From assembly GCA_963823555.1 (NCBI GenBank), contig CAWGMA010000001.1, forward strand, positions 1,792,001 to 1,856,000: a stretch of 64,000 bases of DNA, written 5' to 3'. Numbering within the stretch: the stretch's first letter is position 1; every line of letters begins with the position of its first letter. Both the position numbers and the translations under genes were made by a program. Origin of the DNA: Candidatus Eiseniibacteriota bacterium. Lineage in GTDB: Bacteria; Eisenbacteria; RBG-16-71-46; CAVPCR01. This document shows positions 1 through 64,000 of this stretch, piece after piece. The notes below the pieces were generated by a model, which was given only the letters and a program-made list of their open reading frames with translations, was not told the DNA's origin and searched no databases.

Positions 1-968
1 GATGGCGGAGCGTCCAGTTCAACCTGCGAAACGCTCTGGACCCGGCTCTTGGCGGCGGGGATGAGCCCCTCGAGTAACCCGACAATTCGGCCCCCCAGGA
101 CCTTGGCCTGTTCGCCGGAGCGCGCCACCACGGTGACGCGGATCGGGGTCGACGAGGATGGGATCTGGTTGATCCAGCTTGCGACCTCGATCATGACCGG
201 CGGCACCTGGCTCCGGGAACTACGCCGGGCCGAGAACTCCGATCCCTTCTCCATCAGGAGATCGTCCCCGTTGAAGACGAAGAGCGGATGCTCCAGATCG
301 CCGCTCCGGTAGGCGGACACCTCGAAGCCGTCACCTACGAATGTGCGCTTGTTCCCTGCCCGATCGAAGCTGGTGAAGACATAGGAATAGGTGCGACCTG
401 GCACCGCTGTCGCGCCCCCCCTTTCTTGCCCGTCCCAAGCGATCTCACGTGGCGGCTTTCCCTTTCCCTCGAAGGCGGCCACCGGGTTGCCGCGGCCGTC
501 CACGACCTCGAGGCGCCAGCGGTCCACGCCTTCCATGGAAGGGTGAAACACGGCGACCGAACCGGTGGTGAACTCCTCGAGCCAGGGATGCCCCAGGTAG
601 GGGCAAGGCGCCCAGGTCGAGGACGTGAAGAGCGGAACGGTCATATCAGGGAAGGTGCGGTTCAGTACGTCTTCGATGCTGCCCCAGTCGAGACCAGGGG
701 CTGTTTCGGGAGCGAGATCGAGTGCGAGCGGAGGCCGCTCGTAATCGATGTGGATGCGATCCTCGCCCTCGACCGTCAGGCTGCGGAACGCCGTACCGTC
801 CTCACCACCGTGGAGGACGAGGCCGGGGTCGGCGTCCGGCGCCGGGTCGGCGGCAAGAGCTCGGCCACTAGGCGCCAGCAGGATGCCGGTCGCGACGATT
901 GCGACCAGCCATGGACGGCCATGGGATGCCCGGCCGAGCGGACGGCGATGGGTGATCGACGAAGACAT
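1..968 (-). CDS. Secreted protein with FlgD-type Ig domain and possible degenerate OmpA-like C-terminus (3'-partial, runs off the window edge)
   Basis: Absent from the ORF track because it has no stop in the window. Manual translation from ATG 968 (GGGAGA RBS) is open to position 1. Signal-like WLVAIVATGILLAPSGRALAA, then WRLEVVDGRGNPVAAFEGKGKPPREIAWDG...PGRTYSYVFTSFDRAGN, which closely resembles the C-terminal domain of 6785-8071. Confidence 0.8.
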   Translation of the reverse strand, partial: MSSSITHRRPLGRASHGRPWLVAIVATGILLAPSGRALAADPAPDADPGLVLHGGEDGTAFRSLTVEGEDRIHIDYERPPLALDLAPETAPGLDWGSIEDVLNRTFPDMTVPLFTSSTWAPCPYLGHPWLEEFTTGSVAVFHPSMEGVDRWRLEVVDGRGNPVAAFEGKGKPPREIAWDGQERGGATAVPGRTYSYVFTSFDRAGNKRTFVGDGFEVSAYRSGDLEHPLFVFNGDDLLMEKGSEFSARRSSRSQVPPVMIEVASWINQIPSSSTPIRVTVVARSGEQAKVLGGRIVGLLEGLIPAAKSRVQSVSQVELDAPP

Positions 969-985
969 GACACATCTCCCGAATA

Positions 986-1972
986 TCAATGAGCGTCGGT
1001 GAGGCGGAAGTGAAATGTGATCCGCCCCCACTGCTCGCCGGTACGACCGGCGCTCAACGGCTTGAACCTCCAGGCCCGAAGCGCGGCGCGAGCGCTGTCA
1101 TCGAACTCCTCGAAACCCGCCGTCTTCTCGACGACGATGTTCTCCTTGATCGTGCCGTCGGACCGCACCACGAAGTAGAGCGTCACCGACGCTTCGATGC
1201 CTTCCCGCTTCGCCCACTCGGGATAGACCGCGGCGACATAGCTGGCGATGGGACGGTCGGCGATCGGGCCCAGGAGAGAGGCCCCGGCCAGCGTGCGCAT
1301 CGAGTTGGGCGACCCCCCAGCTTCCGGCTCGGCGGGGGCATCGGCCTTGGTTTCCGGGAGCGCCGCCATGCGCAGCGGCCGCCCGGAGGTCGGAGCCGAT
1401 CCCCGAGTCAGAGCCAGCGGGGCGTTGCCGCTCTCCTGCCCACCCTCGCGGCGAAGGGCGATAGGCGGCGCGGCTGTGCTGAGGGGGGAGCCGTCCGGTC
1501 GTCCCGCCCGGCTCTTCCACAGTCCAGGTAGCTCGACGGCAGAGGCCACGCTCGCCCCGACCGGGGCCGGGGACTTGCGATCGAGCTTGGCCAAGCGTGC
1601 TTCGAGCCGGTCCGCGATGGCGATATCAGATTGCGGTCGCACCACGACATCGGCATCTTCGTCGCGGGCGAAACGCTCCTCCTCGGGTTTGGCTCCGATG
1701 CCGGGGGTGCTTGGGCCCGGGATCGCCTGACCGGGATTGCCGCTCACGGTCTCCTCGCCCTTCGACACAGGCGCCGGACTCGCAGGCGTCATCGCCGCGA
1801 GCTCGTCATCGGTGAGGAAGGTGATCTCGGTGATCACCTCCCCTTCGGCGTCGGGGGATGGCACGAAGACGAGCCACATCAGGAGCATGGCGTGCACCAG
1901 CACGCTCGTGCCCATCGCCCAGCGGGTACGGCTACGGGCCTCCGTCCGGTCGCGATTGAGAGGGGCGATCAT
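986..1972 (-). CDS. tonB: TonB family energy transducer
   Basis: N-terminal TM SVLVHAMLL (SxxxH motif), Pro-rich linker, TonB_C domain YPEWAKREGIEASVTLYFVVRSDG...FDDSARAALRAWRFKP. Confidence 0.9.
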   Translation of the reverse strand: MIAPLNRDRTEARSRTRWAMGTSVLVHAMLLMWLVFVPSPDAEGEVITEITFLTDDELAAMTPASPAPVSKGEETVSGNPGQAIPGPSTPGIGAKPEEERFARDEDADVVVRPQSDIAIADRLEARLAKLDRKSPAPVGASVASAVELPGLWKSRAGRPDGSPLSTAAPPIALRREGGQESGNAPLALTRGSAPTSGRPLRMAALPETKADAPAEPEAGGSPNSMRTLAGASLLGPIADRPIASYVAAVYPEWAKREGIEASVTLYFVVRSDGTIKENIVVEKTAGFEEFDDSARAALRAWRFKPLSAGRTGEQWGRITFHFRLTDAH

Positions 1973-2448
1973 GGGTGCATCCCTCCCGCCGTCCAGCCAA
2001 CGTTCGCACCGGCTTGCTGGCGAGTGGCCACGGCGAGATGGGTAGCGCCGGCGGCCCGGGCCTCGGTCAGGAGCTTCTCCACCGCAGCATGGGACGCCGC
2101 AGAGTCGGCCCGCACGACGACGAGCACGTCCGCGTTTCCGGGCTCAGCCAGCCGCGCTGCGAGCGTGACCCGCAGTAGCTCGGGGGTGATGAAGTCACGA
2201 TCGATCGCGACCTCCCCGTCCGGTCCCAGGGTGATGCTCACGTTGCGCTGGTCCTCCGCGTCGCGCGTTCGCGCCGGCGGGAGGTTCACTTCCAGATCCG
2301 CCACCGACAGCATCGGCGCCGTCACCAGGAGGATGATGACGAGCACGAGAGCCACGTCGATGATCGGCGTCACGTTGATGCGAGTAATGAGATCGCGATG
2401 CGGGTTGGCGCTCGAGACCGTCTTCCGCATGTTCTTGCTTCGCTTCAT
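1969..2448 (-). CDS. exbD: ExbD/TolR biopolymer transport protein
   Basis: INVTPIIDVALVLVIILLVTAP TM with the conserved Asp, and VVVRAD motif. Start at 2448 or 2430. Confidence 0.88.
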   Translation of the reverse strand: MKRSKNMRKTVSSANPHRDLITRINVTPIIDVALVLVIILLVTAPMLSVADLEVNLPPARTRDAEDQRNVSITLGPDGEVAIDRDFITPELLRVTLAARLAEPGNADVLVVVRADSAASHAAVEKLLTEARAAGATHLAVATRQQAGANVGWTAGGMHP

Positions 2449-2449
2449 G

Positions 2450-2860
2450 TCATCGTCCCACGACGGCGATTTCACCAGCGCCGAGCTGCTTGGCCTCGTC
2501 CAGCACGCCGACGAAGATTCCATGGGCGACGCCCGGAGCGCAGCGCACGATCACGCGCCCGGTCGAACTCTGGGCGAGCAGTGGACCCAATTGCTCCGCC
2601 AGCATCTCACGAGGCAGCTCGGTGCGATTGACGACCACCAGTTCGTTGTCCGGGATCTCGATCTCGATCCGCTCCGCTTCGCTTTCAACGGGAGCCTTCC
2701 GCCCGCTGGCCGACGCCTGGCGGACGGCGATGCTCGACTGGAAGGCCAGCGGCATGGCCACCATCAGGATGACGACGAGAACCAGGGACACATCGATGAG
2801 CGGCGTCAAGTTGACGTCGTGAATGCTATCGAGGACCCGCTTGCGAGCGATGTTCGCCAC
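2450..2860 (-). CDS. exbD: ExbD/TolR biopolymer transport protein (second paralog)
   Basis: VNLTPLIDVSLVLVVILMV TM with the conserved Asp. GTG start after a GGAGAG RBS. Confidence 0.88.
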   Translation of the reverse strand: MANIARKRVLDSIHDVNLTPLIDVSLVLVVILMVAMPLAFQSSIAVRQASASGRKAPVESEAERIEIEIPDNELVVVNRTELPREMLAEQLGPLLAQSSTGRVIVRCAPGVAHGIFVGVLDEAKQLGAGEIAVVGR

Positions 2861-2876
2861 AGTGCTCTCCTTGCCC

Positions 2877-3560
2877 CTACGCCGCGCGCTCGATGGGGTG
2901 CAGGGTCGGACGTCCGGGCTCCGGCCGCCGCTCGCGGGTGGCGACCTCCGCCTCGTGCGCCAGGCGCAGGGTGCGAGCGTGGTTCTCAGCCACGGTGAGC
3001 ATCACCGTCGTCTGGCGAGCGAAGTGGTTGTAGAAGATGACGGCCGGCACCGCCACCACGAGGCCGGCGGCGGTCGTGAGCAGCGCTTCGGCGACGCCGG
3101 CGGCGACGACCGAGGGCCCGGCCGAACCGGTGGCTGCCATGTCGTGGAAGGCGCGCATGATGCCCCATACCGTCCCGAGCAGTCCGACCAGGGGCGTGGT
3201 GTTGCCCATCGTGCCCAGCACCCCGAGGTTGCGCTCGAAGGACAACCGCTCCGCGCTGAGGGTGATGGCAAGCTGCTCCTCGATGACATCCGGCGGTTGC
3301 TGCGCATTCTCGAGCACCGTCGTCCCGGCTCGACCGAAGGGATGAGGCGTCGAGGCCAGCGCGTGCAAGGCGCCCCTGGTGTCGCCGCCGCGCACGCCGA
3401 TCAGAGCCGCTCCCAGCACGGCGTCCGGGTTTCCCCGCCGCTTCCAGAAGTAGATGCTGCGCTCGATGATGAATCCCAGCACGAGCACGCTGCAGCCGAG
3501 GATGATCATCATCACCGGGCTCGAACGGACAGCCCCGATCCAGTCGAAGTTCGCGAACAT
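2877..3560 (-). CDS. exbB: ExbB/TolQ/MotA proton channel protein
   Basis: LGTMGNTTPLVGLLGTVWGIMRAF and GVAEALLTTAAGLVVAVPAVIFYNHF motifs. Confidence 0.93.
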   Translation of the reverse strand: MFANFDWIGAVRSSPVMMIILGCSVLVLGFIIERSIYFWKRRGNPDAVLGAALIGVRGGDTRGALHALASTPHPFGRAGTTVLENAQQPPDVIEEQLAITLSAERLSFERNLGVLGTMGNTTPLVGLLGTVWGIMRAFHDMAATGSAGPSVVAAGVAEALLTTAAGLVVAVPAVIFYNHFARQTTVMLTVAENHARTLRLAHEAEVATRERRPEPGRPTLHPIERAA

Positions 3561-3593
3561 CAGACCTCTCCTCTATGTCGTCGCCGTTCCGGT

Positions 3594-6500
3594 TCAGTCG
3601 GTCGCCGGGCTCTTTCCGGCGGCGCCGGATGTGAGCTCGCCGGCTCGACCCGCGGCCGCGGCGGCGAGCTCGCGGTCGGCGGTGTGCTGAGCGATGTCCC
3701 GATAGGCCTTGGCCGCCCGGGCTCCATCACCCTTCTGCTCGTAGATGGCCGCGGCCCGCGCCAGCGCCGAAAGGCGGAAGGGATCGTCCTTCGGCTCACC
3801 GGCGGCCACCTGACGATAGACCTCAAGCGCCGGTTCGGAGTCGCCGAGCTGCTCCCAGCATTGGCCGAGCCGGTAGCCCAGTTCGAGTTTGAGGGCGGGG
3901 TCGGTGGCGCGCTCGAACGCGTGGCCGAAGGCAGCCGCTGCCTCCGACCAGCGCTCGGCCGCGCCATGAAGGTCACCGAGCTGGTAGGACACGAGTGCCG
4001 ATCGCTCGTCGTCGCCATACTCGCTCTGATAGTGCTCGAGCGTGGCCAGGGCGGCCTCATCATCGCCCAGCTCGCGCTGGCACAGCGCAAGGTTGAACCG
4101 CGCCGCGGAGGCCATGTCGGTCGAGAGGCTGTCATCGAGCACACCCGTGAACATGATGGCGGCCTTGAGATGCTCACGAGCCTCGAATTGCAGCATGCCC
4201 AGCCGGAAGCTCACTGCCGGGCGCAAGTCGCTGTTCGGGAAGTAGCTCAAGAACTGCTCGTACGCGAGGCGAGCCTCGGCCGCGGCCCCGGTCCGCGCAT
4301 AGCAATCGGCCAGCAAGTACTGCGCCCGATCGGCGGACGAATGCTCCGGGAAGCGGGTCACGACCTGGCGGAAGGACTCGGCAGCCGCCGCATGGTCCTC
4401 CTTCTCGTACTGCTTGCGCGCGATCTCGAACTGCGCGTCGCCGGCGAAGGAGCTCGCAGGATACTGCTCAACCAGCTTCGCCAGCACCGCGGTGCCGCTG
4501 TCGCTCTGTCCGAGGCGGTAGAGAGCCTGCTCGGTGCCCCGTTCCGCCTCACGGGCGACGTGGCTTCCGGGGAACGCAGTCATCGTTCTGGCGAATCCGT
4601 CAATGGCCTCGACATCGCGCCCGGCATTGTAGTCGCACTGCGCGAGCCGCAGCATGGCCACGGCGGCAGCCGGGGTCTCGGCGAAATGACCGAGCAACCC
4701 CCTGTAGCAGCGCTGCGCATCGCTGTAGCGCTCGGCCTGGAAGTACAGATCCCCGGCCCGGGCCCAGGCCCGTTCGGCGACGGGCGCGTCGGGAGCGGCC
4801 GTGATCACTTCCTCCCAGCGATCGACCGCATCGCCGGCGCGATCGCGGCGCATGTAGCAGAGACCCGCCTGGTAGAGCGCCAGGAGTCGGTCGGGATGGG
4901 TGGGGAAGCGCTGGGCGAAGTCGTCGTAGGCAGCCCCGGCGGCGACATAGCTCCTTCTGATTGAAGCGCGCGTGCGCGATGTGCAGGTAGGCTGGGCTCA
5001 GGTCCTCACTGTCACTCTGACCGTAACGCGCGATCATGCGCTCTTCGGTGGCGATGGCCAGGCTGTCGCGGCCCTGGCGAGCATAGGTCCAGGCCAGGAG
5101 CCGGTTGGCTGCCAGTCCGATCTGATGCTCGGGGAACTCCTTGAACAGGCGATCGAGCGTCTTCTCGACATCGGCATGGCGCCCGAGGGCGGCCAGCGCA
5201 TCGGCATCATAGAGGAGCGCGTTGGCCCGCCACGGTGAGTTCGACGGCGGCATGCGTTCGAGCAGCAGGTGAGGAGCACCGGCCAGCTGCCCGAGGTTTC
5301 CAGCCCGGTGATAGGAGAGCTCGAGCAGGCACAGCGCAGCCTCGACCAGCTCCTGATTCTCGGGAGAAGTGAAGACCAGCGCCCCGTTCCCGGCGGCGGA
5401 TGGGGCATAGCGATCGATGACGAGCTGGAAGTAGGGAGCGGCTACCAGCGGGCGATCGAGCTTGAGCAGGCCGACGCCGGCGAGATAGGCCGCAGCCGGA
5501 GCTTCCGGGGCCAGGGGATAGCCGGCCACCACCGCCTGATACGAGCTCGTCGCCTCGGCTTCCCGGCCCAGACCGGCCAGGCAGCGTGCCACCCGGTACT
5601 GCGCGCTGGCTGCAACGGAGTGGTCGAAGTACGAGGTGAGAACGCGGTTGAAATCGAGGATGGCGGCATCGTACTGACCACCGCGGTACTCGATCTCTCC
5701 GATCAGGAACTGCGCCCGCGCGCCGACGTCTGTGCCCTGGTAGTCCCCCCCGACGCTTCTGAGGAGGGCGATGGCGGAATCCGGAGCCCCGGCCAGGAAC
5801 ACCGCCGCCGCAGAACGGAGCGCGGCCTCGCCGCGAATCTCCTGTTCACCGGTGCCTTCGGCCACGCGAGCGAACTCCTGGGCCGCGCTCTTGTAGTCCC
5901 GGCTGGAGAGGAACACGTTGGCCTTGGCCAGAGCGGCCGCATCGGCCATGGGTGAATCCGGATAGCGGTCGACCACCTCCTTGAAGAGCGCCGCCGCCTT
6001 GAGCACCGAGCCCGTGCGGCTATGGGCCAGGGCTCGCAGGTAGACGGCCTCTGGGCAATCGTCGGCGGTCTCGAGTGCGGCCAGCGTCTCCGCCGGCTTG
6101 TCGCTCAGGTAGAGCGTCGCGCCGCGGGCCAGAGCCACCCGCGGATCACTGGCAAGAGCGGCGTTGAGCTTCGCGATCTGCTGCAAGAGCTGGCCGGCCT
6201 CATCCACCTTGCCCCGGCGCATGGCGTTCCAGGCGCGGGCCAGGCAAGCCTCACCGCGAAGCGGGCTCGACTCGTACCGACGATCCCATTTCGACCATTC
6301 ATCGGCGGCCTCGGCGTCCTTGCCGGCAGCTTCCAGGGAGCGGATGCGCGCGAAGTCGGCATCATCGGCGAATGGGCCCCCATCGCGCGCCGCCTGCTTG
6401 AACCGTTCAGTCGCCTGGTGCGCGGCGCCGAGATCGAGCTCGAGCTGACCCTGGAGGAAATCCGCCGCTCCGCGGTCGGCCCCGGTGAGGCCATCTCGCT

Positions 6501-6738
6501 TCACGATGTTCAGCTCGTTGGCCACGCTCTCCAGCGACTGGAGGCGTTCCGCGCCTTCCATCAATCGGGCCTCTTCATAGGCCCGACCGAGCGCGGAAAG
6601 CTGGTCCCGAGCTTCCGGCCCCGAGGCCTGGGCTGAGCCACGGGCAAAGGGACCGCAGATCCCCAGCAGGCAGAACGCCACCCCCCCCACCCATCTCGCC
6701 CATCGGGCGCGCCGGCGGTACCATGCCGCTTGCCTCAT
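3594..6738 (-). CDS. Large periplasmic TPR protein (~1047 aa), one extra base near 4953
   Basis: Signal peptide from ATG 6738 (GGAG RBS) and many CpoB/BamD-type TPR pairs (YPDSPMADAA, YPASSFAGDAQF, FPEHSSADRAQY). Removing one G in AAG-G-AGC-TAT joins the two track ORFs into a continuous TPR array (...FNQKSYVAAGAAYDDFAQRFP...). Confidence 0.85.
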
Positions 6739-6784
6739 CGTTGACTCCTCTCCTCGAAACGTAGCCTGTCTGGCAAGGGGCACC

Positions 6785-8071
6785 TCAGTCGACCGGGACG
6801 ACCTCGATCCTCCCCTGAGGCCCACCGGTCGCGATCTCGACATGCTCGACCGCGCTCGCCATCTCGCGTCCCTCGCTGTCGAGCACGGTGAGCTGGTAGC
6901 GATAGACACCGTCGGGAAGCGGCAATCCGGCCTCATCCTTGCCATCCCACATGAGATGCGCAGGAGGCGTGCCTTGCCCGGCGAATCGGCGCACGGCCTC
7001 GTCGGACTTGTCGCGGATAACGAGGCTCCACTTCTCGGTATCGGCCTTGGTGCGCGCGGTGAGATTGATCTTGGTGACAGCCTTCTCCCCGGTCGGCGAG
7101 AAGATGTCGGGTTCGGCCTTCGAGCTCGCGAAGAATCCGCCGAAGCGATAGGACAGACCGACCCGGTGCACGAAGCCCAGGTCATGATCCGCCAGCCCGT
7201 AGTCGAGCTGGAAGCGGCGATCGAAGCGGTAGCTCACGCCTCCCGCCGCCGCCTGGTCTCCGTACCCGAGGCGCAGGCCGAGCTGCGGCTGCAGCCAGTA
7301 CTCGCTGCCCCCGCGCAGGCGGAAACCGGAGCCCGAGACGTGGTCGACCTCAGCGGTGACGAGGCCGCGTCCACCGAGAATGGCCGCCGAGAGTCCGCCC
7401 CTGACCTCGAACGGGAAGCGCTCGTCCACCTCGCGCAGCGACACGTTGGGGCCGCCGACGTTGAGCACCGAGGCACCAACCCGCAGGTTGGGAGCTACGT
7501 TCATCATGGCGCCGAGATCGAAACCGACGCCGCCCCCGCTCCAGTCCTCCACCGACTGGTGAACGATCTTGACATTGCCCCCGATGGAGAGGCGCGGGGA
7601 CAGTCCCTTGGCCACGCTGATGAGAAAGGCCGTATCGCCCGTTCCGAACGTGCCCAGGGGATCGTTCAGCTCATTCGTGCGTTCGAACTGACCCGAGCCA
7701 AGGTGGATCATGCTGACGCCCAGGCTCGGCAGCCGGCTGCGCCGGCTCCCCGGCACGGCGAAGCTGAACCCGTTCATCGCCGTATCCTCGAAGAGCCGTG
7801 CGGTCTCGAAGCGCACCTCGTTCTGCTCGAGCACCGTGAGGCCGGCGGGATTCCACACGACACCGAGCGGTTCATCAGCGGTGGCGACGAAGGCTCCACC
7901 GAGCCCGAGCGTGCGCGCCCCGACATAGTCGGAGAGCCAACCTCCCGGGATTCCGCCCTGCTCATCGGCGGCGGCCGCCGCCCCGGCGGCCAGAAGTCCG
8001 GCCATGGCCAGGCAGAGGGCGCCGGCATGCGCCGGGGCGCGACGACGATTGCGACTTGAGTTGCGATTCAT
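6785..8071 (-). CDS. PorV/PorQ-like (UPF0164/FadL-like) outer-membrane beta-barrel with C-terminal FlgD-type Ig domain
   Basis: Signal peptide, N-terminal GARTLGLGGAFVATADEPLGVVWNPAGL motif, amphipathic strands ending HRVGLSYRFG, then FSPTG...WSLVIRD...WDGKDEAGLPLPDGVYRY. Confidence 0.82.
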   Translation of the reverse strand: MNRNSSRNRRRAPAHAGALCLAMAGLLAAGAAAAADEQGGIPGGWLSDYVGARTLGLGGAFVATADEPLGVVWNPAGLTVLEQNEVRFETARLFEDTAMNGFSFAVPGSRRSRLPSLGVSMIHLGSGQFERTNELNDPLGTFGTGDTAFLISVAKGLSPRLSIGGNVKIVHQSVEDWSGGGVGFDLGAMMNVAPNLRVGASVLNVGGPNVSLREVDERFPFEVRGGLSAAILGGRGLVTAEVDHVSGSGFRLRGGSEYWLQPQLGLRLGYGDQAAAGGVSYRFDRRFQLDYGLADHDLGFVHRVGLSYRFGGFFASSKAEPDIFSPTGEKAVTKINLTARTKADTEKWSLVIRDKSDEAVRRFAGQGTPPAHLMWDGKDEAGLPLPDGVYRYQLTVLDSEGREMASAVEHVEIATGGPQGRIEVVPVD

Positions 8072-8120
8072 GAAGCTCACCCCTCGTTGTGCGCGAAAGC
8101 ACGCTCCGGCATCGACCGGG

Positions 8121-11100
8121 CTAGCGGACAACCGCGACCTTGCGGCGCATGACATGGAGCGTCTCGCCGCCACCCTTGGCCTCGACGTGAACCAGGTACC
8201 CGCCGCTGGCGACGAGGTCCCCGGATCCGCTGCGCCCGTCCCAGGTGAATTCGTTGAGACCCACTGTCCCGCCGGTCGCCCCGGGCGAGAACTCCTCGCG
8301 GCGGACGAGATCGCCCGTGAGCGTGAAGATCTCGAGCACGACGGTCGCGTTGTCGTCGATCTTGTAAGCGATCGTGGTTGCTCCTTGATCGGGATGGAAC
8401 GGATTCGGGTAGTTGGTGATCGTGCCCCCGCCCGCGGTCGGATCGACGAAGGCGGTCTGGAGCTCGAGCTCGGCGCTGAGGTCGCGCGAGCGAGCGCGGA
8501 TGAGAGCCATTTCCGGCTGCCGGGCGCTCAGGTAGTCGGCGGTGGCGATCCCGAGCTCGTTGCTCAGGCTGTCGATCGGACTCAGCACGCCATTCCCCGC
8601 GACCAGCTCGAAGACAACCGGCTCCCCCGGAACCCCATTGGCATAGGCGTCGACGACGTGCGCGCTCAGGGTCGCGTGCCGGTTGCCGCCGAGCCACGAC
8701 GGGTCGCTCGCGAGCTCGCACCGCCGCCGGCACGCCGGGATCGACGGTGAGCACGTTCGAGGCCGCCGGCGCGTTCCCCAGGTCGTCACTGGCGATGAGC
8801 ACGATCGGCTCGGCGAAGGTGTAGGTCTCGCTGATCGAGCGCTGGCCCTGCAGGAGCTGGAATCGAGTGTTGAGGAGCGTCCCCCGCCCCGGCTCGCGGG
8901 TGGAGGCGTTCAGGACCTCGATGGTCACGAACGAATTGATCTCCTGGATCGTGCTGCCGGCGTCATTGGTCACCCGCACCGTGAGGGTGAAGGGCTCCCC
9001 GGCGCGGACCCGATCGGGATCGATCTGTGCTTCGAGATGGAAGCCGCTCGAGATGGCCCGCACCTGGGTCGTGGAGCCCGGACGCGACGGATCGCTGACG
9101 TCCTCGACCGTGATCTGCTGGTAGCCGCCGGTGGCGAGCCGCACGGTGAGATCGGCGGCGCCGTCGGTCAGCGGGGTGTCAGCGGGCAGGGTAGCCAGCG
9201 GGTCGTTCGACGTGATGTGAACGACGTCGCTGACGCCGTGCACGGGATTCCAGTGCTCATCAGTGGCAAGGACCGTGACGGTGAAGGCGTAGTTGATCGA
9301 CTGGTCGGTGGCTTCGCCGCTCCGCCCGCTCTCGGTCCCCGGGGCCGGGTCCTCGCCCGGAGCCAGGATGAGGAGACGAGCGAAGGGACCGGCAACCACG
9401 AGGACCGGGTTCGACGTATCGGGCTCGATCGCCGGCTGGTCGAGGTCCTGCGCCGTGATCTGCTGTTCGCCGGCGAGGAACAGGCGGCAGGGCACGACGA
9501 GCTGGCCATTGACCAGCGCGGTGTCGGCCGGCACCTCGGCGAAGGGATCGGTGGAGGAGAGTGCGACGCGATCGCTGATCCCGCCCACCAGATTCCAGTA
9601 GGCATCGACCGCGCGCACCGTGACCTGGAAGGAACTGCCAGCCGCCTGATCATTGGCCGCGCCCGACTGGCCGGTCGCGGTGCCTCCGAGCGGGGTCTCG
9701 CCGGGCAGGAGGACCTGCAGCTTGACGAAGGGTCCGGGCTGGACCTGGAAGCTCTGGCTGGTTCCGGTATGGGGTGGGGTCGAGAAATCGGCGCACGTGA
9801 AGGCCACTGCCCCGCCCGCCCCACGGAACGTGACCGCGCCGGTCCACACGCCGTCGACGAAGGTCACCAGCTCGGGCGACATGCTGCCAGAGCCGGTGTT
9901 GGCGCTCAGCACGGCATCGCCGCTGAACTCGGGGATTGTGTTGTCGTTGCCGTCGGTGGCTCGGATGGTCACCGTGACCGGACTGCCGGCGACGAGCGGG
10001 GTCGCAAACGGCTCGATCACGAAGTGATCGATGGAGCTCGGGAAGACGGGGATGTCGGCGGTCGTCATCCCTTCGATCCCGCCGTTGGTCTGGTCGGTGA
10101 CGGACAGGGTCTGCATCCCGACCGTGCCGAGCGAGACCTGGAACTGGCGATAGCCGTTGGTGAGGGCGCCGCTCTGCGGCGTGTTGGCCGCGCCATCACT
10201 CGAGAGGAGGCGGACCGTATCGCCGCTGGGAACCGGATTCCAGTAGTCGTCGGTGGCATAGATGTCGACCGGGAACGGCTCGCCTGCCGCCTGCGGGGCG
10301 GGGTTGCCGATCAGGCCGGAGACCTCCCCCGGCACCGGCGTCTCTCCCGGGACCACGATCTGGAGCCGGGCGAAGCTTCCGGGATGGACCACGAAGGGGT
10401 CGCTGGTGCCGTTCTTCTGCGATGCTTGCTCGAGGAAGGCGTAGATGTTGACGTTGCCGCGGTTGATATTGGTCTCGTCGGCCCGGTACATGGTGACCGA
10501 TCCGCTCCACTCGCCCTGGCTCAGGGTCACCCGATCCGGGGAGATCCTCCCTTCGCCGAAGCTCGTGATCTCCTTGAGAGCCACTTCGCCGCTGAAACCG
10601 GTCACCACCTGCCCGTTCGGGTCGCGGGCGCTGAGCGTGATCGACATCGGCACGCCGGCGTACTGGTTCTTCTGCGAGATGCGGGAGAACTCGAATCCAC
10701 GCAGCACGTGCACGGTCACGGCCGTTGAGACACCATCTGGAATCGTGTTGTCCGTGAGATCATGGGCGAAGACCGTGAACGAGCCCGCTGCATTCAGGGC
10801 CACGGTGAACGAACCCTCACCCGCCGCCAGCTGAGCCGGAGCCGGGAGGGTCGCGCTGCCGTCGGAGGCGAGCACCTGAATCGTGTTGGTGATCGTGGAC
10901 GCGGTGCTCCAGGTGTCATCGCAGGCGCGCACCGTGACCTCGAACGGGACCTCGGCGGCCTGGGGAATGGGCGTTCCCGTGCGACCGCTCGGCGTGCCCG
11001 GGGCTGCCGCCTCTCCCGGCAGGAGCACCTGGAGACGAGAGTAGGGGCCCGCGGCGGCTGGCAACGGAGCCAGGAACACCGTCGCGAGGAACGCCGCAAG

Positions 11101-11133
11101 CAGGGGCGACAGCATGCGCTTCGACTGGAACAC
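8121..11133 (-). CDS. Secreted Ig-repeat surface protein (~1000 aa) with FlgD/T9SS-type C-terminal sorting domain, one extra base near 8718
   Basis: GTG start with GGAGA RBS and a signal peptide. Repeated beta-rich modules. After the frame change, a Big1-like domain (ATLSAHVVDAYANGVPGEPVVF) and CTD NYPNPFHP...WDGRSGSGDLVASGGY...RKVAVVR. Confidence 0.85.
9050..11049 (-). repeat. Four ~115-aa intragenic protein repeats (LQVLLPGE...G..G...Q.AG..F.VTV.A.D..WN)
   Basis: Copies begin near 11049, 10380, 9735 and 9390, interleaved with a second module type (AG.P..TI.A.D..G). Confidence 0.85.
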
Positions 11134-11239
11134 GATGGCTTCTCCAGCAGTGGGTTCGACGGAAACGGAATACGCGCAACGGCCCAGGTAGGAATCGGGC
11201 AGACCATGCGCGCTCGTGCGTCACGAACCATGCAGGGAG

Positions 11240-11255
11240 AGCAGAGCGCGTGCCA
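11240..11255 (-). promoter_or_regulatory. Candidate sigma54 -24/-12 promoter
   Basis: Minus strand TGGCAC-GCGCT-CTGCT (GG-N10-GC), about 105 nt upstream of the 11133 start. Confidence 0.6.
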
Positions 11256-11491
11256 CACGGTGATGCACGACCGCTCTCGCATTCTGGAGCTGGGTGGCGA
11301 TGTCGCCGAAAGTGACCGTCAACACTCGACCGCACCATTGCGCTTCGCAAGAGGTGCGCCACAGCCCCCACCTGGACGGTGTCGACTGGGTGATCGTGCC
11401 GTGCGCCATGCAGCGCAGTGCCGGGCGCGAACTGCATGGTGACAGCCGCATCATGCAGCGCCTCGCGTCTTGCAGACCGTGGCCCAGGCTC

Positions 11492-13393
11492 TCAGCACAT
11501 GGCGAGGCCGCAGTTCGGGCAGCTGCGACAGCCTTCACCATGGATCAGGCGGCCGCCGCACTCCGGGCAGCGATCCCGGCGCGCGCCGAGCGGAGCCAGG
11601 GACAGCTCCTCCTGATGGGCCGGCGCCGGGGCGACATCCAGCCCCTGATCGACGCCGGCGATCGCCCGCGCTGCCGCTTCCCCGCGCTCGAGCACCTGGC
11701 TGTCACGGCTGCCGTCGCGGTAGACGGTGATCCCCTTCAGACCGAGGCGATGGGCCAGGAGATAGGCGGCGCGCACATCAGCGATCTCGGCCGAGCGCGG
11801 GAAGTTGATGGTCTTGGAAACCGCGTTCTCGGTGTGGCGCTGGAAAGCCGCCTGCATTCGCACGTGCCACTCCGGGGAGATATCGTAGGCAGTGCGAAAC
11901 AGCCGCTGTACGCGCTCCGGAACGTGCTCGAGCCCCTGCACACCGCCGGTATGGGCGATCGCGCGCATGAGCTCCTCGGCGTAGAACCCCTCCGCGCGGG
12001 CCATGCGGACGAAGGCTGGATGCACATAGACGAGCTCCCGGCCGTCCATGACCCGCTTGATGAAGCTGACCGCGAACAAGGGCTCGATGCCCGAGGAGCA
12101 GTCAGCGATCATGGCCAGGGTTCCGGTCGGTGCAACGGTCGTCACCGTGGCGTTCCGCCGCGGCTGGTCGCCGCGATACACCGAGCCGTCGAAGGCCGGG
12201 AACGGACCGCGCTCGCGGGCGAGCGCGACCGTGGCCTCGATGGCCGCCTCCTGCACCGCCTGCATGACGCGCTCGCCGAGGGCGATCCCTTCCTCCGAAT
12301 CGTAGGGAATGCCCAGCTCGATCAGGAGGTCGGCAAAGCCCATGACCCCGAGACCCACCTTGCGGTTTCGCTTGACGACGGCCTCGATCTCGGGGAGCGG
12401 ATAGCGATTGACATCGATGACGTCGTCGAGAAAGCGGATGGCGAGGCCAACCACCTCGGCCAGGCGGTCCCAGTCGACACCGCCGCCGCGCCCAAAGCAG
12501 GTCAGATTGATCGAACCGAGGTTGCACGCCTCGAAGGGCAGGAGCGGCTGCTCCCCGCAGGGGTTCGTGGCCTCGATCGGTCCCTGATCCGGCGTCGGAT
12601 TCTGTTCGTTCAGGCGGTCGAGAAAGACGAGCCCAGGGTCACCCGTGCGCCACGCATTGGCGACGATTCGGTCGAAGAGGGCAATGGCATCGATGCGGCC
12701 GACCACCGCCCCGCTCTGGGGATCGCGGAGGAGAAAGTCCCGCCCGGCCTCGACCGCGGCCATGAACTCCTCCGTCACACCCACCGACAGGTTGAAGTTG
12801 GTGAGCTCGCGGGGGTCGTTCTTGATATCGATGAACTCACCGATATCCGGGTGGTCGACGCGCAGGATGCCCATGTTGGCCCCTCGCCGCGTGCCGCCCT
12901 GTTTGATCGCCTCGGTGGCCCCATTGAACACGCGCAGGAAGGAGACCGGCCCCGAGGCCACACCGGAGGAGGAGCGAACGACCGACCCCCGCGGGCGCAG
13001 GCGGCTGAAGGCGAAGCCCGTGCCTCCCCCGGACTGATGGATGAGAGCGGCCTGCTTCAGCGTGTCGAAGATGCCCGTGAGGGAATCCTCGACCGGCAGG
13101 ACGAAGCAGGCGGCCAGCTGGCCGAGCGGCCGCCCGGCGTTCATGAGCGTGGGGCTGTTGGGGAGGAAGGCGCGGCGGCGCAGGATTTCCTCGAACCGCG
13201 TCGCGACCGCCTCGACCTGAGCGGCCGTCGCCCTGCCCACCTCGGCACCGGCCACGAACTGCGCCACCCGGCGCCACATGGTCTCCGGGGTCTCGATGAC
13301 CCGTCCAGCGGCGTCCCGGCTCAGATAGCGGCGCTCGAGGACCTCGCGGGCGTTGGCGCTCAATTCGGCGGCTGACTGCATAGTGACGATCAT
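11492..13393 (-). CDS. nrdJ: Adenosylcobalamin-dependent class II ribonucleotide reductase
   Basis: FLPNSPTLMNAG, ACFVL, GGGTGF, RRGANMG, ATNPCGEQPL, TTVAPTGT motifs and a C-terminal Cys-rich ribbon (CPECGG...EGCRSCPNCG...C). GGAGG RBS. Confidence 0.95.
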   Translation of the reverse strand: MIVTMQSAAELSANAREVLERRYLSRDAAGRVIETPETMWRRVAQFVAGAEVGRATAAQVEAVATRFEEILRRRAFLPNSPTLMNAGRPLGQLAACFVLPVEDSLTGIFDTLKQAALIHQSGGGTGFAFSRLRPRGSVVRSSSGVASGPVSFLRVFNGATEAIKQGGTRRGANMGILRVDHPDIGEFIDIKNDPRELTNFNLSVGVTEEFMAAVEAGRDFLLRDPQSGAVVGRIDAIALFDRIVANAWRTGDPGLVFLDRLNEQNPTPDQGPIEATNPCGEQPLLPFEACNLGSINLTCFGRGGGVDWDRLAEVVGLAIRFLDDVIDVNRYPLPEIEAVVKRNRKVGLGVMGFADLLIELGIPYDSEEGIALGERVMQAVQEAAIEATVALARERGPFPAFDGSVYRGDQPRRNATVTTVAPTGTLAMIADCSSGIEPLFAVSFIKRVMDGRELVYVHPAFVRMARAEGFYAEELMRAIAHTGGVQGLEHVPERVQRLFRTAYDISPEWHVRMQAAFQRHTENAVSKTINFPRSAEIADVRAAYLLAHRLGLKGITVYRDGSRDSQVLERGEAAARAIAGVDQGLDVAPAPAHQEELSLAPLGARRDRCPECGGRLIHGEGCRSCPNCGLAMC

Positions 13394-13418
13394 GTCCGGC
13401 CTCCGGCCACTTGACGAG

Positions 13419-13465
13419 ACGATACATTTGTATAGTTATCTTAGCACCGCGCTCTCCTGACGCAA
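13419..13465 (-). promoter_or_regulatory. sigma70-type nrdJ promoter with adjacent palindromic operator
   Basis: TTGCGT-N16-TAAGAT with an extended TG, followed by the AT-rich palindrome ACGATACA-TT-TGTATAGT (13419-13436). Confidence 0.6.
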
Positions 13466-13522
13466 GGGAAAATCGGGTGCGGGCGGCTGGCAGTCGGGGC
13501 GCGTGGCTGGGCTGGGAGCGAC

Positions 13523-14962
13523 CTAGTACAGAGCCAGCGCGCCCGCGGTGGCGAGCTGATAGAGGACGGCGGGGAAGACGCCCAGGTGCAGCGTGCCGTA
13601 GGTCGCGACCAGGACGGCCAGGGCGGGAGCCAGGGTAGTGCGCATGCCGCGGGTCCACGCCACGGCGGGCTCCTTCAGGAAGAGCGCGATGACGACGCGC
13701 AGGTAGTAGGCAGCGCCGATCACCGAATTGAGGAGCGCGATCACCGCGAGGCCGGTCAGGTTGGCGCGGATCGCCGCGCCGAACACGTAGAACTTGCCCA
13801 TGAAGCCGGCCGTCGGTGGGATGCCGGCGAGAGAGAACATGAACAAGGCGAGCGCCGCCGCCAGGAGCGGGCGCTCGACGGCGAGTCCGGCGTAGTCGTC
13901 GATCTGCGTCCCCCTGCCCTCGCGCTCGAAGATGGCGACCACGGCGAAGGCTCCGAGGTTCATCAGGGCGTACGCCACGAGGTAGAAGAGGATGCCCGAG
14001 GTCCCGAACTCATCGCCCGCCGCCACCCCGACCAAGAGGTAGCCGGCGTGTGCGATCGAGGAGTAGGCCAGCAGTCGCTTCAAGCTGCGCTGCACCACGG
14101 CCAGGACGTTACCCACCGTCATGGTGAGGATCGCCATCACGGTCCACAAGGACTGCACGTGTTCGGCCAGCGGGAACAGGCCGACATCGAACACGCGCAG
14201 GAGCGCGGCGAAGGCTCCGGCCTTGGGTACCACGGCCATGAAGGCGGTGATGATCGTTGGAGCTCCTTCGTAGACATCGGGCGTCCACATGTGGAAGGGC
14301 ACCGCAGCGATCTTGAAGCCGAGCCCGACGATGACGAGGGCCATGCCGGCCATGACCAGGATCCCGCTGGCCTGCCCCATCTCGAGCACCAGCGCGATGC
14401 CGCGCAGACTCGTGGTCCCCGTCGCTCCGTAGAGCAACGCGATCCCGTACAGCAGGAAAGACGAGGCGAAAGCGCCGAGCAACAGGTACTTGAGACAGGA
14501 CTCCTCCGCCGGTAGATCGCGCCGGTAGCCCGCGAGAACGTAGAGCGCGATCGAATGCACCTCGAGGCCGAGGAAGACGATGAGGAAATCATCGGCCGCC
14601 GCCATCAGCAGGGCACCCAGACCCGAGAAGAGGAGCAGCGCGTAGAATTCGCCCGAATGCAGGCGGAACCGTTGGGCGTAGTCCGGAGCCATCAGGAGCA
14701 CGATCGCGAGCGCGGCGAGCAACAGCGCCCGCATGAACTGGGTGAACGCATCGATGGCGATCATCCCGGCTCCCACCACCGCTGCGTCGCCGCCCTGCCG
14801 CGTCATCGCCAGGGCGGCGACAGCCACCACGGCGAGGGACATGATCCAGGCCACTCGGCCATGCTGGCCGCGGGCATCGACGAGGAGCACGAGCAGGGCC
14901 CCCAGCGTGAGCAGGATCTCAGGGAGCAGGAGGCCCAGGGATAGATCCGGCATCTCGATCAT
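13523..14962 (-). CDS. nuoN: NADH-quinone oxidoreductase subunit N
   Basis: GFKIAAVPFHMWTPDVYEGAP and KRLLAYSSIAHAGY motifs. ATGA overlap with nuoM. Confidence 0.95.
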   Translation of the reverse strand: MIEMPDLSLGLLLPEILLTLGALLVLLVDARGQHGRVAWIMSLAVVAVAALAMTRQGGDAAVVGAGMIAIDAFTQFMRALLLAALAIVLLMAPDYAQRFRLHSGEFYALLLFSGLGALLMAAADDFLIVFLGLEVHSIALYVLAGYRRDLPAEESCLKYLLLGAFASSFLLYGIALLYGATGTTSLRGIALVLEMGQASGILVMAGMALVIVGLGFKIAAVPFHMWTPDVYEGAPTIITAFMAVVPKAGAFAALLRVFDVGLFPLAEHVQSLWTVMAILTMTVGNVLAVVQRSLKRLLAYSSIAHAGYLLVGVAAGDEFGTSGILFYLVAYALMNLGAFAVVAIFEREGRGTQIDDYAGLAVERPLLAAALALFMFSLAGIPPTAGFMGKFYVFGAAIRANLTGLAVIALLNSVIGAAYYLRVVIALFLKEPAVAWTRGMRTTLAPALAVLVATYGTLHLGVFPAVLYQLATAGALALY

Positions 14963-16536
14963 GGATTCACTCCCACGCCGAGGATCTTGGCGTCGACCAC
15001 GACCCCGTCGGAACCGCCATCCGCTGCGGCCCATGGCGCGCCCGCCGCGTCGAGGGCGGCCTCACGCGCACTCATGTCGAGAAGGAGGCGATCCACCGCC
15101 GCCTCAGCCGGACGGGTGAAGAAGTGCGGCTTCACACCGATCGCGAACACGAGGAGCAAGAGCGGCAAGAGGGATACGATCTCGCGGGCCTTCAGATCAG
15201 CGATGTCGCGCGCCGCCCCTCCCACCTCGCCGAAGAACACCCGCCGCACCATCCACAGCATGTAGCCGGCGCCGAGCACGACACCCGTCGCTCCCAGAAT
15301 GCCATAGAGCGCGCGATCCTTGAATACGCCGAAGAGGATCAGGAACTCGCCGGCAAAGCCATTCGTGCTCGGGAGCCCGATCGATGCCAGCACGAAGACC
15401 ATGGCGATGGCACTGAATACAGGCATGGCCCGCGCCACTCCCGAGAAGTCGGCGATCATACGCGTATGCGTCCGATCGTAGAGCATGCCCACGAGGAGGA
15501 AGAGCGCCCCGGTGTTGATCCCATGGTTCACCATCTGCAGGATTCCGCCGATGATCCCCTCCGGGTTCATGGCGAAGAGACCGAGAATGACGAATCCGAG
15601 ATGTGAGACGCTCGAGTAGGCCACGAGCTTCTTGAGATCGGTCTGGGCCAGTGCCATCAGAGCACCGTAGATGATGCCGGCGATGGCCAGCCACGCGAGT
15701 AGCGGCGCCAGATCCACGCTGGCCCGCGGGAAGAACGGGAGGCAGAAGCGGAGGAAACCGTAGGTGCCCATCTTGAGGAGCACCCCGGCCAGGATGACCG
15801 ACCCGCCGGTGGGCGCCTCGACATGGGCGTCCGGAAGCCAGGTGTGGAACGGCAGGAGCGGCACCTTGATGGCGAAGGCCACCGCGAAGGCGAGGAATAG
15901 CCAGCGCTCGAGACCTGCACCGACCATGACCGTACGCAGCACCTCGTAGTCGAAGCTCATCTGGCCCGTCTCGCGGGCACCCATGAAGGCCAGGATCAGG
16001 ATGGCGGCGAGCATGAGCACGCTGCCTGCCATGGTATAGAGGAAGAACTTGACCGCGGCATAGATGCGGCGGCCGCCTCCCCAGATCCCGATCAGGAAGT
16101 ACATCGGGATCAACATGGCCTCCCAGAAGACATAGAAGAGGAGCATATCCAGAGCCATGAAGACGCCGAGCATCGCCGCCTCGAGGATGAGGAAGAAGGC
16201 GAGATAGCTCCGGAGCCTGCTCTTGATCGACCAGCTCGTTCCGAGGAGCGCGAGCGGGGTCAGAACGGCCGTCAACATCACCAGCAGGAGTGAGATGCCG
16301 TCGATGCCAACGTGATAGGTCGCTCCGACGGCGTTGATCCAGGGCACCTGGCGCTCGAACTGCACGAGGGGCGACGAAGCATCGAATCCGCTCCAGACCT
16401 GGAGCACGACGGCGAGCGCGAGGAGCGAGCCGAGGAGGGCCAGCCCGCGCTGGAGCCCGGCCGCTCCTCCCGGCATGAGGAGGATGAGGATCCCGGTCAG
16501 GGCCGGGATGGCGATGGCTAAGCTCAGGGGATCCAT
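14959..16536 (-). CDS. nuoM: NADH-quinone oxidoreductase subunit M
   Basis: GIDGISL, FYVFWEAMLIPMY, PFHTWLPDAHVEAP and KKLVAYSSVSH motifs. Confidence 0.95.
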   Translation of the reverse strand: MDPLSLAIAIPALTGILILLMPGGAAGLQRGLALLGSLLALAVVLQVWSGFDASSPLVQFERQVPWINAVGATYHVGIDGISLLLVMLTAVLTPLALLGTSWSIKSRLRSYLAFFLILEAAMLGVFMALDMLLFYVFWEAMLIPMYFLIGIWGGGRRIYAAVKFFLYTMAGSVLMLAAILILAFMGARETGQMSFDYEVLRTVMVGAGLERWLFLAFAVAFAIKVPLLPFHTWLPDAHVEAPTGGSVILAGVLLKMGTYGFLRFCLPFFPRASVDLAPLLAWLAIAGIIYGALMALAQTDLKKLVAYSSVSHLGFVILGLFAMNPEGIIGGILQMVNHGINTGALFLLVGMLYDRTHTRMIADFSGVARAMPVFSAIAMVFVLASIGLPSTNGFAGEFLILFGVFKDRALYGILGATGVVLGAGYMLWMVRRVFFGEVGGAARDIADLKAREIVSLLPLLLLVFAIGVKPHFFTRPAEAAVDRLLLDMSAREAALDAAGAPWAAADGGSDGVVVDAKILGVGVNP

Positions 16537-18452
16537 CACGACCTCCACGCCAGACCGAGGATGATGACCACCCCGAGGAGCAACACCAGCGCGTACCGCC
16601 GGACATAGCCCGATTGCACGATTCGCAGGCGCTCGGCCGTTCCGCGGATCAGAGCCGCTGTGCCGTTCACCATGCCATCGATGATGGCGAGGTCGAAATC
16701 CCGGTACAGGAATCCCGACAGCACGACCAGCGGCCGCACGACCAGGGCCTGGTAGATCTCGTCGAAGTAGTACTTGTTCGAGAACAAGGAGTAGGGCGCG
16801 GCGAACCGCTCGCGTAATGAGGTGGCGAGCGCCGGCCGCCACAGATAGGCCATGAGACCGAGGACGACGCCGGCGACAGCCACCGCCAGCGAGATCCCGG
16901 CGAGGCCGAGCTCGAGCCCGTGGCTCGCATGCCCGTGTTGCGCCGTCAGCGCAATATGCTCGGCATCGGCGAACACAGGGGCGAGGAAGGTGCCGAAGCG
17001 GTTACCGCCCTCGATGAAGGGAATGCCGACCCAGCCGCCAATCACCGAGAGCACCGCCAGCGCGACGAGCACGATCGCCATCGACGGCGGGGCTTCATGG
17101 GGGTGCGCGTGGGAATCGAGCCGGCTCTCGCCGTAGAAGGTGAGCGCCATCAGACGGAACATGTAGAAGGCGGTGAGCAACGCGCCGCCGAGACCGAGCG
17201 CCCAGAACAGAGGCCCGCGGGCCAGGAAGGTCTCGAAGAGGATCTCGTCCTTCGAGAAGAAGCCGGCGAGCGGGAAGATCCCGGCGATGGCCAGCGAACC
17301 GACGAGGAAGGTGACATGGGTCACTGGGAGCCGGCTCTTGAGCGCTCCCATCCGCCGCATGTCCTGCTCGCCGTGAAGGGCGTGAATGACGCTCCCTGAC
17401 CCGAGAAAGAGCAAGGCCTTGAAGAAGGCGTGCGTCATCAAGTGGAAGATGGCGGCGGCGAAGGCGCCCACGCCGCACCCCAGGAACATGTACCCGAGCT
17501 GCGAGATGGTCGAATAGGCGAGCACCCGCTTGATGTCGTTCTGAGTGAGCGCGATGGTGGCCGCCATGAGCGCCGTGGCCAGGCCGACGATCGCGACGAC
17601 CGCGAGCGCAGCCGGGGCCATCAGGTAGAGGACATGCGTGCGGGCGACCAGGTAGACGCCGGCGGTGACCATCGTTGCGGCATGGATGAGCGCCGACACC
17701 GGCGTCGGACCTTCCATGGCGTCGGGTAGCCAGACATGGAGGGGAATCTGCGCCGACTTCCCCGTGGCTCCGATGAACAGGAGGATGGCGATCGTCGTCA
17801 CCAGCGCCCCACCGGGAACCAGCTCCCGCGGCGCACGCTCGAGCACCACGGCCAGATCGAGGCTCGAGAAGTGAGTGGCGATGAGGAAGAGACCGATCAG
17901 GAATGCGAGGTCACCCACCCGGTTGACCAGGAATGCCTTCATGCCGGCGGTCGGCGGCGCCGGCTTCGTGAACCAGAAGCCGATCAGGAGGTACGAGCAG
18001 AGGCCCACACCCTCCCAGCCGAGAAAGAGGAGGAGCAGGTTCCCGCCGAGCACCAGGCAGAGCATGGCGAGGAGAAAGAGGTTGAGGTAGGCAAAGTAGC
18101 GCCACTCCCCGCCCTCATCGCCCCGCATGTATCCGAGCGAATAGACATGGATCAGGAAGCCGACGCCGGTGACGACAAGCACCATCACCGCGGAGAGCGC
18201 GTCGAGCCGGAAGGTGAGGGCTGTGGAGAGGCTGCCGGCGCTGATCCAGTCGCCGAGCGACGCCTCGAGCACCCGGGCGTCCGGTGGCAACGGAAGCAGG
18301 AGCCGTACGGCGCTCACCGCAGCCAGGAAGGCTCCGAGCGCGGCCAGGACCCCCAGGGCACCGGCCACCCGCGCCGGGAGCCGGAAGCCGACGATCCCGT
18401 TCACCAGGAAACCGAGCAGGGGGAATAGCGGCATCAGGAGGAGCGGGCTCAT
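16536..18452 (-). CDS. nuoL: NADH-quinone oxidoreductase subunit L
   Basis: [48 protein letters not shown] and [10 protein letters not shown] motifs. Confidence 0.96.
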
Positions 18453-18503
18453 GGCTTGCCCCCGCACCGAGCGCGCAAGAGCGCGTCACCGGTGGCGCTC
18501 GCG

Positions 18504-18806
18504 CTAGAACTTGAGCAGGTTGATCTGATCCACATCGGTTGTGGCTCGATTCCGGAAGATGGCGACGATGATCCCCAGCCCGACGACGACCTCGGCCGCC
18601 GCGACGGCAAGAGAGAAGAAGACGATGGCCTGACCGTCGATCGAGCCGAGCAGGCGCGAGAATGCGACGAAGGTGAGGTTCACCGCATTGAGCATGAGCT
18701 CGATGCACATGAAGATGATGATTGCCTCGCGACGGATGACTACCCCGACGAGACCGATCGCAAACATCACGGCGGCCAGGTAGAGAAAGGCAGGCGCGGA
18801 GATCAT
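18504..18806 (-). CDS. nuoK: NADH-quinone oxidoreductase subunit K
   Basis: [10 protein letters not shown] and [11 protein letters not shown] motifs, 100 aa. Confidence 0.95.
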
Positions 18807-19423
18807 CGGCGGTCCTCCCCGGCCGCGAGTTCCATGCCGGCCCCTTCCGCCGGCGCCTGGCCCTCTCCATTCCAGCCGCTGTCGCTGCCGCTCACGCCGG
18901 GCGGCGCATAGGCCGACTCCGGCCCCGCCTGGGCGCGACGGGCGAGGACCACCGCCCCCACCATACCGACGACCAGGAGGATGGAGACGATCTCGAACGG
19001 GATCAGGTAGCGGGTGAAGAGCACGCCGGACACGGCCTCCACCGAGCCGAAGCCCTCGGGGACCGGCAGGTTGAGATCACCGAGATAGGATCCGGTCGCC
19101 ACCACCGCCGCCAGCTGCCCGGCCACGAGTGCGGCCAGCACGAGGGCGAGGATGAGCGGCCCCCGGCGGCGTTCGAGCAAGATCTCCTGTCTCAAGCTCA
19201 GGAACATGATCACGAAGAGGAAGAGGACGACGATAGCCCCGGCGTAGACGATGATCTGCACAGCCGCCACGAAGGGCGCGTCGAGCAGGACGAAGGCCAC
19301 CGCCGTGGCCGCGAACACGACCACCATGTAGAGCGCGGAGTAGACGGGGTTCTTGTGCCCGATCATGGCCACCGAGGCTCCGATGGCGACGAGCGCGAGC
19401 AGACCGAAGAGGACCACACCCAT
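18803..19423 (-). CDS. nuoJ: NADH-quinone oxidoreductase subunit J
   Basis: [26 protein letters not shown] and PFEIVSILL motifs. Confidence 0.95.
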
Positions 19424-20434
19424 CTAGCCCTGCCTCCAGACGACGATGAACCCGGTCACCGCGATGTTGAGGAGCGCGAGCGGCAACAGCACCTTCCAGC
19501 CGAACTGCATCAGCTGGTCATAGCGGAACCGCGGCAGGGTGCCGCGCACCCAGATGAAGACGAACAGGAGCACGACCACCTTGGCCAGGAACCAGAACGG
19601 TCCGAGCCAGGGCGAGTCGAGCCCGAAGGGACCCTGATACCCACCCAGGAAGAGCGTGGTCGCGATCGCCGCCACGGTGATGAGGGCGATGTACTCGGCC
19701 AGGAAGAAGAAGGCGAACTTGAAACCCGAGTACTCGACATGATAGCCGGCAACCAGCTCGGCCTCGGCCTCGGGGAGATCGAAGGGGATGCGATTGGTCT
19801 CGGCCAGCGCCGACACCAGGTAGATGACGAAGGCCAGCGGTTGCAGGAAGATGAACCACATGTCGCTCTGCGCCTCGACGATGCCGCGCATGCGCAGCGT
19901 GCCGGCGAGCATCAAGGGGCCGACGAGCGCGAGCCCCAGCGAGAGCTCGTAGCTGACCATCTGCGCCGAACTCCTGAGCCCCCCGAGAAGCGAGAACTTG
20001 TTGTTCGAGGCCCATCCGCCGAGGATGAGTCCATAGACCCCGAGCGAGGCGATGGCCAGAACATAGAGGATCCCGATGTTGAGATCGGCGATGTAGAAAT
20101 GGATGGTGTGGCCGAAGACGGTCACCGACTGCCCGAAGGGAATGACGGCGATCGCCGACAGGGCCGCGGCGACCGTGAGTCCCGGCGCCAGGGTGAACAG
20201 CGCCCGGTCGGCGCCGTCGGGGATCACGTCTTCCTTGAGGAAGAGCTTGAGCACGTCAGCGATCGGTTGCAGCAAGCCATGCGGTCCGACGTAGAGGGGC
20301 CCGCGGCGAATCTGGATGTGCGCGAGCACCTTGCGTTCGAGCCAGACCAGATAGGCCACCATCCCCAGGAGGACACCGAAGATGATCGCGACCTTGAGCG
20401 CGGTGGCGCCGAGCGTGCCGAGCACATCCATCAT
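19424..20434 (-). CDS. nuoH: NADH-quinone oxidoreductase subunit H
   Basis: ERKVLAHIQIRRGP, GLLQPIADVLKL, ETNRIPFDLPEAEAELVAGY and PRFRYDQLM motifs. Confidence 0.96.
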   Translation of the reverse strand: MMDVLGTLGATALKVAIIFGVLLGMVAYLVWLERKVLAHIQIRRGPLYVGPHGLLQPIADVLKLFLKEDVIPDGADRALFTLAPGLTVAAALSAIAVIPFGQSVTVFGHTIHFYIADLNIGILYVLAIASLGVYGLILGGWASNNKFSLLGGLRSSAQMVSYELSLGLALVGPLMLAGTLRMRGIVEAQSDMWFIFLQPLAFVIYLVSALAETNRIPFDLPEAEAELVAGYHVEYSGFKFAFFFLAEYIALITVAAIATTLFLGGYQGPFGLDSPWLGPFWFLAKVVVLLFVFIWVRGTLPRFRYDQLMQFGWKVLLPLALLNIAVTGFIVVWRQG

Positions 20435-20485
20435 GGTCCGAATTCCACCCTCGCCTCTCGCCCCCCGACCGAATCCCGGACTCGA

Positions 20486-20950
20486 CTACAAACCACCGAG
20501 GATCTCGTCGACTCTCTCGGGGGTCAGGTTCTCGTGGTAATCCTCGTTCAGCTGCATGACCGGCGCGGTGCCGCACGATCCCAGGCACTCGACGGCCATC
20601 AGGGTGAACTTGCCGTCCTTGGTCGTCTCCCCGATACCGATGCCGAGCTTGGCCTCCAGATGCCTGAGCAAGGGGTTCGCGCCCATGATGAAGCAGGAGA
20701 TCGACCGGCAGACCTGGATCAGGTACTTGCCCACCGGCCGCGTGTTGATCATGGTGTAGAAGGTCGCGACCTCCTCGACTTCCATGGGGTGCAGGTCGAA
20801 GGCCGTGGCGATGTCACGCATGGCCTCCCGATCGACGCACCCGCGCGACTCCTGCACGATGCGAAGCGCCGGAATGAGGGCGCTGCGCCGGACCGGGAAC
20901 TCAGCGGCTGCTCTCTCGATGGCGGCCTTCTCCGCCTCACGTAGTGCCAT
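20486..20950 (-). CDS. nuoE: NADH-quinone oxidoreductase subunit E ([2Fe-2S])
   Basis: VATFYTM, QVCRSISC and ECLGSCGTAP motifs, with all four cluster Cys. Confidence 0.93.
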   Translation of the reverse strand: MALREAEKAAIERAAAEFPVRRSALIPALRIVQESRGCVDREAMRDIATAFDLHPMEVEEVATFYTMINTRPVGKYLIQVCRSISCFIMGANPLLRHLEAKLGIGIGETTKDGKFTLMAVECLGSCGTAPVMQLNEDYHENLTPERVDEILGGL

Positions 20951-20965
20951 CGCCTCCCCGCGTGA

Positions 20966-21325
20966 TCACGCCCGCCATTCGAGGACCCCACGCCGCCAGA
21001 TGTAGACGAGGCCGGCCACGAGGACCCCCAGGAACACCAGCATCTCGATCAGGCCGAACATGCCCAGTCGCTTGAAGACCACCGCCCATGGGTAGAGGAA
21101 GACGGCCTCGATGTCGAAGAGGATGAAGATCATGGCCACGACGTAGAACTTGACCGGGAAGCGGTCGCGGGCATCCCGGACCGGCGGGATGCCGCATTCG
21201 TAGGTCGTGGGGCGAGCCCCGGGCGGGTTGAGCAACGAGATGAAGCGAGCGAGCCAGATGGCACCGGCGGCGAAAGCGGCGGCGAACAGAAGCACGATGA
21301 CAACCGGAGTGTAGTCGTCGAGCAC
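20966..21325 (-). CDS. nuoA: NADH-quinone oxidoreductase subunit A
   Basis: YECG and FILFDIEAVFLYPWA motifs. Confidence 0.95.
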   Translation of the reverse strand: MLDDYTPVVIVLLFAAAFAAGAIWLARFISLLNPPGARPTTYECGIPPVRDARDRFPVKFYVVAMIFILFDIEAVFLYPWAVVFKRLGMFGLIEMLVFLGVLVAGLVYIWRRGVLEWRA

Positions 21326-21407
21326 GATGGCGCCTCTTCCTGTCCGTCTCGTCTTGAACCGATGCCCGGCCGGCGCTGGTGAGCCGGCGGCCCGGGCCGT
21401 CGTCGCC

Positions 21408-21425
21408 TTGTGAAAAAAAACACAA
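21408..21425. promoter_or_regulatory. Rex-like operator upstream of nuoA
   Basis: TTGTG-A8-CACAA against the Rex consensus TTGTGAAnnnnTTCACAA (2 mismatches). The palindrome extends to GCCTTGTG/CACAAGGC and lies just downstream of the -10. Confidence 0.7.
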
Positions 21426-21433
21426 GGCTGGTG

Positions 21434-21462
21434 AAGCTAGCAGGGCGGCTTTCGGGTGTCAA
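21434..21462 (-). promoter_or_regulatory. sigma70-type promoter of the nuo operon
   Basis: TTGACA-N17-TAGCTT with an extended TG. Confidence 0.7.
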
Positions 21463-21592
21463 CCGCCGCCGGGATCCCTGCTCTCAACGGTGGCGCCACC
21501 TGTCACCCCGCCCCCTCCTGATGGGTCCTGAGCCCGAGCCGCACCTCCGGCCGGCCGCCTTGCGCGGCAGGTGAGGGGGCGTGCCGAGGCGT

Positions 21593-23491
21593 TCAGACGG
21601 CGCTCTCGACCTCGACGTCCGTGAAATTATCCATCAGGCGTTCGCTCCTCATCCTCTCGAGCGCGACCAGGAATCCGGCGAACGGAACGACGCGCTGATC
21701 GGCCTGGCGGGCATGTCGCCGCCAGGAAACGGCCTCGCTTTCCATCTCGCGGCCCCCGACCACCAGCACGTTCGGGATCTTCTCGATCGAGGCGGTCCGC
21801 ATGCGCTTGTTGAAGGATTCGGGGCCGGCATCCACCTCGGCCCGGAAGAGACGGGTTCGAAGCTCGGCGGCGAGCCGGTCAGCGTACTCATGGAAGGTCT
21901 GGGCCACGGGCAGGATGCGCACCTGGACCGGCGCCATCCAGGTCGGGAAAGCACCTCCGAAGTGCTCGACCAGGAAGGAGATCATCCGTTCGTGGGTGGA
22001 AAGCGGAGCGCGGTGAATGATGAGCGGTCGATGGAACGCTCCATCTTCACCCTTGTACTTCAGGTCGAACCGGGCGGCGACGCCGAAATCGAGCTGGTTG
22101 GTCGATGCGGTCTCTTCGCGCCCGACGACGTTCCGAATCTGATAGTCCACCTTGGGCCCGTAGAAGGCCGCCTCACCCGGCGCCTCCTCGTAGCGCTCAC
22201 CGAACTCCCCCAGCGCCTCGCGCACGGCGCGTTCGGCCATCTCCCAGCCTTGAGGATCGTCGAGGAACTTGGCGGCGAGCTGCACCGGATCATGCAGCGA
22301 GAGTCGCATCCAGTACTCGGCGATGCGAAAGTGCCGGTAGTAGAATCGGCACAGATCGAGCACATCGAGGAACTCCCGGCGCGCCTGGTCCGGGCGGCAG
22401 TAGATGTGGGCGTCGTTCATTGCCAGCCCGCGCACGCGCAGGAGACCGGCCAGGGTTCCCGAGAGCTCGTAACGATACACGGTCCCGTACTCGGCCAGAC
22501 GCAGCGGCAAATCGCGGTAACTCCGCGGCTGCGCCCGGTAGAGAATGTGGTGGTGCGGGCAGTTCATGGGCTTCAAGTAGTAGGGCGGCTCCCCCGCCAG
22601 CTCCATCGGCGGGTACATGCTCGCCTCGTACAGGGGCAGGTGTCCCGAAGTCATGTAGAGCCCCTGGCGTGCCAGATGCGGCGTATGGACCCGCAGGTAG
22701 CCGCGCCGGAACTCGGTCTCGATCGCGAAACGCTCGAGCTCGTCGCGGAGCACCGCTCCGTTCGGGAGCCACATGATGAGCCCCGGCCCGATGTCCTCGG
22801 AGATCGTGTACAGGCCGAGCTCGCGCCCCAGCTTGCGATGGTCGCGTTCGGCCGCCAGCCGCCGCTGCTCGACGAAATCGGCCAGCCCCTGCTTCGACTT
22901 GAAAGCGAGTCCGTAGATGCGAGTGAGCATCGGCCGCTGCTCGTCGCCCCGCCAGTAGGCGCCAGCGATGGAGTCGAGGGCGAAGCAGTCGGCGGGAATG
23001 CGATCAGTGGCCTCGACATGAGGCCCCTCGCACATGTCCTCGAAGGGTCCGTTCTTGAAGAAGGTGATCTCGCTCACTCCCTGAGCGCCGAGATCTCGCG
23101 CGTACTCGGCCTTGAGCGGCTGACCGATCGCTTCCAGGTGCGCGACGGCGTCGGCAACGGAGAGCGCTCTGAGCTCGAAGGACTGCCGGGCCTTGATGAT
23201 CTCCCGCATCCGCTTCTGGATCTCGGGCAGATCCTCCGGGGCCAGCGGCTCATCCAGGAGGAAGTCGTAGTAAAAGCCGTGCTCGGTGGGGGGCCCGAAA
23301 CCGAGTCGGGCCCCGGGGCGGACCTCGAGCACCGCCTGGGCCATGATATGGGCCAGCGAGTGCCGGCGCCGGTAGAGAGGATCATCCTCGTGGCCGGATC
23401 CCGAGTGATCGCGGTCCAGACCCGCATGGATCTCGGGAGCCTCCTGGCCCCCTTCCGGGTCCTGCGGTGGGGATTGAGAAGAAGAAGACAT
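21593..23491 (-). CDS. thrS: Threonine--tRNA ligase
   Basis: RHSLAHIMAQAV, DMCEGPHV, RDHRKLG, LKPMNCPHH, AAFYGPKVD and IIHRAP motifs. Confidence 0.96.
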   Translation of the reverse strand: MSSSSQSPPQDPEGGQEAPEIHAGLDRDHSGSGHEDDPLYRRRHSLAHIMAQAVLEVRPGARLGFGPPTEHGFYYDFLLDEPLAPEDLPEIQKRMREIIKARQSFELRALSVADAVAHLEAIGQPLKAEYARDLGAQGVSEITFFKNGPFEDMCEGPHVEATDRIPADCFALDSIAGAYWRGDEQRPMLTRIYGLAFKSKQGLADFVEQRRLAAERDHRKLGRELGLYTISEDIGPGLIMWLPNGAVLRDELERFAIETEFRRGYLRVHTPHLARQGLYMTSGHLPLYEASMYPPMELAGEPPYYLKPMNCPHHHILYRAQPRSYRDLPLRLAEYGTVYRYELSGTLAGLLRVRGLAMNDAHIYCRPDQARREFLDVLDLCRFYYRHFRIAEYWMRLSLHDPVQLAAKFLDDPQGWEMAERAVREALGEFGERYEEAPGEAAFYGPKVDYQIRNVVGREETASTNQLDFGVAARFDLKYKGEDGAFHRPLIIHRAPLSTHERMISFLVEHFGGAFPTWMAPVQVRILPVAQTFHEYADRLAAELRTRLFRAEVDAGPESFNKRMRTASIEKIPNVLVVGGREMESEAVSWRRHARQADQRVVPFAGFLVALERMRSERLMDNFTDVEVESAV

Positions 23492-23536
23492 CGCCTCACT
23501 CCGAAGATTCTTCCCGACCGCGAACGGCGCGGCGAG

Positions 23537-23621
23537 GACCGGCTCCCGCCAGGGAAGCCTGAACAGAACTCGAACCGAACTACTGAAGTCGTTGAGCCTA
23601 GGTTAGATGCGAGGGACGGTC
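23537..23621 (-). ncRNA. Candidate structured RNA element in the thrS leader
   Basis: An imperfect 85-nt rod folded by eye (GACCG/CGGUC, UCCCUCGC/GCGGGA, CCU/AGG, CUC-AAC-GACU/AGUU-GUU-GAG). G-U pairs favour the minus strand. No family recognised. Confidence 0.35.
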
Positions 23622-23690
23622 AAGCAGGGGACCTGAGCGCTGAGATGGCTGCTCGCTCGGCGGCCCCCGACCCGGCGTGGGCGTGTCGAG

Positions 23691-23776
23691 TGCCGGGGGT
23701 CGGACTCGAACCGACACGGATCGCTAAGATCCAGCGGATTTTAAGTCCGCCGTGGCTGCCATTTCACCACCCCGGC
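23691..23776 (-). tRNA. tRNA-Leu(UAA)
   Basis: GCCGGGG acceptor stem, GCGGA-CT-TAA-AA-TCCGC anticodon arm, long variable arm, GGTTCGAGTCC T-loop. CCA is not encoded. Confidence 0.96.
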
Positions 23777-23830
23777 ACCAAGAGAATCATGAACAGGCGC
23801 CTGCAAGCAGGATCAGGCTCTCCCCGCCGC

Positions 23831-26011
23831 TCACCCCTGCCGCAGATCTTCCGCCCGGATCGGTAACCGGCGCAGGCGCTTCCTAGTCGCGGCGAACACC
23901 GCGTTGGCCACCGCCGGCGCCACGGGCGGTACCCCCGGCTCCCCGATGCCCCCCAGCTCGCCCCCGCTCGGAGCCAGGTGAACCTCGATCCGCGGGGTCT
24001 CGTCCAGCGTCAGGATGGCATAGTCGTCGAAGTTCTGTTCGACGACACGGCCCTTCTCGATCGTGATCTCACCTTTCAACGCCGCGGACAGCCCGAAGAC
24101 GACGCCACTCTCCATTTGCGCCACGATGGTATCGGGATGGATGACCCGACCGCAATCGACCGCACAGACCATGCGTTCGACGCGGACCTGACCTTCGCGC
24201 ACGACGACCTCGGCCACCATCGCCACGATCGATCCGAAGCACTCGTGGATGGCCACCCCCCGCCCACGCCCGGGCGGGAGCGGTGAATCCCATCCGGATT
24301 TCTCCGCCACGAGGTCGAGCAAGGCTCTGTGTCGCGGCGCGTCGCCGAGCAGACCGCGCCGGAAATCGATCGGATCGCGCTTCGCCGCCGCCGCCACCTC
24401 ATCGAGGAAGCACTCCGTGACAAAGGCGTTTTGCGAGCTTCCCACCGAGCGCCACCATCCCACCGGAATGCCCGGATCGTAGCGCGTGTAGCGCACGTCG
24501 ACATGCGGGATCGCATAGGGCAAGTGCCAGGCCCCCTCGAGCGAGGTGGCGTCGATGCCGTCCTTGACGGCATCGGGAGCGACCCGGCCGAGGATGCTCG
24601 GACCGATGGCGTGATGACTCCAGGCGACCAGAGAGCCGGTCAAGTCGATTCCGGCGCGCATGACGTTGTAGGTGGCCGGCCGGTAGTAATCGTGTCGCAT
24701 GTCGTCTTCACGCGACCACGCGACCTGGACCGGAGCCCCCACCGCCTTCGACAGCTCGACGGCCTCGATCACCACGTCCATCTCCGCGCGGCGTCCGAAG
24801 CCACCTCCCAGGTAGGTCGTGTGGACGACCACCGCGCTGGGATCGAGCCCCAGGATCTCGGCCGCCGTCGCCTGGGCCGCGGTCGCATTCTGTGTGGGCA
24901 CCCAGAGCTCGCAGCGGTCGGCGGTCACGTGGGCCGTGGCGTTCATCGGCTCCATCGTGGCATGGGCGAGGAAGGGCACCTCATAGTAGGCGATCATCGT
25001 GCTTGCCGCCTTGCTGAGCCCCAACGCGCCCTCCCCCCGCTTCTCCCCGACCACCCCCGATTGGAGCCCGATCTGGGCCATCTTGCCGCGGATCGACCCC
25101 GTGTCGATGACCGCGACCGGGCCCTCGTCCCACTCGATCCCGAGCGCCTCGCGGCCCCGCCATGCGGCCCACGCGCTGTCGGCGACGACCCCCACTCCCC
25201 CCGAGATCGACTCCACGCGGCGGACGCCGGGAATCTTGCGGGCCGCGGCGGAGTCGAAGCTCACCACGCGGCCACCGAAGACTGGTGAATGCGTCACGCT
25301 CGCGATGAGCATCCCCGGAACGCGGACATCGAGACCGAAGACCGCGCTGCCATCCACCTTGCTCTGCGCATCGAGGCGCTCGACGGAGGTGCCAAGGAGC
25401 TTCCAGTCCTTCGGGTCCTTGATGGGGGGATCCTCGGGCAACGGGAGCCCCTGGGCCTTCTCGGCGAGCTCGCCGTAGGCGAGGCGGCGCCCACTCGCGG
25501 GATGCAGGACCGCCCCGGAGGCCGCGAGGCAGCTCGCCGGTTCGACTCCCCAGGACGCGGCGGCGGCGGCGATGAGCATCTCGCGGGCCTGTGCCCCCGC
25601 CTTCCGCAGCGGACCGAAGGAGGTGCGAATGCTGCGACTCCCACCCGTCGACATGTTGCCGTAGATCGGCGCCGGGATTGCTTGCTCGAAGCGGACATCC
25701 TGCCATCTCACCTCGAGTTCTTCGGCGACCAGCATCGGCAACGAAGTCCGCACACCCTGGCCCATCTCCGAGCGCGCCACCCAGATCGTGACCTGACCTC
25801 CCGGAGCGATGCTGAGCCAGGCATTGGGCGCGAAGGAGTCGGCCGCCAGCTGAGCTGCGCTCTCGCCGGCTTCCGGCAGGTGGAACCCGATGACGAGACC
25901 AGCCCCGGCCACCACACCGGTCTTGACGAACTGGCGACGGGAGATCTGCATCGCAACGCTCTTACCGGTCCTGATCTGCTTCCGTGACCCTCGATCCCGT
26001 GTTGCGGTCAT
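23831..26011 (-). CDS. Xanthine dehydrogenase-family molybdopterin-binding subunit (IorB-like), Tat-exported
   Basis: SRRQFVK twin-arginine motif, [33 protein letters not shown] and GIGEPG motifs. Alternative start at 25951. Confidence 0.92.
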
Positions 26012-26469
26012 CGCGACTCACCTCCCTTCGCCGCCCGGTGAATCGCCCGCCGGATCCGCGTGTAGGTCCCGCATCGGCACAGTACGTCGCCCATGACACG
26101 ATCGATATCGGCATCGTTAGGCGCGGGATTCGCGGCCAGGAGCGCCACCGCCGTCATGATCTGCCCGGACTGGCAGTAGCCGCACTGCGGCACCTGCTCG
26201 GCCACCCAGGCATCCTGCACCCGGTGCCGGCCACCCAGACCTTCGATCGTCACGATGCGAGCTGTCCTCACTTCGGCCACGGTCGTCACGCATGAGCGCG
26301 TCGCCTCGCCGTCGACGTGCACCGTGCACGACCCGCACAGACCCCTCCCGCAACCGTACTTGGTTCCAGTGAGATCGAGATGATCACGGAGTGCCCACAG
26401 CAGCGGCAGCTCGGGATCCGCCTCGAGCTTGTACTCCCTGCCGTTGACGTTCAGCTTGAACGTGCTCAT
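26008..26469 (-). CDS. [2Fe-2S]-binding small subunit (IorA/CoxS-like)
   Basis: [25 protein letters not shown] and LCRCGTY motifs. GGAGG RBS. Confidence 0.93.
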
Positions 26470-26562
26470 CGTCACCTCCCCCGGGCGCCGTGAGACGACC
26501 TCAGCACCCGCTGAAGCCGCCAGTCTAGCACCCAGGCGAGAAGGCCGCTCGGCGGGGGTGAG

Positions 26563-28419
26563 CTATCTTTCGCCCTTCGACGCGGCCTCGGCTTGGATGG
26601 CCTCCATCGCGGCCGCGACCGGCGGGCTACCGGGCGGGCAGAGGAAGATCACTCGATCTCCACGCTGCCAGATCTGGTCGGCGTGGACCACGTCGGCGCT
26701 CGAATCTCGCAGCCGCACCAGCGGGAGCGCGTCCAGGGGACACGGCACGCCAGCCGCCTCGGTCGCGCGCCACGCTGCCGGCACTTGCCACTCCTCGGTC
26801 CTCATGTGCTCATCCGCCAGGCGATCCCAGTGCGCCACATCGATCGGCCGCCCGAAGGCCAGATTGCCGCCGCTCGACTTGAGGAGGCGCGGGCCCGCAC
26901 CGCGCTCCGGACTATCGAGTGCGGGGTACGCTCGACCCACGCCGAACAGATCCCGGGCCAGCTGCGCGGCCAGCACATTCACCTCCGAGTTCGAGGTCAC
27001 TCCCACCAGGGTCTCGGCCTCGTCGGTCCTCGCCTGATCAAGCGTGTCCTCGTCGAGCGCATTGCCCAGGACCACGTCGAACCCGGCCCGCCGCGCCTCT
27101 TCCACAAACACTGGATTGCGATCGATCAGCACCACGGGCCGCTGGTTGGCCTTGAGTATCCCAGCGATCGAGCGGCCCAGCGGGCCCGCACCGACGACCA
27201 CGGCCCGCCGCCGCTCCATGCTGTGAATGCCGAGCGCCCGCGCCAGGAGAGGAGCAGTGAGACCCTGGATGGTCACCGTCATGGCGACCGCGAGGAAGGT
27301 GAGCGCCAGCAATCGCTCGCCGCCAGCGTAGCCGTCCTCCGCCATGGTCAACGCGAAGAGCGAAGCCACCGAGGCGGCCACGATCCCGCGCGGACCGATC
27401 CAGGAGATGAAGGCTCTCTCCCGGCCGCTGAGATCGGCTCCCCGTGTCGACAGAAAGACCGAGATCGGCCGCACGACGAGCATCATCATGAGCACCGTGG
27501 CCACGCCGCGCAGTCCCTCGCTCGCCACGGCCTCGAGACGGAGATTGGCCGCCAGGAGAATGAAGAGAACACTGATCGAGAGCACGGTCAGGTTCTCCTT
27601 GAAGCGGCGCAGTTGCCGCTCGCCGGGCACCGCGCCACGCTGCAGGACCAGGCCCAAGACCACGGAGGACATGAGCCCCGCCTCGCTCTGCAGGGACTCG
27701 GCGATGCCGAACGTGACCCAGACCCCGGCCAGCGCCACCAGGTTGGCGAGCTCCGCCGGCACGAATCTGCGCGCGCGCATGAGCAACGTGAGCAGGATGC
27801 CACCGACGACGCCGACGGCGGCGCCGACGAGGATCCGCCCGCCATACCCCCAGACAGCGGTTTCCAGGCCGGCGGACCGGTCTCTCATCCCCATCACCAG
27901 ATCGAGCACGGAAACCGCAAGAATGGCGCCGATCGGATCGGTGAGGATGGCCTCACCCTCGAGGATGGCCTTGATCTTCCGCGGGACATGGATGCGCTTG
28001 AGGAGGGGATGGACGACGGTCGGCCCCGTCACCGTCATCAGGGAGCCGAAGGTCAAGGCCACGGGCCAGCTCAAATGGGCGACGAAATGCGCCAGCAGGC
28101 TCGTCAGGATCCAGGTCACGAGGACACCGATCGTGACCAGATTGCGCACCGGACCTGCGGTGCGCTTGAGATCGCCGAGCCGGAGATTGAGCGCACCCTC
28201 GAAGAGAATGATGGAGACGGCGAGCTTGATGAGGATGGCCAGGCCGTCACCCAGCTCCGCGGGCCTCACCCAATCGAGCCCATCGGGACCGAGCGCGATC
28301 CCGAGGAAGAGCAGGAGCACGATCGAGGGCACCTGCCACCGATGGGCGAGCACCTGCCCCAGGAGTCCGGCTCCGACCGCCCAGACGATCGCGATCAGGG
28401 GACCGAGATGGTGTTCCAT
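26563..28419 (-). CDS. CPA1 (NhaP-like) cation:proton antiporter with RCK/TrkA-N domain
   Basis: ILFEGAL, VTGPTVV, EAILTDPIG and GPRGIVAASVA motifs, then the Rossmann VVVGAGPLG. Confidence 0.92.
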   Translation of the reverse strand: MEHHLGPLIAIVWAVGAGLLGQVLAHRWQVPSIVLLLFLGIALGPDGLDWVRPAELGDGLAILIKLAVSIILFEGALNLRLGDLKRTAGPVRNLVTIGVLVTWILTSLLAHFVAHLSWPVALTFGSLMTVTGPTVVHPLLKRIHVPRKIKAILEGEAILTDPIGAILAVSVLDLVMGMRDRSAGLETAVWGYGGRILVGAAVGVVGGILLTLLMRARRFVPAELANLVALAGVWVTFGIAESLQSEAGLMSSVVLGLVLQRGAVPGERQLRRFKENLTVLSISVLFILLAANLRLEAVASEGLRGVATVLMMMLVVRPISVFLSTRGADLSGRERAFISWIGPRGIVAASVASLFALTMAEDGYAGGERLLALTFLAVAMTVTIQGLTAPLLARALGIHSMERRRAVVVGAGPLGRSIAGILKANQRPVVLIDRNPVFVEEARRAGFDVVLGNALDEDTLDQARTDEAETLVGVTSNSEVNVLAAQLARDLFGVGRAYPALDSPERGAGPRLLKSSGGNLAFGRPIDVAHWDRLADEHMRTEEWQVPAAWRATEAAGVPCPLDALPLVRLRDSSADVVHADQIWQRGDRVIFLCPPGSPPVAAAMEAIQAEAASKGER

Positions 28420-28476
28420 GGACCCTCCACAGCGCGGTCATGCAGCCGCGATTCGCGAAGGGTGATGATGGACAGA

Positions 28477-28491
28477 GCGATTGTCAATCGC
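28477..28491. promoter_or_regulatory. Perfect palindrome over a TTGACA -35-like hexamer upstream of the antiporter
   Basis: GCGATTG-T-CAATCGC, about 60 nt before the 28419 start. Confidence 0.4.
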
Positions 28492-28581
28492 CGGGATGTT
28501 GCTTCGCCCCCGCGGGGACGGTCCGCGCCGGGTCGTCCGGCGCGAGCGGAGTCAGCGAGGAGGACTCCGAGGGAGGAGGGA

Positions 28582-28656
28582 TGGAGGCGGCAACCGGATT
28601 CGAACCGGTGCATAACGGTTTTGCAGACCGTTGCCTTACCACTTGGCTATGCCGCC
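28582..28656 (-). tRNA. tRNA-Cys(GCA)
   Basis: GGCGGCATAGCCAAGTGGTAAGGC...ACGGT-CT-GCA-AA-ACCGT...GGTTCGAATCC...TCCA. Confidence 0.97.
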
Positions 28657-28729
28657 CCGCAAGATATCGAGCTTGAAGATAGCAGACCCAGACCCCGTCC
28701 CGTCAAGGCCGCGGCCGGAGCGAGGGCGA

Positions 28730-28930
28730 TCAGTCCTCGTGCTCGGCAGGACGCAGGCGCTCGGCGCCGGGCAGGGTGCCGATCAAGCGCGCCGGATCGT
28801 GAATCAGGATCGGCAGGTGCTCGGGGCAGATCCAGTAGCTTCCGGCGAGGTACTCGAGCCGGATGAGCGGGGTCTCCTGCGGCGTGCGGCCACACTCGAG
28901 GCAACGTGATTGGGCATTGGAGCTGGACAT
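28730..28930 (-). CDS. Small (66 aa) putative metal-binding protein
   Basis: MSSSNAQSRCLECGR...PL...WICPEHLPILIHDP, with CxxC and CxxH pairs. Confidence 0.7.
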   Translation of the reverse strand: MSSSNAQSRCLECGRTPQETPLIRLEYLAGSYWICPEHLPILIHDPARLIGTLPGAERLRPAEHED

Positions 28931-29010
28931 GAGCCGAGCATAGAGGATCGGCCGCCTCAAGTCATCGGCCCAAACTGCCGTGGGCGCGCTGTCACTGGCC
29001 CCGGCACCCC

Positions 29011-31179
29011 TCAGGCGGCACGGGCCCGCGAATCGGTCCTCGGCACCTCCCGGCCCGGGCGGTTGCCGGCCAGGAAGCTCGCCACCTCCGCCGCCGGCAT
29101 GGGCCGGGCGAAGAGATACCCTTGCATCAAGGCGCAACCGCTGGCCAGGAGCACGTCTCGCTGCTTCTCGGTCTCCACTCCCTCGGCCAGGGGTTCGACA
29201 CCGAGGGCATGGGACAGGGCGACGATGGCCGCCACGATGGTGGCATCCCGCGCGCTGTCGTCCACGTCCTTGATGAACGCGCGGTCGATCTTCAGCACGT
29301 CGATGGGGAAACGCTTGAGGTAGCCCAGCGAGGAGTAGCCCGTGCCGAAGTCATCGATCGCGATCCTGAAGCCGCAGTCCTTGAGCTCGCGCAGCATGCG
29401 CTCACCCGCTTCCAGGTTCTCGACCAGGACACTCTCGGTGATTTCCAGCGTGACCCGACCGGGATCGAAACCGGCCTCGTGCACCAAGCCCAGGATCTCC
29501 GCGGCCAGGGTCGGGTTCTTGAACTGCTGCCCGGAGATGTTGATGGAGACATAGATCGGTGGCAGACCTTCCGCATCCCACTCCCGCACCTGCCGCAGGG
29601 CCTTCCGCACCGACTGCTCGGTGAGCTCACCGATCAGCCCCAAACGCTCCGCCAGCGCCACGAAGTGGGCCGCGCTGACGCAGCCGACCTGGGGGTGCGT
29701 CCACCGTGAGAGCACCTCGACCCCGACGACACGGTCGGTCCTGGCATCGACGAGCGGTTGATAGTGCACGTTCATCTCCCGGCCGCGCACCGCACGTCGG
29801 AGCCCGGTCTCGAGGATGAAACTCTGCATGGCCTGTTCATGCATCGATCGGTTGAAGAAGGCAAACGTGTTGCGTCCGGCGTCCTTCGCCTGGTGAACGG
29901 CAATATCGGCGTTCTTCAGGAGATCCGCGAACTGCACCCCATCATCCGGAAACATGCTGATACCAATGCTGCCGGAGAGATAGATGTCCCCGGCATCGTG
30001 TTGCAGCGGAGCGCGGAGCGCCTCTAGGATCCGCGCCGCCATGGTGGCCGCCTCCTCGACCGAGGCGAGGTCGACGAGCGCCAGCAGGAATTCATCCCCA
30101 CCCAGGCGTGCGACCGAGTTGGCGGCTTCGCCGTCATCGCTGCGTCCCGGTTCACGGCTCACGCAGACCACCTCTTCGAGGCGCCTCCCGACCTCGGCGA
30201 GCACCGCATCCCCCACCTTGTGGCCCAGTGAGTCGTTGATCTGCTTGAAGCTGTCGAGGTTGAGCAGCATGCTCGCCAGCTTGCGGTCGCGGCGCCGCGC
30301 ATGGGCCATGGAATCCCGGAACCGATTGGCGAACAGAGCCCGGTTGGGCAGTCCAGTCAGCGCATCGTAGTAGGCAAGCGTCCGGATCTGCTCCTCGGCG
30401 CGCACGCGATCCGTGATGTCCTGCATCGTACCGCGAATGCTGAGGAGCTCGCCGCCGCGATGCCGCACCGGCTCGGCCCGAACGTGCACGAATCGCGGCT
30501 CGTCGCCGTTGGCCTGGAGCCGGTGTTGCTGGTCGAGCCCCGTCTCCCCGTGCAGCAGGGCGCCCATGGCCTGCTCCACGGCGGCCCGATCCTCGGGATG
30601 AACGACGCCCAGGTAGCTCTGCAGCCCCGCCGTCGCCTCCGCATCGAGGCCGAGCAGCGCGTCGACCTGCGCCGAGCGACGGAAGAGACCGGAGCCCAGG
30701 TCGAGCTCCCAGTGACCGAGGCGCGCTATGCGCTGGGCATCGGCCAGCCGCGATTCGCTGCTCCTGAGGGCGGACATCATGCTGTCCGCACGCAGCATGA
30801 AGCGGACACGATGGCTCAGCATCGGCGGGCTGATCGGCTTGGCGGCGAAGTCCGTGGCCCCGACCTCGAACGAACGATGAAACGCCTGGACATCGTCGAG
30901 CCCGGTGAGCATGAGCACCGGGACACCGCTGCCCGCTGGCAGAGCCCGGATCGCAGCGCAGGCAGCGAAACCATCGAGCTTCGGCATGAGCACATCCAGG
31001 ATGACGAGGTCGGGTTCCAGCGCCGACGCCAGATCGACGCCCTCGGCGCCGTCCCCGGCCTCGACGACCTCGAATCCGGACTCACGAAGCACGTTGCTCA
31101 GAATGAAGCGCCCCGTCACGTCATCGTCCACGACGAGGATCACCGGCCGTTCCCGGGTGAGCGTTTGATCAAGCGGCAT
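29011..31179 (-). CDS. REC-PAS-GGDEF-EAL c-di-GMP signalling protein
   Basis: REC (ILVVDDD, LDVLMP), PAS, YDALTGLPNR, RLGGDEF, EVLSRW, IDDFGTGYSSL, AEGVE, MQGY. Confidence 0.95.
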   Translation of the reverse strand: MPLDQTLTRERPVILVVDDDVTGRFILSNVLRESGFEVVEAGDGAEGVDLASALEPDLVILDVLMPKLDGFAACAAIRALPAGSGVPVLMLTGLDDVQAFHRSFEVGATDFAAKPISPPMLSHRVRFMLRADSMMSALRSSESRLADAQRIARLGHWELDLGSGLFRRSAQVDALLGLDAEATAGLQSYLGVVHPEDRAAVEQAMGALLHGETGLDQQHRLQANGDEPRFVHVRAEPVRHRGGELLSIRGTMQDITDRVRAEEQIRTLAYYDALTGLPNRALFANRFRDSMAHARRRDRKLASMLLNLDSFKQINDSLGHKVGDAVLAEVGRRLEEVVCVSREPGRSDDGEAANSVARLGGDEFLLALVDLASVEEAATMAARILEALRAPLQHDAGDIYLSGSIGISMFPDDGVQFADLLKNADIAVHQAKDAGRNTFAFFNRSMHEQAMQSFILETGLRRAVRGREMNVHYQPLVDARTDRVVGVEVLSRWTHPQVGCVSAAHFVALAERLGLIGELTEQSVRKALRQVREWDAEGLPPIYVSINISGQQFKNPTLAAEILGLVHEAGFDPGRVTLEITESVLVENLEAGERMLRELKDCGFRIAIDDFGTGYSSLGYLKRFPIDVLKIDRAFIKDVDDSARDATIVAAIVALSHALGVEPLAEGVETEKQRDVLLASGCALMQGYLFARPMPAAEVASFLAGNRPGREVPRTDSRARAA

Positions 31180-34045
31180 CGCGGTCCTCGTTCAGACAGG
31201 CGACCAGGGCTTCGGCGACTCGCTCGTACTCGCTCTCGATCCTGACGATCGTCGAGCGCACGGCCTCGGACGCGGGTGTGGAAGCCTCGCGCTCGACATG
31301 AAGACATAGCTTCGAGAGCCGGCGCGCCCCGAGGAGCGCGCTCGATGACTTGAGGGTATGAGCGACCCGTTCCACGATCTCGGCGTCGCCGTCGATCTGT
31401 GCCTGATGGAGTTCGGCAAGTCGGGCCGGAGCGTCGCGCATGAAGCCCTCGATGGCTCCCCGCAGGATGCGATCACCACCGGGACAATTGCGGATGGCAT
31501 CGAGCGCACTCTGATCCAGCATCTCGTCGCTGTGTTCGTTTCCCGGCCCGCCCGACTGATCCGAGACCGGATGAGCCTCGGAGTCGGCAATCGGCGTATT
31601 CGCAGGCCGCCACTTTTCGATCATGCTCACCAGCTCCTCATGGCGAATGGGTTTGGACAGATAACCGTTCATTCCAGCGGAGAGACAGCGCTCGCGCTCT
31701 CCAGCCATCGCTGCCGCCGTGAGCGCCACGATCGATGTGCGCGGGCGACCCAGGGTGCGCTCGATCGAGCGGATGGACATGGTGGCCTGATAGCCGTCGA
31801 GCTCGGGCATCATGCAATCCATGAAGATGAGATCGAAGCGCTCCTTCTGTACCGCCTCGACGGCAAGCCGTCCGTTGCCGGCCACCGCAACCTCACATCC
31901 GAGACCCTTGAGGAACCCGACAGCGACCTGCTGATTCACCACGTTGTCCTCGACGAGCAGCACGCGCAGCCCGGCGAATCGGGCTTGATGGTCGGGGGCC
32001 CGGGCCGGAGCGGATCCGGCAACCGGTGCGGCGGCGTGCCCGCCGCGGGCCGCGATCACCTCGACGAGTACGTTGTACAGCTCGGAAGAGCGCACCGGCT
32101 TCATCAGGAGCGCGTCCGCTGGAGGCTGACCGCCGTCGGCATCCGCAGCCGGAAAGGCGGAGCTCAGGATCACGATCGGCATCCGCCCGAGCCTGGCGTC
32201 CTTGCGCAGGACGCGTGCTACGGTCGCGCCGTCCATCTCGGGCATCACCATGTCGAGAATGACCACATCGAACGGTGTGTCCTCCTCGGCCCGCAGCCGC
32301 TGAATGGCCCGCGGACCGTCGCCGGCGCGTTCCGCTTCCACGCCCCAGGCGGTCAGCTGCTCGATGAGGATCTCGGCATTGGTGGTGTTGTCATCGACGA
32401 CGAGTATCCGGCGGCCGCGCATGTGGTCGGGCTGGCGGGCCGGCACCGCCTTGGGGGCCCGCTTGTCGAGCAACACGGTGAACCAGAAGGTCGACCCGGC
32501 CCCGGGCCGGCTCTCGGCCCCCACCGTTCCCCCCATCATCTCGGCCAGCTGGCGTGAGATCGCGAGCCCCAGTCCCGTGCCGCCGAAGCGGCGCGTGGTC
32601 GAGGCATCGGCCTGCATGAAGGGCTGGAAGAGCCTGGCCCGGACCTCGGGGGAGAGCCCGATGCCCGTATCCTGGACCTCGATCCGCACCAGCTCGGTCT
32701 CCGCCGTCTCCCCGATCACGCAGGTCCGCACCGCGACCCCCCCCTCGTTGGTGAACTTGACGGCGTTCCCGACCAGATTGACGAGGATCTGCCGGACGCG
32801 CATCTCGTCGCCGAACACGGTGGTATGGACATCGGCGGGGACCAGGGCAGCCAGATCGAGCCCCTTCTCCTGCGCCCGGGTGGCGAGCATCTGGCAGACG
32901 TCCTCGATGAGCTCACGGAGATCGAACTCGATCGGGTTCAGCTCGAGCTTGCCGGCCTCGATCTTCGAGAAGTCGAGGACCTCATTGATGATCTCGAGCA
33001 GCGTCTCGGCGGACCGATAGGCGATGTCGGCAAAGCGCCGCTGCTGCAAGGTGAGATCGGTGCCGCGCATCAGATCCAGCATGCCGAGGACTCCATTCAT
33101 CGGAGTGCGGATCTCGTGGCTCATGTTGGCGAGGAACTGCGACTTGCCGCGGTTGGCCTCCTCGGCGGCATGCGCCAGCTCGACGGCGCGCTGGGTTGCG
33201 AGCTGGAGCTCGGCGGTCCGCTGCTCGACCTTCTCCTCCAGAGTGCGCTGGACCTCCTCCCGCGAGGCGCGCAGGCGGACGACCATCTCGCGGAAGGCGT
33301 TGCTCAGGGTCTCGACCTCGTCACCGGTCTGCACCTCAGGCGGCAGATCGAGACGCCCGTCGGCCACCGCGACCGTGGCCTGAGCGAGCGACTGGAGCGG
33401 AGCCGTGATGCGGCGGGTCAGATAAAAGGTGGCGGCGAGCAGAAAGGCGAGCAGGGTGAGCGAAGCCAGGATCACCGGGGCCATGGCCTGCAGCATCTGC
33501 TGCCGCGACGGCTCCCGCATGACGCCCATCTGAACCCAGCCCTCCGATCCCCCTGCGGCGTCCTTGCTCTGGGCTTCCGGGGCTGATCCACTCCGGGAGA
33601 TCTGTCCGGAGGACACCGAAACATCCAGCAATCGGCCGATCCGCTTCCCGCCTCGCACCTCTCGCAGCAGGGGCGCGGTCGCTGGCGGCCGCTCGGGCCG
33701 GGGCAGGAGCGTCCTCGCGACCTCCGAATGCGGATATCCCTCGAACAAGAGGGCGCCCGTTCGACTGAAGACACGAAAGTAGGCGACGTCCCCGCGGCTC
33801 TCGACGAGCTTGGCCGCCGGTTCAGGCAGTTCCCGACCGTGGACCGGCACGGCATTCTCGGTTGCCTGCGCGACCGCCAGCGCGAGCGCGACCCCCTCGC
33901 GTTCCAGGTTCTCATTGGTATGGCGGGATTCCCGAGAAATCAGCAGCATGCTGCAGCCGATGAGGGTCCCGACCACGGCGGCAAAGGTGAGCATGCCGAA
34001 CTTGGTCTCCAGACCCATCCACAGCCAGCGGCGCCGCGAACTCAT
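31169..34045 (-). CDS. Hybrid sensor histidine kinase (2 TM, HAMP, HisKA, HATPase, 2 REC, Hpt)
   Basis: FLANMSHEIRTPMNG, NLVGNAVKFT, DTGIG, GGTGLGL, two REC domains and Hpt AHTLKSSS. Start at ATG 34045 (GGAGG RBS). Confidence 0.95.
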   Translation of the reverse strand: MSSRRRWLWMGLETKFGMLTFAAVVGTLIGCSMLLISRESRHTNENLEREGVALALAVAQATENAVPVHGRELPEPAAKLVESRGDVAYFRVFSRTGALLFEGYPHSEVARTLLPRPERPPATAPLLREVRGGKRIGRLLDVSVSSGQISRSGSAPEAQSKDAAGGSEGWVQMGVMREPSRQQMLQAMAPVILASLTLLAFLLAATFYLTRRITAPLQSLAQATVAVADGRLDLPPEVQTGDEVETLSNAFREMVVRLRASREEVQRTLEEKVEQRTAELQLATQRAVELAHAAEEANRGKSQFLANMSHEIRTPMNGVLGMLDLMRGTDLTLQQRRFADIAYRSAETLLEIINEVLDFSKIEAGKLELNPIEFDLRELIEDVCQMLATRAQEKGLDLAALVPADVHTTVFGDEMRVRQILVNLVGNAVKFTNEGGVAVRTCVIGETAETELVRIEVQDTGIGLSPEVRARLFQPFMQADASTTRRFGGTGLGLAISRQLAEMMGGTVGAESRPGAGSTFWFTVLLDKRAPKAVPARQPDHMRGRRILVVDDNTTNAEILIEQLTAWGVEAERAGDGPRAIQRLRAEEDTPFDVVILDMVMPEMDGATVARVLRKDARLGRMPIVILSSAFPAADADGGQPPADALLMKPVRSSELYNVLVEVIAARGGHAAAPVAGSAPARAPDHQARFAGLRVLLVEDNVVNQQVAVGFLKGLGCEVAVAGNGRLAVEAVQKERFDLIFMDCMMPELDGYQATMSIRSIERTLGRPRTSIVALTAAAMAGERERCLSAGMNGYLSKPIRHEELVSMIEKWRPANTPIADSEAHPVSDQSGGPGNEHSDEMLDQSALDAIRNCPGGDRILRGAIEGFMRDAPARLAELHQAQIDGDAEIVERVAHTLKSSSALLGARRLSKLCLHVEREASTPASEAVRSTIVRIESEYERVAEALVACLNEDRDAA

Positions 34046-34224
34046 GACATCTCCTCCACCACGCTGCCGACATGGATCCCGTTTTCTGGCATCAGATCCG
34101 GAACGAGACATTGCGGACGACAGCTGGACATCGGATCGAGGCACTCCGGAATCGAGAGAGCAAGGACCCACGGCGGCATCAGCCGCCGCTCGACGCATGG
34201 CGACACGAAGGCCCCCACCGTCTA

Positions 34225-34240
34225 CTCAAGCGGCGTGCCA
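34225..34240 (-). promoter_or_regulatory. Candidate sigma54-like promoter of the kinase operon
   Basis: Minus strand TGGCAC-GCCGC-TTGAG. The -12 reads GA rather than GC. Confidence 0.35.
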
Positions 34241-34516
34241 TATCCCCACCGACAGGGGATGTCCTTTGGGCGACAACCGATGGCCTGGAGCCGGGCGATG
34301 TGGGCTGCAACAGCGAGCGTGCAGGATCGAACGACCGGGCCGTGAACCCGTGCACTTCGCACGACGGCGCTGCAGTTTTCGCCCTCGCCGGGCTGAACTC
34401 CTGCGTTTAGCCATCCAGCCAGGGGCAGCGGCAGCCGAGCCGGTGGCGTATAATGAATACGGACAAGGCGGCCGCCAACCGGTTCGATCCAGCGCTTCTT
34501 CGAGGAGACCCGCTCC

Positions 34517-36292
34517 ATGAGCTCGGGACCGCTCTCGCGTCGCCGTGGTTCGCTCTTCCTGGCCGCCCACCTGTTCCTGATCTCGGCCGCATGCTTCGCT
34601 TCCTTCGCCGGCGCTGAGCGCTCCGTGGATGGCGATGAGGAGCTGCTTCCGATCTGGGAGACGCCGGAAGAGCTTGCCGTCCGCCACCTCTTCCTGCCGC
34701 CTGAATCGTTCTCCGATCCACCGCCGACGCCTCCGATCCGCAATGTCGGCGAATTCGAGCCCTGCACCGGCGCCCTGATCCGGTATCCCCTCGGCATTCC
34801 CTACAGCGTGATCCACGAGATCACCGAGGACGTCACGCTCCACGTCATCGTCTCCAGCGCTTCGCAGCAGACGGCGATCAACAACTTCGTGGCCAATGGC
34901 GTCAACATGGCCCAGGTCGAGTGGGTCGTCGCCCCCAACAACTCGATCTGGACGCGAGACTACGGCCCCTGGTTCGTCTTCGATGGCACCGGCCAGCAGG
35001 TGATCCTCGATCACTACTACAATCGACCCACGCGCCCCAATGACAACGTGATACCCATCGTCCTCGGTCAGCTCTGGAACATCCCCGTCGTCACGCACGA
35101 CCTCTGGCATACCGGGGGCAACTACATGACCGAGGGCCACGGGCTCTCCTACTCGAGCGATCTCGTGTGGAACGAGAACCTGGGGATGACGCACGCCCAG
35201 ATCGCCCAGTTCATGTTCGACTACTACGGCGTGGACGCCTACAACGTGCTACCCGACATCTCGCCCTCCGGGATCCATCACATCGACACCTGGGGCAAGC
35301 TGCTCGACGAGGAGACGGTGCTCATGAAGCAGGTGGACCCGACCCACGCCGACTACGCGCGGATCGAGGCCAATGCCACCACCGTCGCCATGCTCACCAA
35401 CAAGTACGGGCGACCCTTCCGCGTGGTGCGGGTCTATTGCCCTCCCATCCCATCCGGGAACGTGGCCTCCTATACCAACTCCCTCATCCTCAACAACAAG
35501 GTGCTGGTGCCAACCTTCAACAGACCGGTCGAGGACGAGGCGGCGCTCCAGGTCTATCGCGACCACATGCCGGGCTACGAGGTCCTGGGCTTCACCTATT
35601 CCGGCTGGCTCACCGATGATGCGCTTCATTGCCGGGTGATGAACATCTTCGATCGCTACCTGCTGCGGGTCGACCACAACCCCGTGCAGGAAGCCGTCGC
35701 CGGTGTCGCGGTCCCCGTGAGCGTCTTCATCGACGACCGCAGCGAATCGGGCCTGGACATGGCGGGGACCGCGCTTCACTGGCGAACGAACGGGGAACCC
35801 GACTATCACCTGATCCAGCTCGTGGCCGAGCCCGAACCCGACTGGTACGTGGCCGAGATCCCGGCCCAGCCCGCCGGCACCCAGATCGAGTATTACGTGA
35901 CGGCGCTCGACCGGACGGGACGCTCCGCGGCACGGCCGCGGCCGGCGCCAGCTGCCGTCTATCGCTTCAGCGTCGAGGGACCGGCAGCGACCGATGCCGC
36001 GATCGCCACCCCCCTGGGCCTGGCCCTGGCCGCGCCGGCACCGAACCCGTTCAATCCATCCACCCGTGTCACCTTCTCGCTCCCCGAGGCTCTTGCCACG
36101 CGGCTCTCCGTCTTCGACGCCGCAGGGCGCGAGGTGGCGCGACTCATCGATCGCACGCTGCCGGCCGGCGAGCACTCGATCGAGTGGCAGGGGCGGATGA
36201 CCGGCGGCCGGGCGGCGCCGAGCGGGATCTACCTCCTCGTTCTCGAGGCGGGAGGTCACCGCCTCACCGCGCGGGCCGTGCTCCTCAAGTAG
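34517..36292 (+). CDS. Secreted agmatine/peptidylarginine deiminase-family protein with Ig domain and FlgD/T9SS-type CTD
   Basis: Signal peptide, IWTRDYGP, TGGN, HHIDT, SYTNSLILN and ALHC motifs, CTD PNPFNPSTRVTF...SGIYL...VLLK. TATAAT at 34449. Confidence 0.9.
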   Translation: MSSGPLSRRRGSLFLAAHLFLISAACFASFAGAERSVDGDEELLPIWETPEELAVRHLFLPPESFSDPPPTPPIRNVGEFEPCTGALIRYPLGIPYSVIHEITEDVTLHVIVSSASQQTAINNFVANGVNMAQVEWVVAPNNSIWTRDYGPWFVFDGTGQQVILDHYYNRPTRPNDNVIPIVLGQLWNIPVVTHDLWHTGGNYMTEGHGLSYSSDLVWNENLGMTHAQIAQFMFDYYGVDAYNVLPDISPSGIHHIDTWGKLLDEETVLMKQVDPTHADYARIEANATTVAMLTNKYGRPFRVVRVYCPPIPSGNVASYTNSLILNNKVLVPTFNRPVEDEAALQVYRDHMPGYEVLGFTYSGWLTDDALHCRVMNIFDRYLLRVDHNPVQEAVAGVAVPVSVFIDDRSESGLDMAGTALHWRTNGEPDYHLIQLVAEPEPDWYVAEIPAQPAGTQIEYYVTALDRTGRSAARPRPAPAAVYRFSVEGPAATDAAIATPLGLALAAPAPNPFNPSTRVTFSLPEALATRLSVFDAAGREVARLIDRTLPAGEHSIEWQGRMTGGRAAPSGIYLLVLEAGGHRLTARAVLLK

Positions 36293-36404
36293 TCGCGATG
36301 GCGAGGCCGCTGCGGCCCGAGGATCGACGGCTGGAGGGCACGAGTTCGTGCCGAGGCGGTGATCCTCGACCCCGGCGCGTGGCAAGAGGCGCCGACAAAC
36401 AAAT

Positions 36405-36430
36405 GGAGGCCGGTGGTGACACCGGCCTCC
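36405..36430 (-). terminator. Intrinsic terminator downstream of tRNA-Gly
   Basis: 11-bp perfect stem GGAGGCCGGTG/CACCGGCCTCC with a 4-nt loop, followed by ATTTGTTTGT on the minus strand. Confidence 0.8.
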
Positions 36431-36436
36431 TCAGGA

Positions 36437-36513
36437 TGGAGCGGAAGACGGGATTCGAACCCGCGACAACCACCTTGGCAAGGTGGGGCTCTACCAGACT
36501 GAGCTACTTCCGC
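36437..36513 (-). tRNA. tRNA-Gly(GCC)
   Basis: GCGGAAGTAGCTCAGTCTGGTAGAGC...CCACC-TT-GCC-AA-GGTGG...GGTTCGAATCCC...TCCA. Confidence 0.97.
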
Positions 36514-36528
36514 TCAAAATCGCCCCAG

Positions 36529-36558
36529 ACTCTAGCCGTGCTCCCCTGTCCTTGTCAA
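36529..36558 (-). promoter_or_regulatory. sigma70-type promoter of tRNA-Gly
   Basis: TTGACA-N18-TAGAGT just upstream of the tRNA. Confidence 0.6.
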
Positions 36559-36684
36559 CCCCTCCACCCGGGGCCGGATCGGCTGCACCGCTTCCGGATC
36601 CGCCCGGTTCCGTGAGACGGGCCCCTCCCCGGCACGTGGACATGGTCGGCGTCCATCGGTTAGCCTCTCCCCGGAGCCCAAGCC

Positions 36685-37878
36685 ATGCCACTCGTCGTTC
36701 ACAAATATGGCGGCACCTCGCTCGCCACTTCCTCCCGCATCCGTGACGTTGCCGCCCGCGTCGGTATGGAGAGACGCGCCGGCAATGATGTCGTGGTCGT
36801 CGTCTCCGCCATGGGCGATTCGACGGATCACCTGATGTCCCTGGCTACCGATATCTGCGAACATCCCGACCCGCGTGAGCTGGACATGCTCTTGACCACA
36901 GGCGAGCGCGTCTCGATGTCGCTCGTCGCCATGGCACTCAACGCGAGCGGGCTGCGTTCGATATCGCTCACCGGCTCCCAGTCTGGCATCATCACTGATG
37001 GCGTGCACACGCGGGCTCGCATCCTCGATATCAAGGGCGATCGAATCCGGGAAGGTCTCGCCGCCGGGCGTGTGGTCATCGTCGCCGGGTTCCAGGGCGT
37101 GAGCGCGGAGCGCGAGATCACAACACTCGGGCGCGGCGGATCGGACCTGACGGCGGTCGCTCTCGCCTCCCGCTTCGGCGCCATGCGCTGTGACATCTAC
37201 ACCGACGTCGATGGCATCTACACCGCCGACCCGGGACAGGTACCGACCGCACGGCGCGTCACAGCCATCGATCACGAAGCCATGATCGCGTATGCGGAGC
37301 TCGGAGCGGGCGTCCTTCACCCACGCGCGGCTCGCTGGGCGGCACGGCATCGGGTCCCGGTGGTCGTGCGTTCGAGCTTCATCCCCGGGCCGGGAACGGT
37401 GGTCGGCCCGGCCGGAGCGATGGCCCCGGGAAGCGAGCCGGGAGCCGCACCGGGTGTGATCGGGATCGGCTGTCGACGGCGTGTGGCCGCGATCGAATTC
37501 CGGCTGCCGGCGACCCGGCTCGCCGACGTCTTCGGCGACGAGGACGGGAGGCCGTTCCACCTCACGCTCGCGGTCGGCGGCGACACGTCGCTGGCGGTGA
37601 CCGATGCCGCCGACCTCGCCGAGGTGACGGCGCTGGCCGAGTCCGCCGGCATCGAGGCGCTGGCGCCGGTGACGGGCGATCTCCTCTCGGTCGTCCATGC
37701 CCCCGGGGCCAAGGTCACACCCACGATCGAGGAGCTGATTCTGGAGGCGTCACGAACGCGGCCCGCGCTCTTGCTCGGCGAGCGCGCGACTTCCGTCCTG
37801 GTCTCGGCCGAGCACACAACCGTGGGTCTGCTCGCTCTCCATCGCGCCCTGATCGAATCCCCGCTCGTTGCGGCCTAG
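36685..37878 (+). CDS. lysC: Aspartate kinase
   Basis: VHKYGGTS, VVVSAMGDSTD, ELDMLLTTGE, AGFQG, TLGRGGSDLTA and TDVDGIYTADP motifs. The C-terminus is divergent. Confidence 0.9.
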   Translation: MPLVVHKYGGTSLATSSRIRDVAARVGMERRAGNDVVVVVSAMGDSTDHLMSLATDICEHPDPRELDMLLTTGERVSMSLVAMALNASGLRSISLTGSQSGIITDGVHTRARILDIKGDRIREGLAAGRVVIVAGFQGVSAEREITTLGRGGSDLTAVALASRFGAMRCDIYTDVDGIYTADPGQVPTARRVTAIDHEAMIAYAELGAGVLHPRAARWAARHRVPVVVRSSFIPGPGTVVGPAGAMAPGSEPGAAPGVIGIGCRRRVAAIEFRLPATRLADVFGDEDGRPFHLTLAVGGDTSLAVTDAADLAEVTALAESAGIEALAPVTGDLLSVVHAPGAKVTPTIEELILEASRTRPALLLGERATSVLVSAEHTTVGLLALHRALIESPLVAA

Positions 37879-38762
37879 CGCTTCCTCCGGCCCCGCGGCG
37901 AGGTCACGGCTGTCGTGCGGGCACGAACCCGCTTGCGCTCGGCCCACGCGGCCCGCGCCGCGCGCACCACGGCTTCGACCCGCGCGCGCTCGATCGGAGC
38001 CCCGAGGTCGCCACCACGCTTGAGAGCGGTGCCGACGATGGCACCGTCGGCGAAGCAGAGCAGCTCACGGGCGCTATCGGGATCGACGCCGCTGCCGACG
38101 AGGAGCGGTACCTCGGGGCAAGCGCGTCGCACCGCTTCCACGTCGGCGGCAGCCGGCATCCTCCCAGTCGCTTCCCCCGTGACCACCAGGGCATCCGCTC
38201 CAGCCCGTTCCACGAGATCGCGGGCGCGATCAACGATCGTCACTCCCCACAGGGGGCGGCCGTGCTTGACGTCGACGTCGGCGAGAAGGGCGAGCTCCCG
38301 GGCACCCAGGCGGGCGCGATAGGCCAGCACGCGCTCCGCCTCGCCGGTCACGAGACCCTGGTCGGTGGCCACCACCCCGGCCAGGACATTGATCCGCACG
38401 AACGAGCCACCGGCCGCGCGGGCCACGGCGATCGCCGCTCGCGCGTCATTGCGTAGCACGTTGACTCCGAGCGGGAGCGAGACGCTCTCGCGCACTCCGA
38501 TCGCCAGCGCCGTGAGCATCGAAACGACGTGAGGGGCGACGCGGGCGGGTCTGAACGGAGCATCCCCGTAGTTCTCGATGAGAAGCGCATCGGCTCCCCC
38601 GGCCGCGGCGGCCCGAGCGTCCGCGATGACTCGCGCCGCGATGGCGTCGAGTTCCAGCCGGGATCGCGACGAACCGGGAAGCGCCGGCGCATGCAACATG
38701 GCGATCACGGCCGGATGCCGGCGAAGATCCCGGGCCAAGCTCTCTCGATGCGCTGCAACCAT
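37875..38762 (-). CDS. BtpA/SgcQ family protein
   Basis: IAMLHAPALPG, IENYGDAPF, GVNVLRND, ADVDVKH, VTGEATG and ADGAIVGT motifs. Confidence 0.92.
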   Translation of the reverse strand: MVAAHRESLARDLRRHPAVIAMLHAPALPGSSRSRLELDAIAARVIADARAAAAGGADALLIENYGDAPFRPARVAPHVVSMLTALAIGVRESVSLPLGVNVLRNDARAAIAVARAAGGSFVRINVLAGVVATDQGLVTGEAERVLAYRARLGARELALLADVDVKHGRPLWGVTIVDRARDLVERAGADALVVTGEATGRMPAAADVEAVRRACPEVPLLVGSGVDPDSARELLCFADGAIVGTALKRGGDLGAPIERARVEAVVRAARAAWAERKRVRARTTAVTSPRGRRKR

Positions 38763-38789
38763 CAGGAACTCCTCGAGGGTGAAGAAGAC

Positions 38790-40115
38790 TCAGCGGAGGC
38801 GCACCGGAGACGCGCGGCGCTCGGTCGATGAGCCGGGAGCGAGGTAGTTCATCTCGAGAACGAGGCCACCATCGGGCTCGACGGTGAAGACCGCGTACTG
38901 ATTGGCCTCGTTCTCCTCAGTCATCCGCTCCACCTGCCGGATTTCCCAGGACTCGAGTCCGTGGAACCCCTCCTCGGCGAGCCATTCGTTCTCTCTGCCG
39001 GCAATATCGCGCGGGCGCCGCGCCCCAGCACCCACCCACAGGAAGCTCGTGCGCGGTCGCCCGGACACGTTGATGACCGCGATCTCACGGCCGTCCTCGC
39101 GTCGCAGATGGAACCTCTCGTAAGTGTGCGTATGCCCGGTGAGAACCACATCCACACCGCCGTCGGCCAGAAGATCGACCAGCTGGCGGCCCTCGACCGT
39201 ACAATTCCACAGCTCCCTGGCCTGGCCGAAATGACGCTTAGAGGAGTGCAGCAACGGATGGTGCATGACGACCACGATGATCTGGCCATCTTCCTTCTCC
39301 TGACGTCCGACCGCAAGCTCCCGGGACAGCCATTCGAGCTGGGCAGCGGCGCGGCCGTCTGGCGGTGGCGGACAGGCACCGCCCTTGCCGTCCTCACCGT
39401 AGGCGAAATCGCTGGTATCGAGAAAGAGAAAGCGCATCCGGCCCACGTCCTTGCGATAGTACATGCGCTCGGTAGCGAACGCAGGATCGAGGTAGGAGAG
39501 GAAAGCCGCGGTGTTGGCTCGAGCCGCGAGGAACTCGTTGTCGTGCAGCTCATGGTTGCCGACCGCAACCAGGTACGGCAGGCCGCGAATGGGGGCCAGG
39601 ATGTCGCGCAGCATCACGAACTGGTCGGTCGGCTTGCCGTCATCGACGATGTCGCCGGTATCGATGACGAAGAGCAGGCGGTCATCGACCGCGGCGCGGG
39701 CCCCGACGGCGGCGACCAGATCCTGCCACTCGCCGTCGGCGAGCGCCCGCTGATCGCCGTAGGCGACGAAGCGAAACCCCGCCTCCGGGCCGGGATCGAG
39801 ACCAGCCAGGCGCGACTCGAGGTGTGGATGATCGAGCGCCGTCACGGGGTGCCGCGAGCTTCCCGGCCACGGCCCGCTCGTGTCCCAGGGCCAGGTGAAG
39901 GCCTGGACCGGGGCGGCCCCGCTGATCTCGCGGGCAACCAGGATGAGCAGGATGGCAACGACGAGTCCCGCCCGCGCGCGGCAGCGTCCCGAAGCGGTAC
40001 ACCTGCGGGGTGAGCGGCCATCGACCGTGCGGGGGATCTCACCCCACGCGCCGGCCACGGCAATCGGCTCTTTTTTTGCCGCCACCTTCGGTGTAGACTC
40101 TCCTGCGTGTTCCAT
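38790..40115 (-). CDS. Secreted calcineurin-like metallophosphoesterase (start uncertain)
   Basis: YGDQR, DTGDIVDDG, VGNHE, MHHP and TGHTHTYE motifs, plus a hydrophobic signal-like segment. Confidence 0.85.
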   Translation of the reverse strand: MEHAGESTPKVAAKKEPIAVAGAWGEIPRTVDGRSPRRCTASGRCRARAGLVVAILLILVAREISGAAPVQAFTWPWDTSGPWPGSSRHPVTALDHPHLESRLAGLDPGPEAGFRFVAYGDQRALADGEWQDLVAAVGARAAVDDRLLFVIDTGDIVDDGKPTDQFVMLRDILAPIRGLPYLVAVGNHELHDNEFLAARANTAAFLSYLDPAFATERMYYRKDVGRMRFLFLDTSDFAYGEDGKGGACPPPPDGRAAAQLEWLSRELAVGRQEKEDGQIIVVVMHHPLLHSSKRHFGQARELWNCTVEGRQLVDLLADGGVDVVLTGHTHTYERFHLRREDGREIAVINVSGRPRTSFLWVGAGARRPRDIAGRENEWLAEEGFHGLESWEIRQVERMTEENEANQYAVFTVEPDGGLVLEMNYLAPGSSTERRASPVRLR

Positions 40116-40152
40116 TGAACACCGTCCCCCCGACGTCCAGGTCCCTGCATTC

Positions 40153-41304
40153 ATGGCTTCACCACTTTCGACCATTCTCTCGGGCATCACCCGACCCTAC
40201 CTGCGGACGGAGTTCTACGAGCGCATGCAGTGGCGGCTGCAGTCGCTGTCCCTCCGCACCGGGCTCAACCTCTCCAAGCCGACCTTCGTCTGCATCAAGC
40301 TCACGATGCAGTGCAATGCACGCTGCCTGCATTGCGACATCTACCGTCCCGAACATACGCCGCCGGACGAGCTCACGGCTGCCGAGTGGACGGTCGTTCT
40401 CGAACGGCTCCGGCGCTGGCTGGGGCCCGGAGCTCCGCTCTCGGTCACCGGCGGTGAGATCTTCCTGCGTCGCGACGCGTTCGATGTGCTCGAACGAGCT
40501 TCCGAGCTGGGTTTCGCCATTCACATGCTGACCAACGGCTGGCTCATCGATGATGAGCGCGCCACGCGGATCATGCGCTTGGCCCCGCGCATCGTACAGG
40601 TGTCCCTCGACGGCGCCAATCCCGAGATGCACGATTTTCTGCGCGGCCTCCCCGGGTTCGGCCGGCGCGCGGAGGCGGCGTTGGCGCGACTGGTTGCCGC
40701 GCGGGAGCAGACTGCCGCCAGGAGCCAGGTGGTCGTCTCGACGGTCATCTTCCGCCAGAACCTTGCCGAGCTGGCTGCGCTCGTGCGCAAGGTGAAAGCC
40801 CTCGGCGTCGACGAGATCAAGTTCCAACCCATCGAGCAGACCTACATGGAACCGGATGATCCCGACTGGATCGCCCGCAGCCCGCTCTGGGTCACGGATC
40901 CCGATGCCTCGGATCGCGCGCTCGATGAGCTCATCGCCATGAAGCGCGAGGGCTGGCCGATCCAGAACTCGATCGAGTATCTCGAGTTCATCAAGTTCTA
41001 CTTCCGCGATCCGGTCCGCGCCTACGAGAAGGGACGCAGCCACGACCAGCATTTCACGAGCCGGCAATGTCGCACCGCGGTCGCCGACTTCGACATGTCC
41101 TCGAACGGCGACGTGCGTCTCTGCTACAAGATGGATCCGATCGGCAACGTCCGCCACCAGGATCCCGAGGAGATCTGGAACCGCCGGCGGCGCTGCTGGA
41201 CCATGCCATGCCGCTTCCTCGAGGGAGCGGATGGCGGCACTGGTACCCACTCCGGGGACGAGCCCGCCGCCGAGAACTGGGTCGAGCTCAACCGCCGCGC
41301 CTAG
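40153..41304 (+). CDS. Radical SAM protein with twitch/SPASM-like C-terminus
   Basis: CNARCLHC, TGGE, LTNG, VSLDG, and C-terminal CRTA...NGDVRLC...IGNV. Confidence 0.9.
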   Translation: MASPLSTILSGITRPYLRTEFYERMQWRLQSLSLRTGLNLSKPTFVCIKLTMQCNARCLHCDIYRPEHTPPDELTAAEWTVVLERLRRWLGPGAPLSVTGGEIFLRRDAFDVLERASELGFAIHMLTNGWLIDDERATRIMRLAPRIVQVSLDGANPEMHDFLRGLPGFGRRAEAALARLVAAREQTAARSQVVVSTVIFRQNLAELAALVRKVKALGVDEIKFQPIEQTYMEPDDPDWIARSPLWVTDPDASDRALDELIAMKREGWPIQNSIEYLEFIKFYFRDPVRAYEKGRSHDQHFTSRQCRTAVADFDMSSNGDVRLCYKMDPIGNVRHQDPEEIWNRRRRCWTMPCRFLEGADGGTGTHSGDEPAAENWVELNRRA

Positions 41305-41358
41305 GCTGATCGGAGAGGCGCAGCATCCGGACCGGAACCACCGGGCAAGGAGGCCTCG

Positions 41359-43068
41359 ATGCGTCGGATCGTCGGCAGCCGTCAACCACTCGCTGTTCCC
41401 TTGCTGGCGGTGCTGCTTGAGCTGCTGGGAACCGGGCCCGGACTGCACCGCTCAGCCAGCGCCTCGCCGATCGAGAACACTCCATCGTGGAGCCTGTTGG
41501 GCCAGCAGGCTGCTCACTTCGGATTCTCCGTGGCCGGGGCCGGCGATGTCAACGGCGATGGGTTCGCCGACTTCCTCGTCGGAGCCGACCTCTACGACAA
41601 CGGGCAGTCCGATGAAGGCGGCGCCTGGCTCTACCACGGTGGCGAGGCCGGCGCCGACACCACGGCCGACTGGACCGGCGAGGGCAACAGCGCGAACGCG
41701 TATTTCGGCTACGCCGTCGCCGGGGCCGGGGATGTCAACGATGACGGCTTTGCCGACGTGCTGATCGGAATCCCCGGTCAGAACCGCGCGCGCGTGTACC
41801 TGGGCGGACCCGGCGGACTCTCGTCCTCACCCGCCTGGACCGCGAACGGTTCGGGCTCCTTCGGACTCGCCGTCGCCGGCGCGGGCGACATCAACGGGGA
41901 TGGCTTCGATGACGTGGTCATCGGCGCCCTCAATGACTCGAACGGTCAGGTCGGCGAGGGCCGAGCCTTCGTCTATCACGGGTCGGCCGCGGGGCTCGGC
42001 ACCGTCCCGGCGTGGACCGGCGAGGGGGAACAGGCGGGAGCCCGTTTCGGCTTCTCCGTGGGCTCCGCCGGAGATGTCAACGGCGACGGATTCGCCGACG
42101 TCGTGATCGGCGCTGCCGAGTACACCCATGGCGAGGTCGACGAGGGGCGCGCTTTCGTCTTCCACGGGTCGCCGACGGGGCTCGGTCCGATCGCGGCATG
42201 GACCGCCGAGAGCGACCAGCCCGATACCTACTTCGGCTTCTCCGTGGGCTCCGCCGGCGATGTGAACGGAGACGGCTTTGGCGATGTGATCGTGGGCGCC
42301 ACTTGGTTCGATGCCGGCACCGCCCCCGATGACGGCCAGGCCTACGTCTACCTGGGATCCGCCACCGGTCTTGCACTCGCCCCCGCCTGGACGATCTCCG
42401 GCCGCCATGAAGAGCTCGGCTTCTCGGTAGGCACCGCGGGCGACGTCAACGGCGACGGCTACGCCGACGTCATCGTTGGCTCTCCGCATCACGAGGATCC
42501 TGACTACGCGGAGGGCGCCGCGTTCGTCTTCCTCGGATCCGCCTCCGGGCTCTCACCGGCCGCCGACTGGTCGGCTCAAGGCAACATGCCCGAACCGCAC
42601 TTCGGGCAAGCGGTGGCCGGAGCCGGGGACGTGAACGGCGACGGCGCGGACGACGTCGTGATCGGTGCGCCCTTCTCGCACTGCCCATTGCCACCACCAT
42701 GGCCGCCCTGCGGGCCCGTTCCCGGTTACGCCGTCGTGCACCAGGGCATCCGCGCCGCGGCCGCAGCTCCTGGCGAATCCCCGCCTGCTGCGTTGCTCCA
42801 GCTCGCCGTTGAACCCAACCCGACGGCCGGCCCCACATCCATCCGCTATACAATGGCCACGCCTGGCGTCGTCGAACTCCGGGCCTACGACTCCCAGGGA
42901 CGAGCGGTGGCGACCTTGATCCGGAACCCCGTGGGGGCGGGGAACCATGATCTGCTCTGGAGCGGAAGCAACGATCACGGGCGCCCGCTTGCCTCGGGCA
43001 CCTATTTTCTGCGGATCACGGTCGAGGGCAGGGACACCCTCGCAAGGAAGATCGTTATCGTCCACTGA
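41359..43068 (+). CDS. Secreted FG-GAP/integrin-alpha repeat protein with FlgD/T9SS-type CTD
   Basis: Seven FG.SVAGAGDVNGDGFAD..VGA repeats and CTD EPNPTAG...ASGTYF...RKIVIVH. AGGAGG RBS. Confidence 0.92.
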   Translation: MRRIVGSRQPLAVPLLAVLLELLGTGPGLHRSASASPIENTPSWSLLGQQAAHFGFSVAGAGDVNGDGFADFLVGADLYDNGQSDEGGAWLYHGGEAGADTTADWTGEGNSANAYFGYAVAGAGDVNDDGFADVLIGIPGQNRARVYLGGPGGLSSSPAWTANGSGSFGLAVAGAGDINGDGFDDVVIGALNDSNGQVGEGRAFVYHGSAAGLGTVPAWTGEGEQAGARFGFSVGSAGDVNGDGFADVVIGAAEYTHGEVDEGRAFVFHGSPTGLGPIAAWTAESDQPDTYFGFSVGSAGDVNGDGFGDVIVGATWFDAGTAPDDGQAYVYLGSATGLALAPAWTISGRHEELGFSVGTAGDVNGDGYADVIVGSPHHEDPDYAEGAAFVFLGSASGLSPAADWSAQGNMPEPHFGQAVAGAGDVNGDGADDVVIGAPFSHCPLPPPWPPCGPVPGYAVVHQGIRAAAAAPGESPPAALLQLAVEPNPTAGPTSIRYTMATPGVVELRAYDSQGRAVATLIRNPVGAGNHDLLWSGSNDHGRPLASGTYFLRITVEGRDTLARKIVIVH

Positions 43069-43077
43069 GGAGGAGCC

Positions 43078-44607
43078 TCAGCGCTGCTCCACCTTGCGCC
43101 GGGCCCAGCTCCCGAAGTTCAGGCGGTGCTTGCGTTCGATGGCCCGGCGGTAGGCCTCTACGTACTGCCGCGCCGCGTGCTCCCAGGAGTGGTCGGCAGC
43201 CATGGCGTTGGCCACGATCCGGCGACGCAGGCTCGGATCTGCGAGCACGACGAGCGCGCGATCCACGGCGGCGAGGAGCTCGTCGGCGGAGTAGCCGGCG
43301 AAGACGAACCCGTTCCCTTGCCCCGTGGCGGCGGCGAACTCCTGAACCGTATCGGCAAGGCCGCCGGTGGCCCGCACGACCGGGATCGTGCCGTAGCGCA
43401 AGCTGTACATCTGATTGAGCCCGCACGGCTCGTAGCGCGACGGCATCAAGAACAGATCCGCTCCCGCCTCGATGTGATGGGCCAGCGGCTCGTCGAAGGC
43501 GATGCGCACTGCGACGCGCTCGGGGTCGAGCCGCGCGAGTTCCCGGAAGCGATCCTCGTATTTCCTCTGGCCGGTACCGAGAACGATCAGGGTCACGTCC
43601 CGCGCCATGAGCCCGGGAACGGCCCCGGCGACGAGATCCATGCCCTTCTGATCGACCAGGCGAGATACGACGGCGGCGAGCGGCCGCCCCTCGCGCGCCC
43701 GGGGCAGCCCGAGCCGATCGAGGAGAGCCCGCTTGTTCTCCGCCTTGGGAGCCGGCTCCGCAGCGGAATACGGGAACGGGATCGCCGGATCCCGGCTCGG
43801 ATCCCACGTCGCGACATCGATCCCGTTGAGGATACCGATCAGGTCCTTCTGCCGCTGGCGCAACACACCCTCGAGCCCGAAGCCGAACTCCTCGGTCCAC
43901 TGGATCTCCTGCGCATAGCGCTCGGAGACGGTGGTCACGAGATCCGCGAACATGATCCCGGTCTTCATGAAGTTGACCTTCCCCCAGAACTCGAAAGGAC
44001 TCAGGGGGAAGAAGGAATCGAGCGGTAGCCCCGCGAGCCCGAGCACATCGGGAGGAAAGATCCCCTGGTACCCCAGGTTGTGAATGGCAAAGACGCTCGC
44101 CAGGTTCTTGAGCTGGGAATCCTCGGAGTAGATCGTCTTCAAGAATGCGGGAGCCAGACCGGCCTGGTGATCGTTGGCATGAAGCACATCGCACGACAAG
44201 CGCAACGCGCGCATGGTCTCGATCGCGCCGCGAGCGTAGAAGATGAAGCGGAGGGCGTTGTCCGCGTAGGCCTCGCCGGTGGCCGGATCGGTATAGATCC
44301 CATCGCGATCGTAGAGCTCAGGGCGATCGATGAGATAGATCTCCACCCCGGTGCCCGGCATCCGCCCCTGCCACACCCGACCGGTCATCACCTGGCCGGC
44401 GGTCGGCACCTTGAGCTCGTGCACCACCGTGAACTCGCGCACCAGACTCGGATCGATGGCTCGGTAGCGCGGCAGGAAGACCATGACCCGGTGGCCCAGC
44501 CCGGTGAGCGCCCCGGACAGGTCGCGGACCACATCGCCCAGCCCGCCCACCTTGGCGAAGGGGGCCAGCTCAGCGCTGAGCATCGAGATGGTGAGTGCGT
44601 CCTTCAT
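43078..44607 (-). CDS. glgA: Glycogen synthase
   Basis: KVGGLGDV, HANDHQ, IHNLGYQG, GILNGID, SRLVDQKG and PSRYEPCGLNQ motifs. Confidence 0.95.
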   Translation of the reverse strand: MKDALTISMLSAELAPFAKVGGLGDVVRDLSGALTGLGHRVMVFLPRYRAIDPSLVREFTVVHELKVPTAGQVMTGRVWQGRMPGTGVEIYLIDRPELYDRDGIYTDPATGEAYADNALRFIFYARGAIETMRALRLSCDVLHANDHQAGLAPAFLKTIYSEDSQLKNLASVFAIHNLGYQGIFPPDVLGLAGLPLDSFFPLSPFEFWGKVNFMKTGIMFADLVTTVSERYAQEIQWTEEFGFGLEGVLRQRQKDLIGILNGIDVATWDPSRDPAIPFPYSAAEPAPKAENKRALLDRLGLPRAREGRPLAAVVSRLVDQKGMDLVAGAVPGLMARDVTLIVLGTGQRKYEDRFRELARLDPERVAVRIAFDEPLAHHIEAGADLFLMPSRYEPCGLNQMYSLRYGTIPVVRATGGLADTVQEFAAATGQGNGFVFAGYSADELLAAVDRALVVLADPSLRRRIVANAMAADHSWEHAARQYVEAYRRAIERKHRLNFGSWARRKVEQR

Positions 44608-45616
44608 TCTCGGTTTCCTGGGCCTCGATCTCGCGCAGGTACTCGGCGGCTTCCTCCGGCGGGGTCGGATTGATATGGAAGCCCGTCCCCCACTCGAACC
44701 CGGCCACCTTGGTCAACTTCGGCATGATCTCGAAGTGCCAGTGGAAGTGATCGAGGTGCGACTGATTGGTCGGACTGGTGTGCAGGATGAAGTTGTAGGG
44801 CGGATGGTTCAGAGCTCGACCGATGCGATTGAGCGTGAGCTTGAGGATGGATGAAAGCTGTCCCAGGTGCCCGGGATCGGATTCCTCGAAATGCGAGGCG
44901 TGGCGTTTGGGCAGGAGCCATGTCTCGAAGGCGAAGCGCGAGGCGAAGGGCGCAAAGGCCACGAACTCGTCGTTTTCCGCCACGATCCGCCGGCCGTCGC
45001 CGCGTTCCTGGGCGATCATGTCGCAGAAGATGCAGCGTTCCTTGAGCTGGTAGTGCCCCAGAGAACCGTCGATCTCTTCCTGCACCCGCTTCGGCACGAT
45101 CGGGGTCGCGATGATCTGGGTGTGCCCGTGCTCCAGGGTGGCGCCGGCCGCCTCGCCGAGGTTCTTGAACAGCATCAGATAGCGGAAGCGGCGGTCCCGC
45201 TTGAGATCGATCATCCGCTCGCGATAGGCGCGCAGCACCAGTTCGATGCTGGTGGCCGGCAGTTCCGACAGCTCCCGCTCGTGGTCCGGGGTCTCGATGA
45301 TGACCTCGTGCGCACCGATCCCGTTCATCTTGTCGTAGAGACCTTCAGCGCGACGGTCCATGTCGCCTTCGATCTGCAGCGCCGGGAACTTGTTGGGCAC
45401 CACGCGGACCGCCCAGCCCGGCCCGTCCGGACGCGCGCCGGCGTCGCGGAAGGCCAGGACCTCCGGCGGCGTCTTGTCCTCGTTGCCCGGACAGAACGGG
45501 CAGAAACTCGGACGGCGGAGGATGTTCCGATCCGTGAAGTCGGTCGGCCGCTTGCCGCGCTCGGTCGAGATGATGACCCACCGCCCGATGATCGGGTCCT
45601 TGCGTAGCTCGGGCAT
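44570..45616 (-). CDS. galT: GalT-family hexose-1-phosphate nucleotidylyltransferase
   Basis: ELRKDP, RGKRP, CPFCPGNE, VVPNKFPAL, HEVIIE, LEHGHTQ (HxHxQ) and AGFEWGTG motifs. Confidence 0.9.
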   Translation of the reverse strand: MPELRKDPIIGRWVIISTERGKRPTDFTDRNILRRPSFCPFCPGNEDKTPPEVLAFRDAGARPDGPGWAVRVVPNKFPALQIEGDMDRRAEGLYDKMNGIGAHEVIIETPDHERELSELPATSIELVLRAYRERMIDLKRDRRFRYLMLFKNLGEAAGATLEHGHTQIIATPIVPKRVQEEIDGSLGHYQLKERCIFCDMIAQERGDGRRIVAENDEFVAFAPFASRFAFETWLLPKRHASHFEESDPGHLGQLSSILKLTLNRIGRALNHPPYNFILHTSPTNQSHLDHFHWHFEIMPKLTKVAGFEWGTGFHINPTPPEEAAEYLREIEAQETENEGRTHHLDAQR

Positions 45617-45703
45617 GTCGTGCCTTCCCCGGGAGCGTCGAGGGCTCTGAGCAGGCCGCCTCGACGGGTGCGCGCGCCGAAGAGCGCGCCAGGTTGCTCG
45701 GAC

Positions 45704-46258
45704 TCAGCGCACTTGCACAGAAGACTCGACGACCCAGGGTCCGTCGTAGCCCTGGGTGATGGCCCTGTCCTTGAGCGCGTCGGCCTCGGTCCGCGTGATG
45801 CAATCCCCCACCCGGACCTTGTAGAGCGGCGACTCGTACTCGATGTAGACCGGCTCGCCGAAACGCGAGCGGGCCGCCGCCGCCACCTCACGCGCTCGCG
45901 CCTCCTCCGAGCTGGCGAAGATCTGCACCCGGTACCCGGGTGTGGTGCCGGTGCTGAGCGACCCGCTCGCGGGAGTCGCCCCGGCCGGAGCCGGCGTGGT
46001 CCACCCCTCGCCGGCATCGACGGCGCCCGCCGCCGGGGGCGGGTCGGGTGGGGGTGGCGCCGGGGCCTGACTGAGATCAGCCGCGGTGGCCCCGCTCGGG
46101 GGCGGTGGCGCGGGCGACTCCGGGGAAACCGGAGCCGGGCTCGGCGCGGTGACCGGCGGCGCCTCGGCGGCAGCCGGCGCGGGGGGCGGCGAGCTCGCGC
46201 ACGCGGGAAGGAAGAGGACCAGGAAGAGGAGACCCGCCCACTTCAGGCGAGGGATCAT
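45704..46258 (-). CDS. SPOR-domain lipoprotein
   Basis: Lipobox FLPAC, Pro/Ala linker, GYRVQIFA...YKVRVG. Confidence 0.88.
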   Translation of the reverse strand: MIPRLKWAGLLFLVLFLPACASSPPPAPAAAEAPPVTAPSPAPVSPESPAPPPPSGATAADLSQAPAPPPPDPPPAAGAVDAGEGWTTPAPAGATPASGSLSTGTTPGYRVQIFASSEEARAREVAAAARSRFGEPVYIEYESPLYKVRVGDCITRTEADALKDRAITQGYDGPWVVESSVQVR

Positions 46259-46367
46259 GAACCACCTCCGGCGGATCCTCATCCTGGATCCGCAAGCACG
46301 GCGGGCGACGGACGCAACACCCGGCCTCCGACATCCGGCCGCGATCGAACACGGAGGCCGCGAGGGC

Positions 46368-46379
46368 TTATAGCACAGG
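46368..46379 (-). promoter_or_regulatory. Extended -10 promoter element
   Basis: CCTGTGCTATAA on the minus strand. An identical 12-mer occurs at 56490-56501. Confidence 0.5.
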
Positions 46380-46435
46380 GAGATGATGCCGGCAACCGGG
46401 CGCGCGCCGTGGAGCGCGGTGGGACGCCGATCGCG

Positions 46436-47578
46436 CTAGACGGGCAACAGCTCGACACCGTCGTGACCCGGCGTGCGCTGGTCCACCACGCGGTCGTACA
46501 CCTTCTCCAGCGAGTCGACGACGCGATCCCAGGAGTAATTGCGGAACACGAGATCCCGGCTCTGGGCCTCGTAGCGGCGCACCAGATCGGGATTCCGGAT
46601 CAAGAGCTCGAGCTTGGCCTTGAGGTCGGCGACATCACGGCTCTTGAACGAAGGTGCCGCGTCGCCCACCACTTCCATGTTCTCGGGGATATCCGAGGTC
46701 AAGACGCAGCGACCGTAGGACAGGCCTTCGAGCAGCGAGATCGACAGCCCCTCGAGGGTGGAAGGTTGCACGATGAAATAGGCATTCGACCACAATTCCT
46801 CGAGCACGTCGCCGTAGACATAGCCCACGAAGTGAATGCGATCGGACTGGTAGCGCTCGAGGTCCTTGACATACTGGTCGGAGAAGCTCGTCCCGCCAGC
46901 AATCACGAGCCGTACGCGCGGATCGACATCGAGCTGACTGAACGCCTCGACGAGGTAGTGAACGCCCTTCTCGGGAACCAGCCGCCCGACGAAGAGAACG
47001 TAGGGATCGCCGGCGAACCCGAAGCTCTGCATCTTTCGTGGGGGCCTGAGCACCGGCACATTGGTGCCGTTGGGGATCACATCGGTATTGATGTGGTACT
47101 TCTCGGTGAAGTAGTGCTGCAAAGTGCGGGAGACGACAATGGTCGAGTGCGGGAAATGCACCGCCGGATACTCGCAGTGCTTGAGGATCCACGCGGCGAA
47201 CAGGCCCCATTTCTCCCGCTCCCAGTCCAGTCCATGAATGGTGACCACGGAACGGCTCCCGCGCAGGCGGGGCATGGCAGCGAACACCGAGGGCCCGAGC
47301 GCGTGAAAATGCACCAGATCGTACTTGTGCCACAGGTAGTCGGCGGCACAGAACAGGCAGTGGCTCGCCGTGTCGAAATGCTTGGTGTTGACCGACGGGT
47401 ACCGCACGAGACGGATGCCGCGGTAGTAGCTCTCCTCGTTGTGCGTGTAATGCCAGCGGCAGTAGACGGTGACGTCATGCCCCTTGGCAGCGAGGCGAGC
47501 GGCGATCTCCTCGACGTGACGCTCGACGCCGCCATAGGTCGCCGGGATCCCCTTCTGTCCGACCATGGCGATCTTCAT
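46436..47578 (-). CDS. GT4 glycosyltransferase
   Basis: GQKGIPATYGGVE, VGRLVPEKG and PSTLEGLSISLLE motifs. Confidence 0.93.
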   Translation of the reverse strand: MKIAMVGQKGIPATYGGVERHVEEIAARLAAKGHDVTVYCRWHYTHNEESYYRGIRLVRYPSVNTKHFDTASHCLFCAADYLWHKYDLVHFHALGPSVFAAMPRLRGSRSVVTIHGLDWEREKWGLFAAWILKHCEYPAVHFPHSTIVVSRTLQHYFTEKYHINTDVIPNGTNVPVLRPPRKMQSFGFAGDPYVLFVGRLVPEKGVHYLVEAFSQLDVDPRVRLVIAGGTSFSDQYVKDLERYQSDRIHFVGYVYGDVLEELWSNAYFIVQPSTLEGLSISLLEGLSYGRCVLTSDIPENMEVVGDAAPSFKSRDVADLKAKLELLIRNPDLVRRYEAQSRDLVFRNYSWDRVVDSLEKVYDRVVDQRTPGHDGVELLPV

Positions 47579-48690
47579 CGCGCGCCCCCCTCCCCCACCG
47601 TAGCGCCGGCACCCTTGAGGCGCGTATAGCGCTCCTTGCCGCGATCATCGAGGTAGATGGGAATGGCACCCTGGCCCGTTCCCGGCGACCGGGCCTCATC
47701 CGGCATCATGGGCGCCGGGGATGGAGCGCCGAAGAGCTTGGCGCGGAGCAACCACAGGAGGGGGGTCCACGGTCGCTGGCGCAAGCCTGGGGTCACCGTG
47801 CAACTCATCCAGCAGTCATGGCAGCGCCGCACATCGGCGAGCAACGCCTCGTTCCGCGCCACGATCTCCTCGTAGCTCTCGGTGAGCAGGTTCCCCATGT
47901 TGTCGCCGCGGGCGTTGCAGGGGAAGACGTCGCCGTGGGGGTCGAGGTAGAAGTGGCTCTCGATCGCGTAGCAGGGCATGCGCCGCTTGCGGCCCGCCAG
48001 TTGATCGATGAGCCCGTCGGTGAACCACGCGCGTACCCATTCCTTGGGCCGCCGGCTCTTGAGCTCCCGATCCCGGATCATGACCAGATCATGAGCGGCC
48101 TGCTCTCGGTCGGGGGTGCTCGTGACCTGGTCCCCGAAGTAGGTCGGCGACGAGTGGGCGACACCCACCACAAACTCGATGCCCAGGCGTCGGGCGAGTT
48201 CCTGAACTCGCGGCACCTCCCCCGGATTGTGCGCCGAGGCAGTGGCCGAGAGCCCGAGATCCGTGACGCCGATCGAGCGCAAGCGCTCGATCGTCTCCAG
48301 ACAGCGATCGTAATTGCCCGGTATGCCGCGAGCGAAGTCGTGAGCCTCCCCGATGCCGTCAACCGAGATGCGAACCGCGGCGTCGGGGATCTCCCGCATC
48401 AGCCGCTCGGTCCGATCGGGCAGGATGCCGTTCGTCGAGATGACGATGCGGGGATGGACCGTCACCTCCCGCATGACACGGACGATCGCCGGAAGATCGT
48501 CGCGCAGGAAAGGCTCCCCGCCCGAGACATTGATGTTCTTGAGACTCCGCGGCAGCCGGCGGTAGTCCTCGGGCTTGAGCTCGTTCTCGGGATGGATCAT
48601 CCAGATGTCGCAGGTCTTGCACCGCGAGTTGCAGCCCATGGTCACGGCGATCACCGCCGAGCGGGGATGATGCGGCAGGCGGTGACTCAT
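47575..48690 (-). CDS. Radical SAM/SPASM protein
   Basis: CNSRCKTC, SGGEPF, STNG, ISVDG, PCYA...GDVFPC...CHDCWMSC. Confidence 0.9.
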   Translation of the reverse strand: MSHRLPHHPRSAVIAVTMGCNSRCKTCDIWMIHPENELKPEDYRRLPRSLKNINVSGGEPFLRDDLPAIVRVMREVTVHPRIVISTNGILPDRTERLMREIPDAAVRISVDGIGEAHDFARGIPGNYDRCLETIERLRSIGVTDLGLSATASAHNPGEVPRVQELARRLGIEFVVGVAHSSPTYFGDQVTSTPDREQAAHDLVMIRDRELKSRRPKEWVRAWFTDGLIDQLAGRKRRMPCYAIESHFYLDPHGDVFPCNARGDNMGNLLTESYEEIVARNEALLADVRRCHDCWMSCTVTPGLRQRPWTPLLWLLRAKLFGAPSPAPMMPDEARSPGTGQGAIPIYLDDRGKERYTRLKGAGATVGEGGAR

Positions 48691-49928
48691 CGCGCCCCTC
48701 CCGAGACCGGGATCGCCAGCGCCCGGACCCGCGGCCGGAGCCCCGCCAGGCGGGCGTAGCTGCGCACGAGTGCGGCACGCGAGTGAGCCCAGGCCAGCGT
48801 CTCCTTGAGCCGGCGCTGGCCGAAACGGCCCATCTCCGCTCGTCGCGCCTCGTCGGCCAGGAGCTCCAGGATGCGATCGCCGAAGTCGGCGGGGTCGTTG
48901 GGCCGGGCATAGGCGGCGGCCCCCGCCGCCGAGTAGCGGGTTTCCTTGAGATCGAAGGCCACGATGGGACGCGCCAGAGCCATGTACTCGAGCACCTTGT
49001 TCATCGTGGACCGATCGTTGAGCGCATTCTGCGGGTCAGGGCTCACGCAAACATCGGCGCTGCAGATGATCCGGGCCACCTCCGCATCCGGGATGCGTCC
49101 CGTGAAGGTGACCAGTTCCTCGAGACCACGGGCCTTGACCAGAGCACGCAGGTCTTCGAAGCTATCACCGGACCCGATGAGGACATAGCTGACGTCGGTG
49201 CGACCGCGCCCCTTCACCGTATGCTCGATCGCGTCGACGAGGACATCCACGCCGTCCTGGGGCGCCATCACGCCCAGATAGGCCACGAGATAGGGCCGCC
49301 CGTTCTTGAGCGCCGGATCGGGCGTGGCGGCACGGAAGCGACGCATGTCGGGAGCGCTGCGGACCACGACGACGCGATCCGGCCGCACTCTCCCGCGCTG
49401 GATGGCCACCTCGCGATAGGATTCGTTGGTGACCAGCACCAGATCGGCGGTGGCATAGGTGAGTCGCTCGAGCGCAAGGAGCCCCCGGTAGAGGAGATTC
49501 GGCTGCCGCTTGAAGCGCGCCAGGTAGACCTCCGGACAGAGGTCATGCTGGTCGTAGACGAAGCGCTTGCCCAGGAGCTTGTAGAGCCAGCCGAGAAGAA
49601 AGAAGGTGTCCGGAGGATTGCAGGCCTGGACCACATCGAACCCTTCCCGCCGGAGCACCTTGACGGAGAGATACGCCGTCATCACCCAGCAGTACAGGAA
49701 CTCCCAGAAGTAGGACAGGTGGCCGCGGGTGGCCCGAGGCGCCGGGTAGCGATAGATCGCCACGCCCTCCAACCGCTCGTAGGGACGGGTGAATTCACCG
49801 CCCGTGGGGCAAATGACCGACACCTGGAAACCGGCCTCGGTCAAGGAGGTCGCTTCCATCCAGACGCGACGGTCGAAGGGGACCGTGAGGTTCTCGACGA
49901 TGATCAGAACACGGGTGCTGGAGGCCAC
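48687..49928 (-). CDS. GT4 glycosyltransferase
   Basis: ENLTVPFDRRVW, NPPD, YDQHDLCPE and MNKVLEYMA motifs. Confidence 0.92.
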   Translation of the reverse strand: MASSTRVLIIVENLTVPFDRRVWMEATSLTEAGFQVSVICPTGGEFTRPYERLEGVAIYRYPAPRATRGHLSYFWEFLYCWVMTAYLSVKVLRREGFDVVQACNPPDTFFLLGWLYKLLGKRFVYDQHDLCPEVYLARFKRQPNLLYRGLLALERLTYATADLVLVTNESYREVAIQRGRVRPDRVVVVRSAPDMRRFRAATPDPALKNGRPYLVAYLGVMAPQDGVDVLVDAIEHTVKGRGRTDVSYVLIGSGDSFEDLRALVKARGLEELVTFTGRIPDAEVARIICSADVCVSPDPQNALNDRSTMNKVLEYMALARPIVAFDLKETRYSAAGAAAYARPNDPADFGDRILELLADEARRAEMGRFGQRRLKETLAWAHSRAALVRSYARLAGLRPRVRALAIPVSGGAR

Positions 49929-50095
49929 GCGCTAGGCTCCACGGTGACCCAGGGCCTGGTGGGCTGATGGCCCTGAGATGGGCGGTACCGCCGGGGGGCG
50001 GTCGATCATGCAAAGCGGAATGCTAGCAAACATCGGGCCGCCTGTCCAGGCGGCGCACCCGGCGAGATTCACTTCCGGAACGGCGAGCGCGGCCA

Positions 50096-51727
50096 TCACG
50101 GCGCCGCCCCGTCACCGGTCGGCGCAACCGAGGACTCGATCCCCATGCGCGAACCAGCCGGGTCATCGTAGCGCTCGAGCTCGATCCCGGGAAACGTGAC
50201 GCGGTCGCCCCGCGTGCGCGTCTCGGCCAGGATCTCACCGACATGATTCTCGGGGTCGGCGAGATACGGGCGGGCACGCAGCAGCCAGACGCGATGGTGC
50301 TCGCCGGTTGCCTTCTCGATCCGCCGGCGAAGCTCGAGATCATCTCCGATCCGATGCGGGTGGACGAGCAAGTAGCTCTCCGGGCGGCTTTCCGCGTACA
50401 GAAACACCGGGGCTGGCGCACCGATGCCGATCAGAGCATCCTGAGCCAGGAGATGCTCGTCGAGATAGGCGCCGGCGCTGCGGTAGTCCTCCTTGGCATA
50501 GGCGGAATCCCGCCGCAGGTGCCACCACGAGATCAGCGAGACCATGACCAGGAGCGCTGCGAGCCAGCGGCTGAGGCTCGGTCTGCGGCCGAGGGCGAGT
50601 CCGGCTCCGAGCAGCACGAGAAACGCCGGGAAGGACACCGCGACGTAACGTGCATTCCAGACCTTGACGTTGGTGACGGCCATCCAGGCTGCGATCGAGA
50701 ACGGGATCAGGATCCACAGCAGGACGAACGTCGCCTCTGCCGGGCGACGCCTGACCAGGGCGAAGAGTCCCCATAGCGCACAGCCCCCGAACGCCACAGC
50801 CACTCCCAGGATCAGGGGCAGGTGTCGCCGCACCGGTCCGCTTCCCGGCAGATGAAGCTCGGCGGGCGTCGGCCCCAGACTGAAGCCGACGGCAAACGCA
50901 TAGAAGGTATATGGCACGGCGAGGGCCGGCATCGTGGTCTCCCCCCTGAGTGGGGGCTCCTCCTCGGCTCCGCGATCGACGACGCGACCCACATCGTGCC
51001 TCTCGCCGAAGATGCCGAGCCAGGGCGTCGCCACGAGGACCACCATGAGCCACGCCAGGACGAAGCCGAGCACACGCCGGCGACCAAGGGCGCGAGCGCG
51101 CCCCAGCACCACCACTCCATGCACAGGGAGGAGAAAGCCCGCCGTCAGACTCGCCCCGAGACCGAGCGCAATACTGGCCGCATACAGCGCAAACTGGAGC
51201 ACGCCACCCCGGTGTCGCACGAGATCGACAAGGAACAGCGTGGCGACAACAGCAGCGAGGATGACCAGGCTGTAGCCGCGAAGCTCCTGCGCATACCAGA
51301 TGTGGAAGGGAGAAACGGCGAGCAGCAACGTGGCCAGGATCGCAGGCCGGGCACCGGCAAGTCGCTCGGCGAGCGCGTAGAAGGGCGGGATGGTTGCCAC
51401 GGCGAAGATGACTGGCAGGACGCGGAGCGCCGCATCGCTCATGCCAACCAGCCGACTCCACGCATGGACGAGCAGCATGAACAGCGGTCCCTGCGTCACC
51501 AGGAGGAGGTCGGATAGATGCCAGGGCGGGATTTCCGGGGCGCGCGGCACACCAGCGACCGCAAGGGTGTGCATCTCGTCGGTCCACAAGGACTGATCGC
51601 CCAGCCCGATGACGCGGAGGACCAGCGCGACCACCGTCAATGTCAGCACGACCGGCCAGACATGGCCGCCGGCTTCGCCGACCGTGAGGGCTCGCTCGCT
51701 GCGCCCGATGTGAGCTTGGCGTTTCAT
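50096..51727 (-). CDS. Multi-TM GT-C fold glycosyltransferase (PMT/ArnT-like, GT39/83)
   Basis: SLWTDE first-loop motif, ALRVLP and SPFHIWYAQELRGY motifs, many TM helices. Confidence 0.88.
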   Translation of the reverse strand: MKRQAHIGRSERALTVGEAGGHVWPVVLTLTVVALVLRVIGLGDQSLWTDEMHTLAVAGVPRAPEIPPWHLSDLLLVTQGPLFMLLVHAWSRLVGMSDAALRVLPVIFAVATIPPFYALAERLAGARPAILATLLLAVSPFHIWYAQELRGYSLVILAAVVATLFLVDLVRHRGGVLQFALYAASIALGLGASLTAGFLLPVHGVVVLGRARALGRRRVLGFVLAWLMVVLVATPWLGIFGERHDVGRVVDRGAEEEPPLRGETTMPALAVPYTFYAFAVGFSLGPTPAELHLPGSGPVRRHLPLILGVAVAFGGCALWGLFALVRRRPAEATFVLLWILIPFSIAAWMAVTNVKVWNARYVAVSFPAFLVLLGAGLALGRRPSLSRWLAALLVMVSLISWWHLRRDSAYAKEDYRSAGAYLDEHLLAQDALIGIGAPAPVFLYAESRPESYLLVHPHRIGDDLELRRRIEKATGEHHRVWLLRARPYLADPENHVGEILAETRTRGDRVTFPGIELERYDDPAGSRMGIESSVAPTGDGAAP

Positions 51728-51733
51728 CCCGAC

Positions 51734-52420
51734 TCAGCTGGGCTGTCTCGCCGCAGCACCGGCGCTCGCCGGCTCGCTGGCAGTCGCATCCTCGCGTTCG
51801 AGGAGCAGGATCCAGGTCTCGGAGAAGAAGGGCAGCATGGCGAGAGCAAGGCGTACCCTGAGGCCGAGGGTGGCCAGCTCCTCGCGGGTCCGCGCCAGGG
51901 GCTCGCTGAACCACGGCCGGGCGGGGGCGCGGCGGAGGCGCCGGCGGAACCGGGTCCAGGGCGTCGAGTCATAGCAGGCCACCACCAGGTAGCGCCGGCT
52001 GACACGCGCCATCTCGGACAGCGCTTGCCGCCTCACCGGCGGCGGCAGGTGGGCGGTGAAGCGAAGCGAGACCACGAGGTCGAAATCGCGGTCGGAGAAC
52101 GGCAGGGCAGTGGCATCGGCGACGGTGACACGACTCGCATAGCCGCCCGCCTGGCGCAGCATCTCAGGCGAGAGATCGGCCCCGATGACGGTGGCGAACC
52201 GGGAGGCAAGGAGCCGGGCGAGTCGCCCGGTCCCCGCCGGCAGATCGAGGACGCGCCCACCGGCGGGGATGCCGGCGGTATCGATCGCATTCGCGATGAG
52301 TTCCTGCTCGCGGCGATCGACCAGTCGTCCACGCCATGAGCGGAATCGCCGCGCATTATAGCTCTGCGCTTCAGCGGGATCGCGGTAGCGATCACGGGCG
52401 GGATAGACCGCCTTGCTCAT
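51734..52420 (-). CDS. Class I SAM-dependent methyltransferase
   Basis: VLDLPAGTGR, ADLSPEML, DATALPF and FDLVVS motifs. Confidence 0.9.
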   Translation of the reverse strand: MSKAVYPARDRYRDPAEAQSYNARRFRSWRGRLVDRREQELIANAIDTAGIPAGGRVLDLPAGTGRLARLLASRFATVIGADLSPEMLRQAGGYASRVTVADATALPFSDRDFDLVVSLRFTAHLPPPVRRQALSEMARVSRRYLVVACYDSTPWTRFRRRLRRAPARPWFSEPLARTREELATLGLRVRLALAMLPFFSETWILLLEREDATASEPASAGAAARQPS

Positions 52421-53664
52421 CTTGAGCTCCCCACTCCGCTGCGCCGTCGGCGAACCGATGCGGCGAAGAAATCGATGTAGGCATCGGTGATGGTATCGAA
52501 ACCGAAGCGCCGGGCCGCCTGCTCCGCGGCGCGCGCACCCAGCGAACGGAACCGGGCCCGGTCCTCGAGCACGGAGAGAAGGGGTCCTTCCAGCGCGGCG
52601 GTGGTGGGCGCGACCAGACCGGATTCACCGTCGGCGATCACCTCGTCGACGGCCAGTGCCGACGTGGTCGCGACCGGGGTGCCGAGCGCCATGGCCTCGA
52701 TCCAGGTCAGGGGTGGAGCCACCGTGGACGTCGTGCGCACGACCGGGGAGACCAGACAGTCGGCTCGCGCCAGGAGCGCGAGGAAGTCGGCGCAGCTCTT
52801 CTCGGCATGGATGCGCTCCGCGGAGAGGGCGCGGAACTCGTCACGCCAGGATTCCGGCTTGAAGACGAACGCAAAGTGGAGGTCGGGGACCTTGGCGACC
52901 AGGGCCCGGGCGAGCACGGCGGTTTCCTGCAGGGACTCCTCGGCCACTTGCTGCAGGAAACCGGTCCACACCAGGAGCGGCGCACCGGGCGGCATCCCGT
53001 ACGGTAGCGCCGCGGCCTCGCGGCGAGCATCGCTCACGGCGAATCCGGGCGCCGGCCCCCAGCGCAGGGTGGCGAGCGTCTCCTCACGGACCCCGATCTC
53101 GGCCAGGATTCCCCGGTAGGCATCGGTGAGACAGGCCACGCCATCGAGGCCGCGGAAGCTCGAACCGAGATACCGGCGATAGATGCCGGCGCGTGGATCG
53201 TAGCGCAGCGCGGTCGCGGTCACGGCGGTCACCCGCAGCTGGCGTCTGATCCAGGGCATGGCTGGACCGAAGTTGTCGATGAAGTGGAGGACATCGAACC
53301 CCTCATCGCGCATCAACCCGGCCAGCCGACGGCGCAGTGCCGCGACGGTCAGCTGTCGCTCGATGGACTCGCGCAGCGGGCCATGGAGATGATGGTACGA
53401 CCAGGTACCTCCGGCCTGGTGAAAGTAGCGGTCGGGATTGCCGCGGCAGAAGGGACGCCGGACGTTCCAGATCCGCACCGGACCGCCGGGGGTCTCCTGA
53501 ATCGCTTCTCCGATCGGTCCGTCGTTCACCGAGAGCACAGCGAGATCATCGAGTCGGCCGCGGAGACCGCTGACCAGATCGACAAAGAAGTTCTTGTCGC
53601 CGGCCGTGCGCCGGGGAAAGTAACCGAGGCCGAGCATGAGCACCTTCGGACCGCGCCCCTTCAC
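52417..53664 (-). CDS. Divergent GT4 glycosyltransferase
   Basis: C-terminal PLTWIEAMALGTPV...EVIADGESGL. Confidence 0.8.
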   Translation of the reverse strand: MKGRGPKVLMLGLGYFPRRTAGDKNFFVDLVSGLRGRLDDLAVLSVNDGPIGEAIQETPGGPVRIWNVRRPFCRGNPDRYFHQAGGTWSYHHLHGPLRESIERQLTVAALRRRLAGLMRDEGFDVLHFIDNFGPAMPWIRRQLRVTAVTATALRYDPRAGIYRRYLGSSFRGLDGVACLTDAYRGILAEIGVREETLATLRWGPAPGFAVSDARREAAALPYGMPPGAPLLVWTGFLQQVAEESLQETAVLARALVAKVPDLHFAFVFKPESWRDEFRALSAERIHAEKSCADFLALLARADCLVSPVVRTTSTVAPPLTWIEAMALGTPVATTSALAVDEVIADGESGLVAPTTAALEGPLLSVLEDRARFRSLGARAAEQAARRFGFDTITDAYIDFFAASVRRRRSGVGSSR

Positions 53665-54935
53665 CGCTCCTCCCTGGGGACGACGCCGGCCTTCCGGCGC
53701 GCGGAGCCGGCCAGGAGAGCGGTGACCTGCGCGGCGACTCGATCCCAGGTGTACTCCCTGAGCACCCGCTCCCGGTACCGCGCACCGAGTTCTCGCCGGC
53801 GTGCGTCGTCGGCGACCAGGGCCAGTACCGCAGCCGCCAGCGCCGATGCATCCTCGTCCCGAACCAGGATGCCCTCATGACCATCGGCCATGACTTCCTC
53901 GACGGCCGTCACCCGCGGCGCCACGATCGCCAGCCCCGCCGCGCCATACTCGAATAGCTTGATCGGAGAGGAATACCAGGGAGAGCCGGCCAGCAAACCG
54001 ATGTCAAGAGCAGCGACATGGGCCGGAACGGCGTCCGGCGCCACGCCGCCGGTCAAGGTCACGCGGGAGTCGAGATCGTGCTCGGCGATGAATCGCTTGA
54101 CGTCGGGCATCAGCTGGCCATCACCGACGAGAACGACGTGCGCGCGGCGGGTGGCTGCAGCCACCTGCGCACAGGCCGCCATCAACGCCGGCATGCCGCG
54201 CCAGAAAGCAAAGCGGCCGATGTAGCCCACAGCGACCTGATCGGGAGCCACACCCAGCCGCCGCCGCAGCTCGGCCCGGGCCTCAGGTTCCACAGCGAAC
54301 ACCTCTGGCCGCACGGCGTTCGGGATCACGGAGATACGCGCCGGATCGGCTCCGCGCTCGGCAAGATAGGACTTGAGGGGTGATGTGACGCATACCATCT
54401 GATCGGCCAGCCGCATCTTCTCTTGCTCGCGGCGAACACCGATCCTGAACAGCGGGTAGCCATGGTGGTCGCGCCGCTCTTCGATCGGCGCGTTCACCTC
54501 GAGGACATGGGGCAATCCCCGCGCCGCAGCCAGGCGGACTCCCGACAGCTGCATGAACGCCGAGCGCTCGTAGATGGCGTCCACGCCGGCTTCGCTCACC
54601 AGGCGTTCGAGCCGTCCGTAAACCCTCGCGTCACCAACCAGCTCGCTCACGTCCCGCGCGAGATGGCGCACCGGCCGCGGCAACGCGGCACCGATCGGCC
54701 CACCGCGCCGCTTCCGGGTCGCCCCTCCGCCCCCGGCTCCCGGTCGCCGGCCGGGGTCGACCCCGGCCGCCTCTCGCGCAACGACCCCGCCGCTTCCCGC
54801 GATGTATCGGATGACCTCATGCCCCGCATTCTCGAGCGCGGACGCGACCTCGCGCATGTGCGTTCCGTAGCCCAGAGGGTCGTTGATACCCATCTGTGGA
54901 GCGAGCGAGAGGTAGAGGAGTTTCATGCCGAGCAT
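53661..54935 (-). CDS. GT4 glycosyltransferase
   Basis: IYERS, LEVNAP, VIPNAV and SPIKLFEYGAAG motifs. Confidence 0.9.
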   Translation of the reverse strand: MLGMKLLYLSLAPQMGINDPLGYGTHMREVASALENAGHEVIRYIAGSGGVVAREAAGVDPGRRPGAGGGGATRKRRGGPIGAALPRPVRHLARDVSELVGDARVYGRLERLVSEAGVDAIYERSAFMQLSGVRLAAARGLPHVLEVNAPIEERRDHHGYPLFRIGVRREQEKMRLADQMVCVTSPLKSYLAERGADPARISVIPNAVRPEVFAVEPEARAELRRRLGVAPDQVAVGYIGRFAFWRGMPALMAACAQVAAATRRAHVVLVGDGQLMPDVKRFIAEHDLDSRVTLTGGVAPDAVPAHVAALDIGLLAGSPWYSSPIKLFEYGAAGLAIVAPRVTAVEEVMADGHEGILVRDEDASALAAAVLALVADDARRRELGARYRERVLREYTWDRVAAQVTALLAGSARRKAGVVPREER

Positions 54936-55017
54936 CGCCTTCTCGAGACCGTCACGACCGACCGGCCTCCGGGTAGCTCGCGATCATGCGGGTTGAAGCG
55001 GGGCGGCTCCAGCGTAC

Positions 55018-56334
55018 TTACCAGCTGATTCCGATGTAGCGCTCGGCGGGCAGGCGACCGTTGGGCACGATCCGCACCAGGTCGATCACGATCTGGTCCG
55101 CGCGCAGGTGTTCGACCACCTCGCGATGGGCCGCCGACGCGGTGGCGACCACCACCACCTCCGAGTCATCGACCACATCGCGCATGGTCGGTTTCAGAAT
55201 GTCCGAGAGGTAGGGAATGTAGCTCTCCAGGTACTCCCGGTTGGCGCCGACCATGCGCGCGATGTCGATGTTCTCGTCGTGTACCTTGACCTGCATGCCG
55301 CGCCCGACCAGGGCCTCGACGACCTTGACGATCGGGCTCTCGCGGATGTCATCCGTGCCCGCCTTGAACGTGAGTCCGAGCACGCCGATCTTCTTCTTGC
55401 GCGTGCGCTCGATGAGCTTGAGCGCCGTTTCCACCTGCTGCTGATTCGATTCGAGCACCGAGGAGAGGAGTGGCGTCGTCACGTTCTGGCTTCGCGCGTA
55501 ACTGGTGAGTGCGCGCAGATCCTTGGGCAGACAGGAACCCCCGAAGGCAAATCCCGGCTTCAGATAGACCGGCGAGATGTTGAGCTTGGTATCGAGGCAG
55601 AAGAGATCCATGACCTCGTGACTGTCGATACCGACGCTCTTGCAGATGTTGCCCATCTCGTTGGCGAAGGCGACCTTGAGGGCATGGAAGGAGTTGTTGA
55701 CGTACTTGAGCATCTCGGCCGCGCCGAACGGAGTCGTCACCACGGGCGCCTCGATGCCGGCGTAGAGGTCTTTCACCACCTGCGCCGCCTGTTCATCGGT
55801 GGCGGCAATGACCGTGTAGGGTGGGCTCTCGAAATCCGAGAGAGCGCTCCCTTCCCGCAAGAACTCGGGGTTGTAGGCCACACCGAATCCGGCGCCCGGC
55901 CGGCGGCCCGAACCGCGCTCGAGCGCCGGAATGAACTCGCCCTCCATGGTGCCGGGTAGCACCGTGGAGCGGAGGACCACCACGTGGTAGCGGTCTTGAG
56001 CGCGCAGCGCCGCGGCGATCGAGGCGGCAATGCGTCGCACATAGGAGAGATCGAGGAAGCCCGCATCGGTCGACGGAGTGCCGACGCAGATCAGGGAGAC
56101 GTCGCTCTCGGCGACGGCACGCGCGGAATCGGTGGAAGCCGTCAGCCGGCCCGCTCGTCGCATCTCGGCAATGAGCTCCGGCAGCCCGCGCTCGACGATG
56201 GGGCTATGGCCGGCGTTGAGAGCGTCCACCTTGTGCTGGTTGACGTCGACGCCGACCACGTGATGACCCAGGCGCGCCAGGCAGCCGGCACTGACGCAAC
56301 CTACGTATCCGAGGCCGAATATTGCGATGCGCAC
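55018..56334 (-). CDS. NDP-sugar 6-dehydrogenase (GDP-mannose dehydrogenase, AlgD-like)
   Basis: IFGLGYVGCVS, CVGTPS, NPEFLREG, DTKLNISPVYLKPGFAFGGSCLPKD and FKAGTDDIRESP motifs. Confidence 0.93.
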   Translation of the reverse strand: MRIAIFGLGYVGCVSAGCLARLGHHVVGVDVNQHKVDALNAGHSPIVERGLPELIAEMRRAGRLTASTDSARAVAESDVSLICVGTPSTDAGFLDLSYVRRIAASIAAALRAQDRYHVVVLRSTVLPGTMEGEFIPALERGSGRRPGAGFGVAYNPEFLREGSALSDFESPPYTVIAATDEQAAQVVKDLYAGIEAPVVTTPFGAAEMLKYVNNSFHALKVAFANEMGNICKSVGIDSHEVMDLFCLDTKLNISPVYLKPGFAFGGSCLPKDLRALTSYARSQNVTTPLLSSVLESNQQQVETALKLIERTRKKKIGVLGLTFKAGTDDIRESPIVKVVEALVGRGMQVKVHDENIDIARMVGANREYLESYIPYLSDILKPTMRDVVDDSEVVVVATASAAHREVVEHLRADQIVIDLVRIVPNGRLPAERYIGISW

Positions 56335-56489
56335 GTGTTCCCTTTCCCTCATCGTGGGCCGCAACGCCGCCCACCGGCGAAGCCCCTCGCGGGAATCGGC
56401 TCCCGGCTGGAAGACGGGCGGCGCGCCCGGAACCGCGGGCCTCCCCTCGACCTATCGGCCACCGGCTGGGCCTTCCCCTGCCCGCCGCT

Positions 56490-56501
56490 TTATAGCACAG
56501 G
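56490..56501 (-). promoter_or_regulatory. Extended -10 promoter element internal to the glycan cluster
   Basis: CCTGTGCTATAA on the minus strand, in the intergenic gap. Confidence 0.5.
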
Positions 56502-56531
56502 CCCCGACCCCCTTCAGCGCTCACCCCTGCG

Positions 56532-59006
56532 TCATGCCGAGTCCCCACCCAGATCCAGTTCGAGCCAATCCGCGGTCCCCGGGACGGTGAGCGGTCTCCC
56601 GTTGAGCCGCACGTCGCGGATCCCGGGCGCCAGGAGGCGAAGGTGCCTGCCGTGACCCTCCACGACCGCCTGGTCACCCAGCCGGCGGAAGCAGAAATCC
56701 GCCGCGCCGCTCTCGGATTCGGCGACGACCACGCCCCGCGCCGCGAACCGCCTCAGGCCACGTCCGACGCAGGCGGTCATTCCGGTGCCGTCGCTCCACC
56801 GCACGAGAGCCAGGTGGCCGTCGAGCCGGACCTCCCCGCTCAGCGGACCTCCTTCCACCATGCCCTGGCCGCCGCCCGTGGCCACCAGATCCTGACCGGG
56901 CATGCCCTGAACCGCGAGCAGGTGGCCCGCCGTCAGCGGGCGCACCAGGGCGCTGGCCGCGGGCTCGATCGCCCCGGCGCCGGCCCGCGGGCGCAGCAGC
57001 AGGTGCATCGCGCCGGGCAGTGGCATCGTGGCTGCGAGCCGAAGCACGGGGGCGGGCTCGAGCCGGCCGAAGGCGGGTGATGACCAGCCCTGAAGCGGGC
57101 GTTCGCTGCCATGGAACCAGTCCATTTCCGGTGTGGGCGTCGAGAGCACCGCGACCTCGAGCGTGACATCGTTTCCGGTCGCGGCCGACAGCACCGTTCC
57201 ACTTCGCCCCACGAAACGCATTCCCGGAGCGAAATGAAGAAACGATTCGACGAGATGCTCCCCGCTGCCGGCGAGCTCATCGATCAGCCAGAAGTAATCG
57301 GGCTTGATGAAGATGATGGTCCGGCGATGATGCACCGGAGATCGCAATCGCGCGTAACCATCATGCTCGCCGCTGACGAGATCGAGAGCCGGCCAGGTCG
57401 CCCAATCGACGAGGCGTCCGCGGGCCTTGTGCCCCCAGAGGAACGCGCCGCGCATCTCCGACTGCTCGCATGCGTCGATGCGGAGCGTCGAATGCGCCGC
57501 GGTCGAGCGGAAGTGATCCCGGTATTCGGGCTCGGCGTGGTAGGTGTAGGTGCCGGGATCGATGAGCAAGGGCTCGCCGAAGGCCCCGCAGGCGATGGCC
57601 AGGCAATCGGCGTGACCATGAGCGGCGGTCTCCAGGTAGCCGAGCTCGCCGGCATCGAAGAGAAGGCCCCGATCCCCGCTCGCATCACGCAGGAGAGCAT
57701 AGCCACTCTCGGCGTAGAGCCGCGAGACCGGGGCCGCGCGCTCCGCCATGAGCGCCGCGAACCTCCCGCGACCCTCTTCCCCCAGGAGGAAGGCAGCTGC
57801 CGGTGTGAGATCCCTGACCAGGGCCCGCCAGTCGGCGCGATGGAAGAGCACGGCACCCAGGGCCAGCAGCGTCCGGCGCGGCGTGGTCTCAAGCGCCAGG
57901 GGCAACACGGTCTGATCGTCGGAGTCACCGATCGCCGGGGCCCCTCCCGGGAAGGCCTCGGCCTCCGCCACGAAATCCAGCATCGCGGCGATTCGCTCGC
58001 GCGCCGCGGCCGGAGGTTCCTCCCCGTTCGCCTGCAACGCGAGCCAGGTCAGAAGGGCGAGCTCCAGCACAAACTCGTGGTAGTGGAGCGAAGCCTCCCG
58101 CGACACGCCGTCCTTCGCGGTCTGGCGCAGGATCTCAGTCCAGAGAATCTCGCGTCCGGTCTCGCGCCAGACCGCCGCGCGCCTGAGCCCGCTGAAACCA
58201 ATTCCGGCGTGGACGAGCCCCGCGGCTTGCGCGATCAGATGGTTATTGGCTGAGGAATGGCGCGACAGGCTGCCGAGGATATGCTCGGCCTGGAGATGCA
58301 CGGAGCGCGCCAGCGAGGGCCCGAGATCCGTCAAGGCAGCCGATCCACCGATCATCCGCACCCCACGCGACCAGGCTACGAGGCGGAGCGCCAGTTCGAG
58401 GGGGATCATCCACTGAATCCCGTGGTAGGGAGGGCATTGATCGATCCAGCTCCGGATCAGGGCACCGGTCCGCGCCGCAGTTCGCTCATCGCCGCCCAGG
58501 TAGTACGGGAGGGCCAGGGCGGCGAGGTTCAAGTGCCGGCCCTGATACCAGAGGCGGCGTATCCCTCCCTCCAGATCCGGATTCCGGTAGTCGATCCGGG
58601 ACCAGTGAACCAGCGGAAAGCGTCTGCCAGTCAGGGGATCGGCATTCCAGTCGGGAGTTCCTCCGCCTGGATCGTTCTGATCCAGCAGCGACGCCCCCTT
58701 CCCCATTCCGGCCTGGGCGGATCCGGTCCCCGCGCTCGCAGCCGCGAGCGCTCGGACCAGGTCCGCTCGCCCCGGCCCCTCCCAAGGGAGTAGGCGCATC
58801 GGCCTTTCCCCGAACAAGCGCGACTCGGAGTCCCGGGAAGCCGGCGCCACGTCGTGGTCAGCAACAGCGCCGGTTTCGATTCCCATGGAGACCGCCACGC
58901 GATGAGTTCGGACCGCGAAGGCCCGGTGGGCGCGCCAGCTCATTTCCTGAGGCGACATCGCCCGGGCCCGGTCCAGAGTCCATTTGAGTCGATGGAGCCG
59001 CGACAT
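56532..59006 (-). CDS. Heparinase II/III family protein
   Basis: SANNHL, EASLHYH, IGDSD, AHGHADCL, LIDPGTYTY and FRSTAAHST motifs. Confidence 0.9.
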   Translation of the reverse strand: MSRLHRLKWTLDRARAMSPQEMSWRAHRAFAVRTHRVAVSMGIETGAVADHDVAPASRDSESRLFGERPMRLLPWEGPGRADLVRALAAASAGTGSAQAGMGKGASLLDQNDPGGGTPDWNADPLTGRRFPLVHWSRIDYRNPDLEGGIRRLWYQGRHLNLAALALPYYLGGDERTAARTGALIRSWIDQCPPYHGIQWMIPLELALRLVAWSRGVRMIGGSAALTDLGPSLARSVHLQAEHILGSLSRHSSANNHLIAQAAGLVHAGIGFSGLRRAAVWRETGREILWTEILRQTAKDGVSREASLHYHEFVLELALLTWLALQANGEEPPAAARERIAAMLDFVAEAEAFPGGAPAIGDSDDQTVLPLALETTPRRTLLALGAVLFHRADWRALVRDLTPAAAFLLGEEGRGRFAALMAERAAPVSRLYAESGYALLRDASGDRGLLFDAGELGYLETAAHGHADCLAIACGAFGEPLLIDPGTYTYHAEPEYRDHFRSTAAHSTLRIDACEQSEMRGAFLWGHKARGRLVDWATWPALDLVSGEHDGYARLRSPVHHRRTIIFIKPDYFWLIDELAGSGEHLVESFLHFAPGMRFVGRSGTVLSAATGNDVTLEVAVLSTPTPEMDWFHGSERPLQGWSSPAFGRLEPAPVLRLAATMPLPGAMHLLLRPRAGAGAIEPAASALVRPLTAGHLLAVQGMPGQDLVATGGGQGMVEGGPLSGEVRLDGHLALVRWSDGTGMTACVGRGLRRFAARGVVVAESESGAADFCFRRLGDQAVVEGHGRHLRLLAPGIRDVRLNGRPLTVPGTADWLELDLGGDSA

Positions 59007-59367
59007 GTCTCCGCCGTCGAAGTGCTTGGGTTTCTGCCGCCTCTCCACAAGGACGGGGTTCCCGGGCGAAGAGACGAGGCCGATGAGGCAAGCCGGACTG
59101 GCAGGCTGAGGGTCCGGTCACTTGGTGGGAGCTTACACGCCTCCGGGCCGCTTCCGGCGCGGGAACAGTGGCCGGACCGAGGCAGGTCGGTAAGGTCGAC
59201 CGGCATGAGCGTCCGGCTCGCGCTGGCCGCAGGGTCCGGGAGCCGACATCGCCATGATCGGCCGGTCGGGGTCCGGCCGATCCAGGGCTCACCTCAAGGA
59301 CCCGGCAGGTCGCGCGGCCCGCTGCGCGGAAGCGGCCCTCGATCTGTTTGCGGCCGTGAGACAGCGT

Positions 59368-59395
59368 GTGGCTTCGGGCTCGGCGCCGAAGCCAC
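59368..59395 (-). terminator. GC-rich hairpin downstream of the sugar transferase gene
   Basis: 10-bp perfect stem GTGGCTTCGG/CCGAAGCCAC with no U tract. Confidence 0.4.
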
Positions 59396-59409
59396 CGTCA
59401 GGCCTGGCG

Positions 59410-60138
59410 CTAGTAGGCACCCCGGCAGGAGAGAACAGCCGGGATGGTCCGCGCCAGAATGCGCATGTCGTTGGCGAACGAGCGGTTGTAGATGTACTCG
59501 AGATCCAGGCGAACCCACTCGTCGAAACTCAGGTCGGAGCGTCCGGAGACTTGCCACAGGCAAGTGAGCCCGGGCTTGACCGACAGCCGGCGCATTTGAC
59601 TCGGCGTGTACTGCTCGACCTCCTCGGGGATGGGGGGGCGCGGACCGACGATCGACATATCACCGCGCAACACGTTCCACAGCTGCGGCAGCTCGTCGAT
59701 CGACGTGCGCCGAATGAAGCGACCCACTCGGGTCATACGGGGATCGTTGGCCAGCTTGAAAACCGGCCCATCCACTTCGTTCAGATGCAGAAGGGTGGTT
59801 CTGAGGCTGTGCGCGTTCTCACGCATCGACCGCAGCTTGTAGAACGTGAAGGGCTCGCCGCCGAGACCGCAACGTGTCGAACGGAAGAGAACGGTGCCCC
59901 GCGAGTCCATCTTGATGGCAAGGGCGATGATGGCAAGGACCGGGAGGCAGATGAAGAGCAGAATGGAGGCGATGATCACATCGAGCCAACGCTTGCCCGC
60001 TTTCTCATAGAAGGAAGCTTCGGAACGGGCACCGGCATCGAGGATCGAGGAGTCGATGGTGAAGGGAACGGCTTCCTCACCAGGAAGGGTTGCAAGGCGG
60101 TGTTCGGCGATGGCGGTCAGCTGGTTGGGAGGATTCAT
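59410..60138 (-). CDS. Priming phosphoglycosyl transferase (Bac_transf)
   Basis: KRWLD, YKLRSM, DPRMTRVGRFIRRTSIDELPQLWNVLRGDMSIVGPRP and KPGLTCLWQ motifs. Confidence 0.95.
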   Translation of the reverse strand: MNPPNQLTAIAEHRLATLPGEEAVPFTIDSSILDAGARSEASFYEKAGKRWLDVIIASILLFICLPVLAIIALAIKMDSRGTVLFRSTRCGLGGEPFTFYKLRSMRENAHSLRTTLLHLNEVDGPVFKLANDPRMTRVGRFIRRTSIDELPQLWNVLRGDMSIVGPRPPIPEEVEQYTPSQMRRLSVKPGLTCLWQVSGRSDLSFDEWVRLDLEYIYNRSFANDMRILARTIPAVLSCRGAY

Positions 60139-60551
60139 GTCAAGCCACCCGCTGCTCCATGGATGCTAGGCCAAAGGCCAGTTTCCCGGCCCGGTGGACG
60201 AACCCGCGCCAGCTGTTCCATTTCGGAGCAACTCCGACGCGTTTCTGGCTTGAGCGGTGGGAGTCCGGAGTCGATCGACCCGGTGGGCGAGAACCTGGCC
60301 GCCGCACCCAGCGAGGCAAGGCTCATTGGGGGCACGACGATCGTGTGAGGGGGACCGCCACGAGTTGCGAGGCGGCACTGCTCAACCGGCTCTCAGCCTA
60401 GACCATCCGCTGCGGCCAGAAATCGCGCCTTTGGTGCTCCGCCAGCGACTGCTACGATGGACAAACTGACTGCGAGTCTGGCTTTAACAAGTGTCCGCTA
60501 GGAGTCCTTCTGAGCATGACCGCCACTTGCGATGCACAGATGACGAGTTGG

Positions 60552-60580
60552 ACTATAACAAGCGCCCCCTCCCAAGTCAA
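60552..60580 (-). promoter_or_regulatory. Near-consensus sigma70 promoter of the glycan operon
   Basis: TTGACT-N17-TATAGT with an extended TG, about 410 nt upstream of the first gene. Confidence 0.75.
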
Positions 60581-60622
60581 TGGACTTTTGAGGATTAGCC
60601 ATTCCTGGAGCTCCTGGCCCCG

Positions 60623-61981
60623 ATGATCCCAGCCCCCTCCATCCCTTCGCAGTTCCGCGATTTCCTGCGGGCCCGGATACGCCTGGGCAGCCGCTTCAGG
60701 GCCCGACTAGCCGAGCTGAACCGCACCGAGCGCCTCGGCTCCGGGGATCTGGAAGCCTTCCAGCTGGCTGCCTTGCGACAGGCCCTGGTCCGGGCTGGGC
60801 GATCGGTGCCTTACTACCGCCGGCTGTTCGCCGATATCGGGTTTGACCCGGCCGCGATCTCCTCGCTGGCCGATCTGACGAGCCTGCCCACCATCGATAA
60901 GGCCCGCGTCCGCGAACGACCGGCCGAGTTCCGCGATCATTCGATCCTGTTCACGACCCGCGGCTATACGAGCGGAACGACCGGCACGCCGCTCGTCGTC
61001 CAGCGCGACCTCGACAGCGTTATTCATGAAAATGCCATGATTTGGCGCCAGCGCCTGTGGTTCGGCGTGAAGCCCGGCGATCGCATCGCGGTCCTCCGCG
61101 GGGAGGTCGTCACACCCGCGGCGAACACAGGGCCGCCCTTCTGGCGCGAGGACCGGTTCGCCCGCGAGCTCGTCCTCTCGAGCCATCACCTGGCGCCGCA
61201 GCATGCAGCGGCCTACCACCAGGCGCTCACGCGGTTCGCCCCTGCCGCCCTCTATGCGTATCCCTCCTCGGCAGGCGAACTGGCCCGCCTGTTCCGGGAC
61301 CAGCGGCTCGATCCACCTCCCCTGCGCGCCGTCTTCACAGCCTCGGAGACGCTCCGCAGGGAAGACGGGGAGATCATCGCGCACGTCTTCCGCGCCCCGG
61401 TCGTCGATCGCTATGGCAACGCCGAGCGCACACTGGCCGGCGGGCACTGCGAACGTGGTGGCTATCACATGTGGACCGACTGCACGTTGCTCGAGCTCTT
61501 ACCGGCGATCGAGGACAGTGCCGAGATGGTGGGAACGCCGCTCACGGGGCGAGCCATGCCGCTCTTCCGCTACCGAACCGGGGATCACGCCACCGGTGGA
61601 GCGCCGCCCTGTCCCTGCGGCCGCGTCTTCCCAGTCGTCGAGCGCGTTGAAGGCCGCCTGGACCCTCTTCTCGTGACCCCGGACGGCCGACGCATCGGGC
61701 GGCTGGATCATGTGTGGAAGGGAGTTGAGCACATCTCCTCCGGCCAGATCGTGCAGGAGGCGGACCTCACGGTGCGTCTCAAGGTCGTCCCTGAACCCGG
61801 CTATTCAGAGGTGGATCGCAGCCTGATCACCGCCCATGCCAGGGATCGCCTCGGCCCCGGAATGAACATCATCGTCGAAGAGGTCGATCGCCTCCCACGA
61901 ACCCGGAGCGGAAAGTTCCAGGCGGTGGTCAGCCTCGTGGAAGAGAGCGACGATGAGAGATCCGGGGGACGCGAGCCCTGA
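60623..61981 (+). CDS. Phenylacetate-CoA ligase-like/CapK family adenylate-forming protein
   Basis: VPYYR, TSGTTGTP, YAYPSS, RYGNAE, MPLFRYRTGD and SGKFQ motifs. Confidence 0.88.
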   Translation: MIPAPSIPSQFRDFLRARIRLGSRFRARLAELNRTERLGSGDLEAFQLAALRQALVRAGRSVPYYRRLFADIGFDPAAISSLADLTSLPTIDKARVRERPAEFRDHSILFTTRGYTSGTTGTPLVVQRDLDSVIHENAMIWRQRLWFGVKPGDRIAVLRGEVVTPAANTGPPFWREDRFARELVLSSHHLAPQHAAAYHQALTRFAPAALYAYPSSAGELARLFRDQRLDPPPLRAVFTASETLRREDGEIIAHVFRAPVVDRYGNAERTLAGGHCERGGYHMWTDCTLLELLPAIEDSAEMVGTPLTGRAMPLFRYRTGDHATGGAPPCPCGRVFPVVERVEGRLDPLLVTPDGRRIGRLDHVWKGVEHISSGQIVQEADLTVRLKVVPEPGYSEVDRSLITAHARDRLGPGMNIIVEEVDRLPRTRSGKFQAVVSLVEESDDERSGGREP

Positions 61982-62017
61982 TTCCCGGGGTCCGGCGCGC
62001 CCCGGCCAGGATGTTCG

Positions 62018-63496
62018 TCAGACCTGACCGGGTCGGTTCCATTCGACCGCGCCGATCCAGCCGAAATGGGGACGGAACGCCAGGGACGGGGCGGCGGAAT
62101 CGAGGTCCGGGAGGGGGATGTTGCTCCTCACGTCGATCGCCGATGGCGAGAATCGAGCGAGCGCCAGCTCCGTGGGCGCGAAGGCCTCCGCGACGATCTT
62201 CACCCGGCGCGGGTCGAAACCCATGATTCGTGTCGCCACCCAGTCACAGGCCGCCGGATTGAACCCGGCGATGATGAGACCTGACGGGCGCGCATCGGCA
62301 GCCATCGGACCATTGCCCTCCCCCCCGATGATGCCGTCGATCAAGCTCAGGTAGCCGGAGCGCGGCCCGGCCGCAAGGCGACCGTCCGGATGGGCGTAGA
62401 GGAGCACCTTGGCTAGATCGAGGGCCATCCGCCACGTGGTGTCGTTGCCGTGCCAGTTGCCGCTGCGCACGACCTCCTCCGTATCCCCGAACACGCGAGC
62501 GCCCACGAGTCGCAGCTGGCGGGCCAGTTCGAGCACGGGACGGGAGCGCCGCGGCAAGAGCGGCTTCAGGCGGTTCAGGAGGCGCATCTCGAGCCCGGCA
62601 CGGCCGTGGGCTGCCGGGTACTGATCGCCCCCGCGGTCCGGTGCGCCGAGGGCGTAGTGCGGGAGCCAGTTCTTGTTGCCGTTGAGACCCACCAGGTTCT
62701 TGAGACTCAGGGTGACCCCGCACTTCTTGTGCGTCTTCAGCTTCGGCAGGTTGATGACGACATCGGCCGCCAGCGCGGATGTGGAGAACATGTAGGCGTG
62801 CCGCTCTCCGCGATGGTGGCGATTGGTCTCCTCGGTGTCGTAGTCGGCTCCATAGTAGACTCGCCCGTCGAGGCCGTAGAACATCGAACGCTGGCCGAGA
62901 TCGACCTCGGTCGTGCCCATGGGATCGCCTGCCGCCGTGGTCCGCTCGAGAATGACCCCATCGCGCGACAGCCACCGGCTCGACCGGAGATCGACCACCT
63001 CGATGGCGATCGGCAGGCGCTCGCCCACGAAGGAGCGGATCTCCTCGAGACCCATCCGTGCTGCGATGAGCTCGAAATCGGAATCGGTCTGCGGAGCATC
63101 GGCGATCAGAACCCGACCGCGGCCGGCCAGAGCGATCGCCACGTAGTCGAGAACCGCGCGCACCACCGAGCCATGGGTGATGATCTGCTCCCACTCCGCC
63201 GGCCGGTTGATATGCGACTCGCGAATCATGTTCGGCTTCAAGAGCACCGTCGCGCCCGGCCGCACGAGCTCGCCGAGCGGATTCCAGTCCCTGGTGCCGA
63301 AGCGGGCGGCGTCCAGACCGAGGAGACGCCAGGCCTCGCGGACACCAGCATAGGCGGGATTGGGCTCGTCCCCGGTCATACCCGGGAACGGGGATTCGGG
63401 ATAGGCGATCTCCGGGTGATACGGCGGCCGCCGCGCGTAGCTCGGCTCGCCGCGATACACGGCGACCTCGCGCCGATCCAGGATCGAGGGGGTCAT
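62018..63496 (-). CDS. DUF362 domain protein
   Basis: VLLKPN, INLPKLKTHKKCGVTLSLKNLVG and DGIIGGEGNGP motifs. Confidence 0.88.
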   Translation of the reverse strand: MTPSILDRREVAVYRGEPSYARRPPYHPEIAYPESPFPGMTGDEPNPAYAGVREAWRLLGLDAARFGTRDWNPLGELVRPGATVLLKPNMIRESHINRPAEWEQIITHGSVVRAVLDYVAIALAGRGRVLIADAPQTDSDFELIAARMGLEEIRSFVGERLPIAIEVVDLRSSRWLSRDGVILERTTAAGDPMGTTEVDLGQRSMFYGLDGRVYYGADYDTEETNRHHRGERHAYMFSTSALAADVVINLPKLKTHKKCGVTLSLKNLVGLNGNKNWLPHYALGAPDRGGDQYPAAHGRAGLEMRLLNRLKPLLPRRSRPVLELARQLRLVGARVFGDTEEVVRSGNWHGNDTTWRMALDLAKVLLYAHPDGRLAAGPRSGYLSLIDGIIGGEGNGPMAADARPSGLIIAGFNPAACDWVATRIMGFDPRRVKIVAEAFAPTELALARFSPSAIDVRSNIPLPDLDSAAPSLAFRPHFGWIGAVEWNRPGQV

Positions 63497-64000
63497 GAGC
63501 TGGCCTCCGGACCCCGACCCGCCGCGGAGTTGGCCTGTCGTGAATAGCGAGCGGAACGACCACGATGCCGGGCGTGGACCGCTTCGAGCTCGGCGACGAG
63601 GCGGCCGATGGCCACGTCCCGATCGAACTCGCCAACGGCCCTCTTCCGCCCGCGTTCCCCCATCGCCTGACGCAGGGCGGGATCGGCGACCAGCCGCCGG
63701 ATGGTCTGGACCAGGGTCTCCCGGTCCCGCGGCGCCATGAGGAATCCCTCCTCGCCGTCGGCGATCATCTCCGGGATGGTGCCTACTCGCGTCGAGATGA
63801 CCGGCAGCCCGGCCGCCATCGCCTCGATCAGGACCACGGGCTGGTTCTCCAGATGCGACGGCAGGATGAAGATGTCCGCCTCGGCGAAGGCCCGGAGCTT
63901 GGCGTCTCCGGTGATGGTACCGAGCAGCGTGATATGCGGGGTCAGTTCCTGGTCCGCGATGAAGCTCCTGATCTCGCGCTCAACGGCCGGGAACTCGGCG
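63493..64000 (-). CDS. GT4 glycosyltransferase (5'-partial)
   Basis: ADIFILPSHLENQPVVLIEAMAAGLPVIST. The frame is open to the window edge. Confidence 0.88.
   Translation of the reverse strand, partial: AEFPAVEREIRSFIADQELTPHITLLGTITGDAKLRAFAEADIFILPSHLENQPVVLIEAMAAGLPVISTRVGTIPEMIADGEEGFLMAPRDRETLVQTIRRLVADPALRQAMGERGRKRAVGEFDRDVAIGRLVAELEAVHARHRGRSARYSRQANSAAGRGPEASS

Follow-up and report, generated by a model that had tools for sequence, protein, structure and literature searches.

The locus described here raises the question of what a Ton-type motor does in one operon with a surface protein and an outer-membrane barrel. To our knowledge the outputs of Ton/Tol-type motors are few, namely import, outer-membrane tethering, gliding and spore-coat assembly. 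In the window analysed, a stretch of 64,000 nucleotides from Candidatus Eiseniibacteriota, eight co-oriented genes on the minus strand (A to H) form one cassette, which ties such a motor to a carrier-cargo pair of the T9SS type. This link was found in no paper searched. A published description of the cassette was likewise not found in the mostly open-access literature searched (abstracts and passages of main text). The parts of the cassette are known folds, from which its function can be suggested. The answer tentatively favoured here, at a little below an even chance, is an accessory Tol-like machine that would pull a TonB-box-like strand of protein H and so position or release a barrel-cargo pair delivered by the T9SS.

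All eight genes of the original prediction were present, each on the minus strand. Gene A (8121..11133) encodes an Ig-repeat protein of about 1003 aa after correction, and gene B (6785..8071) a barrel of the PorV/PorQ family with a C-terminal Ig domain, as judged by profile and predicted structure. Gene C (3594..6738) encodes a TPR protein of about 1047 aa, likewise corrected. The motor genes follow: D, an ExbB/TolQ proton channel (2877..3560; PF01618, E 2.7e-32), the ExbD/TolR copies E (2450..2860) and F (1969..2448; both PF02472), and G, a TonB/TolA-type transducer (986..1972; PF03544, TIGR01352). H, an exported protein of 339 aa with Ig and OmpA folds in its predicted structure, occupies 1..968 and ends 51 bases past the window, at G000:C1:1791949. 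A TonB-dependent receptor or tolB-pal directly downstream had been named as an ordinary explanation of the motor genes. Neither was there; the contig continues past position 1 with a convergent gene that, to judge from its sequence, is probably moeA.

In the assembly a one-base frameshift interrupts gene A at 8718 and gene C at 4951. The extra base at 8718 was absent from a near-identical short-read contig of run X1 and that at 4951 from one of run X2, in each case a single low-depth contig; these short contigs were applied to the two frameshifts only. Both genes are also single frames in the relatives checked. The frameshifts are therefore most likely assembly errors, that is, one-base insertions, and a pseudogene reading was rejected on the same observations.

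A sigma-54-like -24/-12 motif lies at 11241..11255 on the minus strand, 122 bases upstream of A. The pattern YGGCAY-N6-TGC, loosened after the upstream sequences had been seen, was present at -112 to -158 in 11/11 upstream regions examined and in 0-2.5% of shuffles; the strict TGG form was present in 2/11. By motif search the genome encodes one RpoN-box protein and 12 GAFTGA proteins, motifs which we take to be marks of the sigma-54 machinery. A sigma-54 activator probably turns the cassette on. Its eight genes make up a closed unit with a promoter of its own, which can thus be cloned and tested as a whole.

The full eight-gene order was found in 38/38 genome loci and 6/6 metagenome loci that reach 9.4 kb or further upstream of H, drawn from the 80 loci listed per scan, of which the remainder were too short. 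The gene order is therefore kept beyond chance, and the conserved synteny looked for in relatives was intact. The carriers belong to Eisenbacteria, Krumholzibacteriota and other groups, and all those found are uncultured bacteria. A paralogous cassette (L021) has the same eight-gene order at 27-42% identity. The most conserved parts were A and ExbB (61%), the mean identity of A to 38 relatives being 61% in its N-terminal and 57% in its C-terminal part. No conserved downstream gene was found in 51 loci with at least 3 kb of sequence, where the largest neighbour family comprised 14 ORFs. A metagenome scan with H alone as the query gave no match.

The third-helix motif of D was kept in 54/59 loci, and the membrane Asp motif in 62/64 loci for E and 65/67 for F. 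G has a short cytoplasmic N-terminus (about 18 residues before the membrane helix), a Pro/Ala-rich linker and a TonB_C domain (PF03544, E 2e-14; TIGR01352, 55.8 bits with a cut-off of 27.1). Its SxxxH helix motif was present in 38/38, in most about 285-291 aa from the C-terminus. ExbB, ExbD with its Asp, and TonB with SxxxH and TonB_C were all found, and judged by these residues the ExbB-ExbD-ExbD-TonB motor is intact. The mean column identity was 67% for the TonB_C of G and 41.5% for G as a whole; that TonB_C is far better conserved than the linker points to a fixed partner.

Elsewhere the genome has a complete Tol-Pal-like operon (C1:456685-461736) and two further ExbB-2xExbD-TonB operons, all named from their sequences and from ExbD matches, so that the cassette motor is surplus to housekeeping. 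Seven ordinary TonB-dependent receptors are encoded, all away from the cassette. Used as queries, these seven gave 0 matches in 180 loci, which leaves the motor without a classical client nearby; the queries are divergent, one finding only itself in its own genome, and a distant receptor could therefore be missed. Weak downstream matches were TolB-like in 2/180 loci and Pal-like in 1/180.

Protein A consists of a signal peptide, four copies of a repeat of about 115 aa, a Big_1 domain and a C-terminal FlgD_ig/T9SS type-A-like domain. This tail matched FlgD_ig above the cut-off and TIGR04183 with 21.1 bits, just below the cut-off of 23, while the tail of the paralog reached 24.2 bits. The last strand of A has a Lys in 39/44. 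In an Atlas search the repeats fell into unnamed clusters and generic Ig families, and no catalytic or lectin domain was found in A in Pfam. The genome contains SprA, PorU and PorV, as a type A cargo of the T9SS requires.

B matched the PorV/PorQ family model NF033709 with 93.2 bits (cut-off 90) and its paralog with 115.3 bits. It is not PorV proper (NF033710, 18.7 bits against an equivalog cut-off of 250), which is likelier to be the PorU-adjacent barrel at C1:705584. The predicted structure of B (pLDDT 89.7) has 14 strands by our own count, an N-terminal hatch and a C-terminal FlgD-type Ig domain, which the barrel topology would place in the periplasm. A plain FadL channel, which would have undone the original prediction, was rejected on the NF033709 score and a profile match to PorV in the PDB (6h3i_F, E 8e-11), where no FadL appeared at E <= 0.1. 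By structure FadL is close: PorV took Foldseek ranks 1 and 2 and FadL rank 3, with TM values of 0.55-0.57 and 0.52-0.56, respectively.

In PorZ-PorQ and SprB-SprF the cargo is held on the barrel by an uncleaved tail, and by analogy A may be retained on its own barrel B. PorU-PorV and PorZ-PorQ resemble the cassette in a type-A-like tail, likely retained, beside a PorV/PorQ barrel; however, A lacks an enzyme domain, and those operons are without a Ton motor or TPR scaffold (PMC10202324).

H had no match of its own in Pfam or NCBIfam, PF00691 included. Its predicted structure comprises a low-confidence N-terminal arm, a CTD/FlgD-like Ig domain (PorU CTD, Z 9.2, rmsd 2.0, 79 aligned) and an OmpA_C/MotB-like domain (MotB, DotK, TagL and OmpA_C, Z 9-10, rmsd 2.8-3.6, 91-112 aligned). 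Among PDB sequences H found Top7 only (E 0.07-0.18); in the Atlas its match to an OmpA cluster at 0.85 is no more than a lead, and a restricted profile alignment with OmpA tails gave a weak probability of 14%. In the register of this weak alignment the usual OmpA peptidoglycan-binding motif is not kept: Leu stands at the position of the Arg of the template (P0159) in 45/53, and no Asp follows the strand. We take the OmpA_C/Pal motif to be the Asp and the Arg, both visible in the template, through which the peptide stem is bound. Another Arg (283) is conserved in 47/53. As this motif seems to be missing and no lipoprotein signal was found, a cell-wall tether through H is doubtful.

The candidate pulling site is a TonB-box-like strand at residues 61-68 of H (765..788, minus strand), near the mature N-terminus and inside the low-confidence arm. 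The pattern, presumably that of a TonB box, occurred at one column in 43/53 family members, with T65, V/I66, E67, G68 and E69 nearly invariant. Barrel B has it in no conserved column (at most 2/44), and the genome's own receptors have strands similar to that of H. The pattern is short and weak, with 92/2930 genome proteins matching within residues 41-80. A complex prediction for the TonB_C of G and mature H (44-row alignments) scored 0.01 with a mark of 0.32, a result that speaks neither for nor against their contact. In TolB and in receptors the TonB box likewise lies near the mature N-terminus (PMC8928145).

If the cassette is an accessory Tol-like machine, A would cross the outer membrane through the SprA of the genome, in keeping with established T9SS biology, and stay on B by its uncleaved tail. 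The periplasmic Ig domain of B, together with H and the TPR protein C, which has a signal peptide and CpoB/YbgF-like repeats, would act as a connector in the role of PorE or CpoB-TolB-Pal. G might then take hold of the TonB-box-like strand in H through strand addition and pull, which is the weakest step. The pull could move the A-B complexes, cluster them or free them from a periplasmic tether. Physical contact among the cassette proteins is presumed throughout; the firm basis of the model consists of gene content and order, the motor residues, the folds of B and H, the presence of SprA, PorU and PorV elsewhere, and the accessory distribution.

PorE, the anchor of PorP-type barrels and their CTD cargo, is described in the literature as a fusion of CpoB, TolB and Pal (PMC12204202, PMC12618676, PMC9143113). 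The PorE-PorP/SprF type B module resembles the cassette in that a CTD surface protein, a cognate PorV-like barrel and TPR and OmpA-like parts in the periplasm share one operon (PMC9143113, PMC12618676). The cassette is nevertheless not such a module. No CHU_C or PorP_SprF match was found, and the PorE model gave 16-35 bits compared with 600. The tail of the cassette protein is type-A/FlgD-like, and the barrel, a member of the PorV/PorQ family, carries an additional Ig domain. Separate proteins supply the TPR and the OmpA-like part, neither a propeller nor a lipobox was seen, and the operon includes a full ExbB-ExbD-ExbD-TonB motor.

With Tol-Pal the cassette shares a 5:2 proton motor, an SxxxH transducer with the TonB_C fold, a CpoB-like TPR protein, an OmpA_C-fold protein and the absence of a receptor (PMC8928145, PMC12204202). 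Unlike Tol-Pal, it has two different ExbD proteins and, in place of TolB and a Pal lipoprotein, a surface protein with an outer-membrane barrel; a Tol-Pal-like operon exists separately in the genome. The missing TolB-type propeller is a point against the Tol-like reading. PorE-type anchors have been proposed to resemble Tol-Pal and to be energised, and the cassette provides a natural case in which to test this.

A search of the genome for T9SS genes had been suggested. SprA, PorU and the main PorV were found, all encoded away from the cassette, and about 154 of 3447 predicted proteins have a tail like that of A. GldM, GldL and GldN were not found in the genome (92.5% complete), and GldM_1st was found in 0/201 phylum genomes, both by searches without a positive control; Bacteroidota records of a plasmid collection, looked through for such a control, yielded sprA and no gld genes. 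Of the hybrid originally predicted, the constant association of a dedicated CTD/PorV-like pair with the TPR protein and the intact motor of ExbB, two ExbD and TonB held, whereas export within one operon did not, SprA being elsewhere.

These results bear on a rather unlikely alternative, in which the cassette would pull A-B out of the SprA translocon and take the role of GldLM-GldKN for one cargo. The undetected Gld proteins agree with it. In F. johnsoniae, moreover, release of the carrier-substrate complex is the step that requires energy, and it needs the TPR protein SprE (PMC10994853), and C weakly matches the PorW/SprE model (88.5 bits, cut-off 250). However, this match is generic TPR similarity, and many SprA-positive genomes lack the cassette. 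The tail type is shared by the many proteins counted above, one of which, of 2170 aa, has its own PorV-like barrel beside it and no motor.

Energised import is unlikely. Here A would be a capture protein at the surface, B would be the channel, and the motor would open the hatch via H as a detached TonB box, in a SusC/SusD-like manner. An ExbBD-TonB-type motor with a Pro-rich linker and the FadL fold of B with its hatch are consistent with import. So is the cluster FSU_2396-2403 of Fibrobacter succinogenes (OmpA, two TPR, ExbB, two ExbD, TonB), a receptor-less Ton motor in a cultured member of the FCB group, which is up-regulated on cellulose and was proposed as a cellodextrin importer whose receptor was not found (PMC6851124). 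A complex of its TPR and OmpA proteins with surface cellulases has been reported, and the passages on the cluster name no PorV barrel or CTD cargo; its resemblance to the cassette is one of gene content (PMC6851124). Import is opposed by the flanks of the cassette, where conserved genes for catabolism, inner-membrane transport or regulation were not found, and by the lack of any catalytic or lectin domain of Pfam in A. Furthermore, B belongs to the PorV family by sequence, with FadL undetected, and the genome already has its seven ordinary receptors.

Surface motility, with A as an adhesin on carrier B, like SprB on SprF, moved along the cell by this motor in a mixture of the gliding modes of Bacteroidota and myxobacteria, is likewise unlikely. 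Two MglA-like proteins were found in the genome and a flagellin motif was not, a weak test made with motifs that we assume to be diagnostic. Gliding tracks of F. johnsoniae move cargo-carrier pairs (PMC10994853, PMC12618676), and AglR-Q-S with GltG and TPR proteins share the 5:1:1 motor type (PMC11761067). Operons of cargo, carrier and PorE, on the other hand, mark static cargo in F. johnsoniae (PMC12618676), the Glt core alone drives no motility (PMC3169522), and A is too well conserved to resemble a variable adhesin. The missing FHA domain of G, its low AgmX/PglI score and the lack of GltI/GltJ-like genes, described next, also speak against motility.

The proposed link to Agl-Glt/Nfs fared only in part. 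The core layout of ExbB, two different ExbD, a TonB-like protein and TPR is shared, a likeness of layout only, and in Agl-Glt/Nfs and the Glt core, too, it is connected with barrels of the outer membrane and a protein at the surface (PMC3169522, PMC11761067). G, however, had no FHA match and reached 22 bits on the AgmX/PglI model NF033768 (cut-off 40). The cassette lacks GltI and GltJ, has one TPR protein instead of three, and where those systems use GltA/B/H and CglB it has CTD cargo and a PorV-type barrel (PMC3169522, PMC11761067). None of the Glt-named models reached the cut-off on the cassette. Membership of Agl-Glt was rejected on the absence of these components. A second operon with TPR, ExbB, two ExbD and TonB (C1:533889-538150) has the layout without PorV, and together with the missing FHA domain this weakens the link. 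A third surface-translocation machine, in which an adhesin delivered by the T9SS would sit on its own PorV-type carrier and be moved or cycled over the cell surface by a TonB-type motor on neither a Gld nor a Glt track, in phyla whose T9SS shows no GldLM, also seems unlikely.

The phyla concerned have SprA, PorU, PorV and more than 100 CTD proteins with GldLM undetected, yet the cassette is not the missing engine. That it replaces GldLM for all SprA secretion there, as a general stand-in, is very improbable and largely refuted by distribution: SprA was present in 61/61 genomes of the class, 18 of which have full-length H, the cassette was present in 53/153 phylum genomes, an ExbD lay within 10 kb of a PorV-family match in 0/5 H-negative genomes, and in a genome of the same genus the two flanking genes are directly adjacent, with no cassette at the site.

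The cassette, judged by its genes, folds, motor residues and distribution, is a real and strictly conserved accessory machine of the envelope, assembled from parts already known. It is apparently undescribed; no description was found in the openly accessible literature searched. The eight co-oriented genes of the original prediction, designated A to H, were all present and tightly spaced on the minus strand at window positions 1-11133. A combines domains of the Ig type with a FlgD_ig / T9SS type-A-like tail at its C-terminus (CTD; TIGR04183, 21.1 bits against a cut-off of 23), and B belongs to the PorV/PorQ family, followed by FlgD_ig (NF033709, 93.2 against a cut-off of 90). Family scans assigned TPR repeats of the CpoB/YbgF kind to C, MotA_ExbB to D, ExbD to each of E and F, and TonB_C to G; H was without a match in these scans.

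The assembly contained one frameshift in A and one in C. The extra bases, at 8718 (A) and 4951 (C), were missing from near-identical short-read contigs (one low-depth contig per site), and the frame was unbroken in the relatives checked (10/10 for A, 14/14 for C). The frameshifts were therefore taken as assembly errors, and the corrected lengths were about 1003 amino acids for A and 1047 for C. The stop of H lies 51 bases past the window edge and abuts a convergent gene, a putative moeA. Other split genes, at L001:10937-12608 (a cassette locus) and at C1:971217-973821 and C4:623356-627673 on contigs of the window's own genome (G000), affected a DegP-like protease, a receptor and a PorV-like gene, which suggests one-base errors scattered through this assembly. 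Ordinary neighbours in the window included genes read as ribonucleotide reductase and NADH dehydrogenase-like (11492-13393, 13523-23491) and tRNA-Leu, -Cys and -Gly near 23690, 28582 and 36437. G000 also has a tRNA-Sec.

The layout predicted from this one stretch recurred elsewhere. Gene order was scanned in the best 80 of 92 genome loci and the best 80 of 244 metagenome loci, and was complete in all 38 genome and 6 metagenome loci that extend 9.4 kb or more upstream of H, the only ones scored. G preceded H in 67/67 sufficiently long genome loci among those listed. Named homologs of H came chiefly from Ca. Eisenbacteria and Krumholzibacteriota, with one label each from Zixibacteria and Latescibacterota; the window is taken to belong to this group. 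Genome G015 holds two cassettes, a close one (L016, contig C62) and a distant one (L021, contig C16); the latter had 27-42% identity, a longer cargo and an unchanged gene order. Its TonB has 428 amino acids, and an Arg-Ala motif is kept in the OmpA-like domain of its H. Upstream of another cassette, a short duplicated piece of cargo start and barrel end (L018:11108-11608) could be an assembly artefact. No conserved gene was found downstream in the 51 listed loci with at least 3 kb. A linked receptor or tolB-pal was also sought in 180 loci: the seven TonB-dependent receptors of G000 gave 0 matches, and the G000 TolB and Pal queries only weak ones, in two loci and one locus, respectively.

The model of B (pLDDT 89.7) comprised a hatch, 14 strands by our own count and an Ig domain, which should face the periplasm because the strand number is even. 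As predicted, B was PorV-like rather than a plain FadL channel: its profile retrieved PorV from the PDB (E 8e-11) but no FadL, and Foldseek placed PorV at ranks 1 and 2 with FadL close behind. A contains four copies of a repeat of about 115 amino acids and no enzyme domain was found in it. Mean identity was 61% in A, highest together with ExbB, and 41.5% in G.

The ExbB helix motif was kept in 54/59 sequences, the ExbD Asp motifs in 62/64 and 65/67, and the SxxxH of G in 38/38 at a nearly constant length to the C-terminus (49/67 by a stricter pattern). Judged from sequence, the cassette motor is intact; no cytoplasmic domain was found in G. H was modelled as an arm of low confidence (about residues 40-130), an Ig domain similar to the tail of PorU (Z 9.2) and to FlgD (Z 8.1), and an alpha/beta domain resembling those of MotB, DotK, TagL and OmpA_C (Z 9-10). 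The usual peptidoglycan-binding motif does not appear to be retained in this OmpA-like domain, so a role of H as wall anchor is uncertain. In the arm, residues 61-68 form a conserved strand; 43 of the 53 homologs fit a TonB-box pattern there, a pattern frequent by chance. The strand was similar to strands of the G000 receptors, and no conserved column of B had such a pattern. Six proteins of 1000-1800 amino acids (P0159, P0168, P0184, P0200, P0217, P0244), in which the Ig domain of H occurs in 8-12 copies and an OmpA domain forms the C-terminus, are long periplasm-spanning relatives of the second half of H.

Published work describes comparable pieces. Bacteroidota CTD proteins exit SprA bound to a carrier barrel, and energy serves to extract the pair (PMC10994853); cognate barrels can retain their cargo as an anchored protein whose tail is not cleaved off (PMC10202324; PMC9143113); operons of cargo, carrier and PorE are a sign of static cargo (PMC12618676); PorE is interpreted as a CpoB-TolB-Pal fusion whose trafficking is maybe Pal-like (PMC12204202); and strand addition to a short box is the mode of TolA and TonB (PMC8928145). 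All such pieces, namely cargo, carrier, Tol/PorE-like parts and transducer, occur in this one cassette. Our preferred reading, held tentatively and at somewhat below even probability, is a Tol-Pal-like machine, for which we infer every contact between the parts as well as the output. Housekeeping SprA would deliver A, and B would hold it. The Ig domain of B, C and H would build a periplasmic connector, and G would pull the box-like strand of H, so that the A-B pair is positioned, clustered or released in the manner of Tol-Pal.

That the motor is instead dedicated to extracting A-B from SprA seems unlikely. Slightly less credit is given to energised import through B. Surface motility is a marginally weaker candidate again: the proposed likeness to Agl-Glt (PMC3169522, PMC11761067) held for the motor layout and failed for the FHA domain, GltI/J/A/B/H and CglB, which the cassette lacks. 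A role as general T9SS motor of this group is rejected as very improbable, since SprA was present in 61/61 genomes of the class against 18/61 for H (full-length or contig-cut), and the same-genus genome G001 has an empty site. Outputs beyond these five readings take the remaining probability.

Three further class genomes matched H solely through a short Ig domain, and H occurred in 53/153 phylum genomes of at least 85% completeness, patchily even inside genera; G000 and the unpublished genome G053 are both counted in these H and SprA figures. In 5/5 H-negative genomes no ExbD lay within 10 kb of a PorV-family match. In G001 the two flanking genes were directly adjacent, and no cassette genes were found within the 19.6 kb examined. 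These counts and the empty site show that the cassette is gained or lost as a whole unit.

In its proposed mode of action the cassette resembles Tol-Pal, or a PorE-PorP-CTD module with a motor added, and is a member of neither: unlike the former it lacks TolB and a Pal lipoprotein, and unlike the latter a type B tail, PorP and PorE. An OmpA-TPR-ExbB-2xExbD-TonB cluster without receptor in F. succinogenes (PMC6851124) is a possible cultured analogue. T9SS parts beyond Bacteroidota are an acknowledged possibility (PMC11285876).

G000 (4.62 Mb, 92.5% complete) encodes SprA about 90 kb from the cassette, PorU above cut-off adjoining a PorV-family gene, and six PorV-family genes above cut-off. About 154 of its 3447 predicted proteins have a tail like that of A (own gene caller and profile). 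GldM, GldL and GldN were not found in G000, nor GldM_1st in any of 201 phylum genomes, in searches run without a positive control, so that this reads as 'not found' and not as 'absent'. Its seven ExbD genes lie in four loci. Besides the cassette these are, as read from sequence, an operon of Tol-Pal-like type and a pair of ExbB-2xExbD-TonB operons, of which one includes a TPR gene. Receptor genes directly adjoin genes for a PorV-family barrel and secreted proteins at C1:2233187-2239813, C1:967782-977712 and C4:620621-627673, which suggests uptake units of receptor, PorV-type anchor and cargo. At C1:291761-300167 a 2170-aa CTD protein precedes its own PorV-like barrel with a TPR-looking C-terminal extension; no motor genes were next to this pair. 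At C1:491107-519090 at least six successive proteins of about 1600 amino acids match the PorU model in its protease region; they probably form a tandem array of CTD proteins that resemble C25 peptidases.

The pattern YGGCAY-N6-TGC, which presumably agrees with the sigma-54 consensus, was present 112-158 bases upstream of A in all 11 regions, against no more than 2.5% of shuffles; it had been loosened post hoc, with the data already seen, and its strict form occurred in 2/11. Seven loci of one family (L008, L009, L015, L018, L022, L023, L024) had a further conserved motif, approximately GTCGGG..CGTCCRCCC, between the sigma-54-like motif and A, immediately downstream of the former. It was not seen in the window and is possibly a leader element. 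A second sigma-54-like site occurred in the window only, at 11347-11361 on the minus strand, 228 bases upstream of A.
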